Made by a program: the position numbers and the translations under genes
Shown: one piece after another, positions 1 to 64,000 of the stretch
Layout of the letters: the number at the start of each line of letters is the position of its first letter
Numbering within the stretch: the stretch's first letter is position 1
Origin: an uncultured Planctomycetales bacterium
GTDB lineage: Bacteria > Omnitrophota > Gorgyraeia > Zapsychrales > CAYRXT01
Assembly (NCBI GenBank): GCA_964428315.1
Contig: CAYRXT010000001.1
Span: forward strand, 18,944 to 82,943
DNA length: 64,000 bases
Reading direction: 5' to 3'
The notes under the pieces: generated by a model
Seen by the model: only the letters and a program-made list of their open reading frames with translations
What the model was told of the DNA's origin: nothing
The model's database searches: none

Positions 1-154
1 GCGGAGGCGTTCAAAAACGGATTTTCGCGTTCAAACGCGCGAAAATCTCATTTCGGGTGTTGACGCCCCAAGGGCCGGTGTTATACTAAATGGTGCCAAA
101 TTGTCCAAAATAAAAAATTGATGTCCATTCTTACATTTTTAAAAAGGAAATCTT

Positions 155-2020
155 ATGGGGGTTATTTATAAATTAACGGACGATGTGCTTCGATTTATAA
201 TCGACCGGAAGAAGGCTGACCCGAACCTCAGCTGCCGCAAACTCGCGGACATTGTCAGGCAAGCCTTTAATATCCATGTTTCAAAGTCTTCGGTGAATGC
301 CGTGCTCAAGGAGACCGGGCTCAGCAGTCCGGTCGGCCGGCACGCCGGAGAGAAAGGGCCCGGAAAGGAGCGCTCCCCCGCGGGACGGAAGGACAGGTCT
401 GGAGAGGGCCGGCGAGCGATCAAGAAAAAGCCCGCGGCAGACCCGGGGTCTGATGAGCTTCCGATGTCTCGCGGATATGCCGTTAGCTCTCGACCGGAAG
501 GGCGAACAGTCGGTGGAGGTAAAGGATCAAGGTTTGATGTCCAGAGTGGACAAAAAAGCATTGTAAATAATGTCCAAAATAGCAAAGAGGCCCTTGCTCT
601 TTCCCCCGAAGGGGCGCCGCCGCGGGATATGAACAGCGAAGAGGCGATCACGCTGAAAACCACTGAGGATCTCGGCGTGTTGCGCGACGCCATGGGCATG
701 TTTTTTTTGAAGGCGGCCCAGTGGGAGCTCATGGGAGACAACGTCCTTTTCCGTTTGTTTAAAGAAAGCCTTCCGGATGTCCGGGACGCGACGGCCCGGG
801 CCGCGGCGGATTTGCTGGTTTACGGCCCGGCGTTGGACATAGACCGCCCTGACAAGATCGTCCTGGCGCGGGAAGCTTTTTCCTGGGTCGAACGCGGTCC
901 GGAGTCCTGGCCGCAGGACAACGACATCAGGGCGTTGCTTTCGCGGATAGAGGATAACGAAGCCATCTGTTTTCATTTTACGAATGAAATCCCCGCGGCC
1001 TTTGCTGAGGCGTCCTGCCTGTGTCTGCATTTGGCCGACGGGTCGCGCCTGTGTTCAGACGGACAAAACGGGGGTATCGCCCGGGAGGCCAAAGAGATTC
1101 AGGGTCCGTCTTCTCCGCTCAATCAGCTGCTGGGGCTCTGTGTCCGACAGGTCATGGTCAATGACGTCCCGTTTTTTGTGCGCAGGCTCCGGGCCGGAAA
1201 ATATTTCGCGCCGTCATTTTTTAATCTGGTCTGGTCCTTTTGCGGATCGCCGCATAAACAGATACAGAGGATCAGCGTCCTGGATCCCGGCGGGCGCGAA
1301 GAGGTGTCTTTCTCGTCGATACCGCATAAGACACGCCGTTTTATCGGCTGTCTCCACGAGGACCAGCCTGTTTTTCAGGATTTTGTCTCGAAAAGACGGC
1401 GCGGCCCGAAGGCGCTGAATTTCCCCTGGACGTCGGAGAAAATCTTTTATGAGGAGATCCCCGCGGAGGTCAACATCCGCCATGAAGAACGAAGCGCGTC
1501 CCTGCGCGCCGTCCTTCTCCTGAAAGAAGACCGCCCGCGGATGGTCCTGCTGACAAACGCCTCCCGCGAGGCCTTGAGCGCCGAATCCCTTGTGCGCGCT
1601 CTTTTAAACCGTTGGCCTGATATGTTGTCGCAGGAAGAGGAAGTTGGCGGAAAAGGCACAGGGCTCCCCTTGACCGACAGCCTGAAATCTCCGGAGGGCA
1701 AAGAGGTGGACATCCAGGCGTTGCCCCCCGATCCCTGGGAATACGGCAGGCTGGTTTTAGCCGGCCTGAACGCCTGTTGTCAGAAATACTATTTTTCACG
1801 GACGGTCAGCCAGTGGCCGTTTTCCGCGCTCAACGAAAAAGTTTACAGGCTTCCCGGCTTCTTAAAGATTAACGGAGAGGTCCTCGAGGTTTCTTTAAAG
1901 GCCGGGAATCTTGAGATGGAAGAAGTCCGGGAGATTAAGCGGGCTGCCCGGGCTGTGACCAATCGCTGCGTTGTCAGTCCCCGGAGCAAAAGGCTGATTC
2001 TGGATGTTGTGGACGAATAA
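155..2020 (+). CDS. hypothetical protein with N-terminal helix-turn-helix-like segment (possible DNA-binding regulator; transposase-derived HTH not excluded)
   Basis: 621-aa ORF from the track. N-terminus 'LTDDVLRFIIDRKKADPNLSCRKLADIVRQAFNIHVSKSSVNAVLKETG' has an HTH-like pattern. A low-complexity Pro/Gly/Arg linker follows, then a ~400-aa C-terminal region with no motif I recognise. No Walker A, so it is not the missing TadA/TadZ. Confidence 0.55.
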   Translation: MGVIYKLTDDVLRFIIDRKKADPNLSCRKLADIVRQAFNIHVSKSSVNAVLKETGLSSPVGRHAGEKGPGKERSPAGRKDRSGEGRRAIKKKPAADPGSDELPMSRGYAVSSRPEGRTVGGGKGSRFDVQSGQKSIVNNVQNSKEALALSPEGAPPRDMNSEEAITLKTTEDLGVLRDAMGMFFLKAAQWELMGDNVLFRLFKESLPDVRDATARAAADLLVYGPALDIDRPDKIVLAREAFSWVERGPESWPQDNDIRALLSRIEDNEAICFHFTNEIPAAFAEASCLCLHLADGSRLCSDGQNGGIAREAKEIQGPSSPLNQLLGLCVRQVMVNDVPFFVRRLRAGKYFAPSFFNLVWSFCGSPHKQIQRISVLDPGGREEVSFSSIPHKTRRFIGCLHEDQPVFQDFVSKRRRGPKALNFPWTSEKIFYEEIPAEVNIRHEERSASLRAVLLLKEDRPRMVLLTNASREALSAESLVRALLNRWPDMLSQEEEVGGKGTGLPLTDSLKSPEGKEVDIQALPPDPWEYGRLVLAGLNACCQKYYFSRTVSQWPFSALNEKVYRLPGFLKINGEVLEVSLKAGNLEMEEVREIKRAARAVTNRCVVSPRSKRLILDVVDE

Positions 2021-2466
2021 TAGCTCCTCTAATGGCTTTAATGTCCAATCATAACAACATTATTGTCCATTCTAATTTACCAATCCCCCCTCCTTGTGTC
2101 CGGTCTTTTTCTAAAGGCTGATTGATGTCATTGCGTCCTTTTTGGGAAAGCCGCTTTTAATGATCAGACGGCTCGATTTTGAGGCTGTTTTGCCTTGTGT
2201 TCGAAAATCCGCATTTTTGCCTTCCAGGTGAATACCGTGCTGCCGGCAGGAGGCCTGCGGAGGTGTGGATGAATCGGGTGAGGCGGGAGTCACGCCGCAT
2301 AATTTCACCGCAAGAATGTCTAATTAGAACGACGAATTACGCTTTTGGCAAATGAATCAATAGAGGCTTGTTTATTAAGAAAAAATGAGCAGAAATTTGT
2401 TGTAAAAATATTTTTTAAGATTTAAAAAATGCGGGTTAACATCAATAATTATATAGGCTTATTTAC

Positions 2467-2495
2467 TTGACGGTTCACATAGTGTGTGCTATATT
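2467..2495 (+). promoter_or_regulatory. candidate sigma70-type promoter for the pilin-operon leader (TTGACG-N17-TATATT)
   Basis: -35 TTGACG at 2467-2472, a 17-nt spacer, -10 TATATT at 2490-2495. It sits in an AT-rich intergenic region upstream of the first pilin gene. Confidence 0.4.
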
Positions 2496-2632
2496 AGTAG
2501 CGCTTCACATGTTTAGTAATTTAAACGAATGAATTGTTTCTTAGCCACGGAGAAGCAATGAAATATAGATTTAAACGGTTATGGGATTTTGTCGAAAATT
2601 TCTTTCTGTCATCAGGGATGCAAGCGCGTAAG

Positions 2633-2669
2633 CTCCAGATTTTCGGGTCTGGAGGTTTTTTGTTTTTTG
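2633..2669 (+). terminator. intrinsic-terminator-like hairpin inside the pilin-operon leader (possible attenuator)
   Basis: Stem CTCCAGA (2633-2639), 8-nt loop, stem TCTGGAG (2648-2654), then GTTTTTTGTTTTTTG (2655-2669). It lies ~140 nt downstream of the predicted TSS and ~230 nt upstream of the first pilin ATG at 2901. Confidence 0.4.
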
Positions 2670-2900
2670 TGAATCAGGATATTACACCGGAAGGTGTTTT
2701 AATCCCGGTCCGCGGGTTTGACTTTACCGGGCCGGGGATCAGCCCTTTTTCTATAGGGGCGGGTCATAGACATCCCCGTCCAGGAATTCAGGCTCCGGAA
2801 GGGTTGCCCTGTTTTAGCGCCGTGCGGTCTCAACGGCAGTATTGAGGGCAGGGGAGCATGCGGGGGATCTATTTTCTTCGATGCACGCGGGAGGAAACGG

Positions 2901-3062
2901 ATGCGGTTCATCAAACGGTTGGGACGAAGAGGACAAAACATAGTGGAATACACCGTGATCGTTTCCCTGGTTTCTGCGGCGATAACAGCGATGAGTACCT
3001 ACGTGTATCGTTCGGTTCAGGCAGCCCAAAAGAAAATAGAGGCTGAATTCCGGTCGCATTAG
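2901..3062 (+). CDS. flp: Flp/Fap-family type IVc prepilin (53 aa; below the ORF-track size cutoff)
   Basis: Manual translation gives MRFIKRLGRRGQNIVEYTVIVSLVSAAITAMSTYVYRSVQAAQKKIEAEFRSH. It has the G-XXXX-EY class-III signal motif (RRG|QNIV|EY) followed by a hydrophobic helix. Shine-Dalgarno GGGAGGA at 2888-2894. Confidence 0.7.
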   Translation: MRFIKRLGRRGQNIVEYTVIVSLVSAAITAMSTYVYRSVQAAQKKIEAEFRSH

Positions 3063-3120
3063 TCCTTAGGCCTTCCTTTGAATGTAAGGGAGGGATAAAA
3101 GTCTAAAGGAGGGAAAGTCA

Positions 3121-3324
3121 ATGTTTAAACGATTAAGATCAAAAAAAGCGCAGAGCACCTTGGAATACATCATTCTTGTCGCGGTGATCATCCTGGTCCT
3201 CACGATCTTTCTGCCGGGGATTTTCCAGACCCACTTGACGCAGACGTACACCTACGGGACCAACGGGATGCTCGATATGGCCAACCGCCTGAGAAACTCC
3301 CGGCCCGCGTCAAACGCGCAATAA
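3121..3324 (+). CDS. flp: Flp-family prepilin paralog
   Basis: MFKRLRSKKA|QSTL|EYIILVAVIILVLTIF. The Flp motif has Ala at the cleavage position. AAGGAGG RBS at 3102-3108. Confidence 0.8.
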   Translation: MFKRLRSKKAQSTLEYIILVAVIILVLTIFLPGIFQTHLTQTYTYGTNGMLDMANRLRNSRPASNAQ

Positions 3325-3374
3325 TGAAGCAGATAACTTGTCTATGAGAAGGTTTAATCAGGAGGTGAATATCA

Positions 3375-3752
3375 ATGTTTAAAAAGATAAGAAAAAACAA
3401 AAAGGCGCAGTCCACGGCCGAATACGCGATCATGCTCGGTTTGGTCATCGCGGCGGTCGTGGCCATGCAGGTCTATATCCAGCGCGCCATCAAGGGTAAG
3501 CTGTTCGACGCAACGCAGTTTCTGACAACAGCGGGCGCCAACTTCCTCAGGGACGACGGCAAGGCGACCAGCCAGTACGAGCCGGATTATCTGTCCAGCG
3601 ATTACACCTCGACCAGGGACTCGCGTTTGGAGATATCCCAGGAGGTGAGGGATACTGAGATCGGCGGTGTCGGGCAGACAGGCAGTACCAATTCCACGAG
3701 GACAGGACAGCAGATCACGACCTACAACGGTGCTGATGAGATCGATATCTAA
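3375..3752 (+). CDS. flp: Flp-family prepilin paralog with long Ser/Thr-rich C-terminal extension
   Basis: MFKKIRKNKKA|QSTA|EYAIMLGLVIAAVVAM. AGGAGG RBS. The 125-aa length is unusually long for Flp. The C-terminal part contains 'YTSTRDSR'. Confidence 0.8.
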   Translation: MFKKIRKNKKAQSTAEYAIMLGLVIAAVVAMQVYIQRAIKGKLFDATQFLTTAGANFLRDDGKATSQYEPDYLSSDYTSTRDSRLEISQEVRDTEIGGVGQTGSTNSTRTGQQITTYNGADEIDI

Positions 3753-3825
3753 CGCCGGCTTTGTCCTTGACGGCAGTACGCAACCGTTTACCTGTTGAAG
3801 CATAATTGAGGAGGTGTAAAGAGAC

Positions 3826-4158
3826 ATGTTTAAAACACTCAATAAAAAACGCAAAAGAAAAGGGCAGAGTACCCTTGAGTTCACGGTGCTGATCATCATC
3901 ATCATCGGCGCCTTATTGTCCATCCAAGTGTACATCAAACGCGCGGTCCAGGGGAGCCTGAAGTCGGCCGCGGACGACGTCTCGGATGAACAGTACTCTC
4001 CGGGAAACACCAACTACTCCAAGGTCATCAGTTCGAGCTCCACCTCGAGACAGCAGAATGAGTTTGGCGAATTGACCTCGCAGATCATCGGGAACGAGCA
4101 GACCAACGAGACCATCAACACGCAGATCCACAACACGCAATACGAATACTGGGGTTAA
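3826..4158 (+). CDS. flp: Flp-family prepilin paralog
   Basis: MFKTLNKKRKRKG|QSTL|EFTVLIIIIIGALL. GAGGAGG RBS. Followed by a terminator hairpin. Confidence 0.8.
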   Translation: MFKTLNKKRKRKGQSTLEFTVLIIIIIGALLSIQVYIKRAVQGSLKSAADDVSDEQYSPGNTNYSKVISSSSTSRQQNEFGELTSQIIGNEQTNETINTQIHNTQYEYWG

Positions 4159-4192
4159 TCCTGCGTGAAAACAGACGGGCTTACCCGGAGAG

Positions 4193-4219
4193 AGGCTTTC
4201 CGGGCAAGCCTGTTTTTTT
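4193..4219 (+). terminator. rho-independent terminator after the 4th pilin gene
   Basis: AGGCTT (4193-4198), loop tccgggc, AAGCCT (4206-4211), G, then TTTTTTT (4213-4219). Confidence 0.5.
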
Positions 4220-4322
4220 GGGCAGAAAGGTGGAAAAAAGGGCGGCGCCGCAAAAATATGAACCAGGTATGGACGGCCGGCCCTTTTTGCGACATAACAG
4301 TATAAGGTTGGGTTTGAGCGTT

Positions 4323-4739
4323 ATGAAAAGACGTCTTCTCTTATATACGCGACGCCTGCGGCAGGGGCAGGTGGCCACGGAATACGTTATTGTCCTGGGG
4401 GTGGCGCTCGCCGCGGTGAGCGCCATGGCGGTCCTGGGCAAACGGGCCATCCAGGGCAAGCTGTTCGATGCCAGGATGCACATGACCGACAGCGTCCGGG
4501 GGGCGGTCCAGACCCTGAACGACAGGGGGTACATGGCGGAGGGCACGGTCCTGTATTCGGGATACGAACCTTATTACACCCTCACCAATTCGGTCGTGGC
4601 CTCGAACTCGGTTGACACGTACCGCCTGACGGTGGATCCCGATACCGGTCCGACGGCCGTAAAGGAAACAGACGCCTCATCCCGGATCGAGACGACGAGC
4701 GTCCAGCTTCCGCCGGGAGAGGGCGAGGAGACGCCGTGA
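4323..4739 (+). CDS. flp: Flp-family prepilin paralog (track ORF starts at 4218; an in-frame ATG at 4323 gives a typical prepilin leader)
   Basis: MKRRLLLYTRRLRQG|QVAT|EYVIVLGVALAAVSAMAV. The 4218 start would overlap the upstream terminator U-tract, so I prefer 4323. Confidence 0.65.
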   Translation: MKRRLLLYTRRLRQGQVATEYVIVLGVALAAVSAMAVLGKRAIQGKLFDARMHMTDSVRGAVQTLNDRGYMAEGTVLYSGYEPYYTLTNSVVASNSVDTYRLTVDPDTGPTAVKETDASSRIETTSVQLPPGEGEETP

Positions 4740-4761
4740 GATTTCTAGACGGAGACAAACC

Positions 4762-5112
4762 ATGATGTTAGGCGCAAAAAGGGACAAAGGCCAGTCGCTA
4801 CTCGAGCACATCATGCTGGCCTCGATCGTCATCGGGGCCCTGGTCGTCATGTCGGTCTTTATCCGCCGGGGGATCCAGGCGGCGGTGAAGGTGGCGGCCG
4901 ACCAGATCGGGCGCCAGAACGAGGCGGAATTCCGGGAGGACGCGACGAGCGGCTACCTGGTCAATTCCTATACCAGTACGCGTTCGCGAAGCACCAAGAC
5001 CACCCTGCAGAGGCCTTCCGCGGCGGACTCCCTGGGGTATTTGTACGATGACCGCGTGAGGCAGGAGACTCGGACGCTCAGCAACCTGGGGTTCCGTAAT
5101 ACCGTCGATTAG
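4762..5112 (+). CDS. flp: Flp-family prepilin paralog (EH variant of the EY motif)
   Basis: MMLGAKRDKG|QSLL|EHIMLASIVIGALVVMSV. C-terminal 'YTSTRSRSTK' is shared with the paralog at 3375. Confidence 0.75.
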   Translation: MMLGAKRDKGQSLLEHIMLASIVIGALVVMSVFIRRGIQAAVKVAADQIGRQNEAEFREDATSGYLVNSYTSTRSRSTKTTLQRPSAADSLGYLYDDRVRQETRTLSNLGFRNTVD

Positions 5113-5140
5113 CCCTCCGGGGCGCCAGCTGGGAGAGGAT

Positions 5141-5473
5141 ATGTTTAAGAACATCCGTTCGTTCAACAGTACGCGCAAAGGCCAGACAACGGTGGAATAC
5201 GCCTTTATTTTTGTCATCGTCATCGGGGCCCTGATCGCCATGACCCTCTATATCAAACGGGGCATCCAGGGCCGGTGGCGGGAGGCGGTGGACAGCCTCG
5301 GCGACCAGTACGACCCGACCAACATGGACACCCAGATCACGCATACGCTTGATACGAACATCGAGTCCGTGGTATGGACCGAAGAAAACGCTTACGGCCT
5401 GACGACCATGCGCAACGACGTCGTCGAATCCCTGGACACGAGGACGGGCGACTCCACCGTGAGAGGGTATTAA
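5141..5473 (+). CDS. flp: Flp-family prepilin paralog
   Basis: MFKNIRSFNSTRKG|QTTV|EYAFIFVIVIGALIAM. Confidence 0.8.
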   Translation: MFKNIRSFNSTRKGQTTVEYAFIFVIVIGALIAMTLYIKRGIQGRWREAVDSLGDQYDPTNMDTQITHTLDTNIESVVWTEENAYGLTTMRNDVVESLDTRTGDSTVRGY

Positions 5474-5492
5474 GGATCGGGGGAACCTGGCA

Positions 5493-7133
5493 ATGGAAGG
5501 CGCAAGAGGAGAGAAGAAAAAGGCTCCGGCCATTAACCGCATGCCGACCCGCGCCCAGACCGTGTCGGAGCTGGCGGTCTTCGGGGCCATCCTGATCTTT
5601 GTCATAGGGGCGATGATCCGCTACGCGGTCAACTTTAATTACAACCAGAACCAGCAGCTTGCCGCCATGCGCATGGCTCTAAAGCTTTCTTATCAGGCGG
5701 GAGTCGCAGACAACACCGCCCGGAAATCCGCCACGGTGATTTACATCGAAGACCGGCAGGATGTTTCGCCCGGAAAATACGCTTCGCAGAACCGCACGCC
5801 CTACATCGTGACGGGATCGGGCGCCTTCACCAACGACCTTATGCTCCCGACAGACTGGATGAAGGACAGCGTGCCCATGATGGATATTTTTGTGAACGGC
5901 GAACCTTTTACGTTTTCGACGGCCAGGTACAAGGTCGTGACGGTTGCGCGCGTGACAAATACCGAAAACAATTACGGCTATGATTGTTCTCCGGGCCGGA
6001 GGGACGACGAAGTGCATCCGTGCACGCCGGCGTTTCCGGACGAATGCCCTGATGGCATTGATTACAGGAGGGTCTGGTCCACGGAGAACAACTGGACAGT
6101 TCAGCCGGCGCCCTGTTTTGCCTCCGGGGGCTCCGGCTGCGGCGTGTTCCTTGCGCGGCTCGCCAATCTGCCTTTGTCCCGCGACAAACGGTTTTGTCTG
6201 GTGAGGGAAAGGTGTCCGGTCCATTTTCCGTGGGACATGCCCCTCCAGGACCGTTTCAACCTTGATCTGAGCAGTACGTTTTACACAGGCGGGCGGGGTC
6301 AGAAATGCACGGGTAATACGGGTAATCCTGATTATTGCGACGTCATAGGGTCGGATCTGGCCATGACGGCCTTTCCCTGGCAGTGGGACTATGTGAAGGG
6401 CACGACCTCGGTCGTCAATTTCGGCGAAGGGGGCGTGACCGGCCTGGACGTCGATCTCGACGGCAAGGAAGAGCAGGTGATGGGGTATACCGATCACCTT
6501 GACCGCACTGTTTGGGCAGACGGCAGCTCTTCTTCTCCGGACGAAGAGGAATGTCCTTTGTCGAGCACAGACGCGATCATAGTCAAATTTTACGTCATGG
6601 ATTCCCAGGACGGAGACTGGGACGGAACATTCGGTGATTGGGACAAAAGGTTCCATCCGGATAGGGTGGCACCGGGACTGGCCTCGGAGCAGGCCATGGT
6701 TACCCAGACCAACGTTGAAGGCCGGCGGGGGACATTCCTTCGGATTACCGAGGCAAACAGGCAGTCCCGTTCCGAGCAAAAGAGCGACCGTCTGGACATC
6801 ATAGAGAGGAAGATCCAGCTGAGCAACGATACCGGCCGGCTGTGCCGGAAGAATTACGGTCCCGACGTTGTTTGTTGCTGTGATCCCGCGCAGGATCCTT
6901 TTTGTCCGCCTGACCCGGGGGCAAGCGTGACCATCCCGGTCGGAGGGCGCAGGCGCGCCGTCTACTGGAACTGCGGACCGGAGGCGTGCCTTTCGCAGGG
7001 CGCCGGGGCCCCGATTCCGGATTTGATTTACCGGCATTGCTTCGACCAGAAGACCAAGGTTTTGCACATCCGCAGCCGGATAGGCGAGAGGCGCGGCACA
7101 CGGTGGATCACGGACACCAGCCCGCGGAATTAA
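5493..7133 (+). CDS. TadE/TadF-like pseudopilin with a large Cys-rich (~18 Cys) C-terminal domain; putative minor pilin or tip adhesin
   Basis: N-terminal class-III signal-like 'RA|QTVS|ELAVFGAILIFVIGAM'. The 546-aa size is far larger than canonical TadE/F. Cys clusters include 'VVCCCDPAQDPFCPPDPG'. GGGGGA RBS. Confidence 0.6.
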   Translation: MEGARGEKKKAPAINRMPTRAQTVSELAVFGAILIFVIGAMIRYAVNFNYNQNQQLAAMRMALKLSYQAGVADNTARKSATVIYIEDRQDVSPGKYASQNRTPYIVTGSGAFTNDLMLPTDWMKDSVPMMDIFVNGEPFTFSTARYKVVTVARVTNTENNYGYDCSPGRRDDEVHPCTPAFPDECPDGIDYRRVWSTENNWTVQPAPCFASGGSGCGVFLARLANLPLSRDKRFCLVRERCPVHFPWDMPLQDRFNLDLSSTFYTGGRGQKCTGNTGNPDYCDVIGSDLAMTAFPWQWDYVKGTTSVVNFGEGGVTGLDVDLDGKEEQVMGYTDHLDRTVWADGSSSSPDEEECPLSSTDAIIVKFYVMDSQDGDWDGTFGDWDKRFHPDRVAPGLASEQAMVTQTNVEGRRGTFLRITEANRQSRSEQKSDRLDIIERKIQLSNDTGRLCRKNYGPDVVCCCDPAQDPFCPPDPGASVTIPVGGRRRAVYWNCGPEACLSQGAGAPIPDLIYRHCFDQKTKVLHIRSRIGERRGTRWITDTSPRN

Positions 7134-7197
7134 AGCGGCCTCGCAATGACAGCAGTTTGGACAGCATTGATTTGGCAGTAATTATGAGGCAGGTCTT

Positions 7198-7503
7198 ATG
7201 AAAAGAAAAGTTTATGGTAACCACCGCGGTCATCCCAAGGGCCAGGTCCTGCTCGAGTTTGCCTTCTGTATGATCGCCCTGATGGTTCTTGTCTACGGCA
7301 CGGTCATGGCCTTCCGCTGGTGCGGCATGAGCCTGGTGGGCCGTTCGTCCGCCCACTGGTCTGTGTTAACGAGGGAAGTCAGAGACGATTTTGAAAATAA
7401 TGATCCTGTAAGGCCTGACACCCAAGTTTCGATAAGCTTTGAACGGCCGGCCAGGGACGGTTTCGACTTTGTCATGCCCAACGACGTCATCTATGGAGAA
7501 TAG
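7198..7503 (+). CDS. tadE: TadE-like pseudopilin
   Basis: 'KG|QVLL|EFAFCMIALMVLVYG' matches the TadE/TadG N-terminal motif. 101 aa. Confidence 0.6.
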   Translation: MKRKVYGNHRGHPKGQVLLEFAFCMIALMVLVYGTVMAFRWCGMSLVGRSSAHWSVLTREVRDDFENNDPVRPDTQVSISFERPARDGFDFVMPNDVIYGE

Positions 7504-7506
7504 GCC

Positions 7507-10500
7507 ATGCTGACATCAATGAACAGGTGGATGCGGGGAACAAAGAGGAAGGGCATTTTTTCCGCGATCGGCGGTAGCCGCCGGGGCCAGGTCGCGTTAC
7601 TCCTGGTGATCCTCATCGCCGTCGGCCTGATCTTTTTCGCGGTGACCCTTAATCTGGGCAAGATCGCCCAGATCCGGGTTTACACGACCATGGCCTCAAA
7701 CACGAGCGCGGCTTTCATGGGATCCCTCATGGCCAGTTACGCCGAGAGCATGTATCAAGCGCAGCTTGGCGGCGAAGAGGAATGCGGCGATGACCTGACT
7801 GTTGACAAGTGGTCCGGGTTGGCGGTGGCTATTCTGACGATTTTTGCGGCCATTATATCGGTGCTCACCTGTCAGCCGGGACCGGTTATGGCAGTCGTTT
7901 CTATCATTGGCCTGTCGGCGGCGCTGGGTTCGGCGGCCATTCAGCTTTCTGTGATCCAGCCCGGGCTGGATCAACTGCTTAATACGATGTTCGAGTCCAT
8001 CGAATCGCCGGCCGACCAGTTTGTCGAACGGGGCATCTACACAGCGTTGAGGAACAGCGTCACGGACTCCGAGGTCGTCGATGATATCTATGACATGGAT
8101 ATGGACGGGCTTTTCGCGCCGCATGACAGAGTCAGCCGTTTCGCTTATTATTACACGGCCTTTCGCGTCCAGGATTTCACGCCTCCCACGGCCAACCCGC
8201 AGGCCGTGGCGAATTTTCTGACGGATCTCGGCGAGTTCGTCTATGAGCCGTATTATTACCTTAAAGGTCTTTCTGGTTCGAATGCCTGGCGGGTTCCCCA
8301 TCTGAATGTTCACGGAGACGACTGGGCGCTTTTCTCTCCAGTAAGATGTGAAAATGACATCGCCCACGTGTGTTGCGCTCCTCCTCCTGTCCCACCGTGT
8401 CTGGGCCTGGACTGCAGCGATCCGCAGGCGCGTGATGAACATCCGGAATGCTGTCGCGCTGCTTATAATTTTTGCCGGACGAATACCCCCCTCGATCATT
8501 CCGAATGCTCCAGGGATAACGATGATTTTGAGGATATCGGCCGGGCGTACGCGGAGTGCAACCCCTTGTGCGCCTTCTCTTGGGCGGGGTGCTCATCCCT
8601 GGGGCATTACTGCGGGACAGACTGCTATGATGGGCGTTGCCGCATCTATGACCCGTTTTTCCACAACGACGAATTAGATCCCGGGGATACCCTTTATTTT
8701 AAACCTTTTCTCGGTCGGGACGACGGAAACGCGAAATGCATAGACGATCCAGTTTCCGGCATTCCGGAAGATGACCCCATCGGCGGCGACCGTACTGTTA
8801 ATACGTCCGGCGGGCGGATGGTCACGGACGCGAAAGGTCTGTTCCGTCTTTTGTGGGTTTTCGGCAAAATGGTCGATCTGCGTGAAGTGAACGAAATTCA
8901 TGTCTCCGCGTTTGGCCGCCGGGAACTGTGCGTGTGGTGCAATACGGACTATGAGGCATGTGAAGTCCCTTCCGTCAGGAATCCGGATTTGCCGGATTGT
9001 CCTCTCAGGGCCGTCGATCTTCAAACCTGCTGTGTGCATGAGGGAAACCGCTTCGACGCCGTTCCGAATGCGACGGACCTGGTTATGGATGAAGACGCCT
9101 GTCCGCACCAGCCCGGCATACCTTATGAAGAAAATGCCCACCATGAAGTGATACAGGTCAACAGCCTTTGGAAGCCCGGCGACGACATGTATTGTTCTTT
9201 CGATGCCGTTTCGCCGTATGATGAGCTCTGTCCCTGGCTGCATTGTCTGCCCGGGTGCGACGCCTGTGATCCGGACGGCGGGCCGTGCGCGGCCGACGGG
9301 GCGTGCTATACAGAGCATACGGACAACCCTGCAGGGACTACACTTACCGACCCCTACAATTGGACCCGGGATCCTTTGGACCAGATGTCTATGGAGATCA
9401 ATGAATTTGTGGCCTGGGCGGATTCGATTCTTTCCAAGGATGTTTTGGTCCTGGGCCGGACCGTTGCTTCCTGGTTCCCGCAAGCCTTTTACTGGATTCA
9501 CCCCGAACGGGGCCGTCTGGCTCACTGGCTGGCCTATCTCAGGGGCGTCAAGGAAAAGCTCGAGGAGTGGAGGGACGGCACCTACATCGATCAGGACGGG
9601 ACCGACTGCCTCACCGTGTGTTACGAGAGCGGGGCCAATTGTTCCGATAACACGCCGCCCGAAGGGGTGACGGGAACCATGTCCGACATTGTCGCCTGCC
9701 TTGAAGAATACCGGGACACGTTTGATCCGCAGAACAACACATACGCCAAGATCGATTACCGCGTCAAGTTTCTCCGGGAATACGTAACCGACGATGACAG
9801 CGTTTTGAACAGATTGATCAATGACACGGACGGGACGCTGACGACCGCTATCAGGAAAATCGAGGATTTTCTTACGCATGCTTCCGGTGATTACGGCGGC
9901 GTTCAGCAGATGATAGAAGAATGGGAACGGTTTATGAAAGAAACAGATTACGCCTTGCCCGGACGGGCCATGTACGGCTGGAAGGATACGGAAGAAGACG
10001 GCGGGATGTGGCATATCGTGTACGCTGAAACGAAACTGCCGACGCGCTGTGACTGCCGCTGCGGGAGGCAGGGCCATAACTTGGGCGGATATAACGATGA
10101 TTGTCCAGAATCGGATTTCCCCTATGTGCACCACTATAAGCGTTACGGGGGCTCGAAACGTTATTATTCGCTGGTGGACAGTCTGGACCGGCACGTTGCG
10201 TGCGATGAAGACTCTGTGGGCGATAGGGAATACGATGATGACACGCATTGTTTTCGGGGAGGGACGGTCAAGTCACGCGTTATCCGCTATGACCAGGACC
10301 ACGACTTTGTCGAATTTGCCAATAGATTTCGCATCTGGCGTTTCGTGTACAGCCGTCCGGGCACAACGCCTATCAGCCCGGAAAGGCTTGATTCGGTCTG
10401 CGCCCCCCAGAGCAGCGCTGTTTCCAGACCCGGAGAGGAGGCTTTTCTTTTGAATCGGAGAGGGGATAATCCTCGGTGCTGGGATCTTGCCTCACAGCTA

Positions 10501-10629
10501 TTACGTCGGGGTGTTAAAGATGAGACGTGCGTTGAGTACTTCTTCCGGGATGTCGGCCATTTGGTTGATCTTGCGGAGAGGCGCAGGGGTATTTATACCG
10601 CGTTTACGCCCTGTGAAGGAGAGTGGTAA
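7507..10629 (+). CDS. TadG-like pilus-associated protein; 1040 aa, extremely Cys-rich (~46 Cys); putative pilus tip/adhesin
   Basis: N-terminal 'RRGQVALLLVILIAVGLIFFAVTL' is a pseudopilin-like hydrophobic segment. Many CxxC, CC and CxC clusters. Coding is tightly packed with the flanking genes. Confidence 0.55.
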   Translation: MLTSMNRWMRGTKRKGIFSAIGGSRRGQVALLLVILIAVGLIFFAVTLNLGKIAQIRVYTTMASNTSAAFMGSLMASYAESMYQAQLGGEEECGDDLTVDKWSGLAVAILTIFAAIISVLTCQPGPVMAVVSIIGLSAALGSAAIQLSVIQPGLDQLLNTMFESIESPADQFVERGIYTALRNSVTDSEVVDDIYDMDMDGLFAPHDRVSRFAYYYTAFRVQDFTPPTANPQAVANFLTDLGEFVYEPYYYLKGLSGSNAWRVPHLNVHGDDWALFSPVRCENDIAHVCCAPPPVPPCLGLDCSDPQARDEHPECCRAAYNFCRTNTPLDHSECSRDNDDFEDIGRAYAECNPLCAFSWAGCSSLGHYCGTDCYDGRCRIYDPFFHNDELDPGDTLYFKPFLGRDDGNAKCIDDPVSGIPEDDPIGGDRTVNTSGGRMVTDAKGLFRLLWVFGKMVDLREVNEIHVSAFGRRELCVWCNTDYEACEVPSVRNPDLPDCPLRAVDLQTCCVHEGNRFDAVPNATDLVMDEDACPHQPGIPYEENAHHEVIQVNSLWKPGDDMYCSFDAVSPYDELCPWLHCLPGCDACDPDGGPCAADGACYTEHTDNPAGTTLTDPYNWTRDPLDQMSMEINEFVAWADSILSKDVLVLGRTVASWFPQAFYWIHPERGRLAHWLAYLRGVKEKLEEWRDGTYIDQDGTDCLTVCYESGANCSDNTPPEGVTGTMSDIVACLEEYRDTFDPQNNTYAKIDYRVKFLREYVTDDDSVLNRLINDTDGTLTTAIRKIEDFLTHASGDYGGVQQMIEEWERFMKETDYALPGRAMYGWKDTEEDGGMWHIVYAETKLPTRCDCRCGRQGHNLGGYNDDCPESDFPYVHHYKRYGGSKRYYSLVDSLDRHVACDEDSVGDREYDDDTHCFRGGTVKSRVIRYDQDHDFVEFANRFRIWRFVYSRPGTTPISPERLDSVCAPQSSAVSRPGEEAFLLNRRGDNPRCWDLASQLLRRGVKDETCVEYFFRDVGHLVDLAERRRGIYTAFTPCEGEW

Positions 10630-10898
10630 TTATGGCCGCTTTTTGCAAAACAAGATACGGTTCGGCCATGAGCGAATATGCGGTGTTAATCGCAGTTATC
10701 CTTGCCGCCTTTATCCTGATGGCTCCTTATTTGTTGCGGGGTATTGCGGGGTATTGGAAGGAGGCCGGTGACAGTTTCGGCTATGGCCGGATTTATGATC
10801 CCGAAAGAACAGTAGAATGCGCCTATTCGCCTATTGCAGGGGCGTGGTACAGGGTCGACTTGTACGAGGAGTGCGCAAACAATCTGGATCCGTTCTGA
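10623..10898 (+). CDS. flp: Flp-family prepilin paralog (track start GTG 10623; alternative ATG at 10632)
   Basis: MAAFCKTRYG|SAMS|EYAVLIAVILAAFILMA. Overlaps the stop of the upstream gene. Confidence 0.7.
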   Translation: MVIMAAFCKTRYGSAMSEYAVLIAVILAAFILMAPYLLRGIAGYWKEAGDSFGYGRIYDPERTVECAYSPIAGAWYRVDLYEECANNLDPF

Positions 10899-11068
10899 AC
10901 GACTCTGCGTTGTATAGATCCCAGGTGTGTTCCGGTGGCAAAGGACGGCCGGTGCGGTTCAGCCCTGCCTCCCCGGTGATGTCCGGTAAGCGCAAGATTT
11001 TTGTTTGGCCTGCGTTGTTTTTGACAAGCGGACAGGAGTGAAGAAGAATATCAAGGGAGAAAATAGCC

Positions 11069-11929
11069 ATGTGGGTCGTTATAATGGCCTTGACATTCGG
11101 ATCGGTGAGCGCCTTATGCCACTACCTGCTTCTGCCTTCGGTGGTGGAGAAGGCCCGACAGGTCAACCGTAAACGGACGAACGAGCTCTCGGACCGCCTG
11201 GACCGCATGTTTATGCGCGAGCAGACCAGCAAGGTCCTTTTTATGTACACTTTCGGCCCCTTTGTCCTGGCCTTTTTGCTCTTTATGCTGTGTCCGCCCG
11301 AGTTCAAGGCCGCCGGTGTGGTCCTGGGTTTTATGGCTGGCCTGGTCATCCCGATGATCGCGGTAAGATCCATGGAGCAGAGGCGGAGGGACAAGTTCGA
11401 CAGCCAGATGGTCGACACGCTGATGATCATGTCCAGCGCCCTCAAAGGGGGGTTGAGCCTCGTCCAGGCCATGGAAGTTGTGGTAGAGGAAATGTCGGAG
11501 CCGACCAATCAGGAGTTCGGGATCCTTCTTGGGGAAAACAAGATGGGAATCCCCCTGGATGAGGCCTTTGCCCACCTCTACAGCCGCATGCCTTCGGTTT
11601 CCCTACAGCAGGTGATCACGACGATTTTGCTGGCACGGGAGACAGGAGGCAACCTCCCGGTTATTTTTAACCGTATCGTGAACACGATCAGGGAGAACAG
11701 GAAGCTGCGTGAAAATCTTAACAATTTGACGCTTCAGGGCCGGATCCAGGGCGGGGTCATGTCGATCCTGCCGATTGTCTTTGCCTCCATCGTACTTTCC
11801 AGTAATCCCAATTATTTCGACAGCATGTTTAACACGGAAATCGGCCGGACTTTGCTGGGGGCGTGCGTCGCCATGGAGCTTATAGGCGCATTTTTAATTT
11901 GGAAGATTAGCAATTTCAAAGACTTCTGA
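11069..11929 (+). CDS. tadB: Tad pilus platform protein TadB-like (T2SS F-domain)
   Basis: 286 aa with N-terminal TM helices and T2SSF-type core 'SSALKGGLSLVQAMEVVVEEMSEPTNQEFGILLGENKMGIPLDEAFAHLYSRMP...LLARETGGNL'. Confidence 0.85.
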   Translation: MWVVIMALTFGSVSALCHYLLLPSVVEKARQVNRKRTNELSDRLDRMFMREQTSKVLFMYTFGPFVLAFLLFMLCPPEFKAAGVVLGFMAGLVIPMIAVRSMEQRRRDKFDSQMVDTLMIMSSALKGGLSLVQAMEVVVEEMSEPTNQEFGILLGENKMGIPLDEAFAHLYSRMPSVSLQQVITTILLARETGGNLPVIFNRIVNTIRENRKLRENLNNLTLQGRIQGGVMSILPIVFASIVLSSNPNYFDSMFNTEIGRTLLGACVAMELIGAFLIWKISNFKDF

Positions 11930-11951
11930 TAAAACCCCTTCCACCTACGAG

Positions 11952-12887
11952 GTGGAACCGGTCGGTTTGGGGAGGATACGGTTCATGCTCGGTTTTTCAT
12001 TTCTCCTGGCTTTTATTTCGGCTTTTTTCGTGATTTACGGCCTCTTCGGGACCCACACAGAGGAGAGGCCGCATCTTAGCCGCTTTGAAGAGCCCCAGCA
12101 GAGGAGAGCGCCCAGGAAGAGGCACAGGACGATTGTCGGAAAAATGCTGTCCCGCCTGGCCCTTTTTAACAGGCCCCTGTGTCATAATGTTGTTGGCCGT
12201 CGTCTCGCCAGGGACCTGGGGGCGGCCCAGCTGGACATAACCCCGGAAGAATTTATGCTCTTGAAGCAGGTCCTGATCGTCTTTTTGTTCATGGCCTTTT
12301 TCCCCCGGGCGACGCAGGAGACCCTTGTCTTCTTCATCCTTGTCATTATCGGGGGAGGCTATTACATCCCCGAATTCTGGCTGAAGACGAAGGTCAGGAA
12401 GGTGAAAAACGCCATTATCAAACAGCTCCCCGACACCGTAGACCTCCTGAGCCTTTGCGTCAACGCCGGTCTGGACTTCATGCTGGCCCTCAAGTGGGTT
12501 ATCGACAAATCCCCGCCGTCCATCCTGCTCAACGAACTGAGTCTGATCCTTCAGGAGATCAACGTGGGCAAACCCCGTCGGGAGGCCTTGCGGGATATGG
12601 CCAAAAAGTACGAACTGCCCGACCTGTCGACCTTTTCCCGGACGCTCATCCAGGCCGACCGCATGGGGACCTCCATAGGCGACGCCCTGAACATCCTTTC
12701 GGAGGATATGCGTATGGTCCGCTACCGCCGCGGGGAGAAGATCGCCCTGAAGGCGCCCCTGAAGCTCCTTGCCCCCCTTCTCCTTTTTATCTTCCCTGTT
12801 GTGGCCATCCTGGTCGGCGCGCCGATCATCCTGGATTTCATGTCGCGCAGCACAATGGAATCCATGAGCATCCTGACAGGGGGATGA
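11952..12887 (+). CDS. tadC: Tad pilus platform protein TadC-like (T2SS F-domain)
   Basis: 311 aa; 'LCVNAGLDFMLALKWVIDKSP...ILQEINVGKPRREALRDMAKKYELPDLSTFSRTLIQADRMGTSIGDALNILSEDMR'. Confidence 0.85.
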   Translation: MEPVGLGRIRFMLGFSFLLAFISAFFVIYGLFGTHTEERPHLSRFEEPQQRRAPRKRHRTIVGKMLSRLALFNRPLCHNVVGRRLARDLGAAQLDITPEEFMLLKQVLIVFLFMAFFPRATQETLVFFILVIIGGGYYIPEFWLKTKVRKVKNAIIKQLPDTVDLLSLCVNAGLDFMLALKWVIDKSPPSILLNELSLILQEINVGKPRREALRDMAKKYELPDLSTFSRTLIQADRMGTSIGDALNILSEDMRMVRYRRGEKIALKAPLKLLAPLLLFIFPVVAILVGAPIILDFMSRSTMESMSILTGG

Positions 12888-13086
12888 GGTTAGGGCTAAG
12901 AGATAAGAACTGATGTAAAAACAGCGTATTATCCGGCAGGTCTTTTATTCTCCGCGTCCCCTGTCCTTCGCTTTACGCCCTGCGCTCTATGCTCAACGCC
13001 CAATGCCCCCTATTTTCAATACCCAACGCAAGGCCCCATGCTCTCAGCTTAACCCTTCGCACCCTTTCGCCGGCATCTGCCCTTAT

Positions 13087-13120
13087 AGATTGGACATTTA
13101 TGTCCAATCTGATTGGACAT
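13087..13120. promoter_or_regulatory. perfect palindrome AGATTGGACAT-tt-ATGTCCAATCT plus an adjacent third GATTGGACAT copy; candidate operator site
   Basis: Read directly from the sequence. The same (A/T)TGTCCA(A/T)T motif is paired at 101-130 and 2041-2073. Confidence 0.4.
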
Positions 13121-13667
13121 AAATAGCCCCCCTCCCGTAGTCCGTTCTTCTATTTACACCTTATAGGATTATGTTTTTCTTCTAATGATGCCGGTATTTT
13201 CACCCGTGAAACAGTCTTTGTGCCGGGTGTCCCGGCCTCTGCCCGATTGCCTTAAGACCTCCTTAAGTCCCCCAGCGAACACATGAGCCAGTTTGCGGAT
13301 AAACCCGCAATAAACCGCGTCAGCAAAAAAAATCCTTCCAGAATGGAAAAGCGCGCATTTATAATGAGAGTTTTTTGACAAGAGTGTATAAAAATTTCAT
13401 CAGACATAAAATGACCGGAAAATTAAACAGTTGCGAAAAATCAACAGCTCGTACTAATGAAAATAAGAATTTCTCGACGATAAACAAGTTAAAAAAGTTG
13501 ATAATAAGTCGTGGAACCTGTTTGATAAGTTGCACATAAAAAGCGTCCCTGTGAAAGGTCTTGTTAAAAATCGGCATAGGTATGACTTAATAATTTTTAA
13601 ATTAGAAATAAAATTGTTTCACCAACGTAACTAATTGGTAAATATGATGTTAAAAAAATCCGGCCGC

Positions 13668-13696
13668 TTGCAGAAGCATGATTAATATGGTATAGT
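13668..13696 (+). promoter_or_regulatory. candidate sigma70 promoter TTGCAG-N17-TATAGT
   Basis: -35 at 13668-13673, -10 at 13691-13696, in an AT-rich spacer. Confidence 0.35.
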
Positions 13697-13702
13697 TATA
13701 AC

Positions 13703-13886
13703 GCAAGAACGGAGTCAAAGCATAGGCCGGCAACGGCTTATGGTAGCCCTGAACCCGGAGTGCTAAAGGGAAAGCCACGGAAATGATCACTTTTTTGCAG
13801 ACAAAAAAAGATTTTGTCTTCGCATTATATTTTAATAAGAATATAATGGGCTGCCATACAGGAATGACTGGCAGCCCTTTTTGTTT
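13703..13886 (+). ncRNA. candidate ~180-nt small RNA or terminated leader between the Tad locus and the giant gene
   Basis: Bounded by the promoter above and an intrinsic terminator. No ORF of 60 aa or more lies within it. I cannot assign a family by eye. Confidence 0.3.
13848..13886 (+). terminator. rho-independent terminator
   Basis: GGGCTGCCA (13848-13856), 12-nt loop, TGGCAGCCC (13869-13877), then TTTTTGTTT. Confidence 0.6.
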
Positions 13887-14347
13887 GCCGCCCGTCGGGA
13901 ACCTAGGACTGACGGCGGCAATAGATCATTCCCGGCACAATCATTAAAGAAGGCATCGGCCGGGACAAGTCCCGAGCGCAAGCGAGGGCGCAAAAAAAGC
14001 CACGGAGAAAGCATTGGTAATTTTTTCTACAAACAGCGCGCGCTGTTTTCAACCGCTTCATCTTTTGGACCCGGATAACAACTTCTGTTGTTGTCGGGCT
14101 CTCCGAACGCCATATGATCTTCCCCGCGGCTGGACGCAGATCCTGGTTCCGTTGTTTGAATTATTAAGAGGATGGACCGCGGTATGGCTGCCCGCCATTT
14201 TCACCGATCCGTACAGGCCGGCTCCGGTTCTTGCGAAAACCCATGCCGTCAGGCCGAACCGCGTGTTTTTCCCTCAGGGATCAGAAAAGAACAATCTCAA
14301 TGTCCAGACTGGATATTTATGGGCATTGAGACAGCAAAGGGAAATGG

Positions 14348-17300
14348 ATGAACGTTAAAGAAGACATATTCGGGCCCAGGCCCGAGCCCCCCGAGGAAGG
14401 GCAAAAGCCGTTCAAAAGCCGGTTCAAGGGCTGGATAAGGACGGTGGCCTTGGTCCTGGTGCTTGTCTTTGTCCCGGACCAGATCAGCTGGGCTCTGAAC
14501 TATAACCCGGCGGTCCTCTGGAAGGACCGGGCGGCCCATTATGTCAGTCCGGACGCCACCCGGGATGAAAAGATCTCGGCCGAGATCGCGGCCAGCGTGG
14601 AAAACCTCCTGCGCCAGGTCGCCTATAAAGAAGAGCCGCGGATCAGCCTGACCCTGACCGATTTGTCCATCACCGACCCTGAGCTGGCCAAGCGAGACCT
14701 CCACATCCAGTCCAAAGAGTTCTTCACCAACGCCCGGGTGCGCAGGTTCTATTCCTGGATACGGGCGAAAACAACCTATCCGCTCAACTGCGCCGTCTAC
14801 GCCCTGCGCGACCTTCTGACGCGGCACGATATCGAAGCGCCCCTCATGGACCTTTCCGTGGTCACCCTGATGGTCGACATCATGAACAACGTCATCCACC
14901 CCAACGACACCCGGCTGAAGACCTCGCTGTTCGCCCTCGCCAAGGTGGCCGAGGCCTACGGCCTGCGCTTCAGGCCCGCGCGCCTGCGGCCGGTCGAGAT
15001 CATCCATCTCGAAACGCCCTTCATCGCGAGCCTGGAAGACGAGCATTTCGTCATGGTCACGGCCTTTGACGAGGACAACGTCTTCTACACGGACATCGGC
15101 CGGGCCATGATGCTCAGCAAGGATGAATTTTCCGGAAAGCTCACCGGCTATGTCCTCGCCGATGAAGGTAAAATTAAGGAGAAGAAGATCGTCTCCGACG
15201 CCATGTCAGCCTTTGTCTGGGGTTCCAAGTGGCACAGCAACGTCGACCAGCTTCCCGGCATGACGAACACTCAATTCGCGATTACCGCTCTGGTCAAGAT
15301 TCTTAGCGCCCTTGCTGCCGGAGGCGCCCTAGGCGAGACCGCGGGCAAGCTCGCGGGCAGTGCGGAGTGGTTCGTCTTCAGCGAGGGCATTTCGGCTTTG
15401 GCGAATGGCATTACTACGGCCAAGATCCTCAGCGGGGAATGGAACGCGGAGGACGCCCGCGCCTTCGCTTCGGTGCTCGGCACGGCGTTGGTCGTGGGCC
15501 GCCTGGCCGCCGGTTCGTACCACGATTCCGTCATCAAGGACGGGTTCCAGTGGAAGACCTTTTTGGGCAACTTCGCCAAGGGAGGCGTCATGGGTCTCGG
15601 CAAGGGCGAACTGACCAAATGGATTACCGGCTTCTTGGAACGGCATATCAAGACCAAGGATCCGATCCTCAGAGAAGCTATAATAAGCACCGTCTCCTCC
15701 ATCGCTGCGTCTTTTGCCATGGCCGGCATGATCAAGGCGGCGGGCCTGAGCAAACAGTTTGGATTTGTACACCAGGAAGGAGAAAATACGACCGAAGGCG
15801 CCGGCAAGAGCCTGGTCAAGGTCGAGGCCATGGGCCTGGGCGAGATCCTGGAAACCGTCCTTATCAACGACGCCCTTCCCCTCCTGCTCACCGAGGCCGT
15901 GGGCACGGCCTTCCGTCTGGCGCATCGCGCCCAGGGCGGGGACCCCTTCAGCCGCGCCTCGCGCTCCATGGGCGCGCTGGGACGCTCGCTGGCCGCGGCG
16001 GCCTATAACGCCTACCTCCGTCCGGCCAACAAGATCGTGTCCAAGGACGGACAGGAAAAGGGGTCGATCAAGAGAGAAGGGGAGGATACGGTCGTGGTCA
16101 GGACCGAACGGGAACTGACCAAAGAGGAAGCGCAAAAGATTGAAAACGGCGAAGAGTTCCGCAAGACGCTTTTTGACAAAAAGGGCCGGGCCTACGCCTT
16201 CCTCGTGATCAAAGACGGCAAGGCCATGGTCAGCGAGGCGGTGTCCTGGGAAAAAGGTGAAAAAGAAGACGGCAGCACGCCCTCCGGCCTCCGTGACACG
16301 CGCTTCCTGACGGTTGAGGCGAAGCGGGATGAGGATAAAAAGAAAGAAAAGGAGCCTTACTCCAAAGGTGATGTGACCGTCGAAAAAAGGATAGACAGGG
16401 ATACCGGCGGCGTCCGGTATGTCCTAGTCAAAGATTTTACGTTCAAGGAGAACCCCGACGGTTCCCTGCCCTCCGGGTTCTGGCAGGAGTACACCCAGTT
16501 CGGCGCCTGGCTGAACGACGATTACCGCGGCGGCCTGAAAAACGTCATCGCGTCCCTCGGCACGGGGCTGACCCATTATCTCGTGTCCAAACAGCTTGAC
16601 GACATCGAGGCCAGGAACGTCGGCAAGGGCATGAACAAGGAAGAGTTCACGGCGGTCGCGTTTTTGACGACGATGTTCTCGGCCGGTTTCGCCGGGGCCC
16701 TGATCGACGAGATGGGCCTGGGGAGGGCCTCCGGCCTGCGGAAGATCGAGACCGTCAAGGTCGACGCGGACCGCGACGGGGAGGAAGAAAGCCGGCAGGT
16801 CTACGAGAAGGACGACGGAAACGGCAAAAAAGTCCGGGGCGTCCTCCTTACCACAAGGCGGGGCGTAAACGAAAAGACAGAATTTATTCCCGTCACGGAA
16901 GACGCCGAAACAGGCGAGGTCGCGCTGGCCGAATCCGGACGGGAAGAGGTTGACGACCTCAAAGACGCCGACAAGGACGGCACGCCCGACGGCTATTCCG
17001 AGGCGACGGTCCTCCTCACCGGCAGATCGGCCAGGGATTTCTTTGACAAATTTCTCCAGCTCTCCGCCCTCCAGCTGCAGGGCATGCTCCTCAACCGTTA
17101 CGTCGGCGTGGGTCTGAACCCCTTTAAAGACATGACCGCCTTCGGAAGCCCCGAGATGCGTTCCATGCAGAGCCCGTTCTTTTTCCGGTACATGAACAAC
17201 GTGACCAAGGTCCAGGAGGCCTCGGACGCGGCGGACTTCATCGTCCAGAAGGCCGGGCTGACCGACGACCTCCTCCTGCAGATGAAGGCCCGCAAGGAGC

Positions 17301-20300
17301 AGATGCGCGAGAAAAACGCGCTTCTCCCCGAAGATGAGAGGAAGTCGGAAAAGGAACTGCGCAAAGAACTGGCCTACGCCATGTACAACCAGTACAGCGT
17401 GGGAGGGGCCATGCTGAAATTTACCCTCAGCGCCCTGGACGCCGGCACGATCGACAACACGGTCGCCGGCCTGGAATACCTCTCTTCCCTTAAATATGTT
17501 CCGTCCGCCTTTCATGAATACTCCGGCTGGCAGCAGAGAGGCGTCGTGGACATCGCCCTGGACGAGGCCTGCGGCAGCGGCGACTGCGTGGCCTTCAGGG
17601 ACGGCAAAGGGCGGCTGTTTTCGGCGGACAGTGACAGTGACGAGGCGCGCAGGGCCAGGGAACAGGGCCGGATAGTGTCCGAGGATTTCAATAAAGACAG
17701 GCTGACCTTCGCCTGGTCCAAGAACGCCATCACCGGCGACACGACCATGCACATGATGGAAGGGGCCCGCTTCTTCGTGGGCAGCCGCAACTGGGAGGTG
17801 GGTTACGCCCGTCTCAAAAAAGACGAGCCCACCCAGCTGATACTCGACTTCGGCCAGCTGACACCTGCCGAACAGCTCCGGCTGGGGATGCTGGAGAGCA
17901 ACCTGGGCTGGCATTCGCAGAACATGGACGGCTCCTTTAACACGGCCAAACTGCTGACCGCGAACGGCCGGGTCATGGGATCCGAAGGCCCTGAACTGAA
18001 ACGAGGCTACACCTCCAAACTGGAAGAAAAAGACGGCGAAATGAAGATGGTCTACCGCAACGCCGTCGGCGAAGAGGTTGAAGCCGGCGAGGCCGTTGCC
18101 GACGATTATTCCTCCGCAGAACGGATGGAGGTCTTCACCAAGGGCAAGTCCGGTGTCCTCGGCGGTACCGTCAGCCGGGACATCCTCCTTGGCCAGGACA
18201 AGGCGAGCGTGTACGTTATGTACGAAAACCGGCGCAAGTCGTTCCTGGGGCTTGGCAACACGGCCCTGGGCAGCGCGCTGGGCATGACGCGCACCGACCG
18301 CCGCGTGGACGTGGAGTTCAACCGCCACGGCGATTACAACTTTGATGTGGAGGCCGATGTTTATGACATAAGCATGCCCGGGGGCGGCTACGCGGACAGG
18401 CGTGAAGAACGCCATACCGGCAACGTCCGGCTGGGCGTCACCATGTTCATCGGCGGTTCTCTGCGGGATAAAGAGGAGGGCGACTTCATCAACTCCTTCC
18501 GCACCATCGGCCTGCGCACCGACGGCGTGGACAGGGCCGATATCGTGGCCCAGCGCTTCAGCCACGCCGATGACGCGGACATGTCGAAATACTTCGTTGC
18601 CAGCCTGGATTATTTCGCCAACAAGAATGTGGATTTCATAAAGGCGCGCCTGCTGGAGACCTTGGCCGAAAGCCGCGGGATTTCGGCGGAAGGCCTGAAA
18701 GATGTCGTCCGCACGCCTGACCTGAAGGCCGGTTATACGCGCGCGGTCGATGGGACCGGCGACGAGCAGAAGCTGGTGTATTACAGCCTGGCGACCGGCG
18801 CCGAAGTGGAACGGGAAGAGGCCCTCAGGCCTGACGGCGGCAGTGTCGTGGCCGTGTACGACGACGGAAACGGCGGCGAAAGGCGGGTGGACATCACCCG
18901 GAACGACGATAAGACCGGCCGGCCGGAGGCCGGCGAGGCCATCGCGGACCGTGAGCACAGCCTCCTGGAAGAGAGGGACGTCCAGATCGCCCTTTCCCGT
19001 GAGGAGAACGGGGCGGTCAACCACGACCGGTTTCATATATTGTCCAATCTGAGCCGCCTTTCCGGGAACGTGGCGTCCAAAGAGCTGGTCCAGGCGGATT
19101 TTCATGTCGACGCCTTCGCCCGGGAACGCGGCAGGGCCCTGACGCCTCCGCTCAACGATAATGGTAAAGTCAGGGACGATGTGGAGATCCTTGGGGGCAA
19201 TACCTCTGCCCCCGTTTATGTGGACAAAAGAACGGGCGATTTCCTGACCGCCGAAGAGGCCGGCGTCACCGAAGACAGGGGCCTGTTCTTCCAGGAAATA
19301 AGGACCTACAGGAATCTGCCGTATATGGCCGGCATGGGCGGCGATGAGGCCGAACGGGAAAGGGCCGGCGCCCTTTCCGACGCGATGTATATCGAGACGG
19401 TTTACAGCATGCCCACCAGGGGCAGAAATACGACCCTGATCAAGCAGGACGAGCTGTCTTTCGGCATGGGGGACAGGGAGCAGGCTAAGAAATTCCTCGA
19501 CTTATACAAGAAGACGGAGGCCGCGAAGGGCGCTGACATCGGCGAATTCGGACACCTGGCCGGCGCCAAGGGCCGCATCGCCTTCCAGACCACGATATTC
19601 GACAAGGAGTTCACCGGCTCGAAATACGGCGAGATCAACGACAAGGTCCTCAGCGAGCTCAACGACATCAAGGGCGCGATCTTCGACTCCTACGCCGTCG
19701 CCGGAGGGGAAACCCTCGATAAGGGCCGCATGCTCTTCGGCGACCTGAAGGAAATGAAAGAGGTCACCCACCATGTCAGGGCGAATTTCGGTTTTGACAT
19801 GCACGAGATCAGGGCGCAGGACAGAGAACAGCTGGACAAGGCCGTGGCGCAGTTCGACCAGGGCGAGATCGATGAGATCACCATCAGCGGGTACACCGAC
19901 GAGGCCGGGTCCGTCGCCTACAACCTGGAGCTCGGCCAGAAACGGGCCGAGGCCATGAAGGCGTATCTCATCGAGAGGGGCGTGTCCGGAGAGAAGATCA
20001 AGACCGTGTCTCACGGTGAGAAGAAGGTCACGGTGACCGGCAAGGCGTACTCCAAAGAGGCGGGCCTGGTCGACCGCAAGTCCGAGTTCGAGTTCAAGAC
20101 GCTTGAAGAAGGGGAGACCTCGGGCCGTTCGTACGTCAATATCGACAACATCCGCGCGGACGGCCGGATCGAGGGGAACGTCGGCGTCGACGGCTTCCTG
20201 GTCCACGGCGGTGAGGGCATCTCCAACGACACCCTGATCCTGGCGCCCACCGGCGGCATGGAACTGCAGAGCCGCGCGGCCTTTGTCACCACCTTTAACG

Positions 20301-23300
20301 ACGGGATCCGCCAGGGCATGGGACGCAAGGAGGCCCTGGAGCTGGCCTTCGCGGCCGTCAGGCCTCCGGAAGCAGAGTTGAAAACCCTTGCCCCGCCACT
20401 GAAAGACGGTTACATGCGCGTCCTTCCCGGTGACGGGAACGGACCGGCGGGTTACTGGGACATGAACGCGGAGAAGTGGGTCTCCAGGGAAGAGGCCCTG
20501 GATATCCCCGCGGCCGGGGCGGAGTCCGAGGCCGGATCCGTGGACGGCGTGGCCAAGGCCCGCGACCTTGACGCCGGACTGGTGGCCTACGCCACGGAAC
20601 TGCGCAAGGTCGGCGCGGACAAGCCCGGACAGTATGTCCGCGTCCAGGACAACATGCCGGTCCTCCCCAAGAAGGTCATCTTCGACAAGAAAGGCGCCTG
20701 GAACCCCTGGGACACCAAGCGCGTCGATGACGAGGGGACGATGGTCGTGGCCAGCCGGTTCCGCGACGGGACGGTCACGATGAGCGAAGGCGGAGCCGTC
20801 TATTCCAAGGGCCTCAAGGCGACGATCTTCACGAACAAGAACGCCCGGGAAGACCAGGGCCCCATGTACGAGATCCTCGACGGGGTGACCGAACAGCTGG
20901 CCGGCTATGAAGTGGAAGGCAAACAGAGCTTCGCCGTGGTCGCCGGCGCGGGCACCGAGATGGAATACGACGGCCGCAGATGGCTCCTTAAGGACATGGA
21001 CGGCAACATCGTGGGCGAGAGAAAGCTGGCCTACGGCGACGCCGTGGGCACCGGCCGCATATCAAAGAAGGCCGAGGAAAGAGAGAATGTTGACCAGGAC
21101 GAAAAGAGGACCTACCGCTACCGCCTGGGCCACGGCATGGAGGGCGCCACGGCCAACAAGGACGGGATCATCTCCATGGTCTCGAAGTCGGGCGGGGATG
21201 ACAGCGTCATCGTCACGGTCACCAAGACCAAGGGCGGCGCCGGGGAATCCCCCGAGTTCATTTCCTCTTACAAGACCACTTACGACAACATCCATAATAA
21301 GGAAGGCGGGAAGTCCATATTCCAGCACCACACCGTCCGCGAAGAGGGCGAACAGCTCGAATACATCCTCGCCGGAAGCGGCCTGGAATCCACCCGCACC
21401 TACGAAGGCGCCCGGTTCCGCGTCGACCAGGAAGACAAGTCCAGCCTCCACCGGCAGGGGGATAATTTGTATGAGATAACGGGCGACGCAAATAGAGACT
21501 CGGCCGGTTATATCGAACTGGGCAGGCACGGCCTCATCAAGGGGGCCTATGCCAGGATGTGGAACCACGACGGCCTGCACGAAATGAAACAGTTCGGCCG
21601 CTTCGCCGACGCCGAATTCACTATTGTCGCGAAGGGAGACATGTTCATCGAGGACGGGGGCGTTGACGCCTCGCGCTCCGGCGAGTTCTTTTATGTCACG
21701 AAGGACACCAGGAAAGAGCTTCTGCCGGGGATATCCGTCGAGGCCATGTCCCACCTGGGGCTGGGCGACCGCAACCAGGTTGATTCCGGGATCATGGTGA
21801 AGGACTGGAGAGGAAATCTGGTCTTCAAAAAGCTGGCCGAGGCCAGGCTGGACGGGTTTGCCAAAAGAGATAAAGATCTGGTCCTGATCTCTTCGAACGG
21901 AAAACTGTCCGTTGACCGCGGGAAGTTCCTTTATCTTCAGCAGGACATCAAGGAGAACAGCAAGACCGGACCGTCGGGCGGCGGGGAAAACAAGAAGAAA
22001 ACATTTGAAGAGACGGATCCTCGCACGGCCGACCAGAGGCTGGTCTCCCAGGCCAACAAGCAGAGCGGGGAATCCCGCGCCGGCATCCAGGGACTTTACC
22101 GGGGGGACAAGGAGATCATCGACGCTTCCGACGAGGCCATGGCCGAGGCCCAGGCCATCGGCGGCGCAGATGGCGTCGCGCTCCCCGACTTCAAGCTGGA
22201 ATTCATCCCCCACGCCACCGGCGTGACGCCTAACCTCCACACGGCCGGGTCCATGCTGTTTGTCTCCAAAGAGACGACCAAAGACAAGTCCGTCAAGGTC
22301 GGGCACAAGATCACCAAGGTGGCCAAGAACGGCCGCAGGCGCACCGGCCACGACGAAAAGCTGGATGTTTCTAGTGCGGGCGGCGAAGGCAGTGTCATCA
22401 ACTGGGACAAGAACGGAAACATGGTTTTTCTCGGCGGGGACAAACGCTGGAAGGGCGAGAACTATCAATGGACGCACGACGACCACGCCGTCCTGCAGAA
22501 CAAGACCGGCGAATGGGAGGGCGGGCATCTCAGCGCCGCCGCCTTTTCCAGGGAAGCCCGTCTGACCACCGACGGGAAGTGGGCCCTTTTCAAAGGTTTG
22601 GAAGGCAGTTCCTGGGCCAAGGGGTTCTTTGATGTGCAAGGCCAGAAGGTCAAGGTCATCGAGGGGATACGCAACACTTATGTCGGGGTCAAGGAAAACA
22701 AGACCCTCAAGGGCGGGTTCACAGTGCCGGTATATGTGGAAGGCAGCAGCCGGCTGAGCGGCTGGGCCCTGAACGCCGTGGCCGGGACCTCGGGCGTGAC
22801 GCCCTTTGCCGAGGCGCAGGCCGATCCTTCTTCTGCGCAGGAGACGCCGCGTTTCGCGACGTTTGAGCACTTCGGAGAGGTCAAGACCGAAAAAGGTTTG
22901 ACCTTTGAAGGCCAGACATTCAACTTCGATGAAGTCGGCATCAAGATCGAAGAGGCCGGACAGAGCCTCGCGATGAAGATTCAGGGAGTGGACAAGCACG
23001 GCAACCTTCAGCTGGAAACCACGGACGATTTTGTCAACACCCGGGCCGAACACGAGATCGCCGGAGAGATGTACGTTTACGCCCATGATATCGCCGGCTT
23101 CCGGGACCTGCTGGTTGCCAGGGGAGGTCCCCGCATGACCATTCACCTGAGCGGAAAGAAGGACGCCAAGGCCCAGAAAAAAATATTGAAGACAGAATTG
23201 GATGCGCTCAGGACCTACCTCCACGAGCGTTCCCTGCAGGGTTCATCCGATGAGAATATAGCCGACCGTTACAATCCGGAAAAGAGGAACGTCCTGGAAG

Positions 23301-26300
23301 GGATCACATTTGACAATGTCAGAGAAAAAGTCGCGGTCGGGCTGGGCGGCGCGCATCGGTCCACCACCGGATCCTTCGGGACAGTGATGGGACGGGAATT
23401 CAGGGTCCACGGACAGAAGGCCGAGGTCCGTGACGAGAATGGCGAGTACGTAACGAGGTTTGTCGTGGAAAACAACGATTTTCAGACACGGTCCAAGCGC
23501 AAGATCGAAGGGGCCAAGGAAGATGACGAGGTCGTTGTCACGGCGATGTCCACCCGCGGCGGCATCATCGAAAAGGACGACAAGGTCACGGTCTACCACA
23601 GAGACGGCACCTCCACCGAAGGCGCCCTGAGGGCCGTGCCCGTTACAGTGACGGAGAAAGGCAAGGAGGTGGAGAAGCAGAAGCTTACCTTCTTCAAGAA
23701 CGGCGCCACCCTTTCACACAAGGAAAAACTTAAATCACCCGGCGGAGAGGAGTTTACCCTGGTCAGCCACCTCAAGGTCCACGACGGCCAGTTCGTCTCG
23801 GATTCCGAGAAGAAACCCCAGCTTCTGGACAAGAACAACGAGGACTTGATCGCCCTGGCCGACGGCGGCAAAAACCAGAGGGTTGTTATCGACTCGGTCC
23901 ATTCGGGAGATGTTTCCGACGCGGCGGGCAAGACGAGGTCACTGATAACCATAAGGTTTGAAAACGAGGTTGAGGTGGGTTACGATTCGAATCTCACTTT
24001 CAAAAGGAAAGCGATTAAATCGAAAAATAACATCATCGACCTCGTCACCAAGACCCTGTTCAGCCGTGAAGACGCCCTCAGCGAGTTCGGGAAAGGCGCG
24101 GAAGGCGGCAAGACCCTGACCTTTGTCCACAAGAATTTGGGCTACGACCATATCGCGAAATTGTCCCAGGACGAGGGGGAGATCGAGGAGAAGCAGTATG
24201 TCCGGTATTATGACTCGCGGTTGAAGAAAGAGGTGACCGCCGAGTTGATCGTCGGTTCGGAGGTTGAGGGCCGCGATTTTGCCTCGGGCGCCGACAGGAA
24301 GCTTGTCTTTATAGACACCCGCAATGTTAAAGGGATAAAGGAAGATACCCAGGTCTTCGACATGAACACCGGCGACCGGGTGGCAAGCTGGGTGCGCATA
24401 GAGGCCGGCGGCAAGGTTATCGGCGCCACGAAGGACCGTTTCTTCCACCGCCACAAGAAACAGGACGGCTGGCTGGGTCAGAACACGGGACTCCTGAAGG
24501 ACATGAATGACAGCGCCTTCCACCGTACCGGAAAGATGACCTGGGTGAAGAGGAAGCTGATGGACGCCGGCATGAGTTACCATGCGGCGACGGCCCTGGA
24601 TCTTTCCGACCCTTCCGCCTTGACGGTCCTGACCGCCCCGCTGATGGTGATGGGTGTCGCAGCCAAAGCCGGTCAGGCAGCGCGGATGGTCAGAGCCTAT
24701 AAAGCAGCGAAAGATGTTGCGGGGGTGGCCAGAGTTGTGCAGGCCTGGAAAACAGCTAAAAACATTGGAAGGGGAATGGAGGCCCTTTCTCTCCTCAACA
24801 CGGCGAGGAGCGGGGAAAATGTCATGCTGACCATGACCGGGATCCAGAAGGCGGCCGAGGGGGCCAGTCTTGCCGTCAAAGGCAATTCGGCCCTGGCCAT
24901 GTATAAGGCCTCGAGGGCCGTGTCGGCCACAACAAAACTTATGCGGCTCGGCAATACCATGATTAACCAGGGCGCGTTCTTGGGTGCGCTTCAGGCCGGT
25001 GTGTACACGTACCAGGCCGGCGGTGACGCGACCTGGAGCGGGGCGCTCGCAGCGGGGGCCGAGGGCTTTAAGTCCGGAAGAAACTTTGCCCTGATGCTCG
25101 GCAGCGCGTCGGTCCTGGCCAAGGGCACGCGGATATTCCAGGGCATCCAAGCAGGCCGCCGTCTGGAGAAAGCCGCAGAAACCCTGGCTGAAATAGGCAA
25201 AAATTCGAGCGGCCTGAGGTCTTTGACCGCCAAGGTGTCTTCCAAAATACTTGGAGGAGGACTCAAGGTCGCCCGCTCTTCTTATACGGCTGGCGCCCTG
25301 CAGGGCGCGGCGGTCAACGTCGTCCGGGGATACGTGACGGCCCTGCTCGATGATGAAAACGACAACCTCGATGATGAAAACTACAACTGGGGCGATTTCG
25401 GCCGCGACGCTCTCGTCGGCGTTGCCCTCGGAGCGGCCTTCAACGGTACTGTTCTTAACCGCTTTGCGAAAGGTAAAAAGCTTGGGCTTACGATTAAGGA
25501 CAGAACCTACGGCTTCAAGGCGATGGAGGGCGGCAGGTCCTTCGCTGCCGTGAACACGATGAAGCTCGCCGGTTACACGGGGCTCGGCGTCATCGGCGGA
25601 CAGGTGGATTCCTGGCACCGCGGTAAAGGATGGAACTCCCTCGGCGAGGTGGCCATGGACGCCGGGTTCAGCTTCCTTGGCGCTTACGCGACGGTCGCGG
25701 CACCGAAGTGGTCCAAGAGGGTGCTGTATGGTGAAGACGCCAGCGCGTCGATGTTCCTGCGCAAAGGAGAGTTCGCGGAATATTTATTGAACCGCCAAAA
25801 CATCGTAGGAAAAATTTCCAAAACAATCCACAAAAGTACTCAAGGCGTGTTCGGCGCGGAAGGCCTTCTGGCCACATCTCAAAACCCTCTCCTGAGGGGT
25901 CTGCGGGCATACCGTCAGTCTAAGGTCGGGGCCGTCCTCAACACCGGCTTCAAGGGTTTCGGCGCCGGATATGGTCTTTCTTATTTTGATGACGATATCA
26001 AAGGCGGTGCTTTCAGCATGGAAAGGATGAACTACGGCCTGGCCGGCATGACCGCCCTTGGCCTCATGAAGGTCGGCCGTATGGCTTCGAAATGGATTAA
26101 TGAAAAAGCGGTCCAGTCGGCGGTGCAGGAGATGGGGCTGACCGGGCGACAGATCGGTCTTGCGAATATCATAGACAACCCCGCTCTTATAACCCGCATG
26201 TCCATGGCCGGCGCCGTGGATTTCGCCGCCATCGGCCCGGCGTGGGGCATGATGGACATGGCCGCGGTAGGCCTGATCAACAAGGTGACGGGCAGTGACC

Positions 26301-29300
26301 ATGACGCCAAACGCCATTCCTTTATTATGAAGAAGACCGACGCCTACGGCAACGAGACCGGAGACATGGGGCTGTGGGAGTCCATGGCCATGCACGTTAT
26401 GTCCATGGCGCCCAACGGCGCGACGCTGGGGCCGCTTCTCGGCGTGGCGCAGATGCCGTTCACCGCCTTTGCCAGGGCCGGGGAAGGCGAAGCCGCGACA
26501 AAGACATTCGAGTTTATCGCCTCCAGGACACACACCATGCCTTTGACCGTCCTCCAGCTTGCGGGAACGGAGCTGGGCGCCGAGGCCCTTATCGCCCGTT
26601 CACAGTACGGCAAAAATCTCATCGCCGAGCACGGCAAGGACAAAGGCCACCAGATGATCAAGGGTATCGGCCAGCAGGTCGCCTTCATCAGCCTGTTCCT
26701 GAAGCCCAACGCCCGCGCCCTGTCGCCGACCCACAAAATTCTGGAAAAAATCAGCGTTGACACCAACGGCGCCCCGAAAAGGGTTATCAATCAAATCCGG
26801 TACCGCATAAGACAGATTAAGGAGAGAGGCGGATCCCCGTCCGAACTCGATGTCCAAAAGACCATGGAACAGGTCACTAATAAAGCTTTTACAAAATTCA
26901 CCGAAAGCGAGCTCAAGCTCATCAAACAGGGCCTGGAAATGGCCAAAAGGTCTCCGGAAGGGAAACTGGACGTCGATCAGTTGAACCGGATGGCCGACAA
27001 CAACATGATTGAGAATGGAGTGACCCCGGATTTCCTGAAAGGCGAGGAAAGCGTGTTCAAAATACACGAAGGCGAGACCTATCTCATGGAGACGTCCCAT
27101 CAGTTGGAGGGAATGCGGAGACAGATGAAGAAGCAGATCGCCGAAAAGGGCGCGGCGGACCCGAAACTTGTCAAAGATTACAGCGTTTTATACGACCATT
27201 TTACCCACCAGTATGAAATGGGCAAGATGGCAAGGCAGGTGGGTGTTCCTCTTAAATCCGTCGCTGACACGGCCTTGGACGGCCTGTTGGAGAAAGGCCT
27301 CGACCATTTGTTAACACAGAAGGACGGCCAGCGCTTCGAGATGGTGGTGCACTATTCGGGACGGGCAGGCGAGGCGACTCCCTCGGGAAAAAGGAAGACC
27401 GCCACCCTCAGTACCGAGTCCGGCACGGTCACCATCGACGGCAAGACAAGACCCCTGACGGAACAGACGTACAATGAATTCATGGACCGCGTCATCGCGG
27501 ACAAGAAGAGCGGCAAGATCGAGAGGATCGTCGAGATGGGCCTTGACCCGAACGCCATGTTCGAGGGGCAGGCCTCGTGCTATTCCGGCGTCGAGCATTA
27601 TGTTGTCGACGGGAAAATGGTCGACGTCAAGGTCTCGCGGATCTTCGCCAGGGACGCCCAGGCCATGGCTCATGAGACGGCCAAGCTGATGGTCTCCAGC
27701 CACCGGCGCGATCTCCGCGTACGGCAATCTCAGGGCGAGACACCCCGACACACGACGCAGACCGATGTCAGCGCGGCCGAACAATATGTCAATCCCGTGA
27801 TCGCCGCCGAGGGCACGGGCATGCGTCAGTTGGTCTTGGATACGGTCGGCCGGCGCAAAGTGCGGGCCCCGGAGGGCGAATACCGCTCCGGCAAGAATAA
27901 GACCGGCACGCCGCAGGCGCCCCTGCGCGCTTCCTTCGATTCCTTCGCCAGCCTTAACCATGGGGTGGATATCCTTCCTACCGGCGTTCTCCCCGAACAC
28001 CTTGTCAATCCTTCCCGGGAACAGATTTACGAGCAAAAAGAACAGGCCCAAAAAATCCGTTCCCAGATTATGTACCGCATCAAGCGGTATGAACAGAGGA
28101 CGGGAGATAAAAAGCTCGAGGGATTTGATATTGAAAGCGTCATGAACCAGATCGAGACCCGCGGCCGTACGAAGTGGAGCGAAAACGACCTTTTTTTGAT
28201 ACGGGAGTCTCTCGAGAGGGCCAAGGATACCGGCGGCAAGTGGGACCACACGGTCGACCAGATCTTCGGCGGGGCCATGGAGCTGAAGATTTCGGACCGT
28301 CTCCTTAAGGAAGGGTTCACGGCCCGGGCGGTCATCAATTCGCGCGCCGGCATCGGCAAGACGGAGTTTGCGCGGCCGATTGCCGCGGAGGTTGTTCGCC
28401 GGGCCGCGGTGCAGGGGAGCCAGCAGATCATGGTCTGGTCCACCACCACCAACAATCTCCAGAAGGCGATCGAATATTTCAGGGGAGACAACAGGGGAAA
28501 CAACAAGGAAAACAAAGGGCTCGGCCCGGATCGCGTCAAGCATGTCAAAGGCGACGGCCAGGCCATGGACAAGGCCCTCGAGGGCCTGGACGCCAAGCCC
28601 GGCGACATCATCGTGGTCGACCACGGTCAGCTTCAGATGCTGGCCAACGCCGGAAAACTGCGCGGCAAGTTCCTGTTTATCGACGAGCCGCAGGCGGGAT
28701 TCCAGTCTCCGGGCCTGAACGTCGGCCGCCTCAACGGCCAGGGGGCCAGGATTTTTAACGAGGTGCTGGACGCCAAAGGCCGCAAGGAGCGGGAAGGCCA
28801 GTACGATCATGACTGTGGCTTGTACGAGCTTCTGGCCACAAAGATCGAGGCCTATCAAAAAGCCAATGGAGAAGGTGCGGGAATCAAGACAAAGAGCGTG
28901 GAGGGCGTCGAGATCAGGGACCTCAGCCAGGTGGTGGATAAAATCAGGTTTGAAATAAAAAGCGAATGGAAGCAGACCAGACAATATAAAAAGAACCGTT
29001 ATTACGGCAAGGGCAAAAAATTCGACGGCGGCCGCAATTCCGCCGACCGCTACCTGGATATCCTGATCGACGCCGCGGCCGACATCTACTCGGCGAAGAC
29101 ATACGAAGTCACGATCGATAAGAAAACGGGTAAATACGAATCCTACGCGACAATCGACTCAAACACCGGGAAGAAGATGGAACGCACGATGTTCGGCGAC
29201 GACGGCACCGGCATGAACGCCAAGGCCAGGATGCTCATCGCCGGCAAGGCCTCGCGCACCAAGTCGTCGCGTCTGGAACTCCTTCATCACTACACGGAAG

Positions 29301-32300
29301 CCTCGTATCACCAGAGCGATATCTCGACCAATTTCATCAAGGCCGTCGAGCAGGCCGAAGGCTTCATCGCCCTGACGGCCACCGCCAATTCCTACAAGTC
29401 CACGTTTGACAAGCTGAACGCCGAGATTATCCAGACCGGCAAAAAAGAGGTCGATTACGCCGATATCCTGAACAAAACGCTGGATATCCGGGTCGATAAC
29501 CGTTCTCCGACCGAGACCATGCAGTCGGGGCTGGACCGTTTCTTCCAGGGTGAGACCAAAAAGTACGCGTCCGCCCTTAAGAAGCTGACGATCGTTGAGA
29601 GCCGCTTTAGGAAAGGGCGGGCCACTCAGTCGGAAGCGGACCACGCGCGCAAAGAACTTGAGACGGCTAAGAGCCGCATGGAAAAAGACATGACAGACCT
29701 CCTTATCCTTTCGACTAATGACGGCAAGGTGAGGGAGGCCCTGGAGACATACGCCTCTTCGCATGACATGAACGGCGGTAAATATGAGGTCGTGCGCGTT
29801 GAGACCAAGGAACAGCTCGCTTCCCTGCAGAAGCAGATCAAAAGCGAAGCGGAAAACGGCAGGGCCAAGAAGCGCATCGTCATTATGCAGGTTTACGACG
29901 GGATCAACCTGGCGGCGGACTACGGCAGCGGCAAGGGCCGTCTTATCCTGGGTAACCTGGCCTCGAGCGCCGATGCCCTCCAGGGTTTTCAGCGCGTCGG
30001 TGTCATAGCGGAGCTGGCCAAACGCCGCCTCCAGGGCCGCGCGGAATGGCTGATCTCGACCAAGGACAAGCGCATGACCGACGGCGAGTCCGCGAGGTTC
30101 AACGAATTTCTTTCCGCCCACGAGACGGCCAAAAGCGAACTGAAGGAGATCAGGAAAAAGGTCCGCCGTGGCGAGGCCGGTGAGGCTGACGTCCGGAGGG
30201 CCTCGGAGGCCCTGGCCGACGCCAGGACCAAGCTTGTCGCGGAATCCATGCGCGTCTCGGAAAGGATGGACCTGGAGGCGAACGACCGCAGTATCCGCAT
30301 GATGTCGCAGTCTTCAAAGATGTCCGCCAAGGAACTGCGCGACGCCGTGCACGACGCCGACATGGCCGTTCAGAAAAAGAACGCTGAATACTATTTCAGG
30401 CAGGCGGACAAGGACGGGCGGCGGCCGGAGACATTCGAAGTGACCAATCATGAAAATTCGGGCTACGACACGTACAGGGCCCTGCGCGACAAGTCGGGCC
30501 AGTTCACCGGGCTTGAGCACGTCGCCCTGACGGCGACCACCGCGCCGGTCCAGCTTGATCTGCAGGCTCAGCTCCAGCCCGGCCAGACGCTGAGCTTCAC
30601 CGAAGCGCTGTATGACAAAGACGGCGAGGAAACCGGACAGGTCATTTATGGTGAAGACAAACATGTCGCCGGTATTTACAAGACAGAGGTCATCCCGCAG
30701 GCCGGCGGCGAAAACGTCGAGATGGGCTTTGTCTACAACGTCGGAGAGGACAAGGCGTTCACGGCAGGGACGTTGTATGATATCAAGACAATCGACTATA
30801 TCAGACAGAAAGGGACTGATGCGCAGGAAGGCATCCTGCTGGTGAACGGCATGGGCGTCATCCATCTCGATAAGGACAATAAATTTTCTGTGGACGTTCA
30901 AAGCGGTCTTTACAGCATGCCTATCGAGGTCGACCGGATCGCGGGCCGCTTCGACCGCAAGAAAGAAAAGCTTATCAAGGACGAGGTCGTCCTGGCCGCC
31001 AGGCCGGAGGATTTCGCAAAAGAAGGCATTGAGGTACCGGAAGACGCTCTGCAGGCATTGGACAAAAAGGGCCGAGCCCGCGTGAGCCTGGCCGGGGATG
31101 TTTTCGAGAAAAAGTTCGGCGGCGGCTACAAGCTTATGAATGAGACAGTCAGCGCCTTTACACAGAACGCCTTTATCGCGAAGAGGCTCAGCGAAGACGC
31201 AAAAATCAATCGGGACAAGGCCAGGAAGGTCGCCGCGCACGCCCTGAAACGGATCCGTGATCGCAAACAGCGTCTCAGCAGGCTGAACATGGCCGGGGGA
31301 AAATACCAGGACAGGATGAACCAGCTAAACAATCTGGAAAACTATTTCGTGCAGACCCTGGATAATGATACGGAGAACTATAACCTGTATTACATCGACA
31401 TGGACAGCGACGAGATCAGGCAGGACTACATGGAGACCGTCGAGAAGATGGTTGAGCTGGCCGCGTATGATGAGGGGAGCTTGCTGACCATGCTCCAGGA
31501 TTCAAAGACGCCGGAACAGGACCGGCACGCCATTAAAGGGGTTATGGAACTCAGAAAGGAAGGGTTTGAGGTCAACCATATCCTTATAGACCGGTTTAAG
31601 AACTACGCGAAAGGACAAAGATTCGGAGGCCACAGCGGGTCCGGCGGACAGGGCCTCGGGCACAGCACCTATTTGACCAAAGACGCCCCGAAGTCCATTA
31701 ATATCTACAGCCAACAGGTCGGTTTGGACCGAAGCAAGCTTTCGGATCTGGATGCCATGGCCGAGGTGGCCATCCATGAGGCCATTACGGCCACAAAGAA
31801 AGACCAAAGCCATGAGATGGCGGTTGACCTTATTAAAGACATTTACGCGTGGGATAACTCTCTTCAGAATGTGGATATGGAGGACTTGAGCACAAAGACT
31901 GTGAAGGATGTCATCAATTTTCGCGGCGAGGAGTTGCAGTTTGGGGGGGGTATTGGCAATATCACTCTTGATATCCAGGAAGTCACCGAAGATGTGGACG
32001 GCATGAAAGGCCTGCGTCTTGCCCAGGCGAAGATCAATATTGATGCAAGACAAGATCGGATTTTCAATGGCCTGATCCGAAACGGCGATACGCTTGACCT
32101 CAACACGGGCGTAGTTACCCGTGAAAAAGAGACGGTGGCAGTCTTCGTTAACACAGACGTCCTTATCGGCAAGTCCAAGCAGGGCCTGCAGTCCAGCGGT
32201 TTCGACAGGCTGGTGGCGGTGCGGGACAACCATTTTGATCTCGGTTCCCCGTATGGGCCGAACTCCTGGCTGGGCCGGGTCTCGGGCGATATCGTCAACG

Positions 32301-35300
32301 GCGATATCGTGAACCGGCGGTATTTTGTCAATTATACTCCCGATGATGTAAAGGCCAGGGGCGTAGAGGTCAGCGGTACAGCGGAGGACGGCTCGCAGTC
32401 CGCCCTGAGTCATCACAACCTGGTGGATTTCCGGTATCATCTCGAACGGGAGGCCTATATAAACAATATGTATAAAAATCAGGGGCCGGCACCGGTCGTC
32501 GAGAGGGACACCTCGATGGCCGATGGTCCCGGTGGCATTACGCATGTCCCGGATATCCGGGTTGAGATGCCGTCTCTGTCTGTGCCGGGATCCGGCCTGC
32601 ACTCAACGGTGCCGTCCTCGTTATGGATGTCGGGGCAGGCGGATACAACAGATCAAAGGACAGGCGGCCCGGGGAATCGCCGGTTGGCCGCCGGGGAGGT
32701 TACGCGCAATACTATGCGAGAGGCCCTTGAACAATACAGCCTCGGCGGTTCGCCGTTGGCTGATTGGCTTATGCGTGAGCAGGCGACGGCGGCAGGTAAG
32801 CCCGTCCGCGCGGACGCGGACCATGCCATGAGCGATGATGTTCAAACAAAGCATACGCTGGGGCTGGGACCTGGGAGCGCGGTCGAAGATTTGACGGAGA
32901 TGTTACGGAAAAAAGCCTTGGAAGAGACAGGCCCATCAGATACCGGGACGGGTTCTCCTGTAATCCGGACCGCCAACGGCCGCGGTGATGTTCCGGTCCA
33001 TACAACACAAATCAATCCAGCACTGGCCTTAGGCGGCTGGAGTGGAAGAAACGGCCGGCCGGGTTTCAATCCAGAGCGGGCCGGAGACGTAACCGGCCCG
33101 ACGACCGGGACGGCCGGATTTGATCCCTCTTCTCTTGCGTCAAATCAAAACGGCAATCAAGAGACCGGAACAAATGGCGCGGATAGATCGGCAAACGCCC
33201 CAGCCGGTCCGGATTTTCAGGATGAATGGAGGGTCATAAAAGTCCCGGGCACCTCCGGCCGGCGGGTTAAGCTGGTGCGGCGGGACGATGCCCAACCTTC
33301 TGTGAGGATGGGCAAAAGAGGGGATCGACCGAATGCATTCCATGATGGCCGTGACTTTGATTTGCCAGATAGGTGGCAGTGGAGCGATGTCGTCCCTGAC
33401 CAAACTCGCGCGCCGGAAATTGCGCCTCAGCCGAAGGCTGTCCCACCGTCTCCCGAAGCCGGGATCGCGCTCATCGCGAAAAACCACGCGGTGAACGGGA
33501 TTATCCCGGTGTTGGACCTGAATTTGCACAACCTATCGTCTGGGCCCGACCGCGACTTCAACAGGGCCGACAACTTCATGGCGGAGGATGTGACGGCGGG
33601 GCTTCAACCGGGAAGTTTGTCGCAGGATCCCACGGACTGGAGGCGGGTGGTGGTGGGGGAAGGGGAAAAAAGGACCTGGCGTCAATTAGGGGGAGGGAAC
33701 AGTGTCGACCAAATGTTTGCTGGCCTTATAGAAAAACCTTACAAATCAAGAAGCATATATGTGCCGGTCATGGAACGCGACTCGAGGCTGGAGCAAGCCC
33801 AAAAGAAGCTGTCGGAGATAGGGGACGGACTGAAAGAATCCCTGGTGGATTTGGCTCCGGATAATAAAAATGTTCAGCGCGTTGCCGCTTCATTTCAATT
33901 CATTCCAGCAGAAAGCTATATAGATATCGTTGAATCCGAACCCGTGCCAGTGGCGGCGCAGTTGTTTGTGCCGAATATTCTTCTTATTCATCCGGCATTG
34001 ATAACGCAGCTGGGGGAACACGGAAGGCTAATCGCTAATCATGAAATCGGCCACGCGGTATCCGATTATCTTTTGCCGGTAACTATGGCGGACCTTAACA
34101 GAAAATTGAAACAAGACTATGCCGAGTGGGTTCAAAAGAATGGTGCCCAGTATGCCCAGTTGTGTATGCAAGATTTTGTTTCTAAGGTGAAAACCGGAAA
34201 TGTGCTTGAGCCCGGCTCTTTCGACAAAAGGACGCACCGCGAAATGACAAACCAATTCACACATTTAGCCCGGCGGGTTGCATATGTTAGTGAATATGCT
34301 GCGGACGCCATGGCGCGGATCCTTATGCTGCGTCAGACAGGAGAGGATATCAATTTGTTGGATTATTTGTGGCAGATCCAGGCAATAATGCGCCAAGAGG
34401 CGACCGCACAAATGCCGAAGGCAATGGCGTTTTGGGCAGGCGTGTCGGATTCTCTGTTGCCTGGGCGGCCATTGTTGCGATGGCGACGGCATTGGGGTGA
34501 AGCTTTTAAGCCGGAGACCAGTCATCCCAGTTATTATGCCAGGCATGTCGCTCTTCAACATTTCGGGACAGATAAGGTTGTTGAAGTGGAGCCACCTGAA
34601 ATTCATGGGGTGGAGGCCCGCGGAGACCACTTCATGGCGGAGGACGCGACACAGGCGCCGATGCCCACTCAAGGAGAGAGTATCCGGGAGTCCTTTCTCG
34701 CGCGGGCCGAATGGGAGCCTTCCACGGTGACGGGATCCTCCTTTCCCGGGGGGGCCGGTGCCGGCGTTCCCGATGACGCTATCGGCGCGGCCGTCCTTGA
34801 AGCAGTTGACGAATATCTGCGGGACACAGCCCGTCTCGGAAACGGCGGGCAGGAGGGGGTCAGGATCGATCCCGCCGGTTCGCCGCTGTTCCTGGATGTC
34901 CCGCGCACGCAAAAGGGCTCCCCTAAGATAAGACCATCCGCAGAAATCATCCTCCAGTATTTTCATGATACTAGTGGCGTCAGGACGGAAATGGAAGGGT
35001 TCGTGGAGGTCCTCAGCGGCTATCGAAGCGATCTCCCGCCAAACGCGCAAAAGAGTCTGGATCATTTGGCCGGGCTCGTGGGAGACCTGCGGGCCGAATT
35101 CGCGCCGGTTTATGGCGAACTCAATAGCAGGACAACCACCGGGCGTGAGAAAATGCGGTTATTCGGCAGGGCCCTTGAGATCACCCTTGAAAAGGGGCCG
35201 GAGATAAAGTCGGCGGCGGCGCGTCTGCAGGAAGCCATCCCGTCAAGCGGCGAATTTGAGGGTCTTCGGGACGATGCCGCGATCGTCTATAACGCGAGCG

Positions 35301-38300
35301 CCGGACTTTACCGCATGGCGGCGCATGCCGCCGGCCTGGGCGCGGAGCGCCGGGTGATGCTTCCCGATGATCCGTCTTATCTGCTCTCTCTTGTTCCCGG
35401 CGCATTTAAAGTGCGGCGAAAGGTCGGAATTAATTTTTCCACAAAGACAAATCAGCCGGTTGTTGTCCCTGCGGGTGCTGTAGGCCTTGCGTTTGGCAAT
35501 ATTAACGATCATGTCTCAAGTCATCCGGAGATAAACCAGTCAGATGTGAAAGTCGGCGTTTCTTTTACCCCCTTGGAAAACAAAGGCAAAGTGAAGCTCG
35601 TGATCAGCGATAACGGGCCCGGGATACCGCCGGCCATTTTGAGCAGAATATGGGATGCCGGCGTGACCTCGAAAGCGGATAGCATCGGCCACGGCCTTGG
35701 GATGGGGTCGATGTTGCGTCAGGTGACAGAAAACGGCGGTCGGATAAGGATCGACAGTACAGCAGGCGAAGGAACGGCGGTTACGATCGAAGCGGAACCC
35801 GCGGCACCCGGTCTTATCGTGAAAGAGATGATATTATCTGCCCTGGAAGGCGATCTTGATTCAGCGCGCTTGTTGCAAGGGGCGCTGGATGCGAAGACCC
35901 TGCCCGCGAGACAGGGAAAGAACTTTCAAGAAGCCCTTGTCCTCGCGGAGCTCCGGCTAAGGAATAGCGGGCTGCGGGAAGAGGCGAACAGCGTCGGGGT
36001 GCTGATGAAGGAGAATCCCGATACATTGCCGGAGGTCCTGCGGGAAGAAAAAAGCGCGGTTGATCCAGCCGGGCCCCGTGTCGTAGGTATGCAAGATATG
36101 ACAGATGGGTTTTTCGGCAGGCCCAGGGCGACGCACGGGCTTTCCGCGCTGGAGGTCCTGCGGGAAGAAGAAAGCGCGGTTGATCCAGCCGGGCCCCGTG
36201 TCGTAGGTATGCAAGATATGACAGATGGGTTTTTCGGCAGGCCCAGGATGACGCGCGGGCTTCCCGTCCCGCAAAAGCAGAGTTTAGTTAACATAGCTGG
36301 CTTAAAAAGCACAATTAGACGGATAGCTGAAAGTGCAGTCAACGATTATTTTGAAAGACAAGACTACGCGCCCGATTCGGAGGCCTCGTTCAGGCTGGAT
36401 GTGGAAAAAACAGCGTTCCTTCAAGGTGTTCAAAGATTAGAGGACGGCACCCTTACCGCGGAGAACGGACGCGCATGGGAAATTGCGAAGAGATTGGACG
36501 CTGTCCTGCATGATCTTAATAAGCCTGTTTCTTCGATGCTTCTTGTTGGTCAAATGCTTGAGTCTTATATGGGCGAAGATCCTTTATTAATCGATGAGGA
36601 ATCCGGGGCTGAGTGGTTGACCTCTGCCTTGAAGAAGTTCGCGGTAAAGTTCAAGGATGCCAGGAAAGCATATCAAGCAGGGGATCGGGGCTTGCTTCAG
36701 CTGGCACACCCCGATGAGGCCGTTATTGACTCTCTGCGCGGTAAAGTGGCATATCTAGAAGGCGTCGTCGACGCCATACTCAAACGGGCGCACCAGGTCA
36801 AGACGACGGCCGCTTATGTCCGGGACTATCTGGTTACGAACGCCGGGGGCTCGGAGGAGTTTGAAGACAGAAAAAACATGAAGGATTTTTTGACCCGCCT
36901 TGAGAAGGCGGCCGAACGCTCGATCCAGATCGCGCGTCAGGTCGCCGGACTGAGCGCGGAACGCAGAACCGTCATATCAACCCCGGAATGGCTGAAAGAA
37001 AATATATTCCTGGCAGGCCCTGTAGAGAAAATGGCCGGGGAATTAAAAATCGATTCGCAGATCGGGCCAAGGCCCCTTTTGCTTAATCCGCGGGTTTTTG
37101 ACAATCTTTTTTCTAATGTATTGGATCACGTTGTCCCTGGACGGGAAGGAAGCATCAGGGTCGACGTTTCTTATCAGCCCGCGGAAGGCCAGGACAATAT
37201 GGCCAAAATCGTTGTCTCTGACAACGGGCCGGGCCTAGATCCAAGCATCCAAAATCCTGAAGATATTTTTAATTATGGACGGACCACCCGGGACAGCGAA
37301 GCAGGCCACGGCATCGGAATGTATTCGGTGCGGTCCCTGGTCGAACAAGCCGGGGGACAAATCAGGGTCAGGAGCACTGCGGGAGAAGGCACGACGTTTA
37401 CGCTTCTTGTGCCGGTCGCGAAGGAGGAAGACATATTTGAAGAGGCGCTCCAGCAGGCCATGGAGGGCAATACGCGTTCAGCCTTGGAGTTGACGAAAAT
37501 GTTGAGCCTAGGTCCGGACTATTTTAGCGCTCTTGATAATGTTGAGCAGGCTCTGATTAATCTGGAGGAGAAGCAACAACAACCCGTCTTTGATTTGTAT
37601 GCCGCATTCCCGGAGTGGTTTTCACGTAAAGAAGAGACGCAGGACGTCGAGGCGGTCCCCGCCGACCACGCCATGGCCGATTCCGGGCCGGATGAGGTGC
37701 CGGCACTGGTGGTCGTGGATGCGATGGAAGGGCGGCCGGCACGCATGAGCAAGGTCTTACGGTCGCTCGGCATCGCGGCGGCGGTTACGTTTTTTACATT
37801 GCTTCCCCCCTTAAACAGTATGGCGCAGGATAAGATCGCTTTGGGGCAATATTCCACACAGGACGTCGCGGAGGTTTTCGCAAGGCAGTTGAGGGATGTT
37901 TTGGAGCAAGCCGGACATCCCGCGTCTGTCAGGCAGGCCCTTCTTGGCTATGCGTGGAAGGCCGGCTTTCCGGGTGAAGATTTTGCCGGACTCAGCACTG
38001 AGGAAAAAATAGACAGGACCGTCAACAGGCTGATCAGAGAGACCTGGGGTCTGCGTCCTTTGCCTCTGGCCGAGATTCCCTCAAATGTTGAAGAACAGGA
38101 AAAATATAACATGCTGGAGTTGGAGCCCATCCGGAACAATCAGGCCCTGTGCATGGCCTTTGCCGACGCGGTCGTGTCATACCTCAGGGCCGCGGATGTG
38201 GACGCGACGCCTATGAAAATACCCGGCAGGGGTTCACTGGGGCATCACGTGGTCGCCGTGAGAGACGGCGCATATGGTTTTATCATTGACCCGGCGGTCG

Positions 38301-41300
38301 TGGGTGACGGCCCGGCTATCGTCAGCAAACGGTTCGTCTGGGATGAGGCCTTTACGCTCGGGGAAGACGGTTTCTATGTTATGAACCCGGACGCGCCGGA
38401 TATCTTCCATGAAGGGACGGTCAGGGATCCCGCGTATTACGCCCGATTAACTGAGGTGTCCGGTAAAAATACCATCGGGATCAAGAACCGTTATGAGGAG
38501 CAATTGGATAAGGCCTGGGAACTGCAGGCGGCCGGTGTAGAGAGGTTTAACACAAATAAGAAAAAAGGTAACCTGCCTGAGAAAATCGCAGTAGCTCAGG
38601 CAGGGCTGGAGCAGTATACCCTGGCGGTCCAAGCTTTTCAAGAGACAAAAGAATGCTGGGAGGAAAACAGCGAGGCATTACGCGAACGGTATGTGTTTCC
38701 CGATGAGGAGGAGGGTAATCTGCGAGAGGTTATCATGTCCTCGCAAGCGAACATGGCAAAGATGACGAAGTTCCTCGAGTATCTTCAACGAGAGCAGGAA
38801 AAGATATCCCAGGTGGCCGCCGAACATGCCGCGCCGGAATCCGACAACCACATGGCGGAAGACAACGCCGAGCCGGATTATTATGATTTAGAGACACTTA
38901 TTAAGGATCGGGCCTACGGCTCATGGACGGTCTCGGCCGTTCGCGAAGAGCTGAAGAAGCTCCTGGCCATGAAGAGATGGATGATAAACGCCGTGAGGAT
39001 CGATCCCCTGACCGGGCTTTACAATCGGGCCGGTCTGGAAGAAAAGCGGAACCGGTTGAGAGAACTGCTGGCGCGCGAGGAGGAAAACCGGGCCCTGGCG
39101 CACTTGATGCTGGACATTGATTATTTCGGGGCCTTTAACAAGATTTTTGACCAGGAGACGGGCGACAGGGTTCTGGAGGGTTTTGCCCGTGCCATTAGAA
39201 GGACAATAAGGGACGGGGACGTGGCGGCGCGTGTCGGAGGCGAGGAGTTTTCCCTCGTCCTGCCCGGAACGAATATGGAAGAGGCGGAATCGCTTGACCA
39301 ACGGATCCGCGAGGAGCTTGCCGGAACAGAGAATCCATTATTCGGGGATCTTAACAGAAAGCAGTTTGTTCAGTGGCGCTTGAACGGGGTGATGCGTAAG
39401 ATAAAGGAAAGAACGATCCGCAATAGTGACGATATCAAAAACATAAAAGCCGCCCTTGTTCACCAGCTCCATGTCCAGGATATCCTTGAAAAGGAAAAAG
39501 CGGAGAAAATGGCCATACACGAACTTCCCATCGGTAAGTTGCGGAAATGGGTCGTGACCTACAGCGCGGGCGCGGCGGAGTACAGCGAATTCCAAGCGGC
39601 AGGAAACGCTTTGCGGTTCCTTGACGCCGCGGCGGATCGGGCTCTGTATGCGGCCAAGCAAGGTGGCCGCAATAAGACGGCCCGGTTCCAAGGCACGATT
39701 GATAAGTTTGAAGAGGAGAATGAAATATCGCCGGCCGGGCCCGCTTCTGGGGGGCTTGAACTTTCCGGAATCGACTGGGCCGATAGTGAAGTGGAGAAAA
39801 AAAGAAAAAAGACGCTGATTCGGGATATAAACAAGGTGAAGCAAGACCTGCAGGTCCTTAGGCCTTTGACCGAGACGGATCCTCTCACCGGCCTTGCCAA
39901 CAGAAGGGGGGGTGCCTTTTCTTTCGCCGCGACGCGGTCTCTGCTTGCTCACGCCTTGAGGAAACGGCATCTGTCCATAGCCTTATTGGATCTGGACCAT
40001 TTTAAGGTTATAAACGACATTTTCGGCCATGACGGGGGAGACCGGGTCTTGAGTTTTCTGGGAAAAGTTTTGGGGGATAAGATTCGGGGCATGGATCTCG
40101 CCGCAAGGTTCGGGGGCGAGGAGTTCACCCTGGTCGCGCCTCATGCCCGTCCGAGCGAGATGGCGGGGGTCACAGAGCGGATAAGACAAGCTTTGCGCAA
40201 TGATTCTCTTGTTCCGGACTTTTTGAGCGACCGCGAAACCATCCATACAAGGATTAAAGAGATCATTAAAAAGGGCGACACGAGAGATATGAGCAAAACC
40301 GCCGCCGCGGTCAGGCTTCAGTTGATCACGCAGGGGCTGGCCGAAGCGGGGGATCTGGTGGACAAAGGACTGGAAGACTTGCCATGGCATAAACTTGAAA
40401 AATGGATCGTGACCTTCAGCAGCGGTATCGCCGGTTATTCCGTTGCTCATAATCGGGAGGAAGGCACCCCTGCCTGGCAGGAGGCAGGGAAGCGTGCCGA
40501 AGAGAAGCGCAAGGAGGCCAAGCACGGGGGCCGGGACACTGACGAGGTAGACGATAGTGGCGGTTTCACCGAAGATGTTCAGGCAATAGGCGAGGTTTGG
40601 TTCGACGAAAACAACAGACCACAGGTAAAATTACCATCCCCCGACAATGACCGTGACGTTAATATGGCTGAGAGTATTGAAGCCGGACAAGCGGCAGGTA
40701 CGGCGGTACGGAACACCGGCTCAGTATCGTTGGGCGGTCCGGGAAAGCTTCCGCCGGGCAGTTCGGTGGAGACGGGTTCACGGCCGCCTACGCCGGAGGA
40801 GTTGTCGGCGCATAGGGGAGATGCGGGATCTTCCGGGCCACCCGCATGGGCCTCTCATCCCGCCGTGGGGGACAAGGGTCCCTTGGGCAGTTCAACCTTT
40901 AGCACGGTCATGCCGGTGCGGAAAGATGACGGTGCGGCCGGCGATGTCGGCAGTACCGTGTTCATGGGCAGTATGCCGGTGTCCATGAAGCTTCTGGCCC
41001 GGGTGACCGCCGATGCCGTGGTTTCGACGGCGGACCTCAGGGAAGATATCCTGCGCATCCTGGAGAAGGACCCGCGCACGCTGATCCGCTATACCCACAA
41101 CGGCCGCGATTTCTACGCGCTGACGCGCGATGAACAGGGCCGCGTCCGGGTCGAATCCATAAGCCCCGACGACGTGCTCGCCGAGATCAAGGCCAAGAAG
41201 CAGGTCGCGCTGTTGGCCAACCCGTACACCCTGTACCCGGACAACCCCGATTATCCCGAACACGTGGACACCCCTGTCAGGCAGGCCGTGGCCGCGGCCG

Positions 41301-44300
41301 AGCAGGTCAATGAGGACATCTTCGGCGTGTTTGCCGGCCGGCAGAAGCCGGGGCGCGGCGCCGCGCGGACCGGAGGACAGGCCGGTGACGGCACGTTTGA
41401 GGCCCCGGGCGCGCTTCCCGGCGAAACTCCTTTTATCCCGGGAACGCCCGCCATGCCGGTCAACCCGGTCAGCCCGGTCAATCCCCTGCTCCACATGGGC
41501 ATCATGATCTTCGGCATGATCGGCGGCGGCGCGGACGAGTTCCTCGGAAGGACGCTGGGCCGTTCACAGAAGCATAAGAGCCGGCAGAGGGGCCTGATCG
41601 AACTGGCGGCGCGCCGTATCAGCAAAAACTTCGCAGAGGAAGCCCCGGTCACGGTGAGGGACGTGGACACGGGCCTTGTGCCTGAAGAGAAAGAATTTTT
41701 GTACATGATGGAGGAGGACACCAATTTCGCCCTCCGGCTTCGGGATAAGATCATTGTCCCTCCGGAACCGGGGAAAGACCACGATCCCCGCGGCCCGCCG
41801 GAACGCCCTGAGCGCGATGTCTTTATGGTCGAAGATGTCCCGCCTGCTCTGCCCGGGAGCGTTTTCTCCAACGTCAGGCCCATCGAGAAGGTCGAAGTCC
41901 CCGCGTCATTATATCCTTACGAAGAAAAAATCAAACCGGCCGGTCAAAGAAGGACCCAGTTCTCCGAGATCGATGCCGTCGACAAAGCGTCCGACCTCCT
42001 TGACGGGGCCGCGAAGGCCGGCGACATATCAGACGAGGTGCGGCACATGTGGGTCCAGTTATTCGAGCTGAACAGCGATGAGGACGGAAAGCTGTTGATC
42101 GGCTACCGCCCGGACCAGATCTTCCTCGACCAGATCCTCTTTGAAGACAAGATCGGCATCCTCGAGAACGCCAGGGGCAAGTCCGCCGTCCTCGCGAACC
42201 AGTCCATCCGCAACGTCCGCAAGGGCCATAATACCCTCCTGGTTGCCAAGAACATCGCGCAGTATACCGGAGACGCCGACGCCCCGTTCGTCAAGAGCTG
42301 GAACGAGACGGCCCGGCATATCCTGAAAGACGACGGGGCCGCCTTCATGGACCTGGACAAACTCTTCGAGACCTGGAAGAAGGCGAAGGGTCCGGAGCGG
42401 GACGAACTCGAGAGGGAGATGCTGGAAGCGCTGAAAGATCCCCGGAAGGTCAAGGTGGTCACGAAGGATACCATCGGGTACATGCTCCTCCATTTTATGA
42501 AATACGGGGAGTTTGAGCTTTTGGGCGCGCTGACAAAGCTCGTGCTGGAAGGCAAAGGCGTCGTGGACGAGATCGACGAGGTTTACCTGGCCACGGTCAA
42601 GAGCTACATCATTGCCCTGGGTTCCGGCGAGGAGATCCCGGCCCTGGTGCGGATGCACGAAAAACAGCTCGAGAAGCTCTTCAAGCGGCTGAACATGGAG
42701 GGCAGCAGCGAGCCCCACGCCTTCGACCGCGATTCGCGCTGGCCGGTCATCCACCGGGCCGAGACACCGGAAGAGTTCGAGGCGTACCAGAAAAAGAGCA
42801 AGCTGGCCTATTACGCCGGTCCCACGGGCGGCCCCATGGTCACCGGCCACCACGATTTTCTCCTCACCGAGGCCGTGTACCAGCACCGGGCGTTCAGGAA
42901 CATGTCGAGGAACATGGTTTACCAGGCCGCCAAGGCCAAGGTCGAGCCCCTCACGGCCAACATCACCTTCGCGGAGGACGAGAACGGCAAGATCGTCAGG
43001 CTCGGCCACCAGGAGATCGCCGGAAAGCTCGTGGAGAACATGCGCGTCTCCAACATCCCCTACATGGTCATCAAGGCCAAGCAGTACGGTGTGAATATCA
43101 AGGACCTGCCCTTCTCGGAAGGTTCGTCGCTTTCGGTGGCCATGACGCACGCCTTTTCCAAGAACGTGGTCGGCGTGTCCGCGACCAACATCGGGCTGGT
43201 CGCCTTGCTCGGCCTCACCGGCAAGCGCATCGCGGTCATCAAGTCGAGCGACATCCTGGAACAGATCGCCATGTCGCCGGAAGACCCCGGTTATAAGACA
43301 AAGTACGTGAAGATCGTCCATGACGACGGCGCGGACGTCCAGGATGAAAGGCTGAAGACCCTGGTGCTGGAGAAGCTGGGCAAGGGCGGATTTTCCGATG
43401 GAATATACTGGGAATTCTCCATCTTCGCCGCGAAGCCGGACGAGCGCGAGCGCGTCAGGAGGGCCGTTAACGCGGCGATTGATGCCACCGTCAAAGGGGA
43501 TGACGGTCAGGGCCTTGTCAAACCGGTCCTGGTCAACCTGTCCACGAACACACCGGAAGAAGACAAAAAGCTCATCGCCCGCAACGAAGAACTGCCCACG
43601 GACACGGAAGACGAGAAACTGAACCGGACCAACAAAGAAAAGAACAGGCGCTACCGCCTCGGCCACCCCCGCAGGATCATCCTCTGGTCCTTCGACGCCA
43701 AGAAGGCCCTCACCGTGAAAGGCAAGAGGAGCGTCAACATCCAGTTCGGCCTGGACGACACCCTGGACTCCGCCGCGCACGGCTCCAAGCGGACCCAGCG
43801 CGACGATGACGACATCGAGGGCGAGCGCTACCTCTTCCTAGAGACCGGGGCCCTCAAGAAGAAGCTGGCCACCGTGCCGACCGTGGTCCTCGCCTTCGAA
43901 GAGCTGATCAATAAAAACCGTGACCTCCTTGAAAGGCTCGGCCTCGGGGAGGACGTCCTCAAGGAGAACGTCCACGTCTTCATGGACCATTTCAAAGGAA
44001 AAGTCCTTGGCGCCGGCCTCCTGGAGAAGGAGGAGTTCACCCGCCAGGAGATGATCGAAATGTACACGGCCCTGGTCAGGTACAACACCATCCTCCAGGT
44101 CAACGTCACCACCAAGGCCAGGATCAACGCCCTGAACAAGGACACCCGGATCGTGGACCGCGTCCAGGAATGGATCGAGAGGAACAAAAAACTCCTGTCC
44201 CAAGCGGAGGAGCGGCACGACAGGGACGGGGTCAAAATGTACAAGAACAATGCCGCCATCCTGGAGACGCTTTACCGCCAGGTCACCTGGGGCCTTTTTG

Positions 44301-47300
44301 AGGGCGAGGACAAGCTTTCCCTGGACCCGGTCACCGGCGGCGGCTGGGCCTTCAAGGCCTCGGAGATGAGCTGGAAGAACGTCCTGCAGATGTGCGAGAC
44401 CGCGCTCAAACTGCGCGAGAACGGCCAGGGGCTGTCACAAAAACTGCGGTACATGGTGGAGGCCCACGCGAACCTGGCCAAGGACCGCATGGAATGGGAG
44501 ATGAAAAACACCACGGAGATCCTGAGGTTTTCCGACTTGACGCGGGTCATGACCGGCCTCAAGGATTCCGTCAAGTCTGAGGGCATGACCGCGGCGGATT
44601 ACGAGAACCTCTACCGCTTCAGCGTGGAGATGGCCGAGGTGACGCTCCTGCCCACCCGGGTCGTCTCCGACACCCCGAAATCGGCCCTTTACGCCCTGCC
44701 GGCCGAGATGCAGTCCGTGGGCCGCGACCTAGAGACCGTGACGCTCGACGAACTGCCCGCCTATCTGCGGACACTGTGGCAGGACCTCTCGGACAAGTTT
44801 GAGACAGGGGCGCAGGGCTTCGACGCCTGGATCCGCGCGGACGGAGGAGGCAAACAGATACGGGATATCATCGAACAATACGGCTGGCTCGTGCCCGGGA
44901 CTCGGAAGCTGGGCGAGCACGCGGTCCAGTTTGTGCGCATGGCCCTCGATTTCATGGCGCGGCCCGTGGAGGTCCGGGAGAAGCTGGTGGCCCTGGCCGG
45001 CGCGCGCTCGCCGCTCGAGGCCGCCTACAAGCTGTTTGTCAGCGGGATCACCAGCCAGAGGACCCTGATGCTTTTGGTCTTCATGTACAGTTTTTACGTG
45101 GAGAAACTGGAAGGCGGGGGCCTGAGCCTGAAGCAGCTGCGGGAGGTTATGACAGCCGTTGCCGACAGGCCCCACGAGCTGGCCGTCGAAGTGGCCCGGC
45201 GCATGGGGCTGGAAGAAAGTTACATCATCCGGAACTTTGAACAGTGGTTCAGGGATGAAGGCTTCGGGGAGCTCACCGAGGAATACCTCGAGGAATGGAG
45301 CGACGCGCTGAAGCACGAAAACAGGATCAGCCGTCTCCTGCGCGGCAGGATCGCCAACGCGCGCCAGCATTTCAGGCAGAAGAAGGTCCGGGAGACCGTG
45401 AGCCGGCTCATGAACCTGTGGGCGCCGCCGCTCAAGAAGATCGAAGGCCTCCTGGAGCGGGTGCGGAAGTCCGCCGTCATGGATGACCTTTCCCACGTGG
45501 AGCTCATGAGCATCATGGGCGTGAACCCCCCGATGAACAAGGTGCTGGGCCTCAGCGGGCGTTACAAACATTTTCTTGAATCCGCGCGCGAGGTGTTTTC
45601 GGACAAACACTACCGAAAACAGACCGTGCCGACCATCGCGTACCTCGCCGCCTTCCCGCGCAACATCGTCAGTTTTATCATGAGGCCGCGGCAGAGACAA
45701 GATAACCTGGGGACGGTCGGCGCGCAGAAGGCCGTCGAACAGGAAATGGCCTTCATCGCCGAACACGGGTTTGTCCCTGTCAGCGAGATCAGGGCCCTCC
45801 TCCGGGAGAGGATGACGTCCGATGAGCGGGGTGATACTAAGGACCTCTCAAAGGGCGACGCCGGCAGACTGCGTGAGCTGATCGGCCGCGCGGTGGACGG
45901 ACATGTCGCCGCGGAGCGGTTCCTGCGCAGTCCCGAACTCGCGAAATATCTCTCCCGGGTGCGCGTCGTCATCCGGGGCCGCCTCAACAGCAAGACGGAG
46001 ACCGACGAGAATAAAAAGGAAAAACACGTCAAGGGCGTGCTCGAAGACTTGGCGGACAAACTGGGCGCGCTGGAAGAGGACGTGGACGAACAGGGGTTCC
46101 TTGAGAGGGTAACCGGGGAACCGGGGATCACAATTGTTCAGATCGAGCGGATCCACAACATGATCCGAGACTGGCACGAAAAGACAGGGCTGGACATCGA
46201 ACTGTCCCTCGACTCGGTCCTGCGCGCCGGTATTGACGCGCTGGAAGAATACCTGGCCGCGTACGCGGAATTCAGGCAGGAAGAACTTGACGTTGAGGCA
46301 TTAATAGAAGGGACTAGGAAAGCCGGACCGGATGCCGCGTCCTTGGAGGATGTCCTCAAGGGTAAAGACAGCCGGGGGGCGCGGGGGGCGGTTTTTGAGG
46401 CCGTGGAGCGGGGCAGTCTGCCGTTGCGCGCCGCTTTGGCCCAGCTCAAGGACGCGGCCGTCATGGCGTTCAGACAGCGCGGGGCCGCCGAGCAGAAGGC
46501 CAGGGAGGCATCCATTGTTATCGGGCATAACACAAAGAACCGCGTCAACGTGGTCAACACGACGGGTATCCGGGGACGGAGCGGGTTTGCCGCGCTCCTT
46601 GAAAAGCTGGAGACGTTCATGGAGAATGTCTCCTACTACACAAGGGGCCTGCCCGTGTCCGATATTGTCCGTCAGATCAAGCTCGTGGAGGGTTCGGACA
46701 ACCTCTGGTCCTTCACCGTGCCGCCGGCGGACGTGGGCCTGGAAGAAGGCGAGGTAGACCTCAGGCTGGATATCTCCGCGCTCGAATGGTCCCCGGTTGA
46801 GCAGGCGGCGCTGGCCGTCCTTTTGGCCCGGAGCCTGAACGACCGTGAGAGCCAGCTGGCAAAAAAGATTGACAGGGAAGGGGCCGCCGGAGAGCAGGCC
46901 AGGGAGCTTGCGGACATTCTGTGGGGAGGCGAGAAAAACTCGTTCAACCACAAGGACCTGGCCGGGCTCAGGAAGGCGTTGGACGACATACTTGATGTCA
47001 TCAGTGAAAAGGCCGGTAAAGCGGATATCAGGAAACTCGCAAGAAAGATCCGCGGCATACTGAAGAAGGCTGATAAGCAGGACAAAGGCGCTCAATGGGC
47101 GGACAAGGAGATCCAGACGCTGTTGAAGAAATTTTTACACAGGTTTCAGAAGACGCTGGATGAAGACTCCATTAAGCATTCCGTCAGGACCGCGGCAGAG
47201 GAGGCCCTGGGGGTCGTGTGGGACAACAACGCCGGCCTTCTTAACGATGCCGCCGAAAAAGACAAAACCAAGGACAAGGACAAGGATGATGACGAGGATG

Positions 47301-50300
47301 ATGATTCTCCGCTCTGTTCTTTCGATGAGGAGACCGTCGACGGGGTTGCAAAGCACATACGGGATCTGATAAATGAAGAATACGGTGACATCGTCCGCGG
47401 ACGGGTTGAAGAGAGATCAGGGTATAAAAGCAGAGAGGATGCCGCGGATCAGCAGAGTTCATCGGAGGCCGCCGAAACCGTTGATAAAGGAGAAAAGGCT
47501 GAAGGCGGAACTGGGGCTGCGGAGAACCAGTCCGGAGAGAAAAAGGACGAGAAGACAGAGGAGGAACCACAGTCAGCGCCGAGCGATGGGGACACAGGGA
47601 CCCGGGCCGCGGATCAGACTGACGATCACCCCAGCGAAGGGGCAGGTTCGGGCACGGCAGAGGAAACAAAAACAGAGGATTCAAAGGCAGACGCCAAACC
47701 GCGTTCGTTCCGTGAGAAGGTTGTCCGCTTCTTCAGAGGCAACGGCGAGAAGGCGCGCGAGGTAAGCCGTCAAGTCAAAAAAGACGCCGAAGATAAGCTG
47801 AAAAAACTTTACGCTAACCATGATAGTAATGAAAAGAAACGATTGAGAGGGAAGACTCTCAGCGAAAGCCGCGGGCGCGAGGTCTATGGGCCGAAGGGGC
47901 TGGGACGCCTGTTCGATATTTTGACCAGGACGCGGTATTTCCGTATCAATCTGCCCTTTATCGGCTATTTTTACTGGGGTTACGACGGCAGGGGCTTTTA
48001 CGCGAACAAGGAGATCAGGGACGAGGAAGGCAGCACCGCCACTTTCCCGCTCCCCTCCGTCGTGGTGGCAACCGGGGGCGGGCTGACCTATTTCGACTTG
48101 ACGGACCTGGCTCCGGCTGTCGCCGGGTTTTTCATCGGCGGACCGGCCGGCGCCGCGGCCGGCCTGTGGATGGCGGCGAGCAGTCTTTTTCAGCACGAGG
48201 TCAAGGGCCCGGTGGTCGGGTTTGTTTCGGGCCACGCGCGGACCGCGGCCATGTACGGGCGCAAGGCTTCGTCCACGGCGATTTCTCTCTTCGGCGGCGT
48301 CAACAAGGTCAACCTTGACGGGCTGGCGGTGTGGCGGAAACTGCGCGTTATGGCGGCCGGCCCCATGGCTAACCTCCTGGGCGCGGGCGTGGCGGTCTTT
48401 CTTGGCGCCCTTCTGGGCGGTCTGGGATTCGAATCCCTGGCCGGCGTCCTGAGCGGCGCGTCGGATTTCAGCTCTTTCGGCGCCATGATAGCCAGCATGG
48501 GACAGAACATCGCCGGGCTGGTGCAGTCCGTGGGCAGCGGGCTGTGGTTCTCGCTCGATTTTTACCAGAACATCAACCTCCTTACCCTGAACCTGTTCCT
48601 GGCCCTGTTCAACCTCCTGCCGTTCGGGTTTACCGACGGCGGACGCATGCTGAGTGAAGGCCTTACCGCGTTGCTGAAGTCCACGTTGTACAGGAACGAC
48701 GCTTACGGCGCGGAGCGCGCGGCCAAGACCGTGATGAAATGGTGGACACGCTCCGCGGGCTTGATCGGGGTCGCCGCCCTCGCGGTCAGCGGGATAGACT
48801 GGATCGCGGCGTTCAGGACCGGAGGCGGCGTGCTCCTGGGCGGGACCCTTGTTCTCGGGACCGCCGGTTATCTGGCCGGGAAGATGATCAAAAAGTTGAC
48901 CAACGCCCGGGTTCCGGCTGCCGTGAGATACCTTAGAAACGGCATGCTGATAGCGGCCGGTTCGGTTGTCGCGCTTCATTTTGGGGCGATGCTGTTCAGC
49001 CACGCGGCGGCGTCCGCGGCCGGGAGCGTCGCGCAAGGCCGGCTGCCGGCCTCGGTTTTCCTGAGCGCCGCGGCGATAGCCCTGATCGCGAAGATCATCA
49101 AGAAAGACAGCGCCATTGGCCGCGTGGTCAGGCCCATGACGACACGCGTTTTCTGGAGCGGCCTGGTCATGGGTATTCTGGTCATAGGGGGCAACATGGG
49201 GCTTGTCTCGCTCGGGGCCGGGTCTGGGGCGGCCGCGGGACTCAAGGTCTTTGAGGGCGTTATGCAGAATTTGAACGGCCTGGCGCCGGCGATGCTGAAC
49301 GGCGCGGCCTCCTTCCTCGGGCTGACGGCCCTGGCGCCGTTCGCGGGTCATGTCGCTGGACACTGGCTGTTTGCCTCCGGGGCCCTGAGGGTCCTCGTGG
49401 TCGGCCTGGTGTCCGAATTCATGGACAACGATCCCTACAGCCACGGCAATAACACCGATGACGAATATCAGGACGGTGAACTTCACGGTAGTCTTTTCCC
49501 CAATGTTTTCAATATAGGGACATCTCTGCTCAGGACAGCGGCTGATATAACCGGAGAAGACGGCGATCCTCATTGGCAGCAGGTGAGCGTGACCGATCCC
49601 GGGCTGTCAGATTTTGGACCGGGACCGGATGAAGACGGTTATGTGCCTGACGCCGTCGGCATGCCCTTGCCGCCGGCTCCGGCCGCGGGTCCTTTGATCC
49701 CGGGGACGCAGACGCCGTTATATTTCTTTGAGCCGTCTTCTTCGACGTTTCCGCTGATCTTCGGCGCGACGACTCCGGGCCCTGACGGAATGAGAATGAC
49801 AGTGGCCTCGGCTTCGCGCGGGGACGCCGATCCCTTCCAGGCGGCCACGACCGACAGGGGCCCGTTTGCCAATGTCAATTCCGCCGCGCCGGTCGAACCG
49901 GTGCCGCCGAACCCCGGCTCCGGTAATAACAACCCGGGCGGTCCGGGAGGCGGGAATCCTCACGCGGTGATCGCCTTTGTCAATAGTCAGGCAGGCGACC
50001 GTGCCGCTGTGGCACATTCCAGTGTTACCGATCCGAATATCTCAGGTTATCGTTGGACTCTATCGACATCTAGCAATGTCAAAGCGTCACATTATATGTC
50101 AGGCAACACAAGTCCCACGCCGTTTCGCGCTGCCGCCCTTTCCACAAAGGGTCAGGCAGGGAACGCAGTAGAGTGGATCATTGATCAAACAGGAAGAGCA
50201 GTACGTGTAACAGTACACGCAGTTGCTGGTCTGATTTTGCCGACGCCGGTGTACGCGGCTGAGGTGAAAGACAGTGAAGTCTCTAACACGCTTATCGGCA

Positions 50301-53300
50301 AAGGGTTGTATGGATTCGGCCCGGCGTCGGTCGCGGGTGATGTGACAGGTGTGCGAGGTGTGCGCACGCGGAACAGCAGTGCCACAAGTGAAAACGGTCC
50401 AGCCATCCGGGTTACATCGGGCGTTGACGAAGCCCCGATGGGCCGAAAAGGCGGTATCCCGAGTGTCTATACCGGAAACGGTACAGGCGCGGAGGCGTTC
50501 TTTGGTGGTGTCAGTTTTGCAGGTAACAACGGTCAAGATCGGCCTGTGACAACGGCGACGGTACCTGTCGTCCACGGCTGGAACGGATTGACCGGCGGGG
50601 TTACCGGTGGTTCGGGAAGTGCGTCCGGTCGGAACGCGGGGAGATCCGCGGGACAATCGGGCCGGAACCTGAGAGATGTTCCAGAAAATCTCAGGTTCTC
50701 TGGTGTTTCCTCCACAGGCGGCCAAGCCACGGACTACCGCTATAACAGCGGCAGAGAAAGCCGGGAATCCGGGACAGGGACAACAGGCATCCCCACGGAC
50801 GATGCCGGGGACGGCGAAGCCGGTCCCGAAGGGTCCAGGGCCACAGTCACGGGAGGATCGCGAGGAAAGGGTGTTACCCGAGGTTCGATTCGTGTGTCCG
50901 GTACCGAAACGGTCCATGAGACCGGAATGGCTGCCGGCGAAGCCTTTAATGCGAATCGGCCCCGCACTGAAGACAGTACCGTCCGGCATGACGGACCAAA
51001 TGAAGTTGTAAATAACCCTGTGAGCCGTTTAGGAAACAGAAGAAACGGTCTGCAGGAATTTTCTGTATTCCCCACAGACGTCATTTCCCTCTACAGCGGG
51101 TTCGATTTCTCCCGTATTTTCCAACGGATATTCAACTCAATCAAACTGTCGTTGCGGGCCCTGAAAGGGCCAAGCGATGACACAAGCCACGGAGGTGCGC
51201 GATGGTTTACCCAAAGCAGAACTTTACGGACATGGATCTCTCGCACGCGGTCGAGTTTCCGGAATGCGATGTCTCGGTTAACACGGGCCGTGAGCGTTCG
51301 ACAGGACGAACGCGGATCTTCCTCATCTTCCATCACACGGGCCGGGCGTTCGCCCGTTACCGCAACGCCTGGTCGCCTCTGGCGAACGATGACGCGCGTC
51401 TTGTCCTGGCCCTCGCGGCGAGCTCAGATATCCCGCGCTATCGCGCTTCCGGCAGTCCTGATAGCCTTATTCTCCAGTAATGAAGCCGTGGCGGCCGGCG
51501 GGCTTCCGGCCGAAAACCTTCATTTGACCCCGGCCGGCCTGGCGGTGTTCCTGGCCCTGGGCGCGGTCGCGCTGGGGATCTACCTCTATCATGCCGCCAA
51601 TAATGAAAAGGCGCCGGGCCTGTCCGGAACCGGTCTGATCATGCGTGAATGGCTTTACGGCGGGGCAGATCTCCTGGCGCTTGTCGGCAGTGACCCTGAA
51701 ACGGCCCGGGACGTCCTGAAGACGCTCGAGGCGCTTACCGGCGAACCGGGCGCGGCAGGAAAGAATTTCCATGATAAAGAGGTTTATTTGAGGGCCCGGG
51801 ACACGTTCTTCGCTGATCTGGATTCCCGGGGCGTTACCTGTGAAGAATTGGAGCGTCTGACCGCCTCTCTCAGGGAAACAGCGGGCCTGGCCGGTGAGGC
51901 CCGAGAGGAGGAGACCGCTGAGGTTGTCCGTTACGCGCGAGAGGCGCGGACCGGCGTTTCCATGGCGAAATGGATCGGATGGGCGGCGGTCGCCGGGAGC
52001 GTCATCGGCCTGCTCGGCCGCATTGTCCTGGCCGGCCCGGTTGACGCCGGCATCCTCTGGCTGTCCGGCAGTCTGACCGCGGCCGGGGCGGCCATCCTTG
52101 TTGCCGACCTGACTGCCGGGCGCTGGGAAGGCATCAGGGATTCCCTGGAGAGCATTACGGACCGGTTGACAACCGGAGACGCCCGATTCTTCCCGCGCAT
52201 CCGCTATTCGAGGAAGACCCTGGCCCTGGTCATCGGCCTCATGATGGCCGTGCTTGCGGCCGGGATGGTCGGGGACGCCCTCCAGTCTCAGGAGCCATGG
52301 ACAACCACGGACTCCGGATACGTGAATGACGCCGCCGCCGGGACCGCGGGCGGCAGCGCGGCAGGCCCCGCCCCCGAGAACGGAGAGGGCAGGGAACCGC
52401 CGGATCCCGAAAAGACGCTCTCCCGGAACGCGGACGAACATCCCTTGCGGCGGGACCAGGACGTTGTTTTCGCCTCCATGGTGGATTGCGAGCTGGCGGT
52501 TAAACTCGCCGTGAAGTCCGTGACATGGGTTAAGGATCTGGTGGAGAAACTTCCGTTTGTTGATAACCCAGGGCGCGCGACGAGGTCTTATGAATCATGG
52601 ATCATTCCGGAAACGCCCGGGTCATGGCTCCGGGTTCAAAATGTGCACGGCAATACCGTTTATAACGCGAACCTCAACGGGATTGATTCATTCCAGTGGG
52701 ACGGCCGGGACAACCAGGACCGTGTTTTGCCCCAGGGCGTCTATCCCGCCCGGATTCGGGCCGGAAACAAGGAGTTCGGCTTTAAGTACCTTATCTCCGG
52801 AGATGATTTGGCAAGGGCCGCTTACGCCGTAGCCAAGAAAGGGACGATCAAGGCCTTCATCCCTGACCTCTTTGCGCAGGGTTTTATAGCGCCGGTAAGC
52901 ATGGCCGTTTCACCCGAGATACTCGTCTTGCTGGAAATGGAGAGGCAAGCCGCAAAGAAGAATTCCTTGGAAGATTCGCTTGCGCGGTCCCGGATGAGGG
53001 ACCTCTCGCCGTACGGTTACATTTACGACATGATGGGCCGGGAAAACCTCGAGCCGCGGGATATCCAGAGGATCGCCTTTCATTTCAGCGAACTTATGGA
53101 GAGCGAGGACGTGGAAGGCTTCAAGACAGCCGCGGACCTCTTCATGCCACGACATCAGGCGATCCTGAAGACGGAAGGGCATCGGCGGCTCTTCTGGCGT
53201 TTCTGCGACATTAACGCGGAGTTCCTGAATTGGATGGCCTGGAGAGAGGACCTTATGGTGAGCAGCGCATTCTTCCTCAAAGGCGCCGGTGAATGGCTGG

Positions 53301-56300
53301 CCGTGATTGAAGAAAACGATGAATCTGAAACGGCCGCGCGCCGTCTGGGACTGCCCATCGAAGAGAGCCGCAGTGTCGGACCGGGGATGACAGAAGATTT
53401 AACAGGGATGAAAATGGCCCAGGCCTCGACGGGCCGATACCTGGTGGCGGCCAACCTTTACAGGGCCCTCCCCATCTTGACAAGGAAGCAGATAAACCGG
53501 TTGGCCGGCGGCGTTATCGACCATGTGCGCTTTGTCCTGACCGGAGAAAACGCGCAAGGCGTCATTGAACTTTATCCGGTCCAGGCGCCCGAACCCTGGA
53601 CCTACGCCCTGGCGAAGGTCCCGTCAAATTCTTTCTTCGGTGATGCCAGATACCGCGATATACATACAGACTGCGTCACGCACGAAGCCGAGCATTTGTT
53701 CAAATATAACCGGATGGACATGCCGCTTTACATGAACACGGAGGTGGCTTTCAACGGCGGGTACATCCGGCTGGGGCCGGACGTCGTGCTTATGCGCGCG
53801 GTAGCGGTTTCCTTGTATAACCACTTCACCGGAAAGGACATGGTCGAGCCCGGGACAGCCTGGCAGGGGAGGCCGTGGCTCCAGTATCCGCATTTTGAGG
53901 AAGGCGGCTGGGCCGACTGGCAGGGGAAATGGGGCGGCTGCGTCGATTCACTGAGAAATTATATTGCGCGGAAAGCGGAGCGTGAAATCGTTTCCGACCG
54001 CAACTCTGAGATCGAAGAGGCCATCGCGGCGTACAGCCGCGGCCGGGATCTTTACCGCCTTTCCATGGGATACAGGGAATTCCTGGAGGAAAAATACGGT
54101 CCGGCGGCCGCGCGGTTCGGCGCGGACGTCTTCTTTGAATGGGTTAGCCGTTTCCCGGTCCTGGACGCGGACGTCGACACCTTGAGCCAGAAAGGCGTTT
54201 ACGGGCTGAGCCCGGCCGGGGCGGCGGTGGCCGCGGAGGCGACCGCGCGTTCCTATGCGTCGGACATCAGGGATATCTTCGTTGATGTCTGGAAGGGGAT
54301 ACGGCTTTGGAGCCATCAGGGCGTGACACCCGAGCAGGCCGCCGGCCGCGCGCGTTCGGCCTTTTACCGGACCTATGTGCCGGTGATCGTGGAAACCGTC
54401 AGAAGTATGAACGTCCCGCTGAGGGCCGAAGGGGCTCAGCTGGATTCTCTCGTCGGAGTTGTTATCGAAAAATTGGAAGATTTCGCGTATACGGGCGGCG
54501 ATATGTTTGACCCGGCTGTGCCGATGGATATTGCCGACGCGGCGGTTGTCGCGGCGGTGCTTGACGAAAATATCGGGCACAACTACACCGTGGACAACGG
54601 AGGTTTCAGTGTCATGGCCGATTCGCTGGACGAGGCTGAAGGAAAACAAGTGGCGATGAGCGCCGCCGGCGAGGCCGTTTTCTGGCAGGAGGACCCCGTC
54701 CCCGGCGAGCCGGGCCCGCTGCCCGTTGTCCCGGGGCGGCAGAACTTTATCGTCAGTTCGGTTTTCCTGACGGCAAACTGGATCCGGTCAATGCTGTCTC
54801 AAGACGCGCGGGCCCTTGACAAGACCTCCTCCGCGGCCGTGGAGGGCTTCTTTTACACGCCGCTTCCCGACGCCGATAATGTCGTCGAGGATACGGCGAT
54901 GACGGCGCTGTTCCGGGACAAGGTCTCGGAGATGGGCTGGCCGCACCCGTATCTGTTCCGCGCGATCCCGGTGTTTTACGTGGACAGCCGGACGGCGGAT
55001 TCCCTCGGGGTGACATGGGTCGGGCCCTACGAAGACTTCACGTCAAATGGATTCTCCCCGGAGGCGGACCCGGACCAGGACAGGGTTGTTTGGGCGCCGG
55101 TGGTGGACGGGATGTGGGGCGGACCGGGTCCGGCTCCGGAGTACCAGGACTATTACGACCCGGACAACCCGGATTACGACATGGCCGAGGATTATTCGGT
55201 GAGCCTGGCCGATACGGTTACCGGCGAGATGTGGGACTTCTGGTATTTCCGGGTGGATGTCCACGGCAATTATTACGCCTCGGCAGTGAAGTACTGGGGG
55301 CCGGGCAGCTGGCGGGGAGACGGGATCAGCACCTGTCAATATCCGGGGATCCGGGGCGCCGGGACACCGCTGGGCGCCGGACTGCTGACGCAGGAAGAGA
55401 TCCTGCGGGCGCGCGGAGGAGACATGGACGCGGTCACCCACAAGCTGATTTTCGCCTGGCCCTATTCCAGCAGTGAGATGAGATGGCCGGCGACACGCTC
55501 CGACGGGTGGAGGAGCGCGGGCGAGGGGATACCGGAAGGAACACTCTTACAGCTTGACCCGGGACATGATTATGAGCCGTATATCCGCCATTTGTCTTCC
55601 GAAGAAGACAGGAACGTGGCCCTCGCGCTGATCCGCGCGCTGAAGACATACGGCGCGGTCTGCGTGGACAACGGCGGAGGGTTCGGGATCATCGTCGAGC
55701 AGGTGGACGGCACGCACGCGAAACTGAACCCGGACTGCCTGGCGGGGATCAACCTGGACAAGTTCCTGGTCGTGGCGCCGGAGAGTTTCCCCGCGGGCCT
55801 GGCACTGGAGCGGAGGATTGATCCGGAGGATCCCCTTGAGGGATATAAAGAGGTCGGTATTGAGCTGATTGTCAACAGGGACGATCCGGCGGCCGCCTCG
55901 AAGGTCCGCGCCGAGTTCCGTTCGCTGGACGGCGAAAGCCTGGTGGAAGACAACAGGCACTTGATGCGGATGAACCTGGCGGCGGGTGAATTCGCGTGGC
56001 AGGACATGGGAGACGGCCGGGCGCGGATCGCCTTCGGGGTGGAGACTTCCAGCCGGGGCGGGGCGGAGAGCCTCATGGCCGACACGAGATACATCATGCG
56101 CCTGACCGTGGAGGACGGGCGGGGCGCCGAGAGCTATCCGCTGATCCATTCCTTCCGGTCGCCGGCCGTGGCGACGGACGTGGTCCCGGCCGCGGACGGT
56201 GACGGCGAAGATGGAGGAAATCTCCCGCAAAACTACCCGAACCCGTTCAATGCGGCCACGTCGGTGTGGTATGAGGTGCCGGAGGCCGGGCGCGTGGAGC

Positions 56301-59300
56301 TTAAGGTGTACACGGTCTCCGGGCGGGAAGTGAGGACGCTGGTGGATGAGTACCGTGAGGCCGGGCAGTACAGCGTGGTGTGGGACGGGCGGGATGATTC
56401 CGGCAACAGCGCCGCCGCCGGCGTTTACCTGTACGTGGTGAGGCTTGACGGCAGGGTCATCGCGTCGAAGAGGATGACGCGGATGGCGGCGCAGAGGGAC
56501 GGCCGGCAGGGATGGCTGGGAAGCCTCAAGGACCTCTTCAGCATCTCTGAGGCGAGCGCGGCGGTCGAAAATCGGTACGCGGCGGCGCGGATGAAGGCTG
56601 GACCTTTCGCCCTCGAGCCGGCCGAAGCGGCCGCGCGGGCGGTCAACACGCCGGAGCCCGCCGGTCAAAACGCTGAAGAAGGCCGCGTCAGCCTGACGCT
56701 GGGGGATGTTTACGAATATATTGACATGCTCAGGGATTACAGTGACGGGCAGATACAGGGATATTTTGACATGGTCCCGGCGCTTCAGACGGCGGAGGTA
56801 TGGGAGGATTACGCGGTCATGGTCCGGATCCTGCTCCGGGAAAAAGGCGTTGCCGGGGACCCCCTGCGGTATGAACTCTTTGCCAGCCGGCCGGAAGGTC
56901 CCGGGACCGAAGTCGTGCCGGCGGTCTCCGAAGAGGAGGCCATGGATATCCTGACCGGGAAGAAATACGCCTACGACACCTTGGCCGTCAAAAGACTGTA
57001 CAAAGAAGTTATCGAGGAGCATCAAAGCAGGATGGTCCGCGACCCCGGGCTTTCGCGGCTGGAGGTCTTCCTCATGCGGTCCCAAAACATCACGCCGGCC
57101 GAGGGGCCGGAGGCGCGTTTTGGGCGCTTACAACGGACACACGCGGACGATGAGTTTGTCTCGGCCAATAGGCGTATAACCCTTTATGGTAAGGACATTT
57201 TCCACCCGACATACATCCTGGACATAAGGGGAACCGAAGTTGTGCTTAATGTGAGCCTGAAACCGGTGTTCCAGACCGCCGCGGCCGAACAACTCCTTGG
57301 GAAAATTGATGCCCGCGGCGCCGAAACCCAGGCGCTGGATATGGTGGACACACTGATGATATATATGGAAACCGCCTGCCGGGCGGAAGAGGCCGGGGAC
57401 AGGGAAAGCGCCCTGATCAACTGGAAACACGCGCTGTGGCGCGCGGAACAACTGCAGAGACTGCCCCAACCATCCTTCAGGTGGTGGTATTACGAATTCG
57501 CTGAGGACCTTGTCGATTCTATCAGGCAGTATATCCGCCGTCATTATGAGGCGCCGGGCCGGGGTATTTGGGATCGGCCCGGAGCCGTCCTCCACGGTTG
57601 TTTAAAAGGAAAGACGGGGCCGGCGGCCGGTTCGATCGTGATGAGCCTGGCGCCGCTTATGGCGCGCGCGGCCGATCAATTGGCCGGCGCCTTTGCCCAA
57701 AAGCGGCCATCGCGGGAGCCATCTATTAAAGATATTAATGGAATTATTAAGAAAATAGACGGATTAAAGGCAAGCGTGACCAGGGAAATAGCATCTCGAG
57801 AAGATGAAAGGAAGGTTAAGGATGCGAGGAAGAAGATTTATGCGTTGATATCGAAACTATACATTTACGCGTCAGAAAGCAATATCGGTATCGAAGGTTT
57901 TAAGAAGGAGGCCTGGAAGCTGATCGACCTCGCGGAGTGGGGCAACATTAACGTCAGGATGAAAGCCAGAGATCAATTACGAAGTATCTTGAACAAGAGG
58001 ATCCCGTCCATGAAAGAAGATCCTCGGCATAAAGATCATTTGGATGAAATAAAAAAGATCGAGAAGGAAATGAAGAGAATTATTGATGAATTTGATAATC
58101 GAGGCAAGAAGAGCCCCCGCGGATGTGCCCCGGCGCCTTCCATGGTCAAGACGGTCCTGCGGGCGGCGATGAATGGAGTTCAGTATATCCTTGCCGGCCC
58201 CGAGCTCCAGGCGGCGGAGGCCGCTCATGCCGCCGGGGACAAGTTCTGGCAGGATGTGGCCGCGCAGGGAGAATACAACCAGGCGGACATCGACGAAATG
58301 GCGCGGGTCACCGACAGCCTGTGGCTCGCCGCGGACCTCCCCTCGCCGGATGACGTGGAACAGGACTTGGTGCCGGCCCTGAAGACGGTCTCGACCGCGG
58401 AAGATTCCCTGGAACTGGCCCGGTCGTTCCTCTCGGCATGGGAAGTGGAAAAATTCAGGTTTCAAGACGCAAGGCAGCATGTCCTTTTCTCGCGGATCTT
58501 CGCCGCCCCGCTGGCCGCCGCTGACAGTATGCGGAGGGTTTTGAGCGGAGACCGCGGGACAGACAGGATAGAAGATGTCCTCGGCGAAGGCTGTGCTCTG
58601 GGCAGGCCTTACGCCGGGGCCGTCCTGTCCCGTATTTTTGAAGAGACGGCTGTTGATGTGCTGGGGATGGATTTGCCGGGGCATGTCTGCGTCTTTGTTG
58701 CCCTGAACACGGAGTACGGGTTTATTTATGACCCTTCATCGCTGACAACAAGCCGGGTCTTCCGTCTGGCGCGGTACACGGAGAAGGCGGGAGAGACCTA
58801 TTACTTCAAGGAGGCGTTCTACACCGAGGTCATGCCCGAAGGGTGGGCACCTGACAGGGATATATACACGGAGTTCCGGCTGTTATCCGTTGAGAAGTTC
58901 GCGGCAAAGATTCTGTTCAATATTGGCACTTACTATCTTGACCTTGATGCATTCTCAGCAGCGGCGGATTATTACAGACGAGCGCTGGCCGTGGATTCGA
59001 CGGACGCGGACGTCCTTAACAATTTGGGTAACGCTTATTTCAATCTGGGCGAATACGGGGCCGCGGCCGAACAGTACACGGCGGCGCTGACCTATAATCC
59101 CGAGAGCATTGAAAGCCGCAAATATCTGGCCCTGACCCTTGCTGAGCAAGGCAAAAAGACGGAGGCCATAATCAATCTTAAGGCATACCTGGGCGAACGG
59201 CCCGACGATTATGCAATGATGTTTCAATTGGCCCGTATGCATACGGCGAAGATTTGGATGATTTTGGGGACTTTTTTGGCCGCTTGTATCGTGGTCCTGG

Positions 59301-62300
59301 GAAGAAAACTCGGCGGACGGAACAAGGGCCGCGGCGACGGGAGCCAGGACCGTAAGGCGGGGGCGCCGGATAACGGGCGAAAGGGAGAAGACACTCATCT
59401 CAAAGCCGGGATTGAGATTGAGGGGCCGGCCGCGCGGATCATCCGGACTGTCCGCGGGTGGATGAGGAAGCTGGTTTTCAGGCGGTATGCTTCGGACACT
59501 GTTAAGGCCGCGCGCGAGAGGGCGCCTCCTGTCCGGAAGATATTCTCCCGCCTTGCTGCTTATTTTACTCAATCCCAAAGGACAAATTCCGCATCACAAG
59601 CCAATGACCATATCGAATTTTTAAATCCCAAACGGTTTCGGGCTTTGACATTTTTGACGTTCCTGACGGCCTTCTTCTTCAGCAGTGACCTGCTGGCGGC
59701 CGGGAACGCGGCGGCGCAGGAGGCCGCGCGGTCTTCCGGCCTGGAAGGCCTGGTAATCCTGCTGGCGCTGGGCGCGCTCGCGCTGGGGATGTACTGGTAT
59801 CACGCGGCAAGAGATGAAGAAGAGCCGGGCCTCTCCGATACCGGCGAAATCATGAGCCGCTGGCTTTACCAAGGGGAAGACCTCCTCGCGCTTGTGGACG
59901 GCGATCCCGACACCGCCGCGGAAGTCCTCAAGGTCCTCGAGGTGCTGACCGACCTGACCGGATTGAGGGGCGCGAAAGATCCCAAACTTAAAGCCGTTTT
60001 TGAAAACGGCCGTGACCAGTTCATGATTGCTCTGGACCGGCGGGGTCTCGGGCCGGAAGACCTGGAGCCGGTCATGGCGTCTCTCAAGACGTCAGCCGGC
60101 AAGGCCGCGCGGACTTTGCGTAATGAAGAATCCGTTGAACCCGCCGCGCGTAAGGATGAGGTAAGGCAACCCGTAGACCCCGGCGAATTTTCTCTGGCGA
60201 AATGGCTGGGCGGCGCCGTGGCCGCCGCCGGCCTCGTCGGACTGCTCGGCCGGCTGGCCCTGGCCGGAACGGCGGAAGCCGGCATCCTCTGGCTGGCCGG
60301 GGGCATAATTGTGGCCGGGGCGGCCACAATTCTCCTGGACCTGATTGTCCCGCGGTGGGATGACTTCGCGGAGGGCCTGAAGCGGATGAACGATCCGGAG
60401 TGCCGGCCGGAGCCGGTCCGGGGCGCGAGCCCGATGAAGCATTTCTGGCGCTGGACCGGCATCATCGTCCCGGTCCTCGCCGCGGCCGCGTTCCTGGCGG
60501 GCGTGATTTCGGTCCCCGCCGCCTTTGTCTCCGCGTTTTTCGGGCTGACGGCGCTGTTCGTCAGCTTCGGCTACGGCCGCGAAGGCGGTTCCTACATGAG
60601 CGGCGTGCGGCATTCCAGGGTGTTCCGGTTCGGCATGGCCCTGATGGCCGGCCTGCTCGTGATCGGGGTGTTCGCGGGCGGGGCCGACGCGCAGGACATG
60701 GGGCGGGTCGTCCAGGTCGACTACGACCGCGACGGGTTCGACGACATATCGGTGAGGCTGCCCGAGAGGGCCGGGCTCCACAGCCTCGCCGGCAAGGCCC
60801 CGGAAAAGAGCGTCTCCGAGCTGGAAGAGTTCTTTGCCGGGAACCCCGGTGTCATCGCGATGGTCCGCGAGGACCTCGCCCGGGACAGCCTGAAGCGGAC
60901 GATCCGCGATTCGCTCGACACCGAGGACTTGTACCGGGGCACGCTGGATTCGCTGGCGGCCGCGAAGACCGAAGAACTGGCCAAGTACAACCCCGGCACG
61001 GACCTCGGGGCCGACGCCGCGCTGGCCAGGAAGATGCGCGGCATCGTGCTCGACGAAGAGGCCGAGCTCCGCGCGCGCGAGAGGATCTCCCGCGACCCCG
61101 AGGCCGCGGCCGCTGTCGAGGTCAACGACGAGGCAATCAGCGAGGCGATTAAGCGGACCGCGGCCGCCGTGGACCTGCGCCACGTCTGGCCCGTCCGCGC
61201 CGAAAAGCACGGCCTGCCCGTCAACGACCTCTGGATGGCCTACGCGATCCTGGGCGGCAACTTCCCCGACATGACCGGGGACGAGATCAGCGCCACGGTC
61301 TATCGCCTGTTGAAAGAAAACGACGATTTCGGCGCCGCGTTCACGGATTTCCTGGAGAAGAAAAAGGCCGGCGCGGCCGCGGACGAAGAAGAGGCCGCCC
61401 TCAAGGCCCTCGAGGTCACCTTCGCCGACAACCCTGATATCATCCCGTCCATCGTCCGGACCTGGAACGAGCGCCGGGAATTGCTGGAAACCTATTTCTC
61501 GGACCTCGGCGCCTTCGGCAAGTTCACCCGGGCCGTGATCATGCAGGAGAGCGGGTTCGGCACCTACGCGACGAGCCACAGGTTCGACAGCTCCGGCAGG
61601 AAGATCCCGCTGGCCAAGGGCCTGATGCAGATCATAGACGCGACCTATGCGGACCAGAGCGGGAAGCTGGGGCTCGGTCCGGACGTTTACCACCGTCTCG
61701 ACAACGTCCGGGCCGGTACCGATTATTACGCGGATCGACTCAGGGATTTCCGGGATATCGAAATGGCCCTGGCCGCGTACAATTACAGAGCTTATAAGGT
61801 CGCGGCAGCTATTGCCGAAGCCAAAGGCATTTTGCTGACTGTCGCGAAGGAGAGTTTTACAGATTTGATAGCCGGAGGAAATATTGACGCTTTTCTGGAC
61901 GAGAACAGGGATTCCTTTAGAGAGTCTCCTGAAGAGATCAAGGCCGCGGCCGAACATCTGTCTGCCGATATGGCCGGGTTAAATGCGCTGCTGGGCATGA
62001 CGGCGTCTGATGCAAAGCGCGATAAGGTCACCAGGAAGCTCGCGGCGCCCAGGGTCTTGGAGATGATCGCCGAGGGCTCGCTGAAACCCAGTTTTGGGGA
62101 GACCGTTTCTCTGCTTCCCTCCGAGACCCAGAATTACGTGCCCAGCATCCTCCACATGTACGGCCGTGCCGTCGAGTACGTGGAGGCCAAAACCAGCGGC
62201 AGGCCGGCCGCCGTCAAGGCGCGGCCGGGAGCGCCGGATTACAGCAAATATATTCCGACAGAAGAGAGCCGGACTTACGACCCCGCCCTCGAGATGAGGG

Positions 62301-64000: not shown

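Follow-up and report, generated by a model that had tools for sequence, protein, structure and literature searches.

The analysed stretch of DNA (64,000 nucleotides, referred to as the window) carries a giant open reading frame (ORF) on the forward strand (14348-64000), which begins with an ATG at position 14348 in a frame free of stop codons from 14330 to 64000. The window ends before any stop codon, and the length of more than 16,557 codons is therefore a lower bound. Pfam domains found in the product are Peptidase_C39, OmpA, HATPase_c (two), GGDEF (two), Peptidase_M50, FlgD_ig, TPR and SLT. The N-terminal Peptidase_C39 domain adjoins an N-terminal helix, the first 1,000 residues match partial C39 proteins from Omnitrophota/Omnitrophica (29-48% identity), and the upstream genes include T2SSF genes and a gene with a faint class-III-signal. 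Because the C39 domain with its helix, the homologues of the N-terminus and the T2SSF neighbours match the published description of giant genes, this gene is of the Omnitrophota type. Giant genes of this type have been described with numerous transmembrane regions (bioRxiv 10.1101/2023.11.21.568195). In the present ORF, hydrophobic segments are concentrated in two modules, A and B, and are otherwise almost lacking over 11,000 residues.

The demonstrably duplicated cores of the two modules, delimited by alignments, HMM and shuffles, share the frame of the ORF and occupy positions 51431-52162 (module A, aa 12368-12611) and 59636-60397 (module B, aa 15103-15356) of the forward strand, as do all features described below, with starts 8,205 nt (2,735 codons) apart. 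The module HMM matched aa 12368-12648 at A, and six-frame searches with it found exactly two copies in the window. The comparison rests on these two sequences, which share 47-49% amino-acid identity. The initial annotation had proposed two paralogous modules 8.2 kb apart in one ORF, and self-comparison of the ORF bears this out: in chunked self-BLASTP with composition correction, aa 12403-12611 aligned with 15140-15355 (48.6% identity, 216 columns, E 1.9e-47); just three further internal repeats, all weaker, were seen in the 16,557 residues encoded within the window. The consensus blocks quoted for the two copies also agree in essence with the alignments. At the nucleotide level, blastn aligned 51551-52128 with 59762-60360 at 66.3% identity (603 columns, E 3e-36); identity was 63% over the codon alignment and reached 70-74% in the best 90-nt windows, so that the earlier figure of about 75% for the core proved too high.

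The compared segments are hydrophobic and rich in Ala, Gly and Leu, as would be expected if their similarity came from low-complexity or hydrophobic composition, or from an assembly error. This explanation has a negligible probability and is refuted by self-BLASTP (E 2e-47 after composition correction), shuffles, codon-position divergence and blastn. The Smith-Waterman score of A against B was 501, compared with 42 ± 7 for composition-keeping shuffles (z = 66), and the soluble, non-membrane part alone gave z = 38. Thus, the similarity is not an artefact of transmembrane composition or low complexity, and mis-assembly of one locus would not produce 66% DNA identity with the third positions most diverged. 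As judged from the sequence comparison, A and B are almost certainly paralogs that arose by duplication.

Identity between the copies at the three codon positions is 0.66, 0.69 and 0.53 (chance at third positions, 0.31), with a dN of 0.46, a dS of 0.72-0.82 and a dN/dS of 0.4-0.7. The codon-position identities and dN/dS values thus identify the forward frame as the coding frame, and the third-position identity and dS indicate that the duplication is old yet unsaturated. Selective constraint on the two copies is only moderate. The giant ORF also contains other diverged repeats (a HATPase_c block with 30% identity, a GGDEF block with 34% and a short third one) as well as a recent 120-nt tandem duplication, 95% identical; duplication therefore appears to be recurrent in this gene. 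Duplication has been reported as the rule for long Omnitrophota proteins (bioRxiv 10.64898/2026.06.07.730766), and the A/B pair is an old intragenic duplication, fairly ordinary for an Omnitrophota giant gene.

Module A opens with helix 0 (51437-51484), a short signal-peptide-like hydrophobic stretch (AIALPAVLIALFSS) preceded by 22 residues of which 6 are Arg and followed by NEAVAAGG. Helix 1 (PAGLAVFLALGAVALGIYLYHAA, 51530-51598), assigned from hydrophobicity, opens the best-conserved block. It is followed by a soluble, charged, all-helical domain of 124 residues (51599-51970), predicted to be cytoplasmic, and by helices 2 and 3 (51971-52114), a tight hairpin with a three-residue loop (GLLGRIVLAG-PVD-AGILWLSG...AGAA). 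Helix 4 (52217-52285), the exit helix, lies between a basic loop (8 Lys/Arg in 34 residues) and an acidic stretch. About 100 residues past the module, an Ig-like domain (FlgD_ig/CHU_C-like, 52613-52768) was matched with a Pfam E-value of 5e-5, slightly below the Pfam cut-off, and a second FlgD_ig copy with a stronger match is found at about aa 13986. Ig-like domains of this type are usually located outside the cytoplasm.

Directly past the TPR block, a single strongly hydrophobic helix (aa 14974-14993, 59249-59308) leads into a very basic linker, with one Lys/Arg before and four after the helix within 15 residues. Module B then begins with its own helix 0 (59642-59689), the short signal-like stretch ALTFLTFLTAFFFSS between KRFR and DLLAAGN, followed by helix 1 (59744-59809) and a soluble helical domain of 130 residues (59813-60202). 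AlphaFold2 modelled this domain as six helices, with a pLDDT of 78-88 for residues 11-104 except for 60 at residues 51-60, and the model had no fold match in the PDB; the model of the full module (pLDDT 41) was unusable. The hairpin of helices 2 and 3 (60203-60346) precedes helices 4, 5 and 6 (60452-60679), which, like helix 1, were assigned from hydrophobicity and the last of which resembles a signal peptide (MSGVRHSRVFRFG-MALMAGLLVIGVF-AGGADA/QD). About 280 residues further lies an SLT lytic transglycosylase domain (61529-61825, E 3e-12, 46.6 bits against a cut-off of 21.3), a peptidoglycan-acting domain of the outside type.

Module B therefore has seven hydrophobic segments compared with five in A, the surplus being one helical hairpin. 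The four-helix module of the initial annotation is correct for the first four segments, which together with the soluble domain are the only parts with demonstrable homology, but not for the total in either copy. Between the copies, helix 0 alone is weakly similar (z = 5), the hairpin of helices 2 and 3 clearly so (z = 16), and the last helix or helices reach z = 2-3, so that homology of A helix 4 to any B helix is not demonstrable; the flanking sequences of the two copies show no relationship (z about 0). The signal-like stretch thought to precede each copy is indeed present, but it aligns in register and is part of the duplicated unit, as its opening element. The third signal-peptide-like internal segment of that annotation (MSKVLRSLGIAAAVTFFTLLPPLNSMAQD, 37745-37831, between the second HATPase_c and the first GGDEF) also exists and has the appearance of a textbook signal peptide, but it shows no sequence relationship to modules A and B.

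These segments might suggest that each module with its signal-like segment is the relic of an independent gene for a secreted or membrane protein, joined in frame, and that the segments were once N-terminal signal peptides. Three of them open with Met and show a basic, hydrophobic, small-x-small layout (aa 7806, MSKVLRS..SMA/QD; aa 12354, MTRVLSW..AVA/AGG; aa 15423, MSGVRHSR..ADA/QD), and the sequence GGAAGGG is located 12 nt upstream of the ATG at 37745. A signal-like helix followed by about 280 residues and an SLT domain also resembles ordinary periplasmic lytic transglycosylases that exist as separate proteins (PF01464), which would count for fusion. However, no Met precedes helix 0 of copy B, and no ribosome-binding-like motif is present before the Met of A or that at aa 15423. 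Since Met makes up 2.5% of the residues of the giant ORF, a Met within 20 residues of a helix is often expected, and the Met-initial segments are compatible with fusion but not significant. Furthermore, the other repeats of the giant gene are plainly intragenic, and helix 0 belongs to the repeat itself, where the topology derived from charge counts accommodates it as a functional membrane segment. Helix 0 is thus an internal helix with a topology-consistent role, which need not be a relic N-terminus.

No stand-alone or other homologue of the module, as expected from a formerly independent gene, was found in 1.84 billion representatives, 5.8 billion clusters, Pfam, NCBIfam, the PDB or the genome and metagenome scans. 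Such a negative result carries little weight, because the flanking regions also have no detectable relatives (1,401 residues around module A and 535 residues after module B). Fusion is unlikely, and of the two modes of growth suggested earlier for the giant gene, duplication is supported by the paralogs and the other repeats, whereas fusion is without positive evidence. The module is an orphan, a polytopic membrane module not described before.

The topology of the modules was predicted from Kyte-Doolittle hydrophobicity and Lys/Arg counts. In membrane proteins, the cytoplasmic parts are enriched in Lys and Arg (the positive-inside rule of von Heijne). The approximately 100 residues upstream of each module are very basic, and the successive loops contain 4, 0, 5, 0, 7 and 0 Lys+Arg in A (16 inside, 0 outside) and 3, 1, 3, 0, 6, 0, 3 and 1 in B (15 inside, 2 outside). 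From these counts we infer that each module starts in the cytoplasm and ends outside, a parity common to both, and the odd number of helices implies that each would take the nascent chain out of the cytoplasm. The module is very likely an integral membrane module, and we give its role in inside-to-outside export an even chance. After the strongly basic lead-in, the short helix 0 would dip through the membrane and the long helix 1 would return, exposing the compact helical domain of about 125 residues to the cytoplasm. The tight two-helix hairpin would follow, and the chain would leave the cytoplasm through the last signal-like helix, the further helices numbering one in A and three in B. Since the return helix comes 15-18 residues after helix 0, helix 0 itself would export nothing large.

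Export by each module would directly precede outside-type domains (FlgD_ig and TPR in the case of A, SLT in that of B), and the single helix at aa 14974-14993 would bring the chain back inside ahead of module B. TPR domains may occur on either side of a membrane. Most likely, the giant protein crosses the inner membrane repeatedly in both directions, with the modules as anchors that restart export; A and B are probably lineage-specific polytopic inner-membrane modules from an old duplication that act in this way. The conserved cytoplasmic domain may, as a guess, bind a targeting or translocation partner or self-associate. With only 12-15 hydrophobic residues, helix 0 may not span the membrane, in which case the parity would shift unless helix 0 and helix 1 were both affected. 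The topology of the ORF as a whole does not close neatly: about 670 residues between the M50 helix cluster and module A, very acidic at the start and very basic at the end, have no hydrophobic segment, and the signal-like segment at aa 7806, if functional, would place the GGDEF domains outside.

The signal-like segments could also mark junctions of a polyprotein, in which signal peptidase I or the protein's own C39/M50 domains would cut small-x-small sites, and the product would be split at the membrane into fragments, some of them anchored and others released, by analogy with flavivirus polyproteins. Potential AxA-type sites follow helix 0 (AVA/A, LAA/G), B helix 6 (ADA/Q) and the segment ending at aa 7831 (SMA/Q), and the motif F-S-S-[ND]..A-A-G downstream of helix 0 is kept in both copies within a poorly conserved stretch. 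Both peptidase-like domains belong to the same ORF, and giant proteins have been suggested to undergo cleavage (bioRxiv 10.1101/2023.11.21.568195). However, given the abundance of Ala, Gly and Ser in the giant protein, small-x-small sites should arise by chance downstream of hydrophobic stretches, and the M50-like region has HEVKG in place of the canonical HExxH, which makes such processing improbable.

It is equally doubtful that A and B pack against each other to form a pseudo-symmetric dimer within the membrane, with its own function (for example as a channel, transporter or receptor) and with anchoring and export secondary. The predicted orientation of the copies is the same, and amino-acid identity is higher in the membrane helices (64%, helix 1 block included) and the membrane-adjacent region (54%) than in the remaining soluble domain (39%). 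These better-conserved parts contain Gly/Ala-rich small-xxx-small packing motifs together with two residues conserved between the copies, an Arg within helix 2 and a His where helix 1 ends. Nevertheless, 2,735 residues, including a large outside block, separate A from B, no similarity to transporter or channel families was found in Pfam, NCBIfam or the PDB, and the confidence of the full-module model is too low for predicting packing.

Compared with known systems, the gene analysed here shares with Omnitrophota giant proteins the very long ORF, the N-terminal C39 domain beside a helix, many transmembrane segments, adjoining T2SS/pilus genes and domain repeats diverged at the DNA level. Among long Omnitrophota proteins, 65% repeat at least one Pfam domain, with nucleotide tandems dissolved (bioRxiv 10.64898/2026.06.07.730766), and most are sequence singletons (bioRxiv 10.64898/2026.06.07.730766; bioRxiv 10.1101/2023.11.21.568195), which fits the missing homologues of the module. 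In contrast to those repeats, the duplicated element of this gene does not correspond to a Pfam domain; it is a membrane module that includes a cytoplasmic domain, and its copies are dispersed, 8.2 kb apart, rather than in tandem; SecA_DEAD, dockerin and TSP3 domains were not seen in the visible 16.5 thousand residues. Like Sec-type signal peptides, helix 0 of A and B, B helix 6 and the segment at 37745-37831 consist of a basic region, 12-15 hydrophobic residues and a small-x-small site, but the N-terminus is thousands of residues away. The analogy with flavivirus polyproteins extends to a long chain passing through the membrane with internal signal-like helices before outside or lumenal domains, whereas the present gene is bacterial and chromosomal. 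In polytopic proteins, a basic lead-in with a hydrophobic helix starts translocation and a hydrophobic helix with a basic stretch stops it. As in signal-anchor and stop-transfer proteins, the modules alternate hydrophobic segments with one-sided Lys/Arg-rich loops. Unlike in the usual polytopic proteins, the segments predicted to be exported are extremely long (about 2,300 residues after A and more than 1,100 after B), and a conserved four-helix-plus-domain cassette is reused ahead of both exit helices.

Modules A (aa 12368-12611, nt 51431-52162) and B (aa 15103-15356, nt 59636-60397) are encoded in one giant ORF, which is stop-free in the + frame from 14330 to 64000, has its first ATG at 14348 and is open at the window end after 16,557 codons (residue i begins at nt 14330+3(i-1)). 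The initial annotation described the two regions as paralogous membrane modules, and this was borne out by shuffling tests and by self-comparison of the ORF, which gave a significant A/B diagonal at both the nucleotide and protein levels. A whole-protein BLASTP query had returned the self match only. When the visible ORF was compared with itself in overlapping 400-aa chunks, the A/B pair was the strongest of only four internal protein repeats, with aa 12403-12611 matching aa 15140-15355 at 48.6% identity over 216 columns (E 1.9e-47). The local alignment spans each copy from the signal-like stretch to a two-helix hairpin (aa 12368-12611 in A, aa 15103-15356 in B), and the A/B score was 501 compared to 42 ± 7 in composition-preserving shuffles (z = 66). 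Taken part by part, the z values were 38 for the charged soluble part, 16 for the hairpin, 5 for the region of the signal-like helix and only 2-3 for the last helix or helices.

At the DNA level, positions 51551-52128 aligned with 59762-60360 at 66.3% identity (E 3e-36), and the whole window contains just one other DNA repeat. The nucleotide identity of about 75% reported initially is somewhat high, as we obtained 63% over the codon alignment and 70-74% in the best 90-nt windows. Identity at the three codon positions was 0.66, 0.69 and 0.53 (0.31 expected by chance at third positions), with a dN of 0.46 and a dS of 0.72-0.82. These values mark the + frame as the coding frame and indicate that the duplication is old but unsaturated. 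Constraint on the two copies is moderate, with dN/dS ratios of 0.41 in the best block (helix 1 and the membrane-adjacent helices), 0.56-0.73 in the other main blocks and 1.4 in a short 16-codon tail after the hairpin. Since the + frame is coding, the long ORFs antisense to the two copies do not represent genes. A chain of such ORFs, up to ~1,000 codons stop-free, follows the giant gene in one frame of the - strand (16424-63169) and, given the same substitution pattern, is most likely a by-product of codon bias.

The similarity ends at the module borders. Comparisons of the 400 aa upstream, of the 800 aa downstream, and of the A-to-B interval with the sequence after B all gave z values of ~0, so the duplicated unit is the module alone, and an HMM built from both copies detected no further copies in the six frames of the window. 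The two copies share the same ORF and frame, significant similarity and coding-type substitutions, and they are best explained, judging from these comparisons, as copies of a lineage-specific polytopic inner-membrane module that was duplicated within the gene long ago.

No homologs of the module were found in a word-index search, and pattern scans of genome and metagenome contigs gave no match. When 1.84 billion representatives were searched exhaustively with an HMMER profile, the sole match was P0001 (E 2.7e-4). This is a 299-aa AP2-like repeat protein aligned over only ~65 residues of the soluble domain and devoid of membrane segments, and it was rejected as a chance hit. The missing homologs are by themselves uninformative and not specific to the module, because searches with 1,401 aa surrounding module A and with 535 aa following module B (signal-like helix and SLT) likewise gave no relatives. 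Among Omnitrophota long proteins, 80% are sequence singletons (bioRxiv 10.64898/2026.06.07.730766). The best Pfam matches of the module, MerC (E 0.8) and DUF4395 (E 0.06), were far under the cut-offs, the soluble domain had no Pfam match at E ≤ 10, and the best NCBIfam match (YiaB) reached 14.8 bits against a cut-off of 130. The best match among PDB sequences was FtsY (E 0.64 over 34 residues), which was set aside as a clue to membrane targeting because it is at chance level. The module therefore appears from these searches to represent an undescribed family whose two known members both lie in the giant gene. The AlphaFold2 model of full module A was unusable (pLDDT 41). For the soluble domain of B, a compact six-helix fold was predicted with moderate confidence (pLDDT 78-88 for residues 11-104, 60 at residues 51-60), the five models were mutually discordant, and a Foldseek search of the PDB with this domain model revealed no match (E ≥ 2, TM ≤ 0.33).

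The giant gene had been proposed to have grown by in-frame duplication or fusion of once-independent genes. The duplication part of this proposal stands, based on the A/B paralogs and on further repeats in the + frame, whereas fusion lacks positive evidence and is unproven; stand-alone homologs of the module came up in none of the word-index, HMMER, genome or metagenome scans. The further repeats comprise the HATPase_c blocks (35186-35887 and 36779-37504, 30% aa identity), the GGDEF blocks (38930-39586 and 39827-40441, 34%), a short 70-aa repeat (26777-26983 and 28049-28264, 36%) and, at 36031-36266 between the HATPase_c repeats, a 120-nt (40-aa) unit that has been duplicated in tandem and in frame, with 95% identity. 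The tandem duplication is recent and the A/B pair is old, showing that duplications of different ages have accumulated in this ORF. Three signal-like segments begin with Met, one of them with GGAAGGG 12 nt upstream, a pattern that would fit either fusion or internal starts. These Met residues were rejected as evidence for fusion, because Met accounts for 2.5% of the residues and the coincidence is not significant.

Both modules have the same layout. Each begins with a basic stretch (6 Lys/Arg within 22 aa in A, KRFR in B) leading into helix 0, a short helix of 12-15 hydrophobic residues followed by a conserved F-S-S-[ND]..A-A-G sequence and a loop of 15-18 residues that is uncharged or acidic. 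Helix 1, with the motif LALGAxALGxYxYHAA, is separated by a charged domain of 124-130 aa from helices 2 and 3, which are joined by a 3-residue loop (GLLGRxxLAG-xxx-AGILWLxG..AGAA) and followed by a basic loop with 6-8 Lys/Arg. The last part contains one more helix in A and three in B, and then an acidic stretch. The numbers of Lys and Arg in successive loops are 4, 0, 5, 0, 7, 0 in A and 3, 1, 3, 0, 6, 0, 3, 1 in B, amounting to 16 versus 0 and 15 versus 2 on alternate sides. According to the well-established positive-inside rule, this asymmetry suggests that both modules start on the cytoplasmic side and finish on the outer side; in B, the added hairpin leaves the helix count odd. Domains of outside type lie downstream of both copies, with an Ig-like match (FlgD_ig/CHU_C) ~100 aa after A and an SLT domain ~280 aa after B. 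From this arrangement we infer that each copy would anchor the giant protein in the inner membrane and take the chain out of the cytoplasm right ahead of a large block of outside-acting domains, in effect restarting export.

The first 11,300 residues of the giant ORF contain very few hydrophobic segments; further on, such segments cluster in a Peptidase_M50-like region, in the two modules and, between these, at a single helix (aa 14974-14993). The single helix directly follows a TPR block (aa 14869-14970), precedes RKLGGRNKGRGDGSQDRK.. and has one Lys/Arg before it and four after it, which fits a predicted return from outside to inside ahead of module B. Two features weaken this predicted topology. 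Helix 0 is short, and the topology of the ORF as a whole fails to close, because no hydrophobic segment occurs in the ~670 aa that separate the M50 cluster from module A and because a signal-like segment at aa 7806 lies between the HATPase_c and GGDEF domains, both expected to be cytoplasmic. Published topology predictions for Omnitrophota giant proteins are admitted to be unreliable. The M50-like region (48100-49430, aa ~11270-11700) retains an NxxPxxxxDG motif (NLLPFGFTDG, aa 11428) and has HEVKG at the position expected for HExxH, and may thus be an inactive or atypical intramembrane protease domain.

The signal-like segment noted initially before each module is present, but on the reading preferred here it is the module's own first helix, internal to the repeat. 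Read from the sequence, the signal-like segments have the basic region, the hydrophobic core of 7-15 residues and the small residues at -3/-1 that mark Sec signal peptides. They occur at aa 7806, 12354-12390 and 15103-15125 of a single ORF rather than at an N-terminus, and internal translation starts at these segments are possible. The helix launching the downstream block is best identified as the last helix of the module, not helix 0. This last helix resembles a signal peptide, most clearly in B (MSGVRHSRVFRFG-MALMAGLLVIGVF-AGGADA/QD). Together with its lead-in (MSGVRHSRVFRFGMALMAGLLVIGVFAGGADAQD, 60596-60700), the last helix of B looks like a complete N-terminal signal peptide located ~280 aa before SLT. 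Ordinary periplasmic enzymes encoded by stand-alone genes are laid out in this way. Between the histidine-kinase ATPase and GGDEF domains, positions 37745-37831 encode a textbook signal-peptide-like segment starting from an ATG, with GGAAGGG 12 nt upstream. If this segment were a functional export signal, the GGDEF domains would lie beyond the cytoplasm and be cut off from GTP. The segment may instead be a relic, an internal start or non-functional.

A more far-reaching explanation, which we regard as improbable, is that the modules are dedicated re-export cassettes in a membrane-woven bacterial polyprotein. In such a protein, a conserved four-helix membrane unit bearing a cytoplasmic docking domain would recruit the translocation machinery, and the signal-peptide-like exit helix after it would then be cut by signal peptidase, so that the giant ORF would release separate outside enzymes such as the SLT lytic transglycosylase after B. 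Flavivirus polyproteins, which are processed at internal signal sequences by signal peptidase, offer an analogy. As it stands, the A/B pair is another old internal duplication in proteins where duplications are the rule, of a module without known relatives, and its modest extra value is in the parity-preserving, export-restarting layout.

The remaining part of the giant ORF contains Pfam matches to Peptidase_C39 (PF03412, aa 197-276, 29.1 bits, cut-off 22) near the N-terminus, beside a hydrophobic helix at aa 36-57, and to OmpA (aa 1820-1905), two HATPase_c and two GGDEF domains (about aa 7060-8700), the M50-like helix cluster (aa 11309-11454), FlgD_ig-type Ig domains with a weaker overlapping CHU_C match, and SLT (about aa 15734-15832). 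On its coding strand (14330-64000), A strongly outnumbers T (AT skew up to +0.25) and the GC skew is steadily positive, making the ORF purine-rich. The N-terminal 1,000 aa gave eight matches, all partial and all with PF03412 (29-48% identity), whose named sources are Candidatus Omnitrophica/Omnitrophota. Upstream of the ORF are two T2SSF (TadB/C-like) genes (11069-11929 and 11952-12887) and, on locus L001 (a public contig covering the upstream genes), small genes in a row, one of which faintly matches the class III signal peptide family (Class_IIIsignal), forming a neighbourhood of secretion or pilus type. Two large ORFs without Pfam matches (5493-7133 and 7507-10629) and a 621-aa ORF with a weak transposase HTH match (155-2020) are also present, and GC content falls to 0.48-0.49 at 2001-4000 and 12001-14000. 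The upstream proteins are on record in an NCBI contig of 109,180 bp and in the Logan contig SRR7048225_981 (37,249 bp), which ends inside the giant gene; a product with the same start as the giant ORF was called there at 7,244 aa, cut off. The giant protein itself and its interior were not returned by any search of public records.

For the question of how the products of Omnitrophota giant genes, with tens of thousands of residues, are made, inserted and used, the A/B pair provides a concrete, testable example of a cassette reused at predicted inside-to-outside points, with an inserted hairpin preserving the odd helix count. If this pattern holds in other giants, such cassettes could distinguish inside from outside blocks and serve as entry points for topology and processing experiments.

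With 16,557 visible codons in a single ORF, the gene is above the 10,000 codons expected of Omnitrophota giants. Such proteins carry a C39 domain at the N-terminus, close to a signal or transmembrane helix, together with many transmembrane regions and type II secretion/pilus neighbours (bioRxiv 10.1101/2023.11.21.568195; bioRxiv 10.64898/2026.06.07.730766), and the gene fits this class by its C39 domain, helix and T2SSF neighbours. A SecA_DEAD-like domain, reported in most full-length Omnitrophota giants, had no Pfam match in the visible 16,557 aa of the ORF, which runs on past the window. Neither dockerin (PF00404) nor TSP3 (PF18884) was matched at E ≤ 0.01 in the visible ORF, which differs in this from the dockerin/TSP3 architecture of Archaeovorin. 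Repeats are the rule in Omnitrophota long proteins, with nucleotide tandems dissolved (bioRxiv 10.64898/2026.06.07.730766), and the repeats of several ages in the giant ORF agree with this pattern. The modules themselves resemble ordinary polytopic membrane proteins in their predicted signal-anchor and stop-transfer logic, here at giant scale.

Follow-up and report, generated by a model that had tools for sequence, protein, structure and literature searches.

The giant open reading frame found in the 64-kb window (the whole stretch of DNA analysed) carries an internal, complete T9SS type A sorting domain (CTD) of the FlgD-Ig beta-sandwich type. The domain is situated at positions 56213–56485 of the + strand (aa 13962–14052, approximately 90 aa) and closes an embedded cassette of about 550 aa, nt ~54827–56485, made up, in this order, of module, spacer, linker and CTD. 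On balance, we favor the view that the giant gene took up the gene of a whole secreted protein, or the mature portion of it, and that the CTD is the leftover end of the captured gene, not a working export signal. The giant gene itself is a member of an already described kind, the Omnitrophota peptidase C39-class giant membrane proteins; the new detail is the termination of a module-spacer-linker-CTD block by a CTD.

The stop-free frame extends from position 14330 to 64000 (+ strand; 16,556 codons, 49.7 kb) and is open at the window edge. The giant open reading frame, 14348–64000 (+), starts at the first ATG, has at least 16,550 aa, and its 3′ end lies beyond the window. The first-pass annotation placed the sorting domain about 7.5 kb before the end of the reading frame, but because the frame runs off at 64000 this figure is the distance to the window edge, and the true distance is at least 7.5 kb. 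The N-terminal 1200 aa match only Candidatus Omnitrophota C39 proteins (E-values of 5e-78 to 8e-44). The N-terminal hydrophobic segment is at aa 38–56, and a Peptidase C39 domain (14918–15157, +; PF03412, 29.1 bits; cutoff, 22) is found close to the N-terminal membrane anchor. OmpA, HATPase, GGDEF, M50, TPR and SLT domains are present as well. The TPR repeats (58934–59239, +; TPR_1, TPR_2, TPR_8, TPR_11 and TPR_16 over their cutoffs) and the SLT lytic transglycosylase domain (61529–61825, +; PF01464, 44.1 bits against 21.3) are downstream of the CTD and in frame with it, thus the internal position that had been noted for the domain, with translation running on, is correct.

Two T2SSF genes (TadB/TadC or GspF-like) are located just upstream of the giant open reading frame at 11069–12887 (+; PF00482, E = 9e-17 and 2e-13). 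These are part of a Tad/T2SS-like locus, which also includes a small gene faintly matching Class_IIIsignal. This small gene is present on an independent Logan contig, which covers the upstream genes together with aa 1–7,244 of the giant protein. Domain content and context fit the published Omnitrophota giant proteins (10.1101/2023.11.21.568195; 10.64898/2026.06.07.730766), among them the 24-protein PF03412 architecture cluster (10.64898/2026.06.07.730766). Shared features are a length above 16 kaa, a C39 domain at the N terminus, close to a membrane anchor, many membrane helices, an upstream T2SS/Tad-like locus with class-III-signal genes, and GGDEF, HATPase_c, TPR and SLT domains. In contrast, the architecture is not that of the dockerin-type 'Archaeovorin' cluster, since the part of the giant open reading frame within the window has no dockerin, TSP3 or SecA domains. 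The main texts of 10.1101/2023.11.21.568195 and 10.64898/2026.06.07.730766 do not mention a T9SS-type or FlgD-Ig domain. A search of 5.8 billion proteins, GTDB genomes and JGI metagenomes yielded no orthologous giant gene.

The nt segment 56225–56490 (+ frame) encodes the peptide PQNYPNPFNAATSVWYEVPEAGRVELKVYTVSGREVRTLVDEYREAGQYSVVWDGRDDSGNSAAAGVYLYVVRLDGRVIASKRMTRMA, and the sorting-domain signature that had been read in it is borne out by profile searches. The NCBIfam model TIGR04183 (T9SS type A sorting domain) scores 29.3 bits (curated cutoff, 23) and covers profile positions 2–68 of 72, and Pfam FlgD_ig (PF13860), the best-scoring Pfam model, gives 45.4–56.7 bits against a cutoff of 27. 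Of the two models proposed for checking the signature, TIGR04183 thus recognizes the domain but Pfam Por_Secre_tail (PF18962) does not, with 19 bits against a cutoff of 27 and a match to the N-terminal half only. An HMM trained on the C-terminal CTDs among the database matches gives 114.6 bits (E = 1e-37) for residues 13962–14052. A HMMER scan of 1.84 billion representatives shows 233,478 matches, nearly all on the same ~87-aa stretch. The match is far above chance.

The sequence displays the characteristics of T9SS type A CTDs, i.e. an Ig sandwich of ~80–90 aa with the NYPNPFN motif in the first strand, a W-D-G-x-D loop, GVY-x-Y and a K-[KR]-M last strand. An AF2 model shows a pLDDT of 95–98 over residues 25–100, with strands through ...RVIASKRMTR; the last strand is formed and confidence is low beyond it. 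In Foldseek, the best PDB matches are FlgD Ig-like domains (3osv, E = 1e-4; 7eha; 3c12), together with the CTDs of PorU (6za2) and PorZ (5m11). Unlike flagellar FlgD, however, the giant protein displays neither the FlgD N-terminal part nor a flagellar context. We conclude that the flagged stretch is a genuine and complete member of the T9SS type A CTD/FlgD-Ig family, capable of folding.

CTDs of this class normally close secreted proteins of Bacteroidota-type bacteria and are almost always terminal. Among single-copy best matches, 83 of 87 CTDs end 20 aa or less from the protein C terminus, and a canonical K-x-M-x-L-L-K/R tail ends each of the 16 matches of the initial search, whereas the CTD of the giant protein is followed by at least 2,504 aa. 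The annotated rule that the domain normally sits at the extreme C terminus is right for single-copy proteins but needs a qualifier: 40 of 149 best matches are tandem proteins with 4–15 internal FlgD-Ig copies (e.g. P0023, with 14 matched stretches), and P0090 and P0136 form a conserved family with an internal CTD. The latter proteins consist of a CarboxypepD_reg-like domain, the internal type A CTD and a C-terminal domain of ~250 aa; the gene is on an 892-kb contig, and a second metagenomic protein conserves the arrangement. A type A-like CTD in an internal position is therefore not unique to the giant protein, although P0090/P0136 are only ~440 aa long, keep an intact K-M-x-L-L strand and are unrelated to the giant protein beyond the CTD.

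The tandem proteins are in agreement with another reading, where the domain is an ordinary Ig-like building block recruited independently of the module, and the secreted-protein layout is coincidental. Within the FlgD Ig-like family, some domains are indeed internal and form spacers, and a second FlgD-like domain is found 1,150 aa upstream in the giant protein itself. We consider this reading rather unlikely. The flagged CTD has the NYPNPFN strand and a full last strand, and is closer to single-copy terminal CTDs (45–60% identity) than to tandem FlgD-Ig repeats (~30%). Motif, identities and the terminal position of 83 of 87 relatives together suggest a derivation from the terminal class.

The upstream domain is a distant FlgD-Ig/CHU_C-like beta-sandwich at 52595–52771 (+), with 26.7 bits for PF13860 and 24.5 bits for CHU_C, both short of the cutoff of 27. 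It had been annotated as a second, weaker copy of the sorting domain at 52590–52800. A FlgD-like domain is indeed present there (with position 52590 off the frame by one base), but as a type A CTD it is rejected: the PF13860 score is just below cutoff, TIGR04183 gives no match at E ≤ 1, and the NYPNPFN motif is absent. It shares 28% identity with the first copy and gives 20.1 bits with the purpose-built HMM, over core strands only. This HMM finds no further CTD copies in the 16,556 aa.

The block closed by the CTD resembles a mature secreted protein in layout. Its first part, at 54827–55774 (+), is an uncharacterised extracellular module that aligns with P0054, P0173 and P0174 and carries the conserved motifs RGAG, H-x-x-FA, PA-x-[KR]-SDG, PEG-x-x-LQLDP and AL-x-x-YG-x-x-x-DN-x-G. 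GTDB genomes contain 177 relatives of the module and JGI metagenomes 254; none was found in Pfam or PDB. A Pfam scan of 32 of the relatives shows other domains of extracellular or carbohydrate type only. The module is followed by a spacer and an acidic Gly/Asp linker (…VATDVVPAADGDGEDGG) at 55775–56212 (+); the linker residues that were modelled with the CTD in AF2 have a pLDDT of ~60.

A 524-aa protein, P0054, has a comparable order. It displays an N-terminal hydrophobic signal-like segment followed by the module, an Fn3 domain and a type A CTD, and a GH31-like gene adjoins. Positions 13611–14052 of the giant protein and 130–523 of P0054 align in a single collinear BLASTP HSP of ~440 aa (E = 8e-29) that spans module, Fn3 spacer, linker and CTD, with the spacer and linker of the giant protein opposite the Fn3 domain and linker of P0054. 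P0054 ends one residue past the point where the giant CTD finishes, and this collinearity with a protein that stops where the CTD stops supports reading the CTD as a fossil gene end. The order module-spacer-acidic linker-CTD, as in a stand-alone protein that ends alike, and the low-confidence, Ala/Glu/Pro-rich sequence that begins just past the last strand also argue against an independently recruited Ig-like block.

There are differences. The ~550-aa block shows no signal peptide, whereas P0054 possesses one, along with a stop codon of its own; P0054 is from an unbinned 4.2-kb contig. Identity to the block is 27% overall (~30% in the module, ~45% in the CTD), which is no closer than that of other family members. 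As P0054 is related to both parts at the family level only, the shared layout could have independent origins. In the other relatives examined, the module lies in short open reading frames (for the JGI set, the median from stop to stop is ~386 aa), and the module-plus-CTD layout is rare among them: 0 of 78 GTDB loci and one weak case in 80 JGI loci, plus P0054. The distance of P0054 and this rarity would suit independent recruitment of an Ig-like block; together with the spacer, for which a Pfam search gives no Fn3 call, they weigh against a capture.

In the favored capture, a secreted-protein gene, or its mature part, would have been taken in frame into a growing Omnitrophota giant gene, with the CTD as a fossil of the earlier 3′ end of the captured gene. 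We infer this history from the comparisons above. The proposal of an ancestral gene boundary created by fusion is thus retained in part: a former gene end gains support from P0054, collinear and with the same end, but giant-type sequence is present on both sides. Membrane-rich paralogous blocks at 51536–52129 (block A, +; aa 12403–12600) and 59747–60361 (block B, +; aa 15140–15344) flank the cassette and share 50% identity in self-BLAST (E = 5e-47). A simple fusion of two neighbouring genes is therefore rejected.

These flanking paralogs also speak against an artefact, i.e. the loss of a stop codon after the CTD or the joining of a foreign T9SS cargo fragment into the contig, which we regard as very improbable. 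The Logan contig does not span the block region, the GC content of the block is somewhat high (0.655 compared with 0.594), and its tetranucleotide distance from the mean of the open reading frame is at the 99th percentile; this distance fits a foreign origin, yet leaves some room for a chimeric assembly. However, a chimera would require two in-frame joins, and the frame is open for another 7.5 kb with TPR and SLT in frame, where an unconstrained frame at ~60% GC is expected to show a stop about every 30 codons. Synonymous codon use in the block is typical of the open reading frame (61st percentile), no start codon, RBS or intergenic signature is found after 56485, and giant open reading frames of the C39 class are already established.

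The CTD sorting signal is probably unused: at least 2,504 aa follow it, and T9SS genes are reported to be absent outside FCB phyla (PMC11285876). In the CTD tail, position −3 is Arg (found in 2 of 156 sequences; consensus L) and position −1 is Ala (1 of 156; consensus K/R). C-terminal motif residues matter for T9SS secretion (PMC11285876). On the other hand, five of the seven tail residues (KRMTRMA) agree with those of P0067, whose true C-terminal tail reads KRMTLMR, the mid-strand Lys is kept, and T9SS can cope with short extensions at the C terminus (PMC11285876). Because the tail is mostly kept and such extensions are tolerated, we only infer the loss of signal function. At present the CTD would most likely serve only as a rigid spacer or contact module of the Ig type, and a role in type IX export or cleavage is probably lost.

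The first-pass annotation alternatively suggested a processing site in a polyprotein-like precursor. In that case C39, M50 or another protease would cut after the CTD, and the released enzyme-plus-CTD fragment would be exported or surface-attached in a T9SS-like manner. C39 and M50 peptidase domains are indeed in the same open reading frame, and West-Roberts et al. suggest that C39/S8 domains might cleave giant proteins (10.1101/2023.11.21.568195); the CTD is complete, with a tail near real ones, and is followed by a probably flexible segment. However, no T9SS gene is found in the 64-kb window, T9SS genes are reported from FCB-group phyla only (PMC11285876) while the closest relatives of the giant gene are in Omnitrophota, and none of the papers searched reports a T9SS in Omnitrophota. 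In addition, a cleavage motif is not recognisable, the tail departs from the consensus at two positions, and the block, which lacks a signal peptide, lies between membrane helices of a single polypeptide. The suggestion thus finds no support and is highly unlikely.

These helices bound a loop of ~2,300 aa. The first, aa 12630–12648, is located after block A and shows five K/R before it and none after; the second, aa 14973–14991, is directly after the TPR repeats and shows one K/R before and five after (a Lys/Arg-rich C-flank). By a crude hydropathy and charge count the loop, which contains the CTD, the second FlgD-like domain and the TPR repeats, is predicted to be extracytoplasmic. Within it, an orphan region (56486–58933, +) follows the CTD in frame and starts with Ala/Glu/Pro-rich sequence; its first ~22 residues, the extent of the AF2 model, have a pLDDT of about 50–70. 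No relatives of this region were found in 5.8 billion proteins, GTDB genomes and JGI metagenomes. It contains a low-GC (0.41), Lys/Ile/Glu-rich patch at about 57725–58025.

A close terminal CTD, that of P0160, shares 56% identity with the flagged CTD and is labelled Planctomycetota, which bears on the donor lineage of the CTD.

The domain at positions 56213–56485 (+ strand), amino acid positions 13962–14052 of the giant open reading frame, is a T9SS type A/FlgD-Ig domain, referred to here as the CTD. Its match to TIGR04183 spans profile positions 2–68 of 72 and, at 29.3 bits, exceeds the curated cutoff of 23; its identity as a T9SS-type sorting domain, proposed in the first-pass annotation, is thus largely borne out. 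The other model named there, PF18962, gives 19 bits against a gathering score of 27 and its match spans profile positions 2–35 of 75 only; several genuine terminal relatives likewise carry a PF13860 annotation alone. PF13860 (FlgD_ig) matches the CTD with 45.4–56.7 bits (gathering score 27), and the NCBIfam model of the PorU sortase C-terminal domain matches as well (E-value = 7.5e-11). A HMMER search with a 1200 aa query against 1.84 billion representative proteins shows 233,478 matches, nearly all to query positions 565–651, i.e. the CTD.

An AlphaFold2 model, computed from the CTD and 16 homologous tails, has a pLDDT of 95–98 over residues 25–100. Six DSSP strands and the N-terminal NYPNPFN segment form a seven-stranded Ig-like beta-sandwich, with strands reaching ...RVIASKRMTR and low confidence beyond. 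Foldseek against the PDB places FlgD Ig domains at the top (3osv, E-value = 1e-4; 7eha; 3c12) and also finds the CTDs of PorU (6za2) and PorZ (5m11). The protein is not the flagellar hook-cap protein FlgD: NCBIfam FlgD equivalogs give at most 35 bits against cutoffs of at least 230, the FlgD N-terminal family is absent from Pfam scans of the whole giant open reading frame, and there are no flagellar genes in the window.

The frame holds at least 16,556 aa and is open to the end of the window; the CTD stops at amino acid position 14052 and is thus confirmed as internal. That such a domain is normally C-terminal holds for the single-copy class, but the FlgD-Ig fold also occurs internally elsewhere. 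All 16 matches of the first protein search carry the CTD at the very end, with a K-x-M-x-L-L-K/R tail. Among the best 149 CTD matches of the representative search, 87 are single-copy, with 45–60% identity to the CTD of the giant, and 83 of these 87 end within 20 aa of the C-terminus. Proteins with tandem internal FlgD-Ig domains (4–15 copies) make up 40 of the 149 and share approximately 30% identity with it. By its sequence, the giant's copy belongs to the terminal class.

Four single-copy matches have the CTD at an internal position. In two, P0098 and P0138, 60–90 aa of low-complexity sequence follow a normal CTD tail (…RRMVMLQ-EARS… and …SRMVLLR-ETGS…). Both resemble products of faulty gene calling or of stop-codon read-through in the assemblies they come from and were left out of the true internal cases. 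The other two, P0090 and P0136 (the latter on an 892-kb contig), form a small conserved family in which the internal CTD is genuine. They show a CarboxypepD_reg-like domain, an internal type A-like CTD with an intact K-M-x-L-L strand, and a C-terminal domain of approximately 250 aa (locus L081, 4001–5329). In this family a CTD is naturally internal in a gene other than the giant one. A further protein, the 416 aa metagenomic P0033, displays two full type A CTDs (positions 52–135 and 332–413), each after a near-identical leader; it looks like two tandem paralogous genes that are fused or were called as one.

A single open reading frame of at least 16,550 aa (14348–64000, + strand) takes up the entire right-hand 50 kb of the window. 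The + frame is without a stop from position 14330 to the end of the window; it counts 16,556 codons, its first ATG is at 14348, and it is thus longer than the 10,000 aa in one frame that is the mark of Omnitrophota C39-class giants. Long minus-strand open reading frames within 14348–64000 are all shadows of it. The 7.5 kb previously given as the distance from the CTD to the end of the reading frame is in fact its distance from the end of the window, and the open reading frame runs past that point.

Pfam scans of the whole giant open reading frame show, all on the + strand, Peptidase_C39 (PF03412) at amino acid positions 197–276, OmpA at 1820–1905, two HATPase_c and two GGDEF domains at approximately 7000–8700, Peptidase_M50 at approximately 11309–11454, a weak CHU_C/FlgD-like domain at approximately 12762–12811, FlgD_ig at 13986–14037 (E-value = 2e-15), TPR repeats at 14869–14970, and SLT at approximately 15734–15832. 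The sequence mixes domains that are usually cytoplasmic (the HATPase_c and GGDEF pairs) with periplasmic or extracellular ones (OmpA, SLT, FlgD-Ig) and the intramembrane M50 peptidase. A hydrophobic segment (positions 38–56) is found near the C39 domain. The N-terminal 1200 aa match only partial C39 proteins, and all of those that are named are from Candidatus Omnitrophota or Omnitrophica, the affinity shared by C39-class giants. Upstream, at 11069–12887, are two T2SSF (TadB/C-like) genes. A Logan contig, an independent assembly, covers the first 7,244 aa (21.7 kb) of the giant gene and carries a small upstream gene with a faint Class_IIIsignal match. The giant gene thus has the upstream T2SS/T4P/Tad-like locus with class III signal genes that is characteristic of the C39 class.

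Omnitrophota giants have been described with C39 near the N-terminus, a conserved T2SS/T4P-like locus with class III signal peptides upstream, and GGDEF, HATPase, TPR and SLT domains (West-Roberts et al. 2023, 10.1101/2023.11.21.568195). The giant open reading frame agrees with these in C39, upstream locus and domain set, and also agrees with the 24-protein PF03412 architecture cluster of a 2026 Omnitrophota preprint (10.64898/2026.06.07.730766). It differs from the dockerin-type 'Archaeovorin' cluster, which shows dockerin and TSP3 and a SecA-related domain near the C-terminus: Pfam gives no matches to Dockerin_1, TSP_3 or SecA in the 16,556 aa within the window, past which the C-terminal part of the giant extends. 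T9SS-type or FlgD-type domains are not mentioned in the main text of West-Roberts et al. (2023) or of the 2026 preprint. Thus the giant gene as a whole belongs to an already described kind, and the embedded CTD block is a new detail.

The CTD is the last part of a larger block, approximately 54827–56485 (+ strand), which consists of a module (54827–55774), a spacer with an acidic linker (55775–56212), and the CTD. Only one top match, the 524 aa P0054, extends beyond the CTD. A single BLASTP HSP (E-value = 8e-29) aligns amino acid positions 13611–14052 of the giant with positions 130–523 of P0054. P0054 displays a hydrophobic N-terminal leader, an uncharacterised module, Fn3, a linker, and a type A CTD ending in KKMCLLR; its gene adjoins a GH31-like gene. 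A multiple alignment that includes two more proteins with the module, P0173 and P0174, extends the module similarity upstream to approximately nt 54827.

The module carries the motifs RGAG, H..FA, PA.[KR]SDG, PEG..LQLDP and AL..YG...DN.G. PEG-x-R-LQLDP, PA-x-K-SDG and YG-x-x-x-DN-x-G are near invariant in 54827–55774 of the window and in its relatives (loci L002–L079 and L082–L161). No Pfam model covers it, profile searches of the PDB give no credible relative, and an AlphaFold2 model from a 4-sequence alignment has a pLDDT of 30. There are at least 177 relatives in GTDB species genomes, mainly of Actinomycetota, Planctomycetota, Verrucomicrobiota and Chloroflexota with a few in Bacteroidota and candidate phyla, and 254 more in JGI metagenomes. 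The open reading frames that bear it are short (median stop-to-stop length approximately 386 aa among the JGI relatives). The partner domains among 32 homologues scanned with Pfam are only fn3 (found twice), CBM96, CWB2 and dockerin (once each), Big_7 and similar domains. The module is a candidate for a new carbohydrate-active or cell-wall-active family. In P0173, from a Lacipirellula MAG (locus L004, an 8,729-bp contig), the module is followed by dockerin-like repeats and then by a PEP-CTERM-like tail (…PEPAALGMVAIAGCGVRAFRRGRRA), assigned by eye and not from an HMM; so read, this tail suggests that the sorting tag joined to the module varies between lineages and phyla.

With module, spacer, acidic linker and CTD in order, the block in the giant open reading frame apparently corresponds to a complete mature secreted protein. 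It begins after a Pro-rich linker, without a counterpart of the hydrophobic leader of P0054, and has neither signal peptide nor stop codon; the only N-terminal membrane anchor of the giant is 13,900 aa away. A secreted-protein block was probably absorbed in frame into the giant gene, and the CTD would mark a former gene end. The suggestion of an ancestral gene boundary in the first-pass annotation finds support in this form, as an absorbed block within the giant gene, but not as the junction of two neighbouring genes. The identity to P0054 is family-level (approximately 30% in the module and 45% in the CTD, where other CTDs reach up to 60%), the module-plus-CTD layout is rare (no case at 78 GTDB loci; only the weak L085 among 80 JGI loci), and Pfam gives no Fn3 call for the spacer of the giant. 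For these reasons, single-unit capture is no more than the most economical reading. No giant open reading frame was found among the module relatives at these 78 GTDB and 80 JGI loci.

A secreted-protein layout that ends in a near-always terminal domain is a concrete seam inside a giant gene. The seam suggests that whole genes for extracellular proteins were absorbed in frame, which gives a modest but helpful hint at the way giant Omnitrophota genes come together. Should further giants also contain such 'fossil gene ends', these could serve to map gene assembly and trace the origin of the pieces.

The same arrangement could result from an artefact, either a chimeric insert or a lost stop codon. 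The codons that follow the CTD tail are GCG GCG CAG (AGG...), with no decayed stop and no new start, and loss of a stop codon is rejected as the main explanation. For a chimeric insert, two joins would both have to fall in frame. The block stands out in tetranucleotide composition (99th percentile of distance from the mean of the open reading frame) and has a somewhat high GC content (0.655 vs 0.594 ± 0.052); both also fit a foreign origin, and its synonymous codon use, at the 61st percentile, is typical of the open reading frame. The Logan contig stops short of the block, at 21.7 kb. However, the frame remains open for 7.5 kb past the CTD with TPR and SLT in frame, and paralogous giant-protein blocks lie on both sides of the region. 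A small doubt remains.

These paralogues were detected in a self-BLAST of the giant protein only after it was split into pieces. Two membrane-rich blocks, amino acid positions 12403–12600 (51536–52129, + strand) and 15140–15344 (59747–60361, + strand), share a 50% identity (E-value = 5e-47). This segmental duplication brackets a loop in which the CTD block and TPR repeats lie. Tandem DNA repeats are absent from 50–64 kb. A 1000 aa query across the CTD gives matches to the CTD only, and the 807 aa downstream of the CTD have no match in GTDB genomes or JGI metagenomes.

Scanning for hydropathy and counting the charges on either side of each helix gives five K/R before and none after the helix at positions 12630–12648, and one K/R before and five after the helix at 14973–14991. 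By the positive-inside rule these charges would make the approximately 2,300 aa loop between the two helices extracytoplasmic. On this crude count the loop, which contains the two FlgD-like domains, the whole CTD block and the TPR repeats, is predicted to lie outside, and the SLT domain after the last helix is predicted to lie outside as well.

T9SS cargo proteins carry an N-terminal Sec signal peptide, and their CTD is removed by PorU as the cargo is attached to the surface or released. The CTD of the giant is not at the extreme C-terminus; at least 2,504 residues follow it, and the sequence across its end reads ...KRMTRMAAQRDGR... The last strand of type A CTDs bears a conserved C-terminal motif with a mid-strand Lys, hydrophobic residues and a basic end. 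The tail of the giant's CTD, KRMTRMA, compares with a consensus of K-K-M-V-L-L-K; its K, R/K and M, like its T and second M, fall within what is acceptable. At tail position −3 the giant has Arg, found in 2 of 156 relatives, where 95 of 156 have Leu; at −1 it has Ala, found in 1 of 156, a place that Lys or Arg takes in 120 of 156. The tail is nevertheless near to the genuine terminal tail KRMTLMR of P0067. Residues of the C-terminal motif matter for secretion, short C-terminal extensions are tolerated by the T9SS, and T9SS genes are reported as absent outside FCB-group phyla (PMC11285876). No T9SS family is seen in the upstream open reading frames of the 64 kb window, which show T2SSF domains instead, and the literature searched gave no report of a T9SS in Omnitrophota. 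The CTD probably does not act as a T9SS signal in the giant. This loss of function we infer rather than observe, since the tail is so near to that of P0067, extensions are tolerated, and 64 kb of the genome are seen. A TIGR04183 match outside the FCB phyla or away from the C-terminus is no evidence of type IX secretion.

The first-pass annotation also offered a processing site in a polyprotein-like precursor, which finds no support. The protein's own C39 and M50 peptidases would have to free an enzyme fragment ending in a functional CTD. This fragment would then be recognised either by a CTD-dependent export or attachment system, in a phylum not known to have a T9SS, or by T9SS components on the surface of a host or prey cell of the Bacteroidota/FCB type. 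We consider this very improbable.

As to the source of the domain, the named CTD matches include Melioribacteraceae, Bacteroidota and KSB1, and P0160, among the closest terminal CTDs with 56% identity, is labelled an S8 peptidase of a Planctomycetota MAG. With one close named match in Planctomycetota, an FCB donor is not claimed.

The second, weaker copy of the sorting domain that had been reported is present at 52595–52771 (+ strand), but its likeness to a sorting domain is distant, with 28% identity to the CTD. PF13860 gives 26.7 bits, slightly below the cutoff, and TIGR04183 gives no match. An HMM built here from terminal CTDs matches just the core strands, with 20.1 bits, and there is no NYPNPFN strand. 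The same HMM finds no further copies in the 16,556 aa.

The upstream region (1–14300, + strand; locus L001) contains orphan open reading frames of 621, 546, 101 and 1040 aa that display no Pfam match; the 621 aa frame shows HTH_Tnp_Tc3_2 below threshold. Small pilin-like genes, one with a faint Class_IIIsignal match, lie in a stretch of lower GC content at 2001–4000 (GC 0.48). The 64-kb window contains no tRNA genes. Within the giant open reading frame, a sharp low-GC patch at 57725–58025 (+ strand; GC 0.41 vs a mean of 0.59) encodes a Lys/Ile/Glu-rich and probably helical stretch (…KKIDGLKASVTREIASREDERKVKDARKKIYALISKLYIY…).

Follow-up and report, generated by a model that had tools for sequence, protein, structure and literature searches.

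One uninterrupted + strand reading frame in the 64,000-nucleotide stretch analysed here (the window) encodes a giant protein with two peptidoglycan-active modules: what its four signature motifs identify as a complete family-1 (Slt70/MltE-type, GH23) lytic transglycosylase (SLT) domain at residues ~15725-15945, and an OmpA-like domain with the conserved Asp and Arg of Pal-type anchors. The two modules are separated by 13,800 residues (41.5 kb) and are not a bind-and-cut tandem. We interpret the frame as the start, at least 16,551 residues long, of a giant polytopic protein that resides in the inner membrane and comes from an uncultured Omnitrophota bacterium. In this protein both modules would serve the producer's own wall, and we give this joint reading an even chance. 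The features are collected in Table 1.

Table 1. Features of the window, with the evidence for each.
Feature	Position (nt)	Strand	Basis and remarks
Two TadB/TadC-like (T2SSF) genes, pilus/secretion locus	11069..12887	+	Pfam T2SSF, 61.7 and 50.7 bits
Giant ORF	14348..64000	+	at least 16,551 aa; cut by window end
N-terminal signal peptide or signal-anchor	14429..14485	+	hydropathy scan and sequence
Peptidase_C39-like domain, conserved family 'head'	14750..15160	+	Pfam, 32.8 bits (cut-off 22)
OmpA-like (Pal-type) domain, aa ~1814-1900	19787..20044	+	Pfam PF00691, 59.6 bits (cut-off 27.2)
Cluster of ~8 predicted TM helices, aa 14967-15446, N-terminal of SLT tail	59246..60685	+	hydropathy and flanking-charge counts
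SLT lytic transglycosylase core, motifs I-III	61520..61831	+	Pfam PF01464, 45.0 bits (cut-off 21.3)
Window-specific helical insertion, ~85+8 aa, between SLT motifs III and IV	61832..62119	+	alignment columns
SLT motif IV helix	62120..62190	+	ETQNYV, nt 62123-62140, aa 15926
Weak M23/LytM (barrel-sandwich hybrid)- or cyclophilin-like piece	62297..62512	+	ambiguous
Aromatic-rich, beta-amphipathic region	63173..64000	+	window-truncated

A giant gene of the Omnitrophota

On the + strand, frame 2 has no stop between 14330 and 64000 (16,557 codons) and leaves the window at its 3′ end. The likely start is ATG 14348, which is preceded by AAAGGGAAATGG. The OmpA-like and SLT segments are both in this frame, which bears out the proposal of an initial annotation that one giant protein contains the two domains. 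Window positions 1069-21929, the OmpA segment included, are 100% identical to an independent Logan contig (L047); an exact match to the 3′ end of the window was absent from JGI metagenomes. BLAST of the whole giant protein against itself gave no matches, windowed BLAST revealed six internal repeats, and Rfam and tRNA scans across the window were empty.

The N-terminal signal peptide or anchor reads KSRFKGWIR-TVALVLVLVFVP-DQ, with its positive charges on the N-terminal side, and precedes a C39 head whose invariant columns (alignment A4) are N147, C148, E232 and H233. Homologues of the N-terminal region comprise eight partial proteins with 29-48% identity, and all of those with a named source derive from Candidatus Omnitrophica/Omnitrophota, placing the family at the level of the phylum. 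The same signal peptide and C39 head occur in Omnitrophota giants described by West-Roberts et al. 2023 (10.1101/2023.11.21.568195), and by its sequence features the gene is a member of this known group. It resembles the C39-headed giants ('Archaeovorin'-type sensu lato, 10.1101/2023.11.21.568195; the PF03412 architecture cluster, 10.64898/2026.06.07.730766) in its signal peptide and head, its many TM helices, its HATPase_c, GGDEF and TPR domains, an occasional SLT domain, a hypervariable body and an upstream T2SS/T4P-like locus. The last of these is represented here by the T2SSF genes directly upstream of the giant gene and, further upstream in L047, by small pilin-like genes with a faint Class_IIIsignal match; a T2SS/T4P-like context with gspF-type and small pilin-like genes has been described upstream of Omnitrophota giant genes. 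The window's giant differs from these relatives in its OmpA-like domain, which finds no mention in the main text of either report (10.1101/2023.11.21.568195; 10.64898/2026.06.07.730766), and in an SLT domain split by a large insertion. It also differs from Archaeovorin sensu stricto, which is defined by SecA_DEAD, glycosyltransferase, methyltransferase and NUDIX domains and a gene of >90 kb. Pfam detected none of these four domains in the visible 16,551 residues of the present gene, which is truncated at 49.7 kb, and they may lie downstream. In other respects the protein is what one would expect of this already described class.

The two peptidoglycan-active modules are not a common property of the family. 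Homologous gene starts were found at 59 metagenome loci, and wherever 2,000 aa or more could be read (n=27) the homologous ORF was still open; an OmpA-like domain is present in one of these 27 giant ORFs, and no SLT domain lies within 10 kb of any of the 59 starts. What the relatives have in common with the giant protein ends after the first ~460 aa. In one of them (L065) a collinear block of ~540 aa is preserved around its own OmpA-like domain, at 24% identity. As neither module is conserved in relatives, both are likely non-essential to the core function of the family.

The SLT domain and its four signature motifs

The HMM check proposed in the initial annotation gave scores above the Pfam cut-off for both domains (Table 1), and the E-values of PF01464 (9.3e-12, at nt 61529-61825) and PF00691 (4.1e-16) hold after correction for the 19 chunks scanned. 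A local HMM built from 38 SLT sequences scores the giant protein at 60.6 bits. In searches of the PDB the SLT profile matched LtgA (5e-27) and Slt70 (2e-21), with solved family-1 lytic transglycosylase structures falling at E 1e-21 to 1e-28. Database SLT domains display 30-43% identity to the segment; these were generic SLT domains only, and the flanks of the domain returned no database homologues.

Signature columns were judged on alignments of 18 and 68 sequences, and the three motifs named in the initial annotation are present in the sequence, as IMQESGF, GLMQI and AAYN. Motif I, IMQESGF, contains the predicted catalytic E15734 and S15735 (nt 61547-61552), which occupy the invariant E-S columns of alignments A1 and A3 and the profile column of the LtgA QES; the careful alignment on which the annotation had staked its assignment thus found the catalytic Glu retained, in register with LtgA/Slt70-type structures. 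In motif II (GLMQI, nt 61619) the GLMQ tetrapeptide, aa 15758-15761, is invariant in A1 and A3. Motif III (AAYN, nt 61775, aa 15809-15812) also occupies invariant columns and is followed by Y-R rather than x-G, giving AYNYR in contrast with the consensus AYNAGP (family pattern AYNxG). Motif IV resides in the helix PSETQNYVPSILHMY, where the hexapeptide ETQNYV is identical in P0001, P0002 and P0004; T233 and Y236 of the motif are invariant in A3, and the profile aligns it to SETRDYV of LtgA.

The domain had been placed at 61490-61830, an interval that does contain core motifs I-III but stops short of the domain end, since motif IV begins at nt 62123, after an insertion of ~85-93 aa; the SLT domain therefore spans roughly nt 61520-62190. 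The columns of this insertion are occupied in at most three of 67 SLT homologues, and no homologue of it was found among 1.84 billion representatives. It is bracketed by a collinear two-piece local HMM match, of which motif IV is the second piece. A second insertion, of 9 aa, follows motif I. Pairwise phmmer of the segment against the PDB aligned only from GLMQ onward, missing the catalytic helix because of this 9-aa insertion, and profile alignments were used instead. The AF2 model of the SLT segment (pLDDT 78.6) predicts helices in the large insertion with pLDDT 85-95; its top structural neighbours are MltF, Slt, MltC, MltE and phage SLT/GEWL proteins, at E-values that are not significant. 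A separate AF2 run on a 5-sequence alignment reached pLDDT 52 and was discarded.

Like other family-1 lytic transglycosylases (E. coli Slt70, MltC and MltE; P. aeruginosa Slt and MltF; Neisseria LtgA), the segment has E-S, GLMQ, AYN and ExxxYV, and its predicted placement is likewise extracytoplasmic and membrane-tethered. In contrast to these enzymes it sits around residue 15,700 within a giant polytopic protein, has AYNYR in place of AYNxG and carries the 9-aa and ~85-93-aa insertions. The large insertion and the altered motif III could impair its activity.

The OmpA-like domain is closest to Pal

The OmpA_C motif, which had been described as clear, proved to be so. The segment matches 47 solved OmpA-like chains, the best being Pal/P6 (2aiz, E 1.5e-15), and its TD(1851)EAGS...LGQKR(1866)AEAM aligns to TDERGT...LGQRRADAV of P6, such that D1851 and R1866 are both retained. 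The conserved Asp and Arg of OmpA-like domains contact the diaminopimelate of the stem peptide, and for domains of the Pal type the classical ligand is the wall of the same cell, bound from the periplasmic side. The giant protein thus has the complete OmpA_C fold signature of the Pal, OmpA, MotB, TssL and YiaD anchors, with Pal/P6 the nearest. It differs from Pal-type anchors in that the domain, at aa ~1,800, is neither a lipoprotein nor a stand-alone anchor, with the side of the membrane ambiguous. It is not a Pal orthologue by score: NCBIfam Pal_lipo (TIGR02802) gave 70.7 bits, below the equivalog cut-off of 125.35, and the domain is internal to the giant protein.

Membrane topology and the region after the SLT domain

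The stretch between the two modules contains at least 20 predicted TM helices, along with an M50 protease and two copies each of the HATPase_c and GGDEF domains. Across aa 787-9600 TM candidates are marginal only, and this region holds both the OmpA-like domain, expected outside the cytoplasm, and HATPase_c/GGDEF domains, expected inside. When the N-terminal 3,500 aa are parsed by hydropathy and the positive-inside rule, a topology with the OmpA-like domain outside is permitted, but the side is not fixed.

The TM cluster N-terminal of the SLT tail partly duplicates aa 12411-12605 (47% identity), and positive-inside counts are self-consistent across it. Its last helix (nt 60620-60685, aa 15425-15446) has R/H/R/R on the N-terminal side and an acidic C-terminal side, consistent with an N-in/C-out orientation, and is signal-peptide-like, followed by GGADA/QD. 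As the SLT tail follows this signal-anchor it is predicted to be extracytoplasmic, with the domain itself starting ~280 residues past the inner-membrane helix. Similarly, aa 12643-14968, which contain two FlgD_ig domains and TPRs, are probably outside the cytoplasm. It should be noted that topology predictions were judged unreliable for Omnitrophota giants by West-Roberts et al. 2023 (10.1101/2023.11.21.568195).

A degenerate M23/LytM domain after the SLT domain was considered and rejected: Peptidase_M23 scored 18.9 bits, below its cut-off of 28.7, the piece has VTI in place of HLH and no evident metal ligands, and the same stretch weakly resembles the cyclophilin 2c3b (E 0.09). The region at the end of the window shows the strongest beta-strand amphipathic periodicity in the protein, its beta/alpha hydrophobic-moment ratio ranking at the 99.9th percentile when all 260-aa windows are compared, and has an FWY content of 14% (7.7% overall); it is possibly a beta-barrel or beta-sandwich. 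The last 270 aa have no homologue in Pfam, the PDB or a library of 1.84 billion proteins, and the periodicity statistic is the single observation that points to an outer-membrane beta-barrel.

Proposed role and alternative explanations

The initial annotation had proposed that the two domains together bind and cleave peptidoglycan, of the cell itself or of a target. Both domains are genuine, and binding and cleavage are the activities their signature residues predict; a functional unit, however, was not supported, given the distance between the modules and a pairing that is not conserved. Envelope-spanning machines use specialised transglycosylases (VirB1, EtgA, FlgJ/SltF) and peptidoglycan anchors (MotB, TssL, ExeA). 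The giant protein may be a functional analogue of such systems, a wall cutter and a wall anchor being tied to one very large trans-envelope assembly with adjacent secretion/pilus genes. It differs from them in combining both activities in one polypeptide, 13,800 aa apart, and the homology is that of generic SLT and OmpA domains.

On this analogy we propose that the SLT module opens the sacculus locally while the OmpA module pins it, an explanation that, taken whole, could as readily prove wrong as right. The hypervariable body would have acquired two independent peptidoglycan modules. The OmpA-like module would use D1851 and R1866 for non-covalent binding of the diaminopimelate-containing stem peptide, and E15734, as the single acid/base catalyst, would cleave the MurNAc-beta-1,4-GlcNAc bond to yield 1,6-anhydro-MurNAc. 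The SLT tail would be exported to the periplasmic side and either stay tethered to the inner membrane or be cleaved from it. The opened, pinned wall would then let the enormous extracytoplasmic segments pass and be held, and perhaps the neighbouring pilus system too. A self-substrate exists, since Omnitrophota genomes encode complete peptidoglycan synthesis (10.64898/2026.06.07.730766).

A possible but less probable explanation is that the giant is displayed at the surface, perhaps via the T2SS/Tad-like system, with the SLT domain degrading prey or host murein and the OmpA-like domain helping to grip exposed peptidoglycan. SLT domains have already been reported in Omnitrophota giant proteins and read as agents of prey cell-wall degradation, a hypothesis accompanied by conserved secretion and solute-uptake genes around the giants (10.1101/2023.11.21.568195). 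The predicted extracytoplasmic location of the SLT tail is compatible with such attack, as are the Ig-like FlgD_ig domains and TPRs of the preceding extracytoplasmic region; the orphan beta-amphipathic region might act as an adhesin or other surface module, and a hypervariable body would suit a surface protein in an arms race. The short distance from the inner-membrane helix to the SLT domain argues against this location, however, and no feature for crossing the producer's outer membrane was found. The own-wall habit of Pal-type domains and the absence of both modules from most relatives also count against it. In addition, the cultured relative preys on an archaeon that lacks murein, and pseudomurein is an implausible substrate because lytic transglycosylases need MurNAc.

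It is unlikely, though conceivable, that the giant is instead a polyprotein, in which internal signal-peptide-like helices, the C39 domain or the M50 protease cut the precursor and free an SLT tail of at least ~1,100 aa as a periplasmic or outer-membrane protein, functionally independent of the OmpA part. The n-, h- and c-regions typical of a Sec signal peptide can be recognised in the last helix, together with an AxA-like site, and two proteases are built into the giant; cleavage into smaller polypeptides has also been proposed by West-Roberts et al. (10.1101/2023.11.21.568195). It is just as conceivable that the same helix stays in place as a stable anchor.

Less likely again, the two modules are passengers, gained opportunistically by a fast-shuffling ORF and either lacking a specific role or inactive, through the SLT insertions and AYNYR or a cytoplasmic OmpA-like domain. 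Their scarcity in the readable parts of relatives, the orphan nature of the SLT flanks and insertion, and the ambiguous topology of the OmpA region are consistent with this explanation, as is the scatter of 552 different Pfam families over such giants, with 80% sequence singletons, in a 2026 survey (10.64898/2026.06.07.730766). Conversely, both domains keep their catalytic and structural signature residues, contrary to what neutral decay would predict, the insertion is modelled as an ordered helical sub-domain, and the collinear block around the OmpA-like domain of L065 implies selection on that module.

Most doubtful is the idea that the post-helix segment is a self-contained envelope-crossing cassette (linker, interrupted SLT domain, degenerate LytM/cyclophilin-like piece and beta-amphipathic region), whose built-in transglycosylase would breach the producer's sacculus so that a beta-barrel-like C-terminal module could insert in the outer membrane, a single chain then reaching from the inner membrane through the wall to the outer membrane, or whose release at ADA/QD would make the giant gene a signal-peptidase-processed polyprotein.

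Implications for the Omnitrophota giants

The giant genes of Omnitrophota rank with the longest genes known, and on the sequence side the published model of prey cell-wall degradation draws chiefly on peptidoglycan-active domains. The present giant shows that such domains can keep their signature residues, with the SLT module sitting directly behind a predicted inner-membrane signal-anchor. As the OmpA-like and SLT domains appear to be sporadic cargo rather than family-defining, any general inference from their presence is weakened. Segments of ~270 aa (SLT) and ~120 aa (OmpA) are small enough for expression and assay, offering a handle on an otherwise intractable protein, and whether these modules serve the producer's own envelope or that of its prey becomes a concrete, testable question.

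A single open frame encodes both domains

The plus-strand frame beginning at nt 14330 is open through the final base of the window (16,557 codons, no stops). Its first ATG, at 14348 and preceded by the purine-rich AAAGGGAAATGG, is taken here as residue 1 of a giant protein that reaches 16,551 aa or more, the ORF being cut off by the window end. The initial annotation had assigned a lytic transglycosylase (SLT) domain and an OmpA-like domain to one giant protein, and this frame indeed includes both segments. A contig from an independent Logan assembly (L047, run SRR7048225) is 100% identical to window positions 1069-21929, and thus the first 7.6 kb of the giant gene, including the OmpA segment, is not an artefact of one assembly pipeline. 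On the minus strand, many long antisense ORFs overlie the gene between 16424 and 63169 (maximum 893 aa, for example 16424-19105); in all likelihood they are not genes but shadows cast by a GC-rich coding frame.

A hydropathy scan identified about 25-30 TM-like helices, clustered at the N-terminus and at aa 11334-11692, 12364-12642 and 14967-15446. The Peptidase_M50 domain (site-2-protease-like, 49.6 bits) sits in the second of these clusters among about 8 TM helices (~48250-49420) and may act in self-processing. Two signalling modules are tandemly duplicated inside the protein, one containing HATPase_c (35174-37502, copies 30-40% identical) and the other GGDEF (39002-40439, 37% identity, Pfam 195 bits).

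Features of the giant gene and its upstream region (Pfam scans used overlapping 1,000-aa chunks of the giant protein)
Feature	Window position (nt)	Strand	Evidence
Two TadB/C-like T2SSF genes	upstream, within 1-12887		
About seven small pilin-like genes (53-125 aa)	upstream, within 1-12887		also in L047
Two orphan proteins (546 and 1,040 aa)	upstream, within 1-12887		no Pfam/NCBIfam match
621-aa protein	upstream, within 1-12887		faint transposase-type HTH
Peptidase_C39	~14750-15160	+	Pfam, 32.8 bits
OmpA	19787-20044	+	Pfam, 59.6 bits (cut-off 27.2)
HATPase_c, two copies	~35.5 kb and ~37.1 kb	+	Pfam
GGDEF, two copies	~39.0-40.4 kb	+	Pfam
Peptidase_M50	~48.2-48.7 kb, within TM cluster	+	Pfam
Duplicated TM module	51578-52160 and 59789-60392	+	47% identity
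FlgD_ig Ig-like, two copies		+	Pfam; first copy below cut-off
TPR	~58.9-59.2 kb	+	Pfam
SLT	61529-61825	+	Pfam, 45.0 bits (cut-off 21.3)

The OmpA-like domain is of the Pal type

The OmpA_C motif, described earlier as clear, is upheld by the PF00691 score and by sequence matches to solved structures. The domain matched 47 solved OmpA-like chains, the best being Pal/P6 (2aiz, E 1.5e-15), in an alignment that spans the signature TDE...YN..LG..RA. D1851 and R1866 fall where OmpA-like domains have the Asp and Arg with which they contact diaminopimelate. Pal is also the top-ranked NCBIfam family, although the score of 70.7 bits is far under the equivalog cut-off of 125; the domain is therefore Pal-type but not a Pal orthologue.

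OmpA domains are expected in the periplasm, and HATPase_c and GGDEF domains in the cytoplasm. The region from aa 787 to ~9600, which contains all three, displays only marginal TM candidates by hydropathy, and no convincing TM helix was seen between the OmpA-like domain and the two signalling duplications. A coherent order is possible, in which a signal peptide is followed by TM444 and TM767, OmpA outside, TM3422 (with positive charges on its C-terminal side) and the signalling domains inside. West-Roberts et al. (10.1101/2023.11.21.568195) likewise report that topology predictions for such giants are unreliable.

The SLT domain retains its catalytic Glu and is interrupted

The near-canonical SLT motif set is present as IMQESGF, GLMQI and AAYN, and the PF01464 score exceeds its cut-off. 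In an alignment of 18 sequences the E, S, GLMQ and AAYN columns are invariant, partly by construction as its loci were fished using those motif peptides; the same columns are again invariant among 68 sequences collected by profile search. Profiles from the two alignments strongly matched Slt70-type structures, namely Pseudomonas aeruginosa Slt (1e-28), LtgA (5e-27) and Slt70 (1qsa, 2e-21 to 2e-26), as well as MltC, MltF, MltE and T7 gp16. Loss of the catalytic Glu would have argued against the assignment, but the E15734 column is invariant and pairs with the QES of LtgA, showing that the residue is retained.

The domain was originally placed at 61490-61830. While the core motifs do lie there, the domain is longer, with a fourth motif, ETQNYV, at aa 15926 (nt 62123), a hexapeptide identical to that of the best homologues. 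The distance from AYN to ETQNYV is about 115 aa, compared with the usual ~25, and an HMM built from 38 complete SLT domains matched the window as two collinear pieces (HMM 31-112 and 118-136). T233 and Y236 are invariant columns of the 68-sequence alignment (MAFFT), in which the 85+8 residues between motifs III and IV are specific to the window. Motif I is followed by an extra 9-aa insertion, and motif III reads AYNYR versus AYNxG. AF2, run on a deep alignment (pLDDT 78.6, pTM 0.73), modelled the insertion as confident helices.

The SLT tail is predicted to be extracytoplasmic

The helix at aa 15425-15446 (60620-60700), the last TM helix ahead of the SLT tail, has GVRHSRVFRF on its N-terminal side and GGADAQDMG...DYDRDGFDD on its C-terminal side. 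Charges distributed in this way fit either a signal-anchor oriented N-in/C-out or an internal signal peptide that has an AxA-like site. Read as a Sec signal peptide within the chain, which it resembles, it would have RHSRVFRF as n-region, GMALMAGLLVIGVFAGG as h-region and ADA|QD as c-region, and processing of the giant chain by signal peptidase is therefore possible. Flanking K+R counts are self-consistent across the TM cluster, with five positive charges N-terminal and none C-terminal of aa 12624-12642, and two and five, respectively, around aa 14969-14985. On these counts, aa 12643-14968 (two FlgD_ig and TPR) and the entire tail from aa 15447 are predicted to be outside the cytoplasm. A polytopic TM module is duplicated (aa 12411-12605 and 15148-15349, aligned over 202 aa), one copy preceding the predicted extracytoplasmic FlgD_ig/TPR region and the other the SLT tail.

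The sequences flanking SLT in this tail are orphans: when aa 15444-16550 were compared exhaustively by phmmer with 1.84 billion representatives, there were 21 matches, every one within the SLT core. The stretch 62297-62512 is ambiguous, being weakly M23-like (Peptidase_M23/LytM 18.9 bits, below cut-off, with VTI in place of HLH) or, equally weakly, cyclophilin-like (2c3b signature, E 0.09). At 63173-64000, 260 aa stand out as more beta-amphipathic and richer in aromatic residues than any other part of the protein (99.9th percentile; FWY 14% versus 7.7% overall), and searches of the 1.84 billion representatives, Pfam and PDB found no homologues for them. This region, which the end of the window truncates, could form a beta-barrel or a beta-sandwich.

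Own wall or prey wall

The two domains are real and look functional. The initial annotation proposed that together they bind and cleave peptidoglycan; they do not form a bind-and-cut unit, as 13,800 aa and many membrane passes separate them. Pal-type domains attach to the wall of the cell that makes them, and machines that span the envelope usually come with a transglycosylase and an OmpA-type anchor of their own. These properties, the latter by analogy, make the producer's own envelope the preferred site of action, as do the predicted tethering of the SLT module ~280 aa from an inner-membrane helix and the canonical peptidoglycan made by Omnitrophota (10.64898/2026.06.07.730766). We give this role about an even chance. 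Degradation of the prey wall, the published interpretation of SLT in such giants (West-Roberts et al., 10.1101/2023.11.21.568195), is a serious, though less likely, rival. The SLT tail may be released post-translationally, which would be compatible with an own-wall or a prey-wall role. That the domains are passengers or inactive is improbable.

OmpA and SLT are variable cargo

Eight homologues of the first 800 aa were found (29-48% identity), all with C39 and all ending at contig ends; those with a named source are all Candidatus Omnitrophica/Omnitrophota MAGs. The T2SSF genes, small pilin-like genes and orphan proteins upstream form a context already published for Omnitrophota giant genes. 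No ATPase or secretin was recognised within the window. The 1.4 kb that separate the giant gene from the T2SSF genes (12888-14347) are lower in GC (~49%), contain no Rfam family, tRNA or long ORF, and probably hold the giant gene's promoter and leader.

Giants with an N-terminal C39 beside signal peptides, many TM helices, GGDEF, HATPase_c, TPR and, 'less commonly', SLT have been described (West-Roberts et al. 2023, 10.1101/2023.11.21.568195), and a 2026 preprint (10.64898/2026.06.07.730766) reports a PF03412 architecture cluster among Omnitrophota giants that are mostly sequence singletons, with 552 different Pfam families among them. In contrast to Archaeovorins sensu stricto, the 16.5 k aa visible in the window contain no SecA_DEAD, GT, MT or NUDIX domain, and the protein is therefore filed under the broader C39-headed class.

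A metagenome scan seeded with the conserved head yielded 59 homologous loci, with 10 kb covered per locus. At least 2,000 aa could be read in 27, and in every one of these the ORF was still open at the locus end. The signal peptide and C39 head (14348-15730; C148 and H233 invariant) is the sole part conserved across the 59 gene starts, the bodies being unrelated after ~460 aa. Collinearity with the window protein is lost beyond that point except in locus L065. Alone among the 27, L065 encodes an OmpA-like domain (phmmer 5e-10); its position, aa ~1681-1792, is similar, and around it a ~540-aa block is 24% identical to the window protein. All-frame searches up to 10 kb from each of the 59 gene starts found no SLT domain.

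The protein class, the surroundings of its genes and the fact that it can include SLT are already published; new are the residue-level confirmation of both domains, the way insertions split the SLT domain, the Pal-type OmpA domain common to the window protein and one relative, and the finding that neither domain is conserved in the parts of relatives that could be read. Given this distribution, OmpA and SLT are variable cargo of a hypervariable body and do not define the family.
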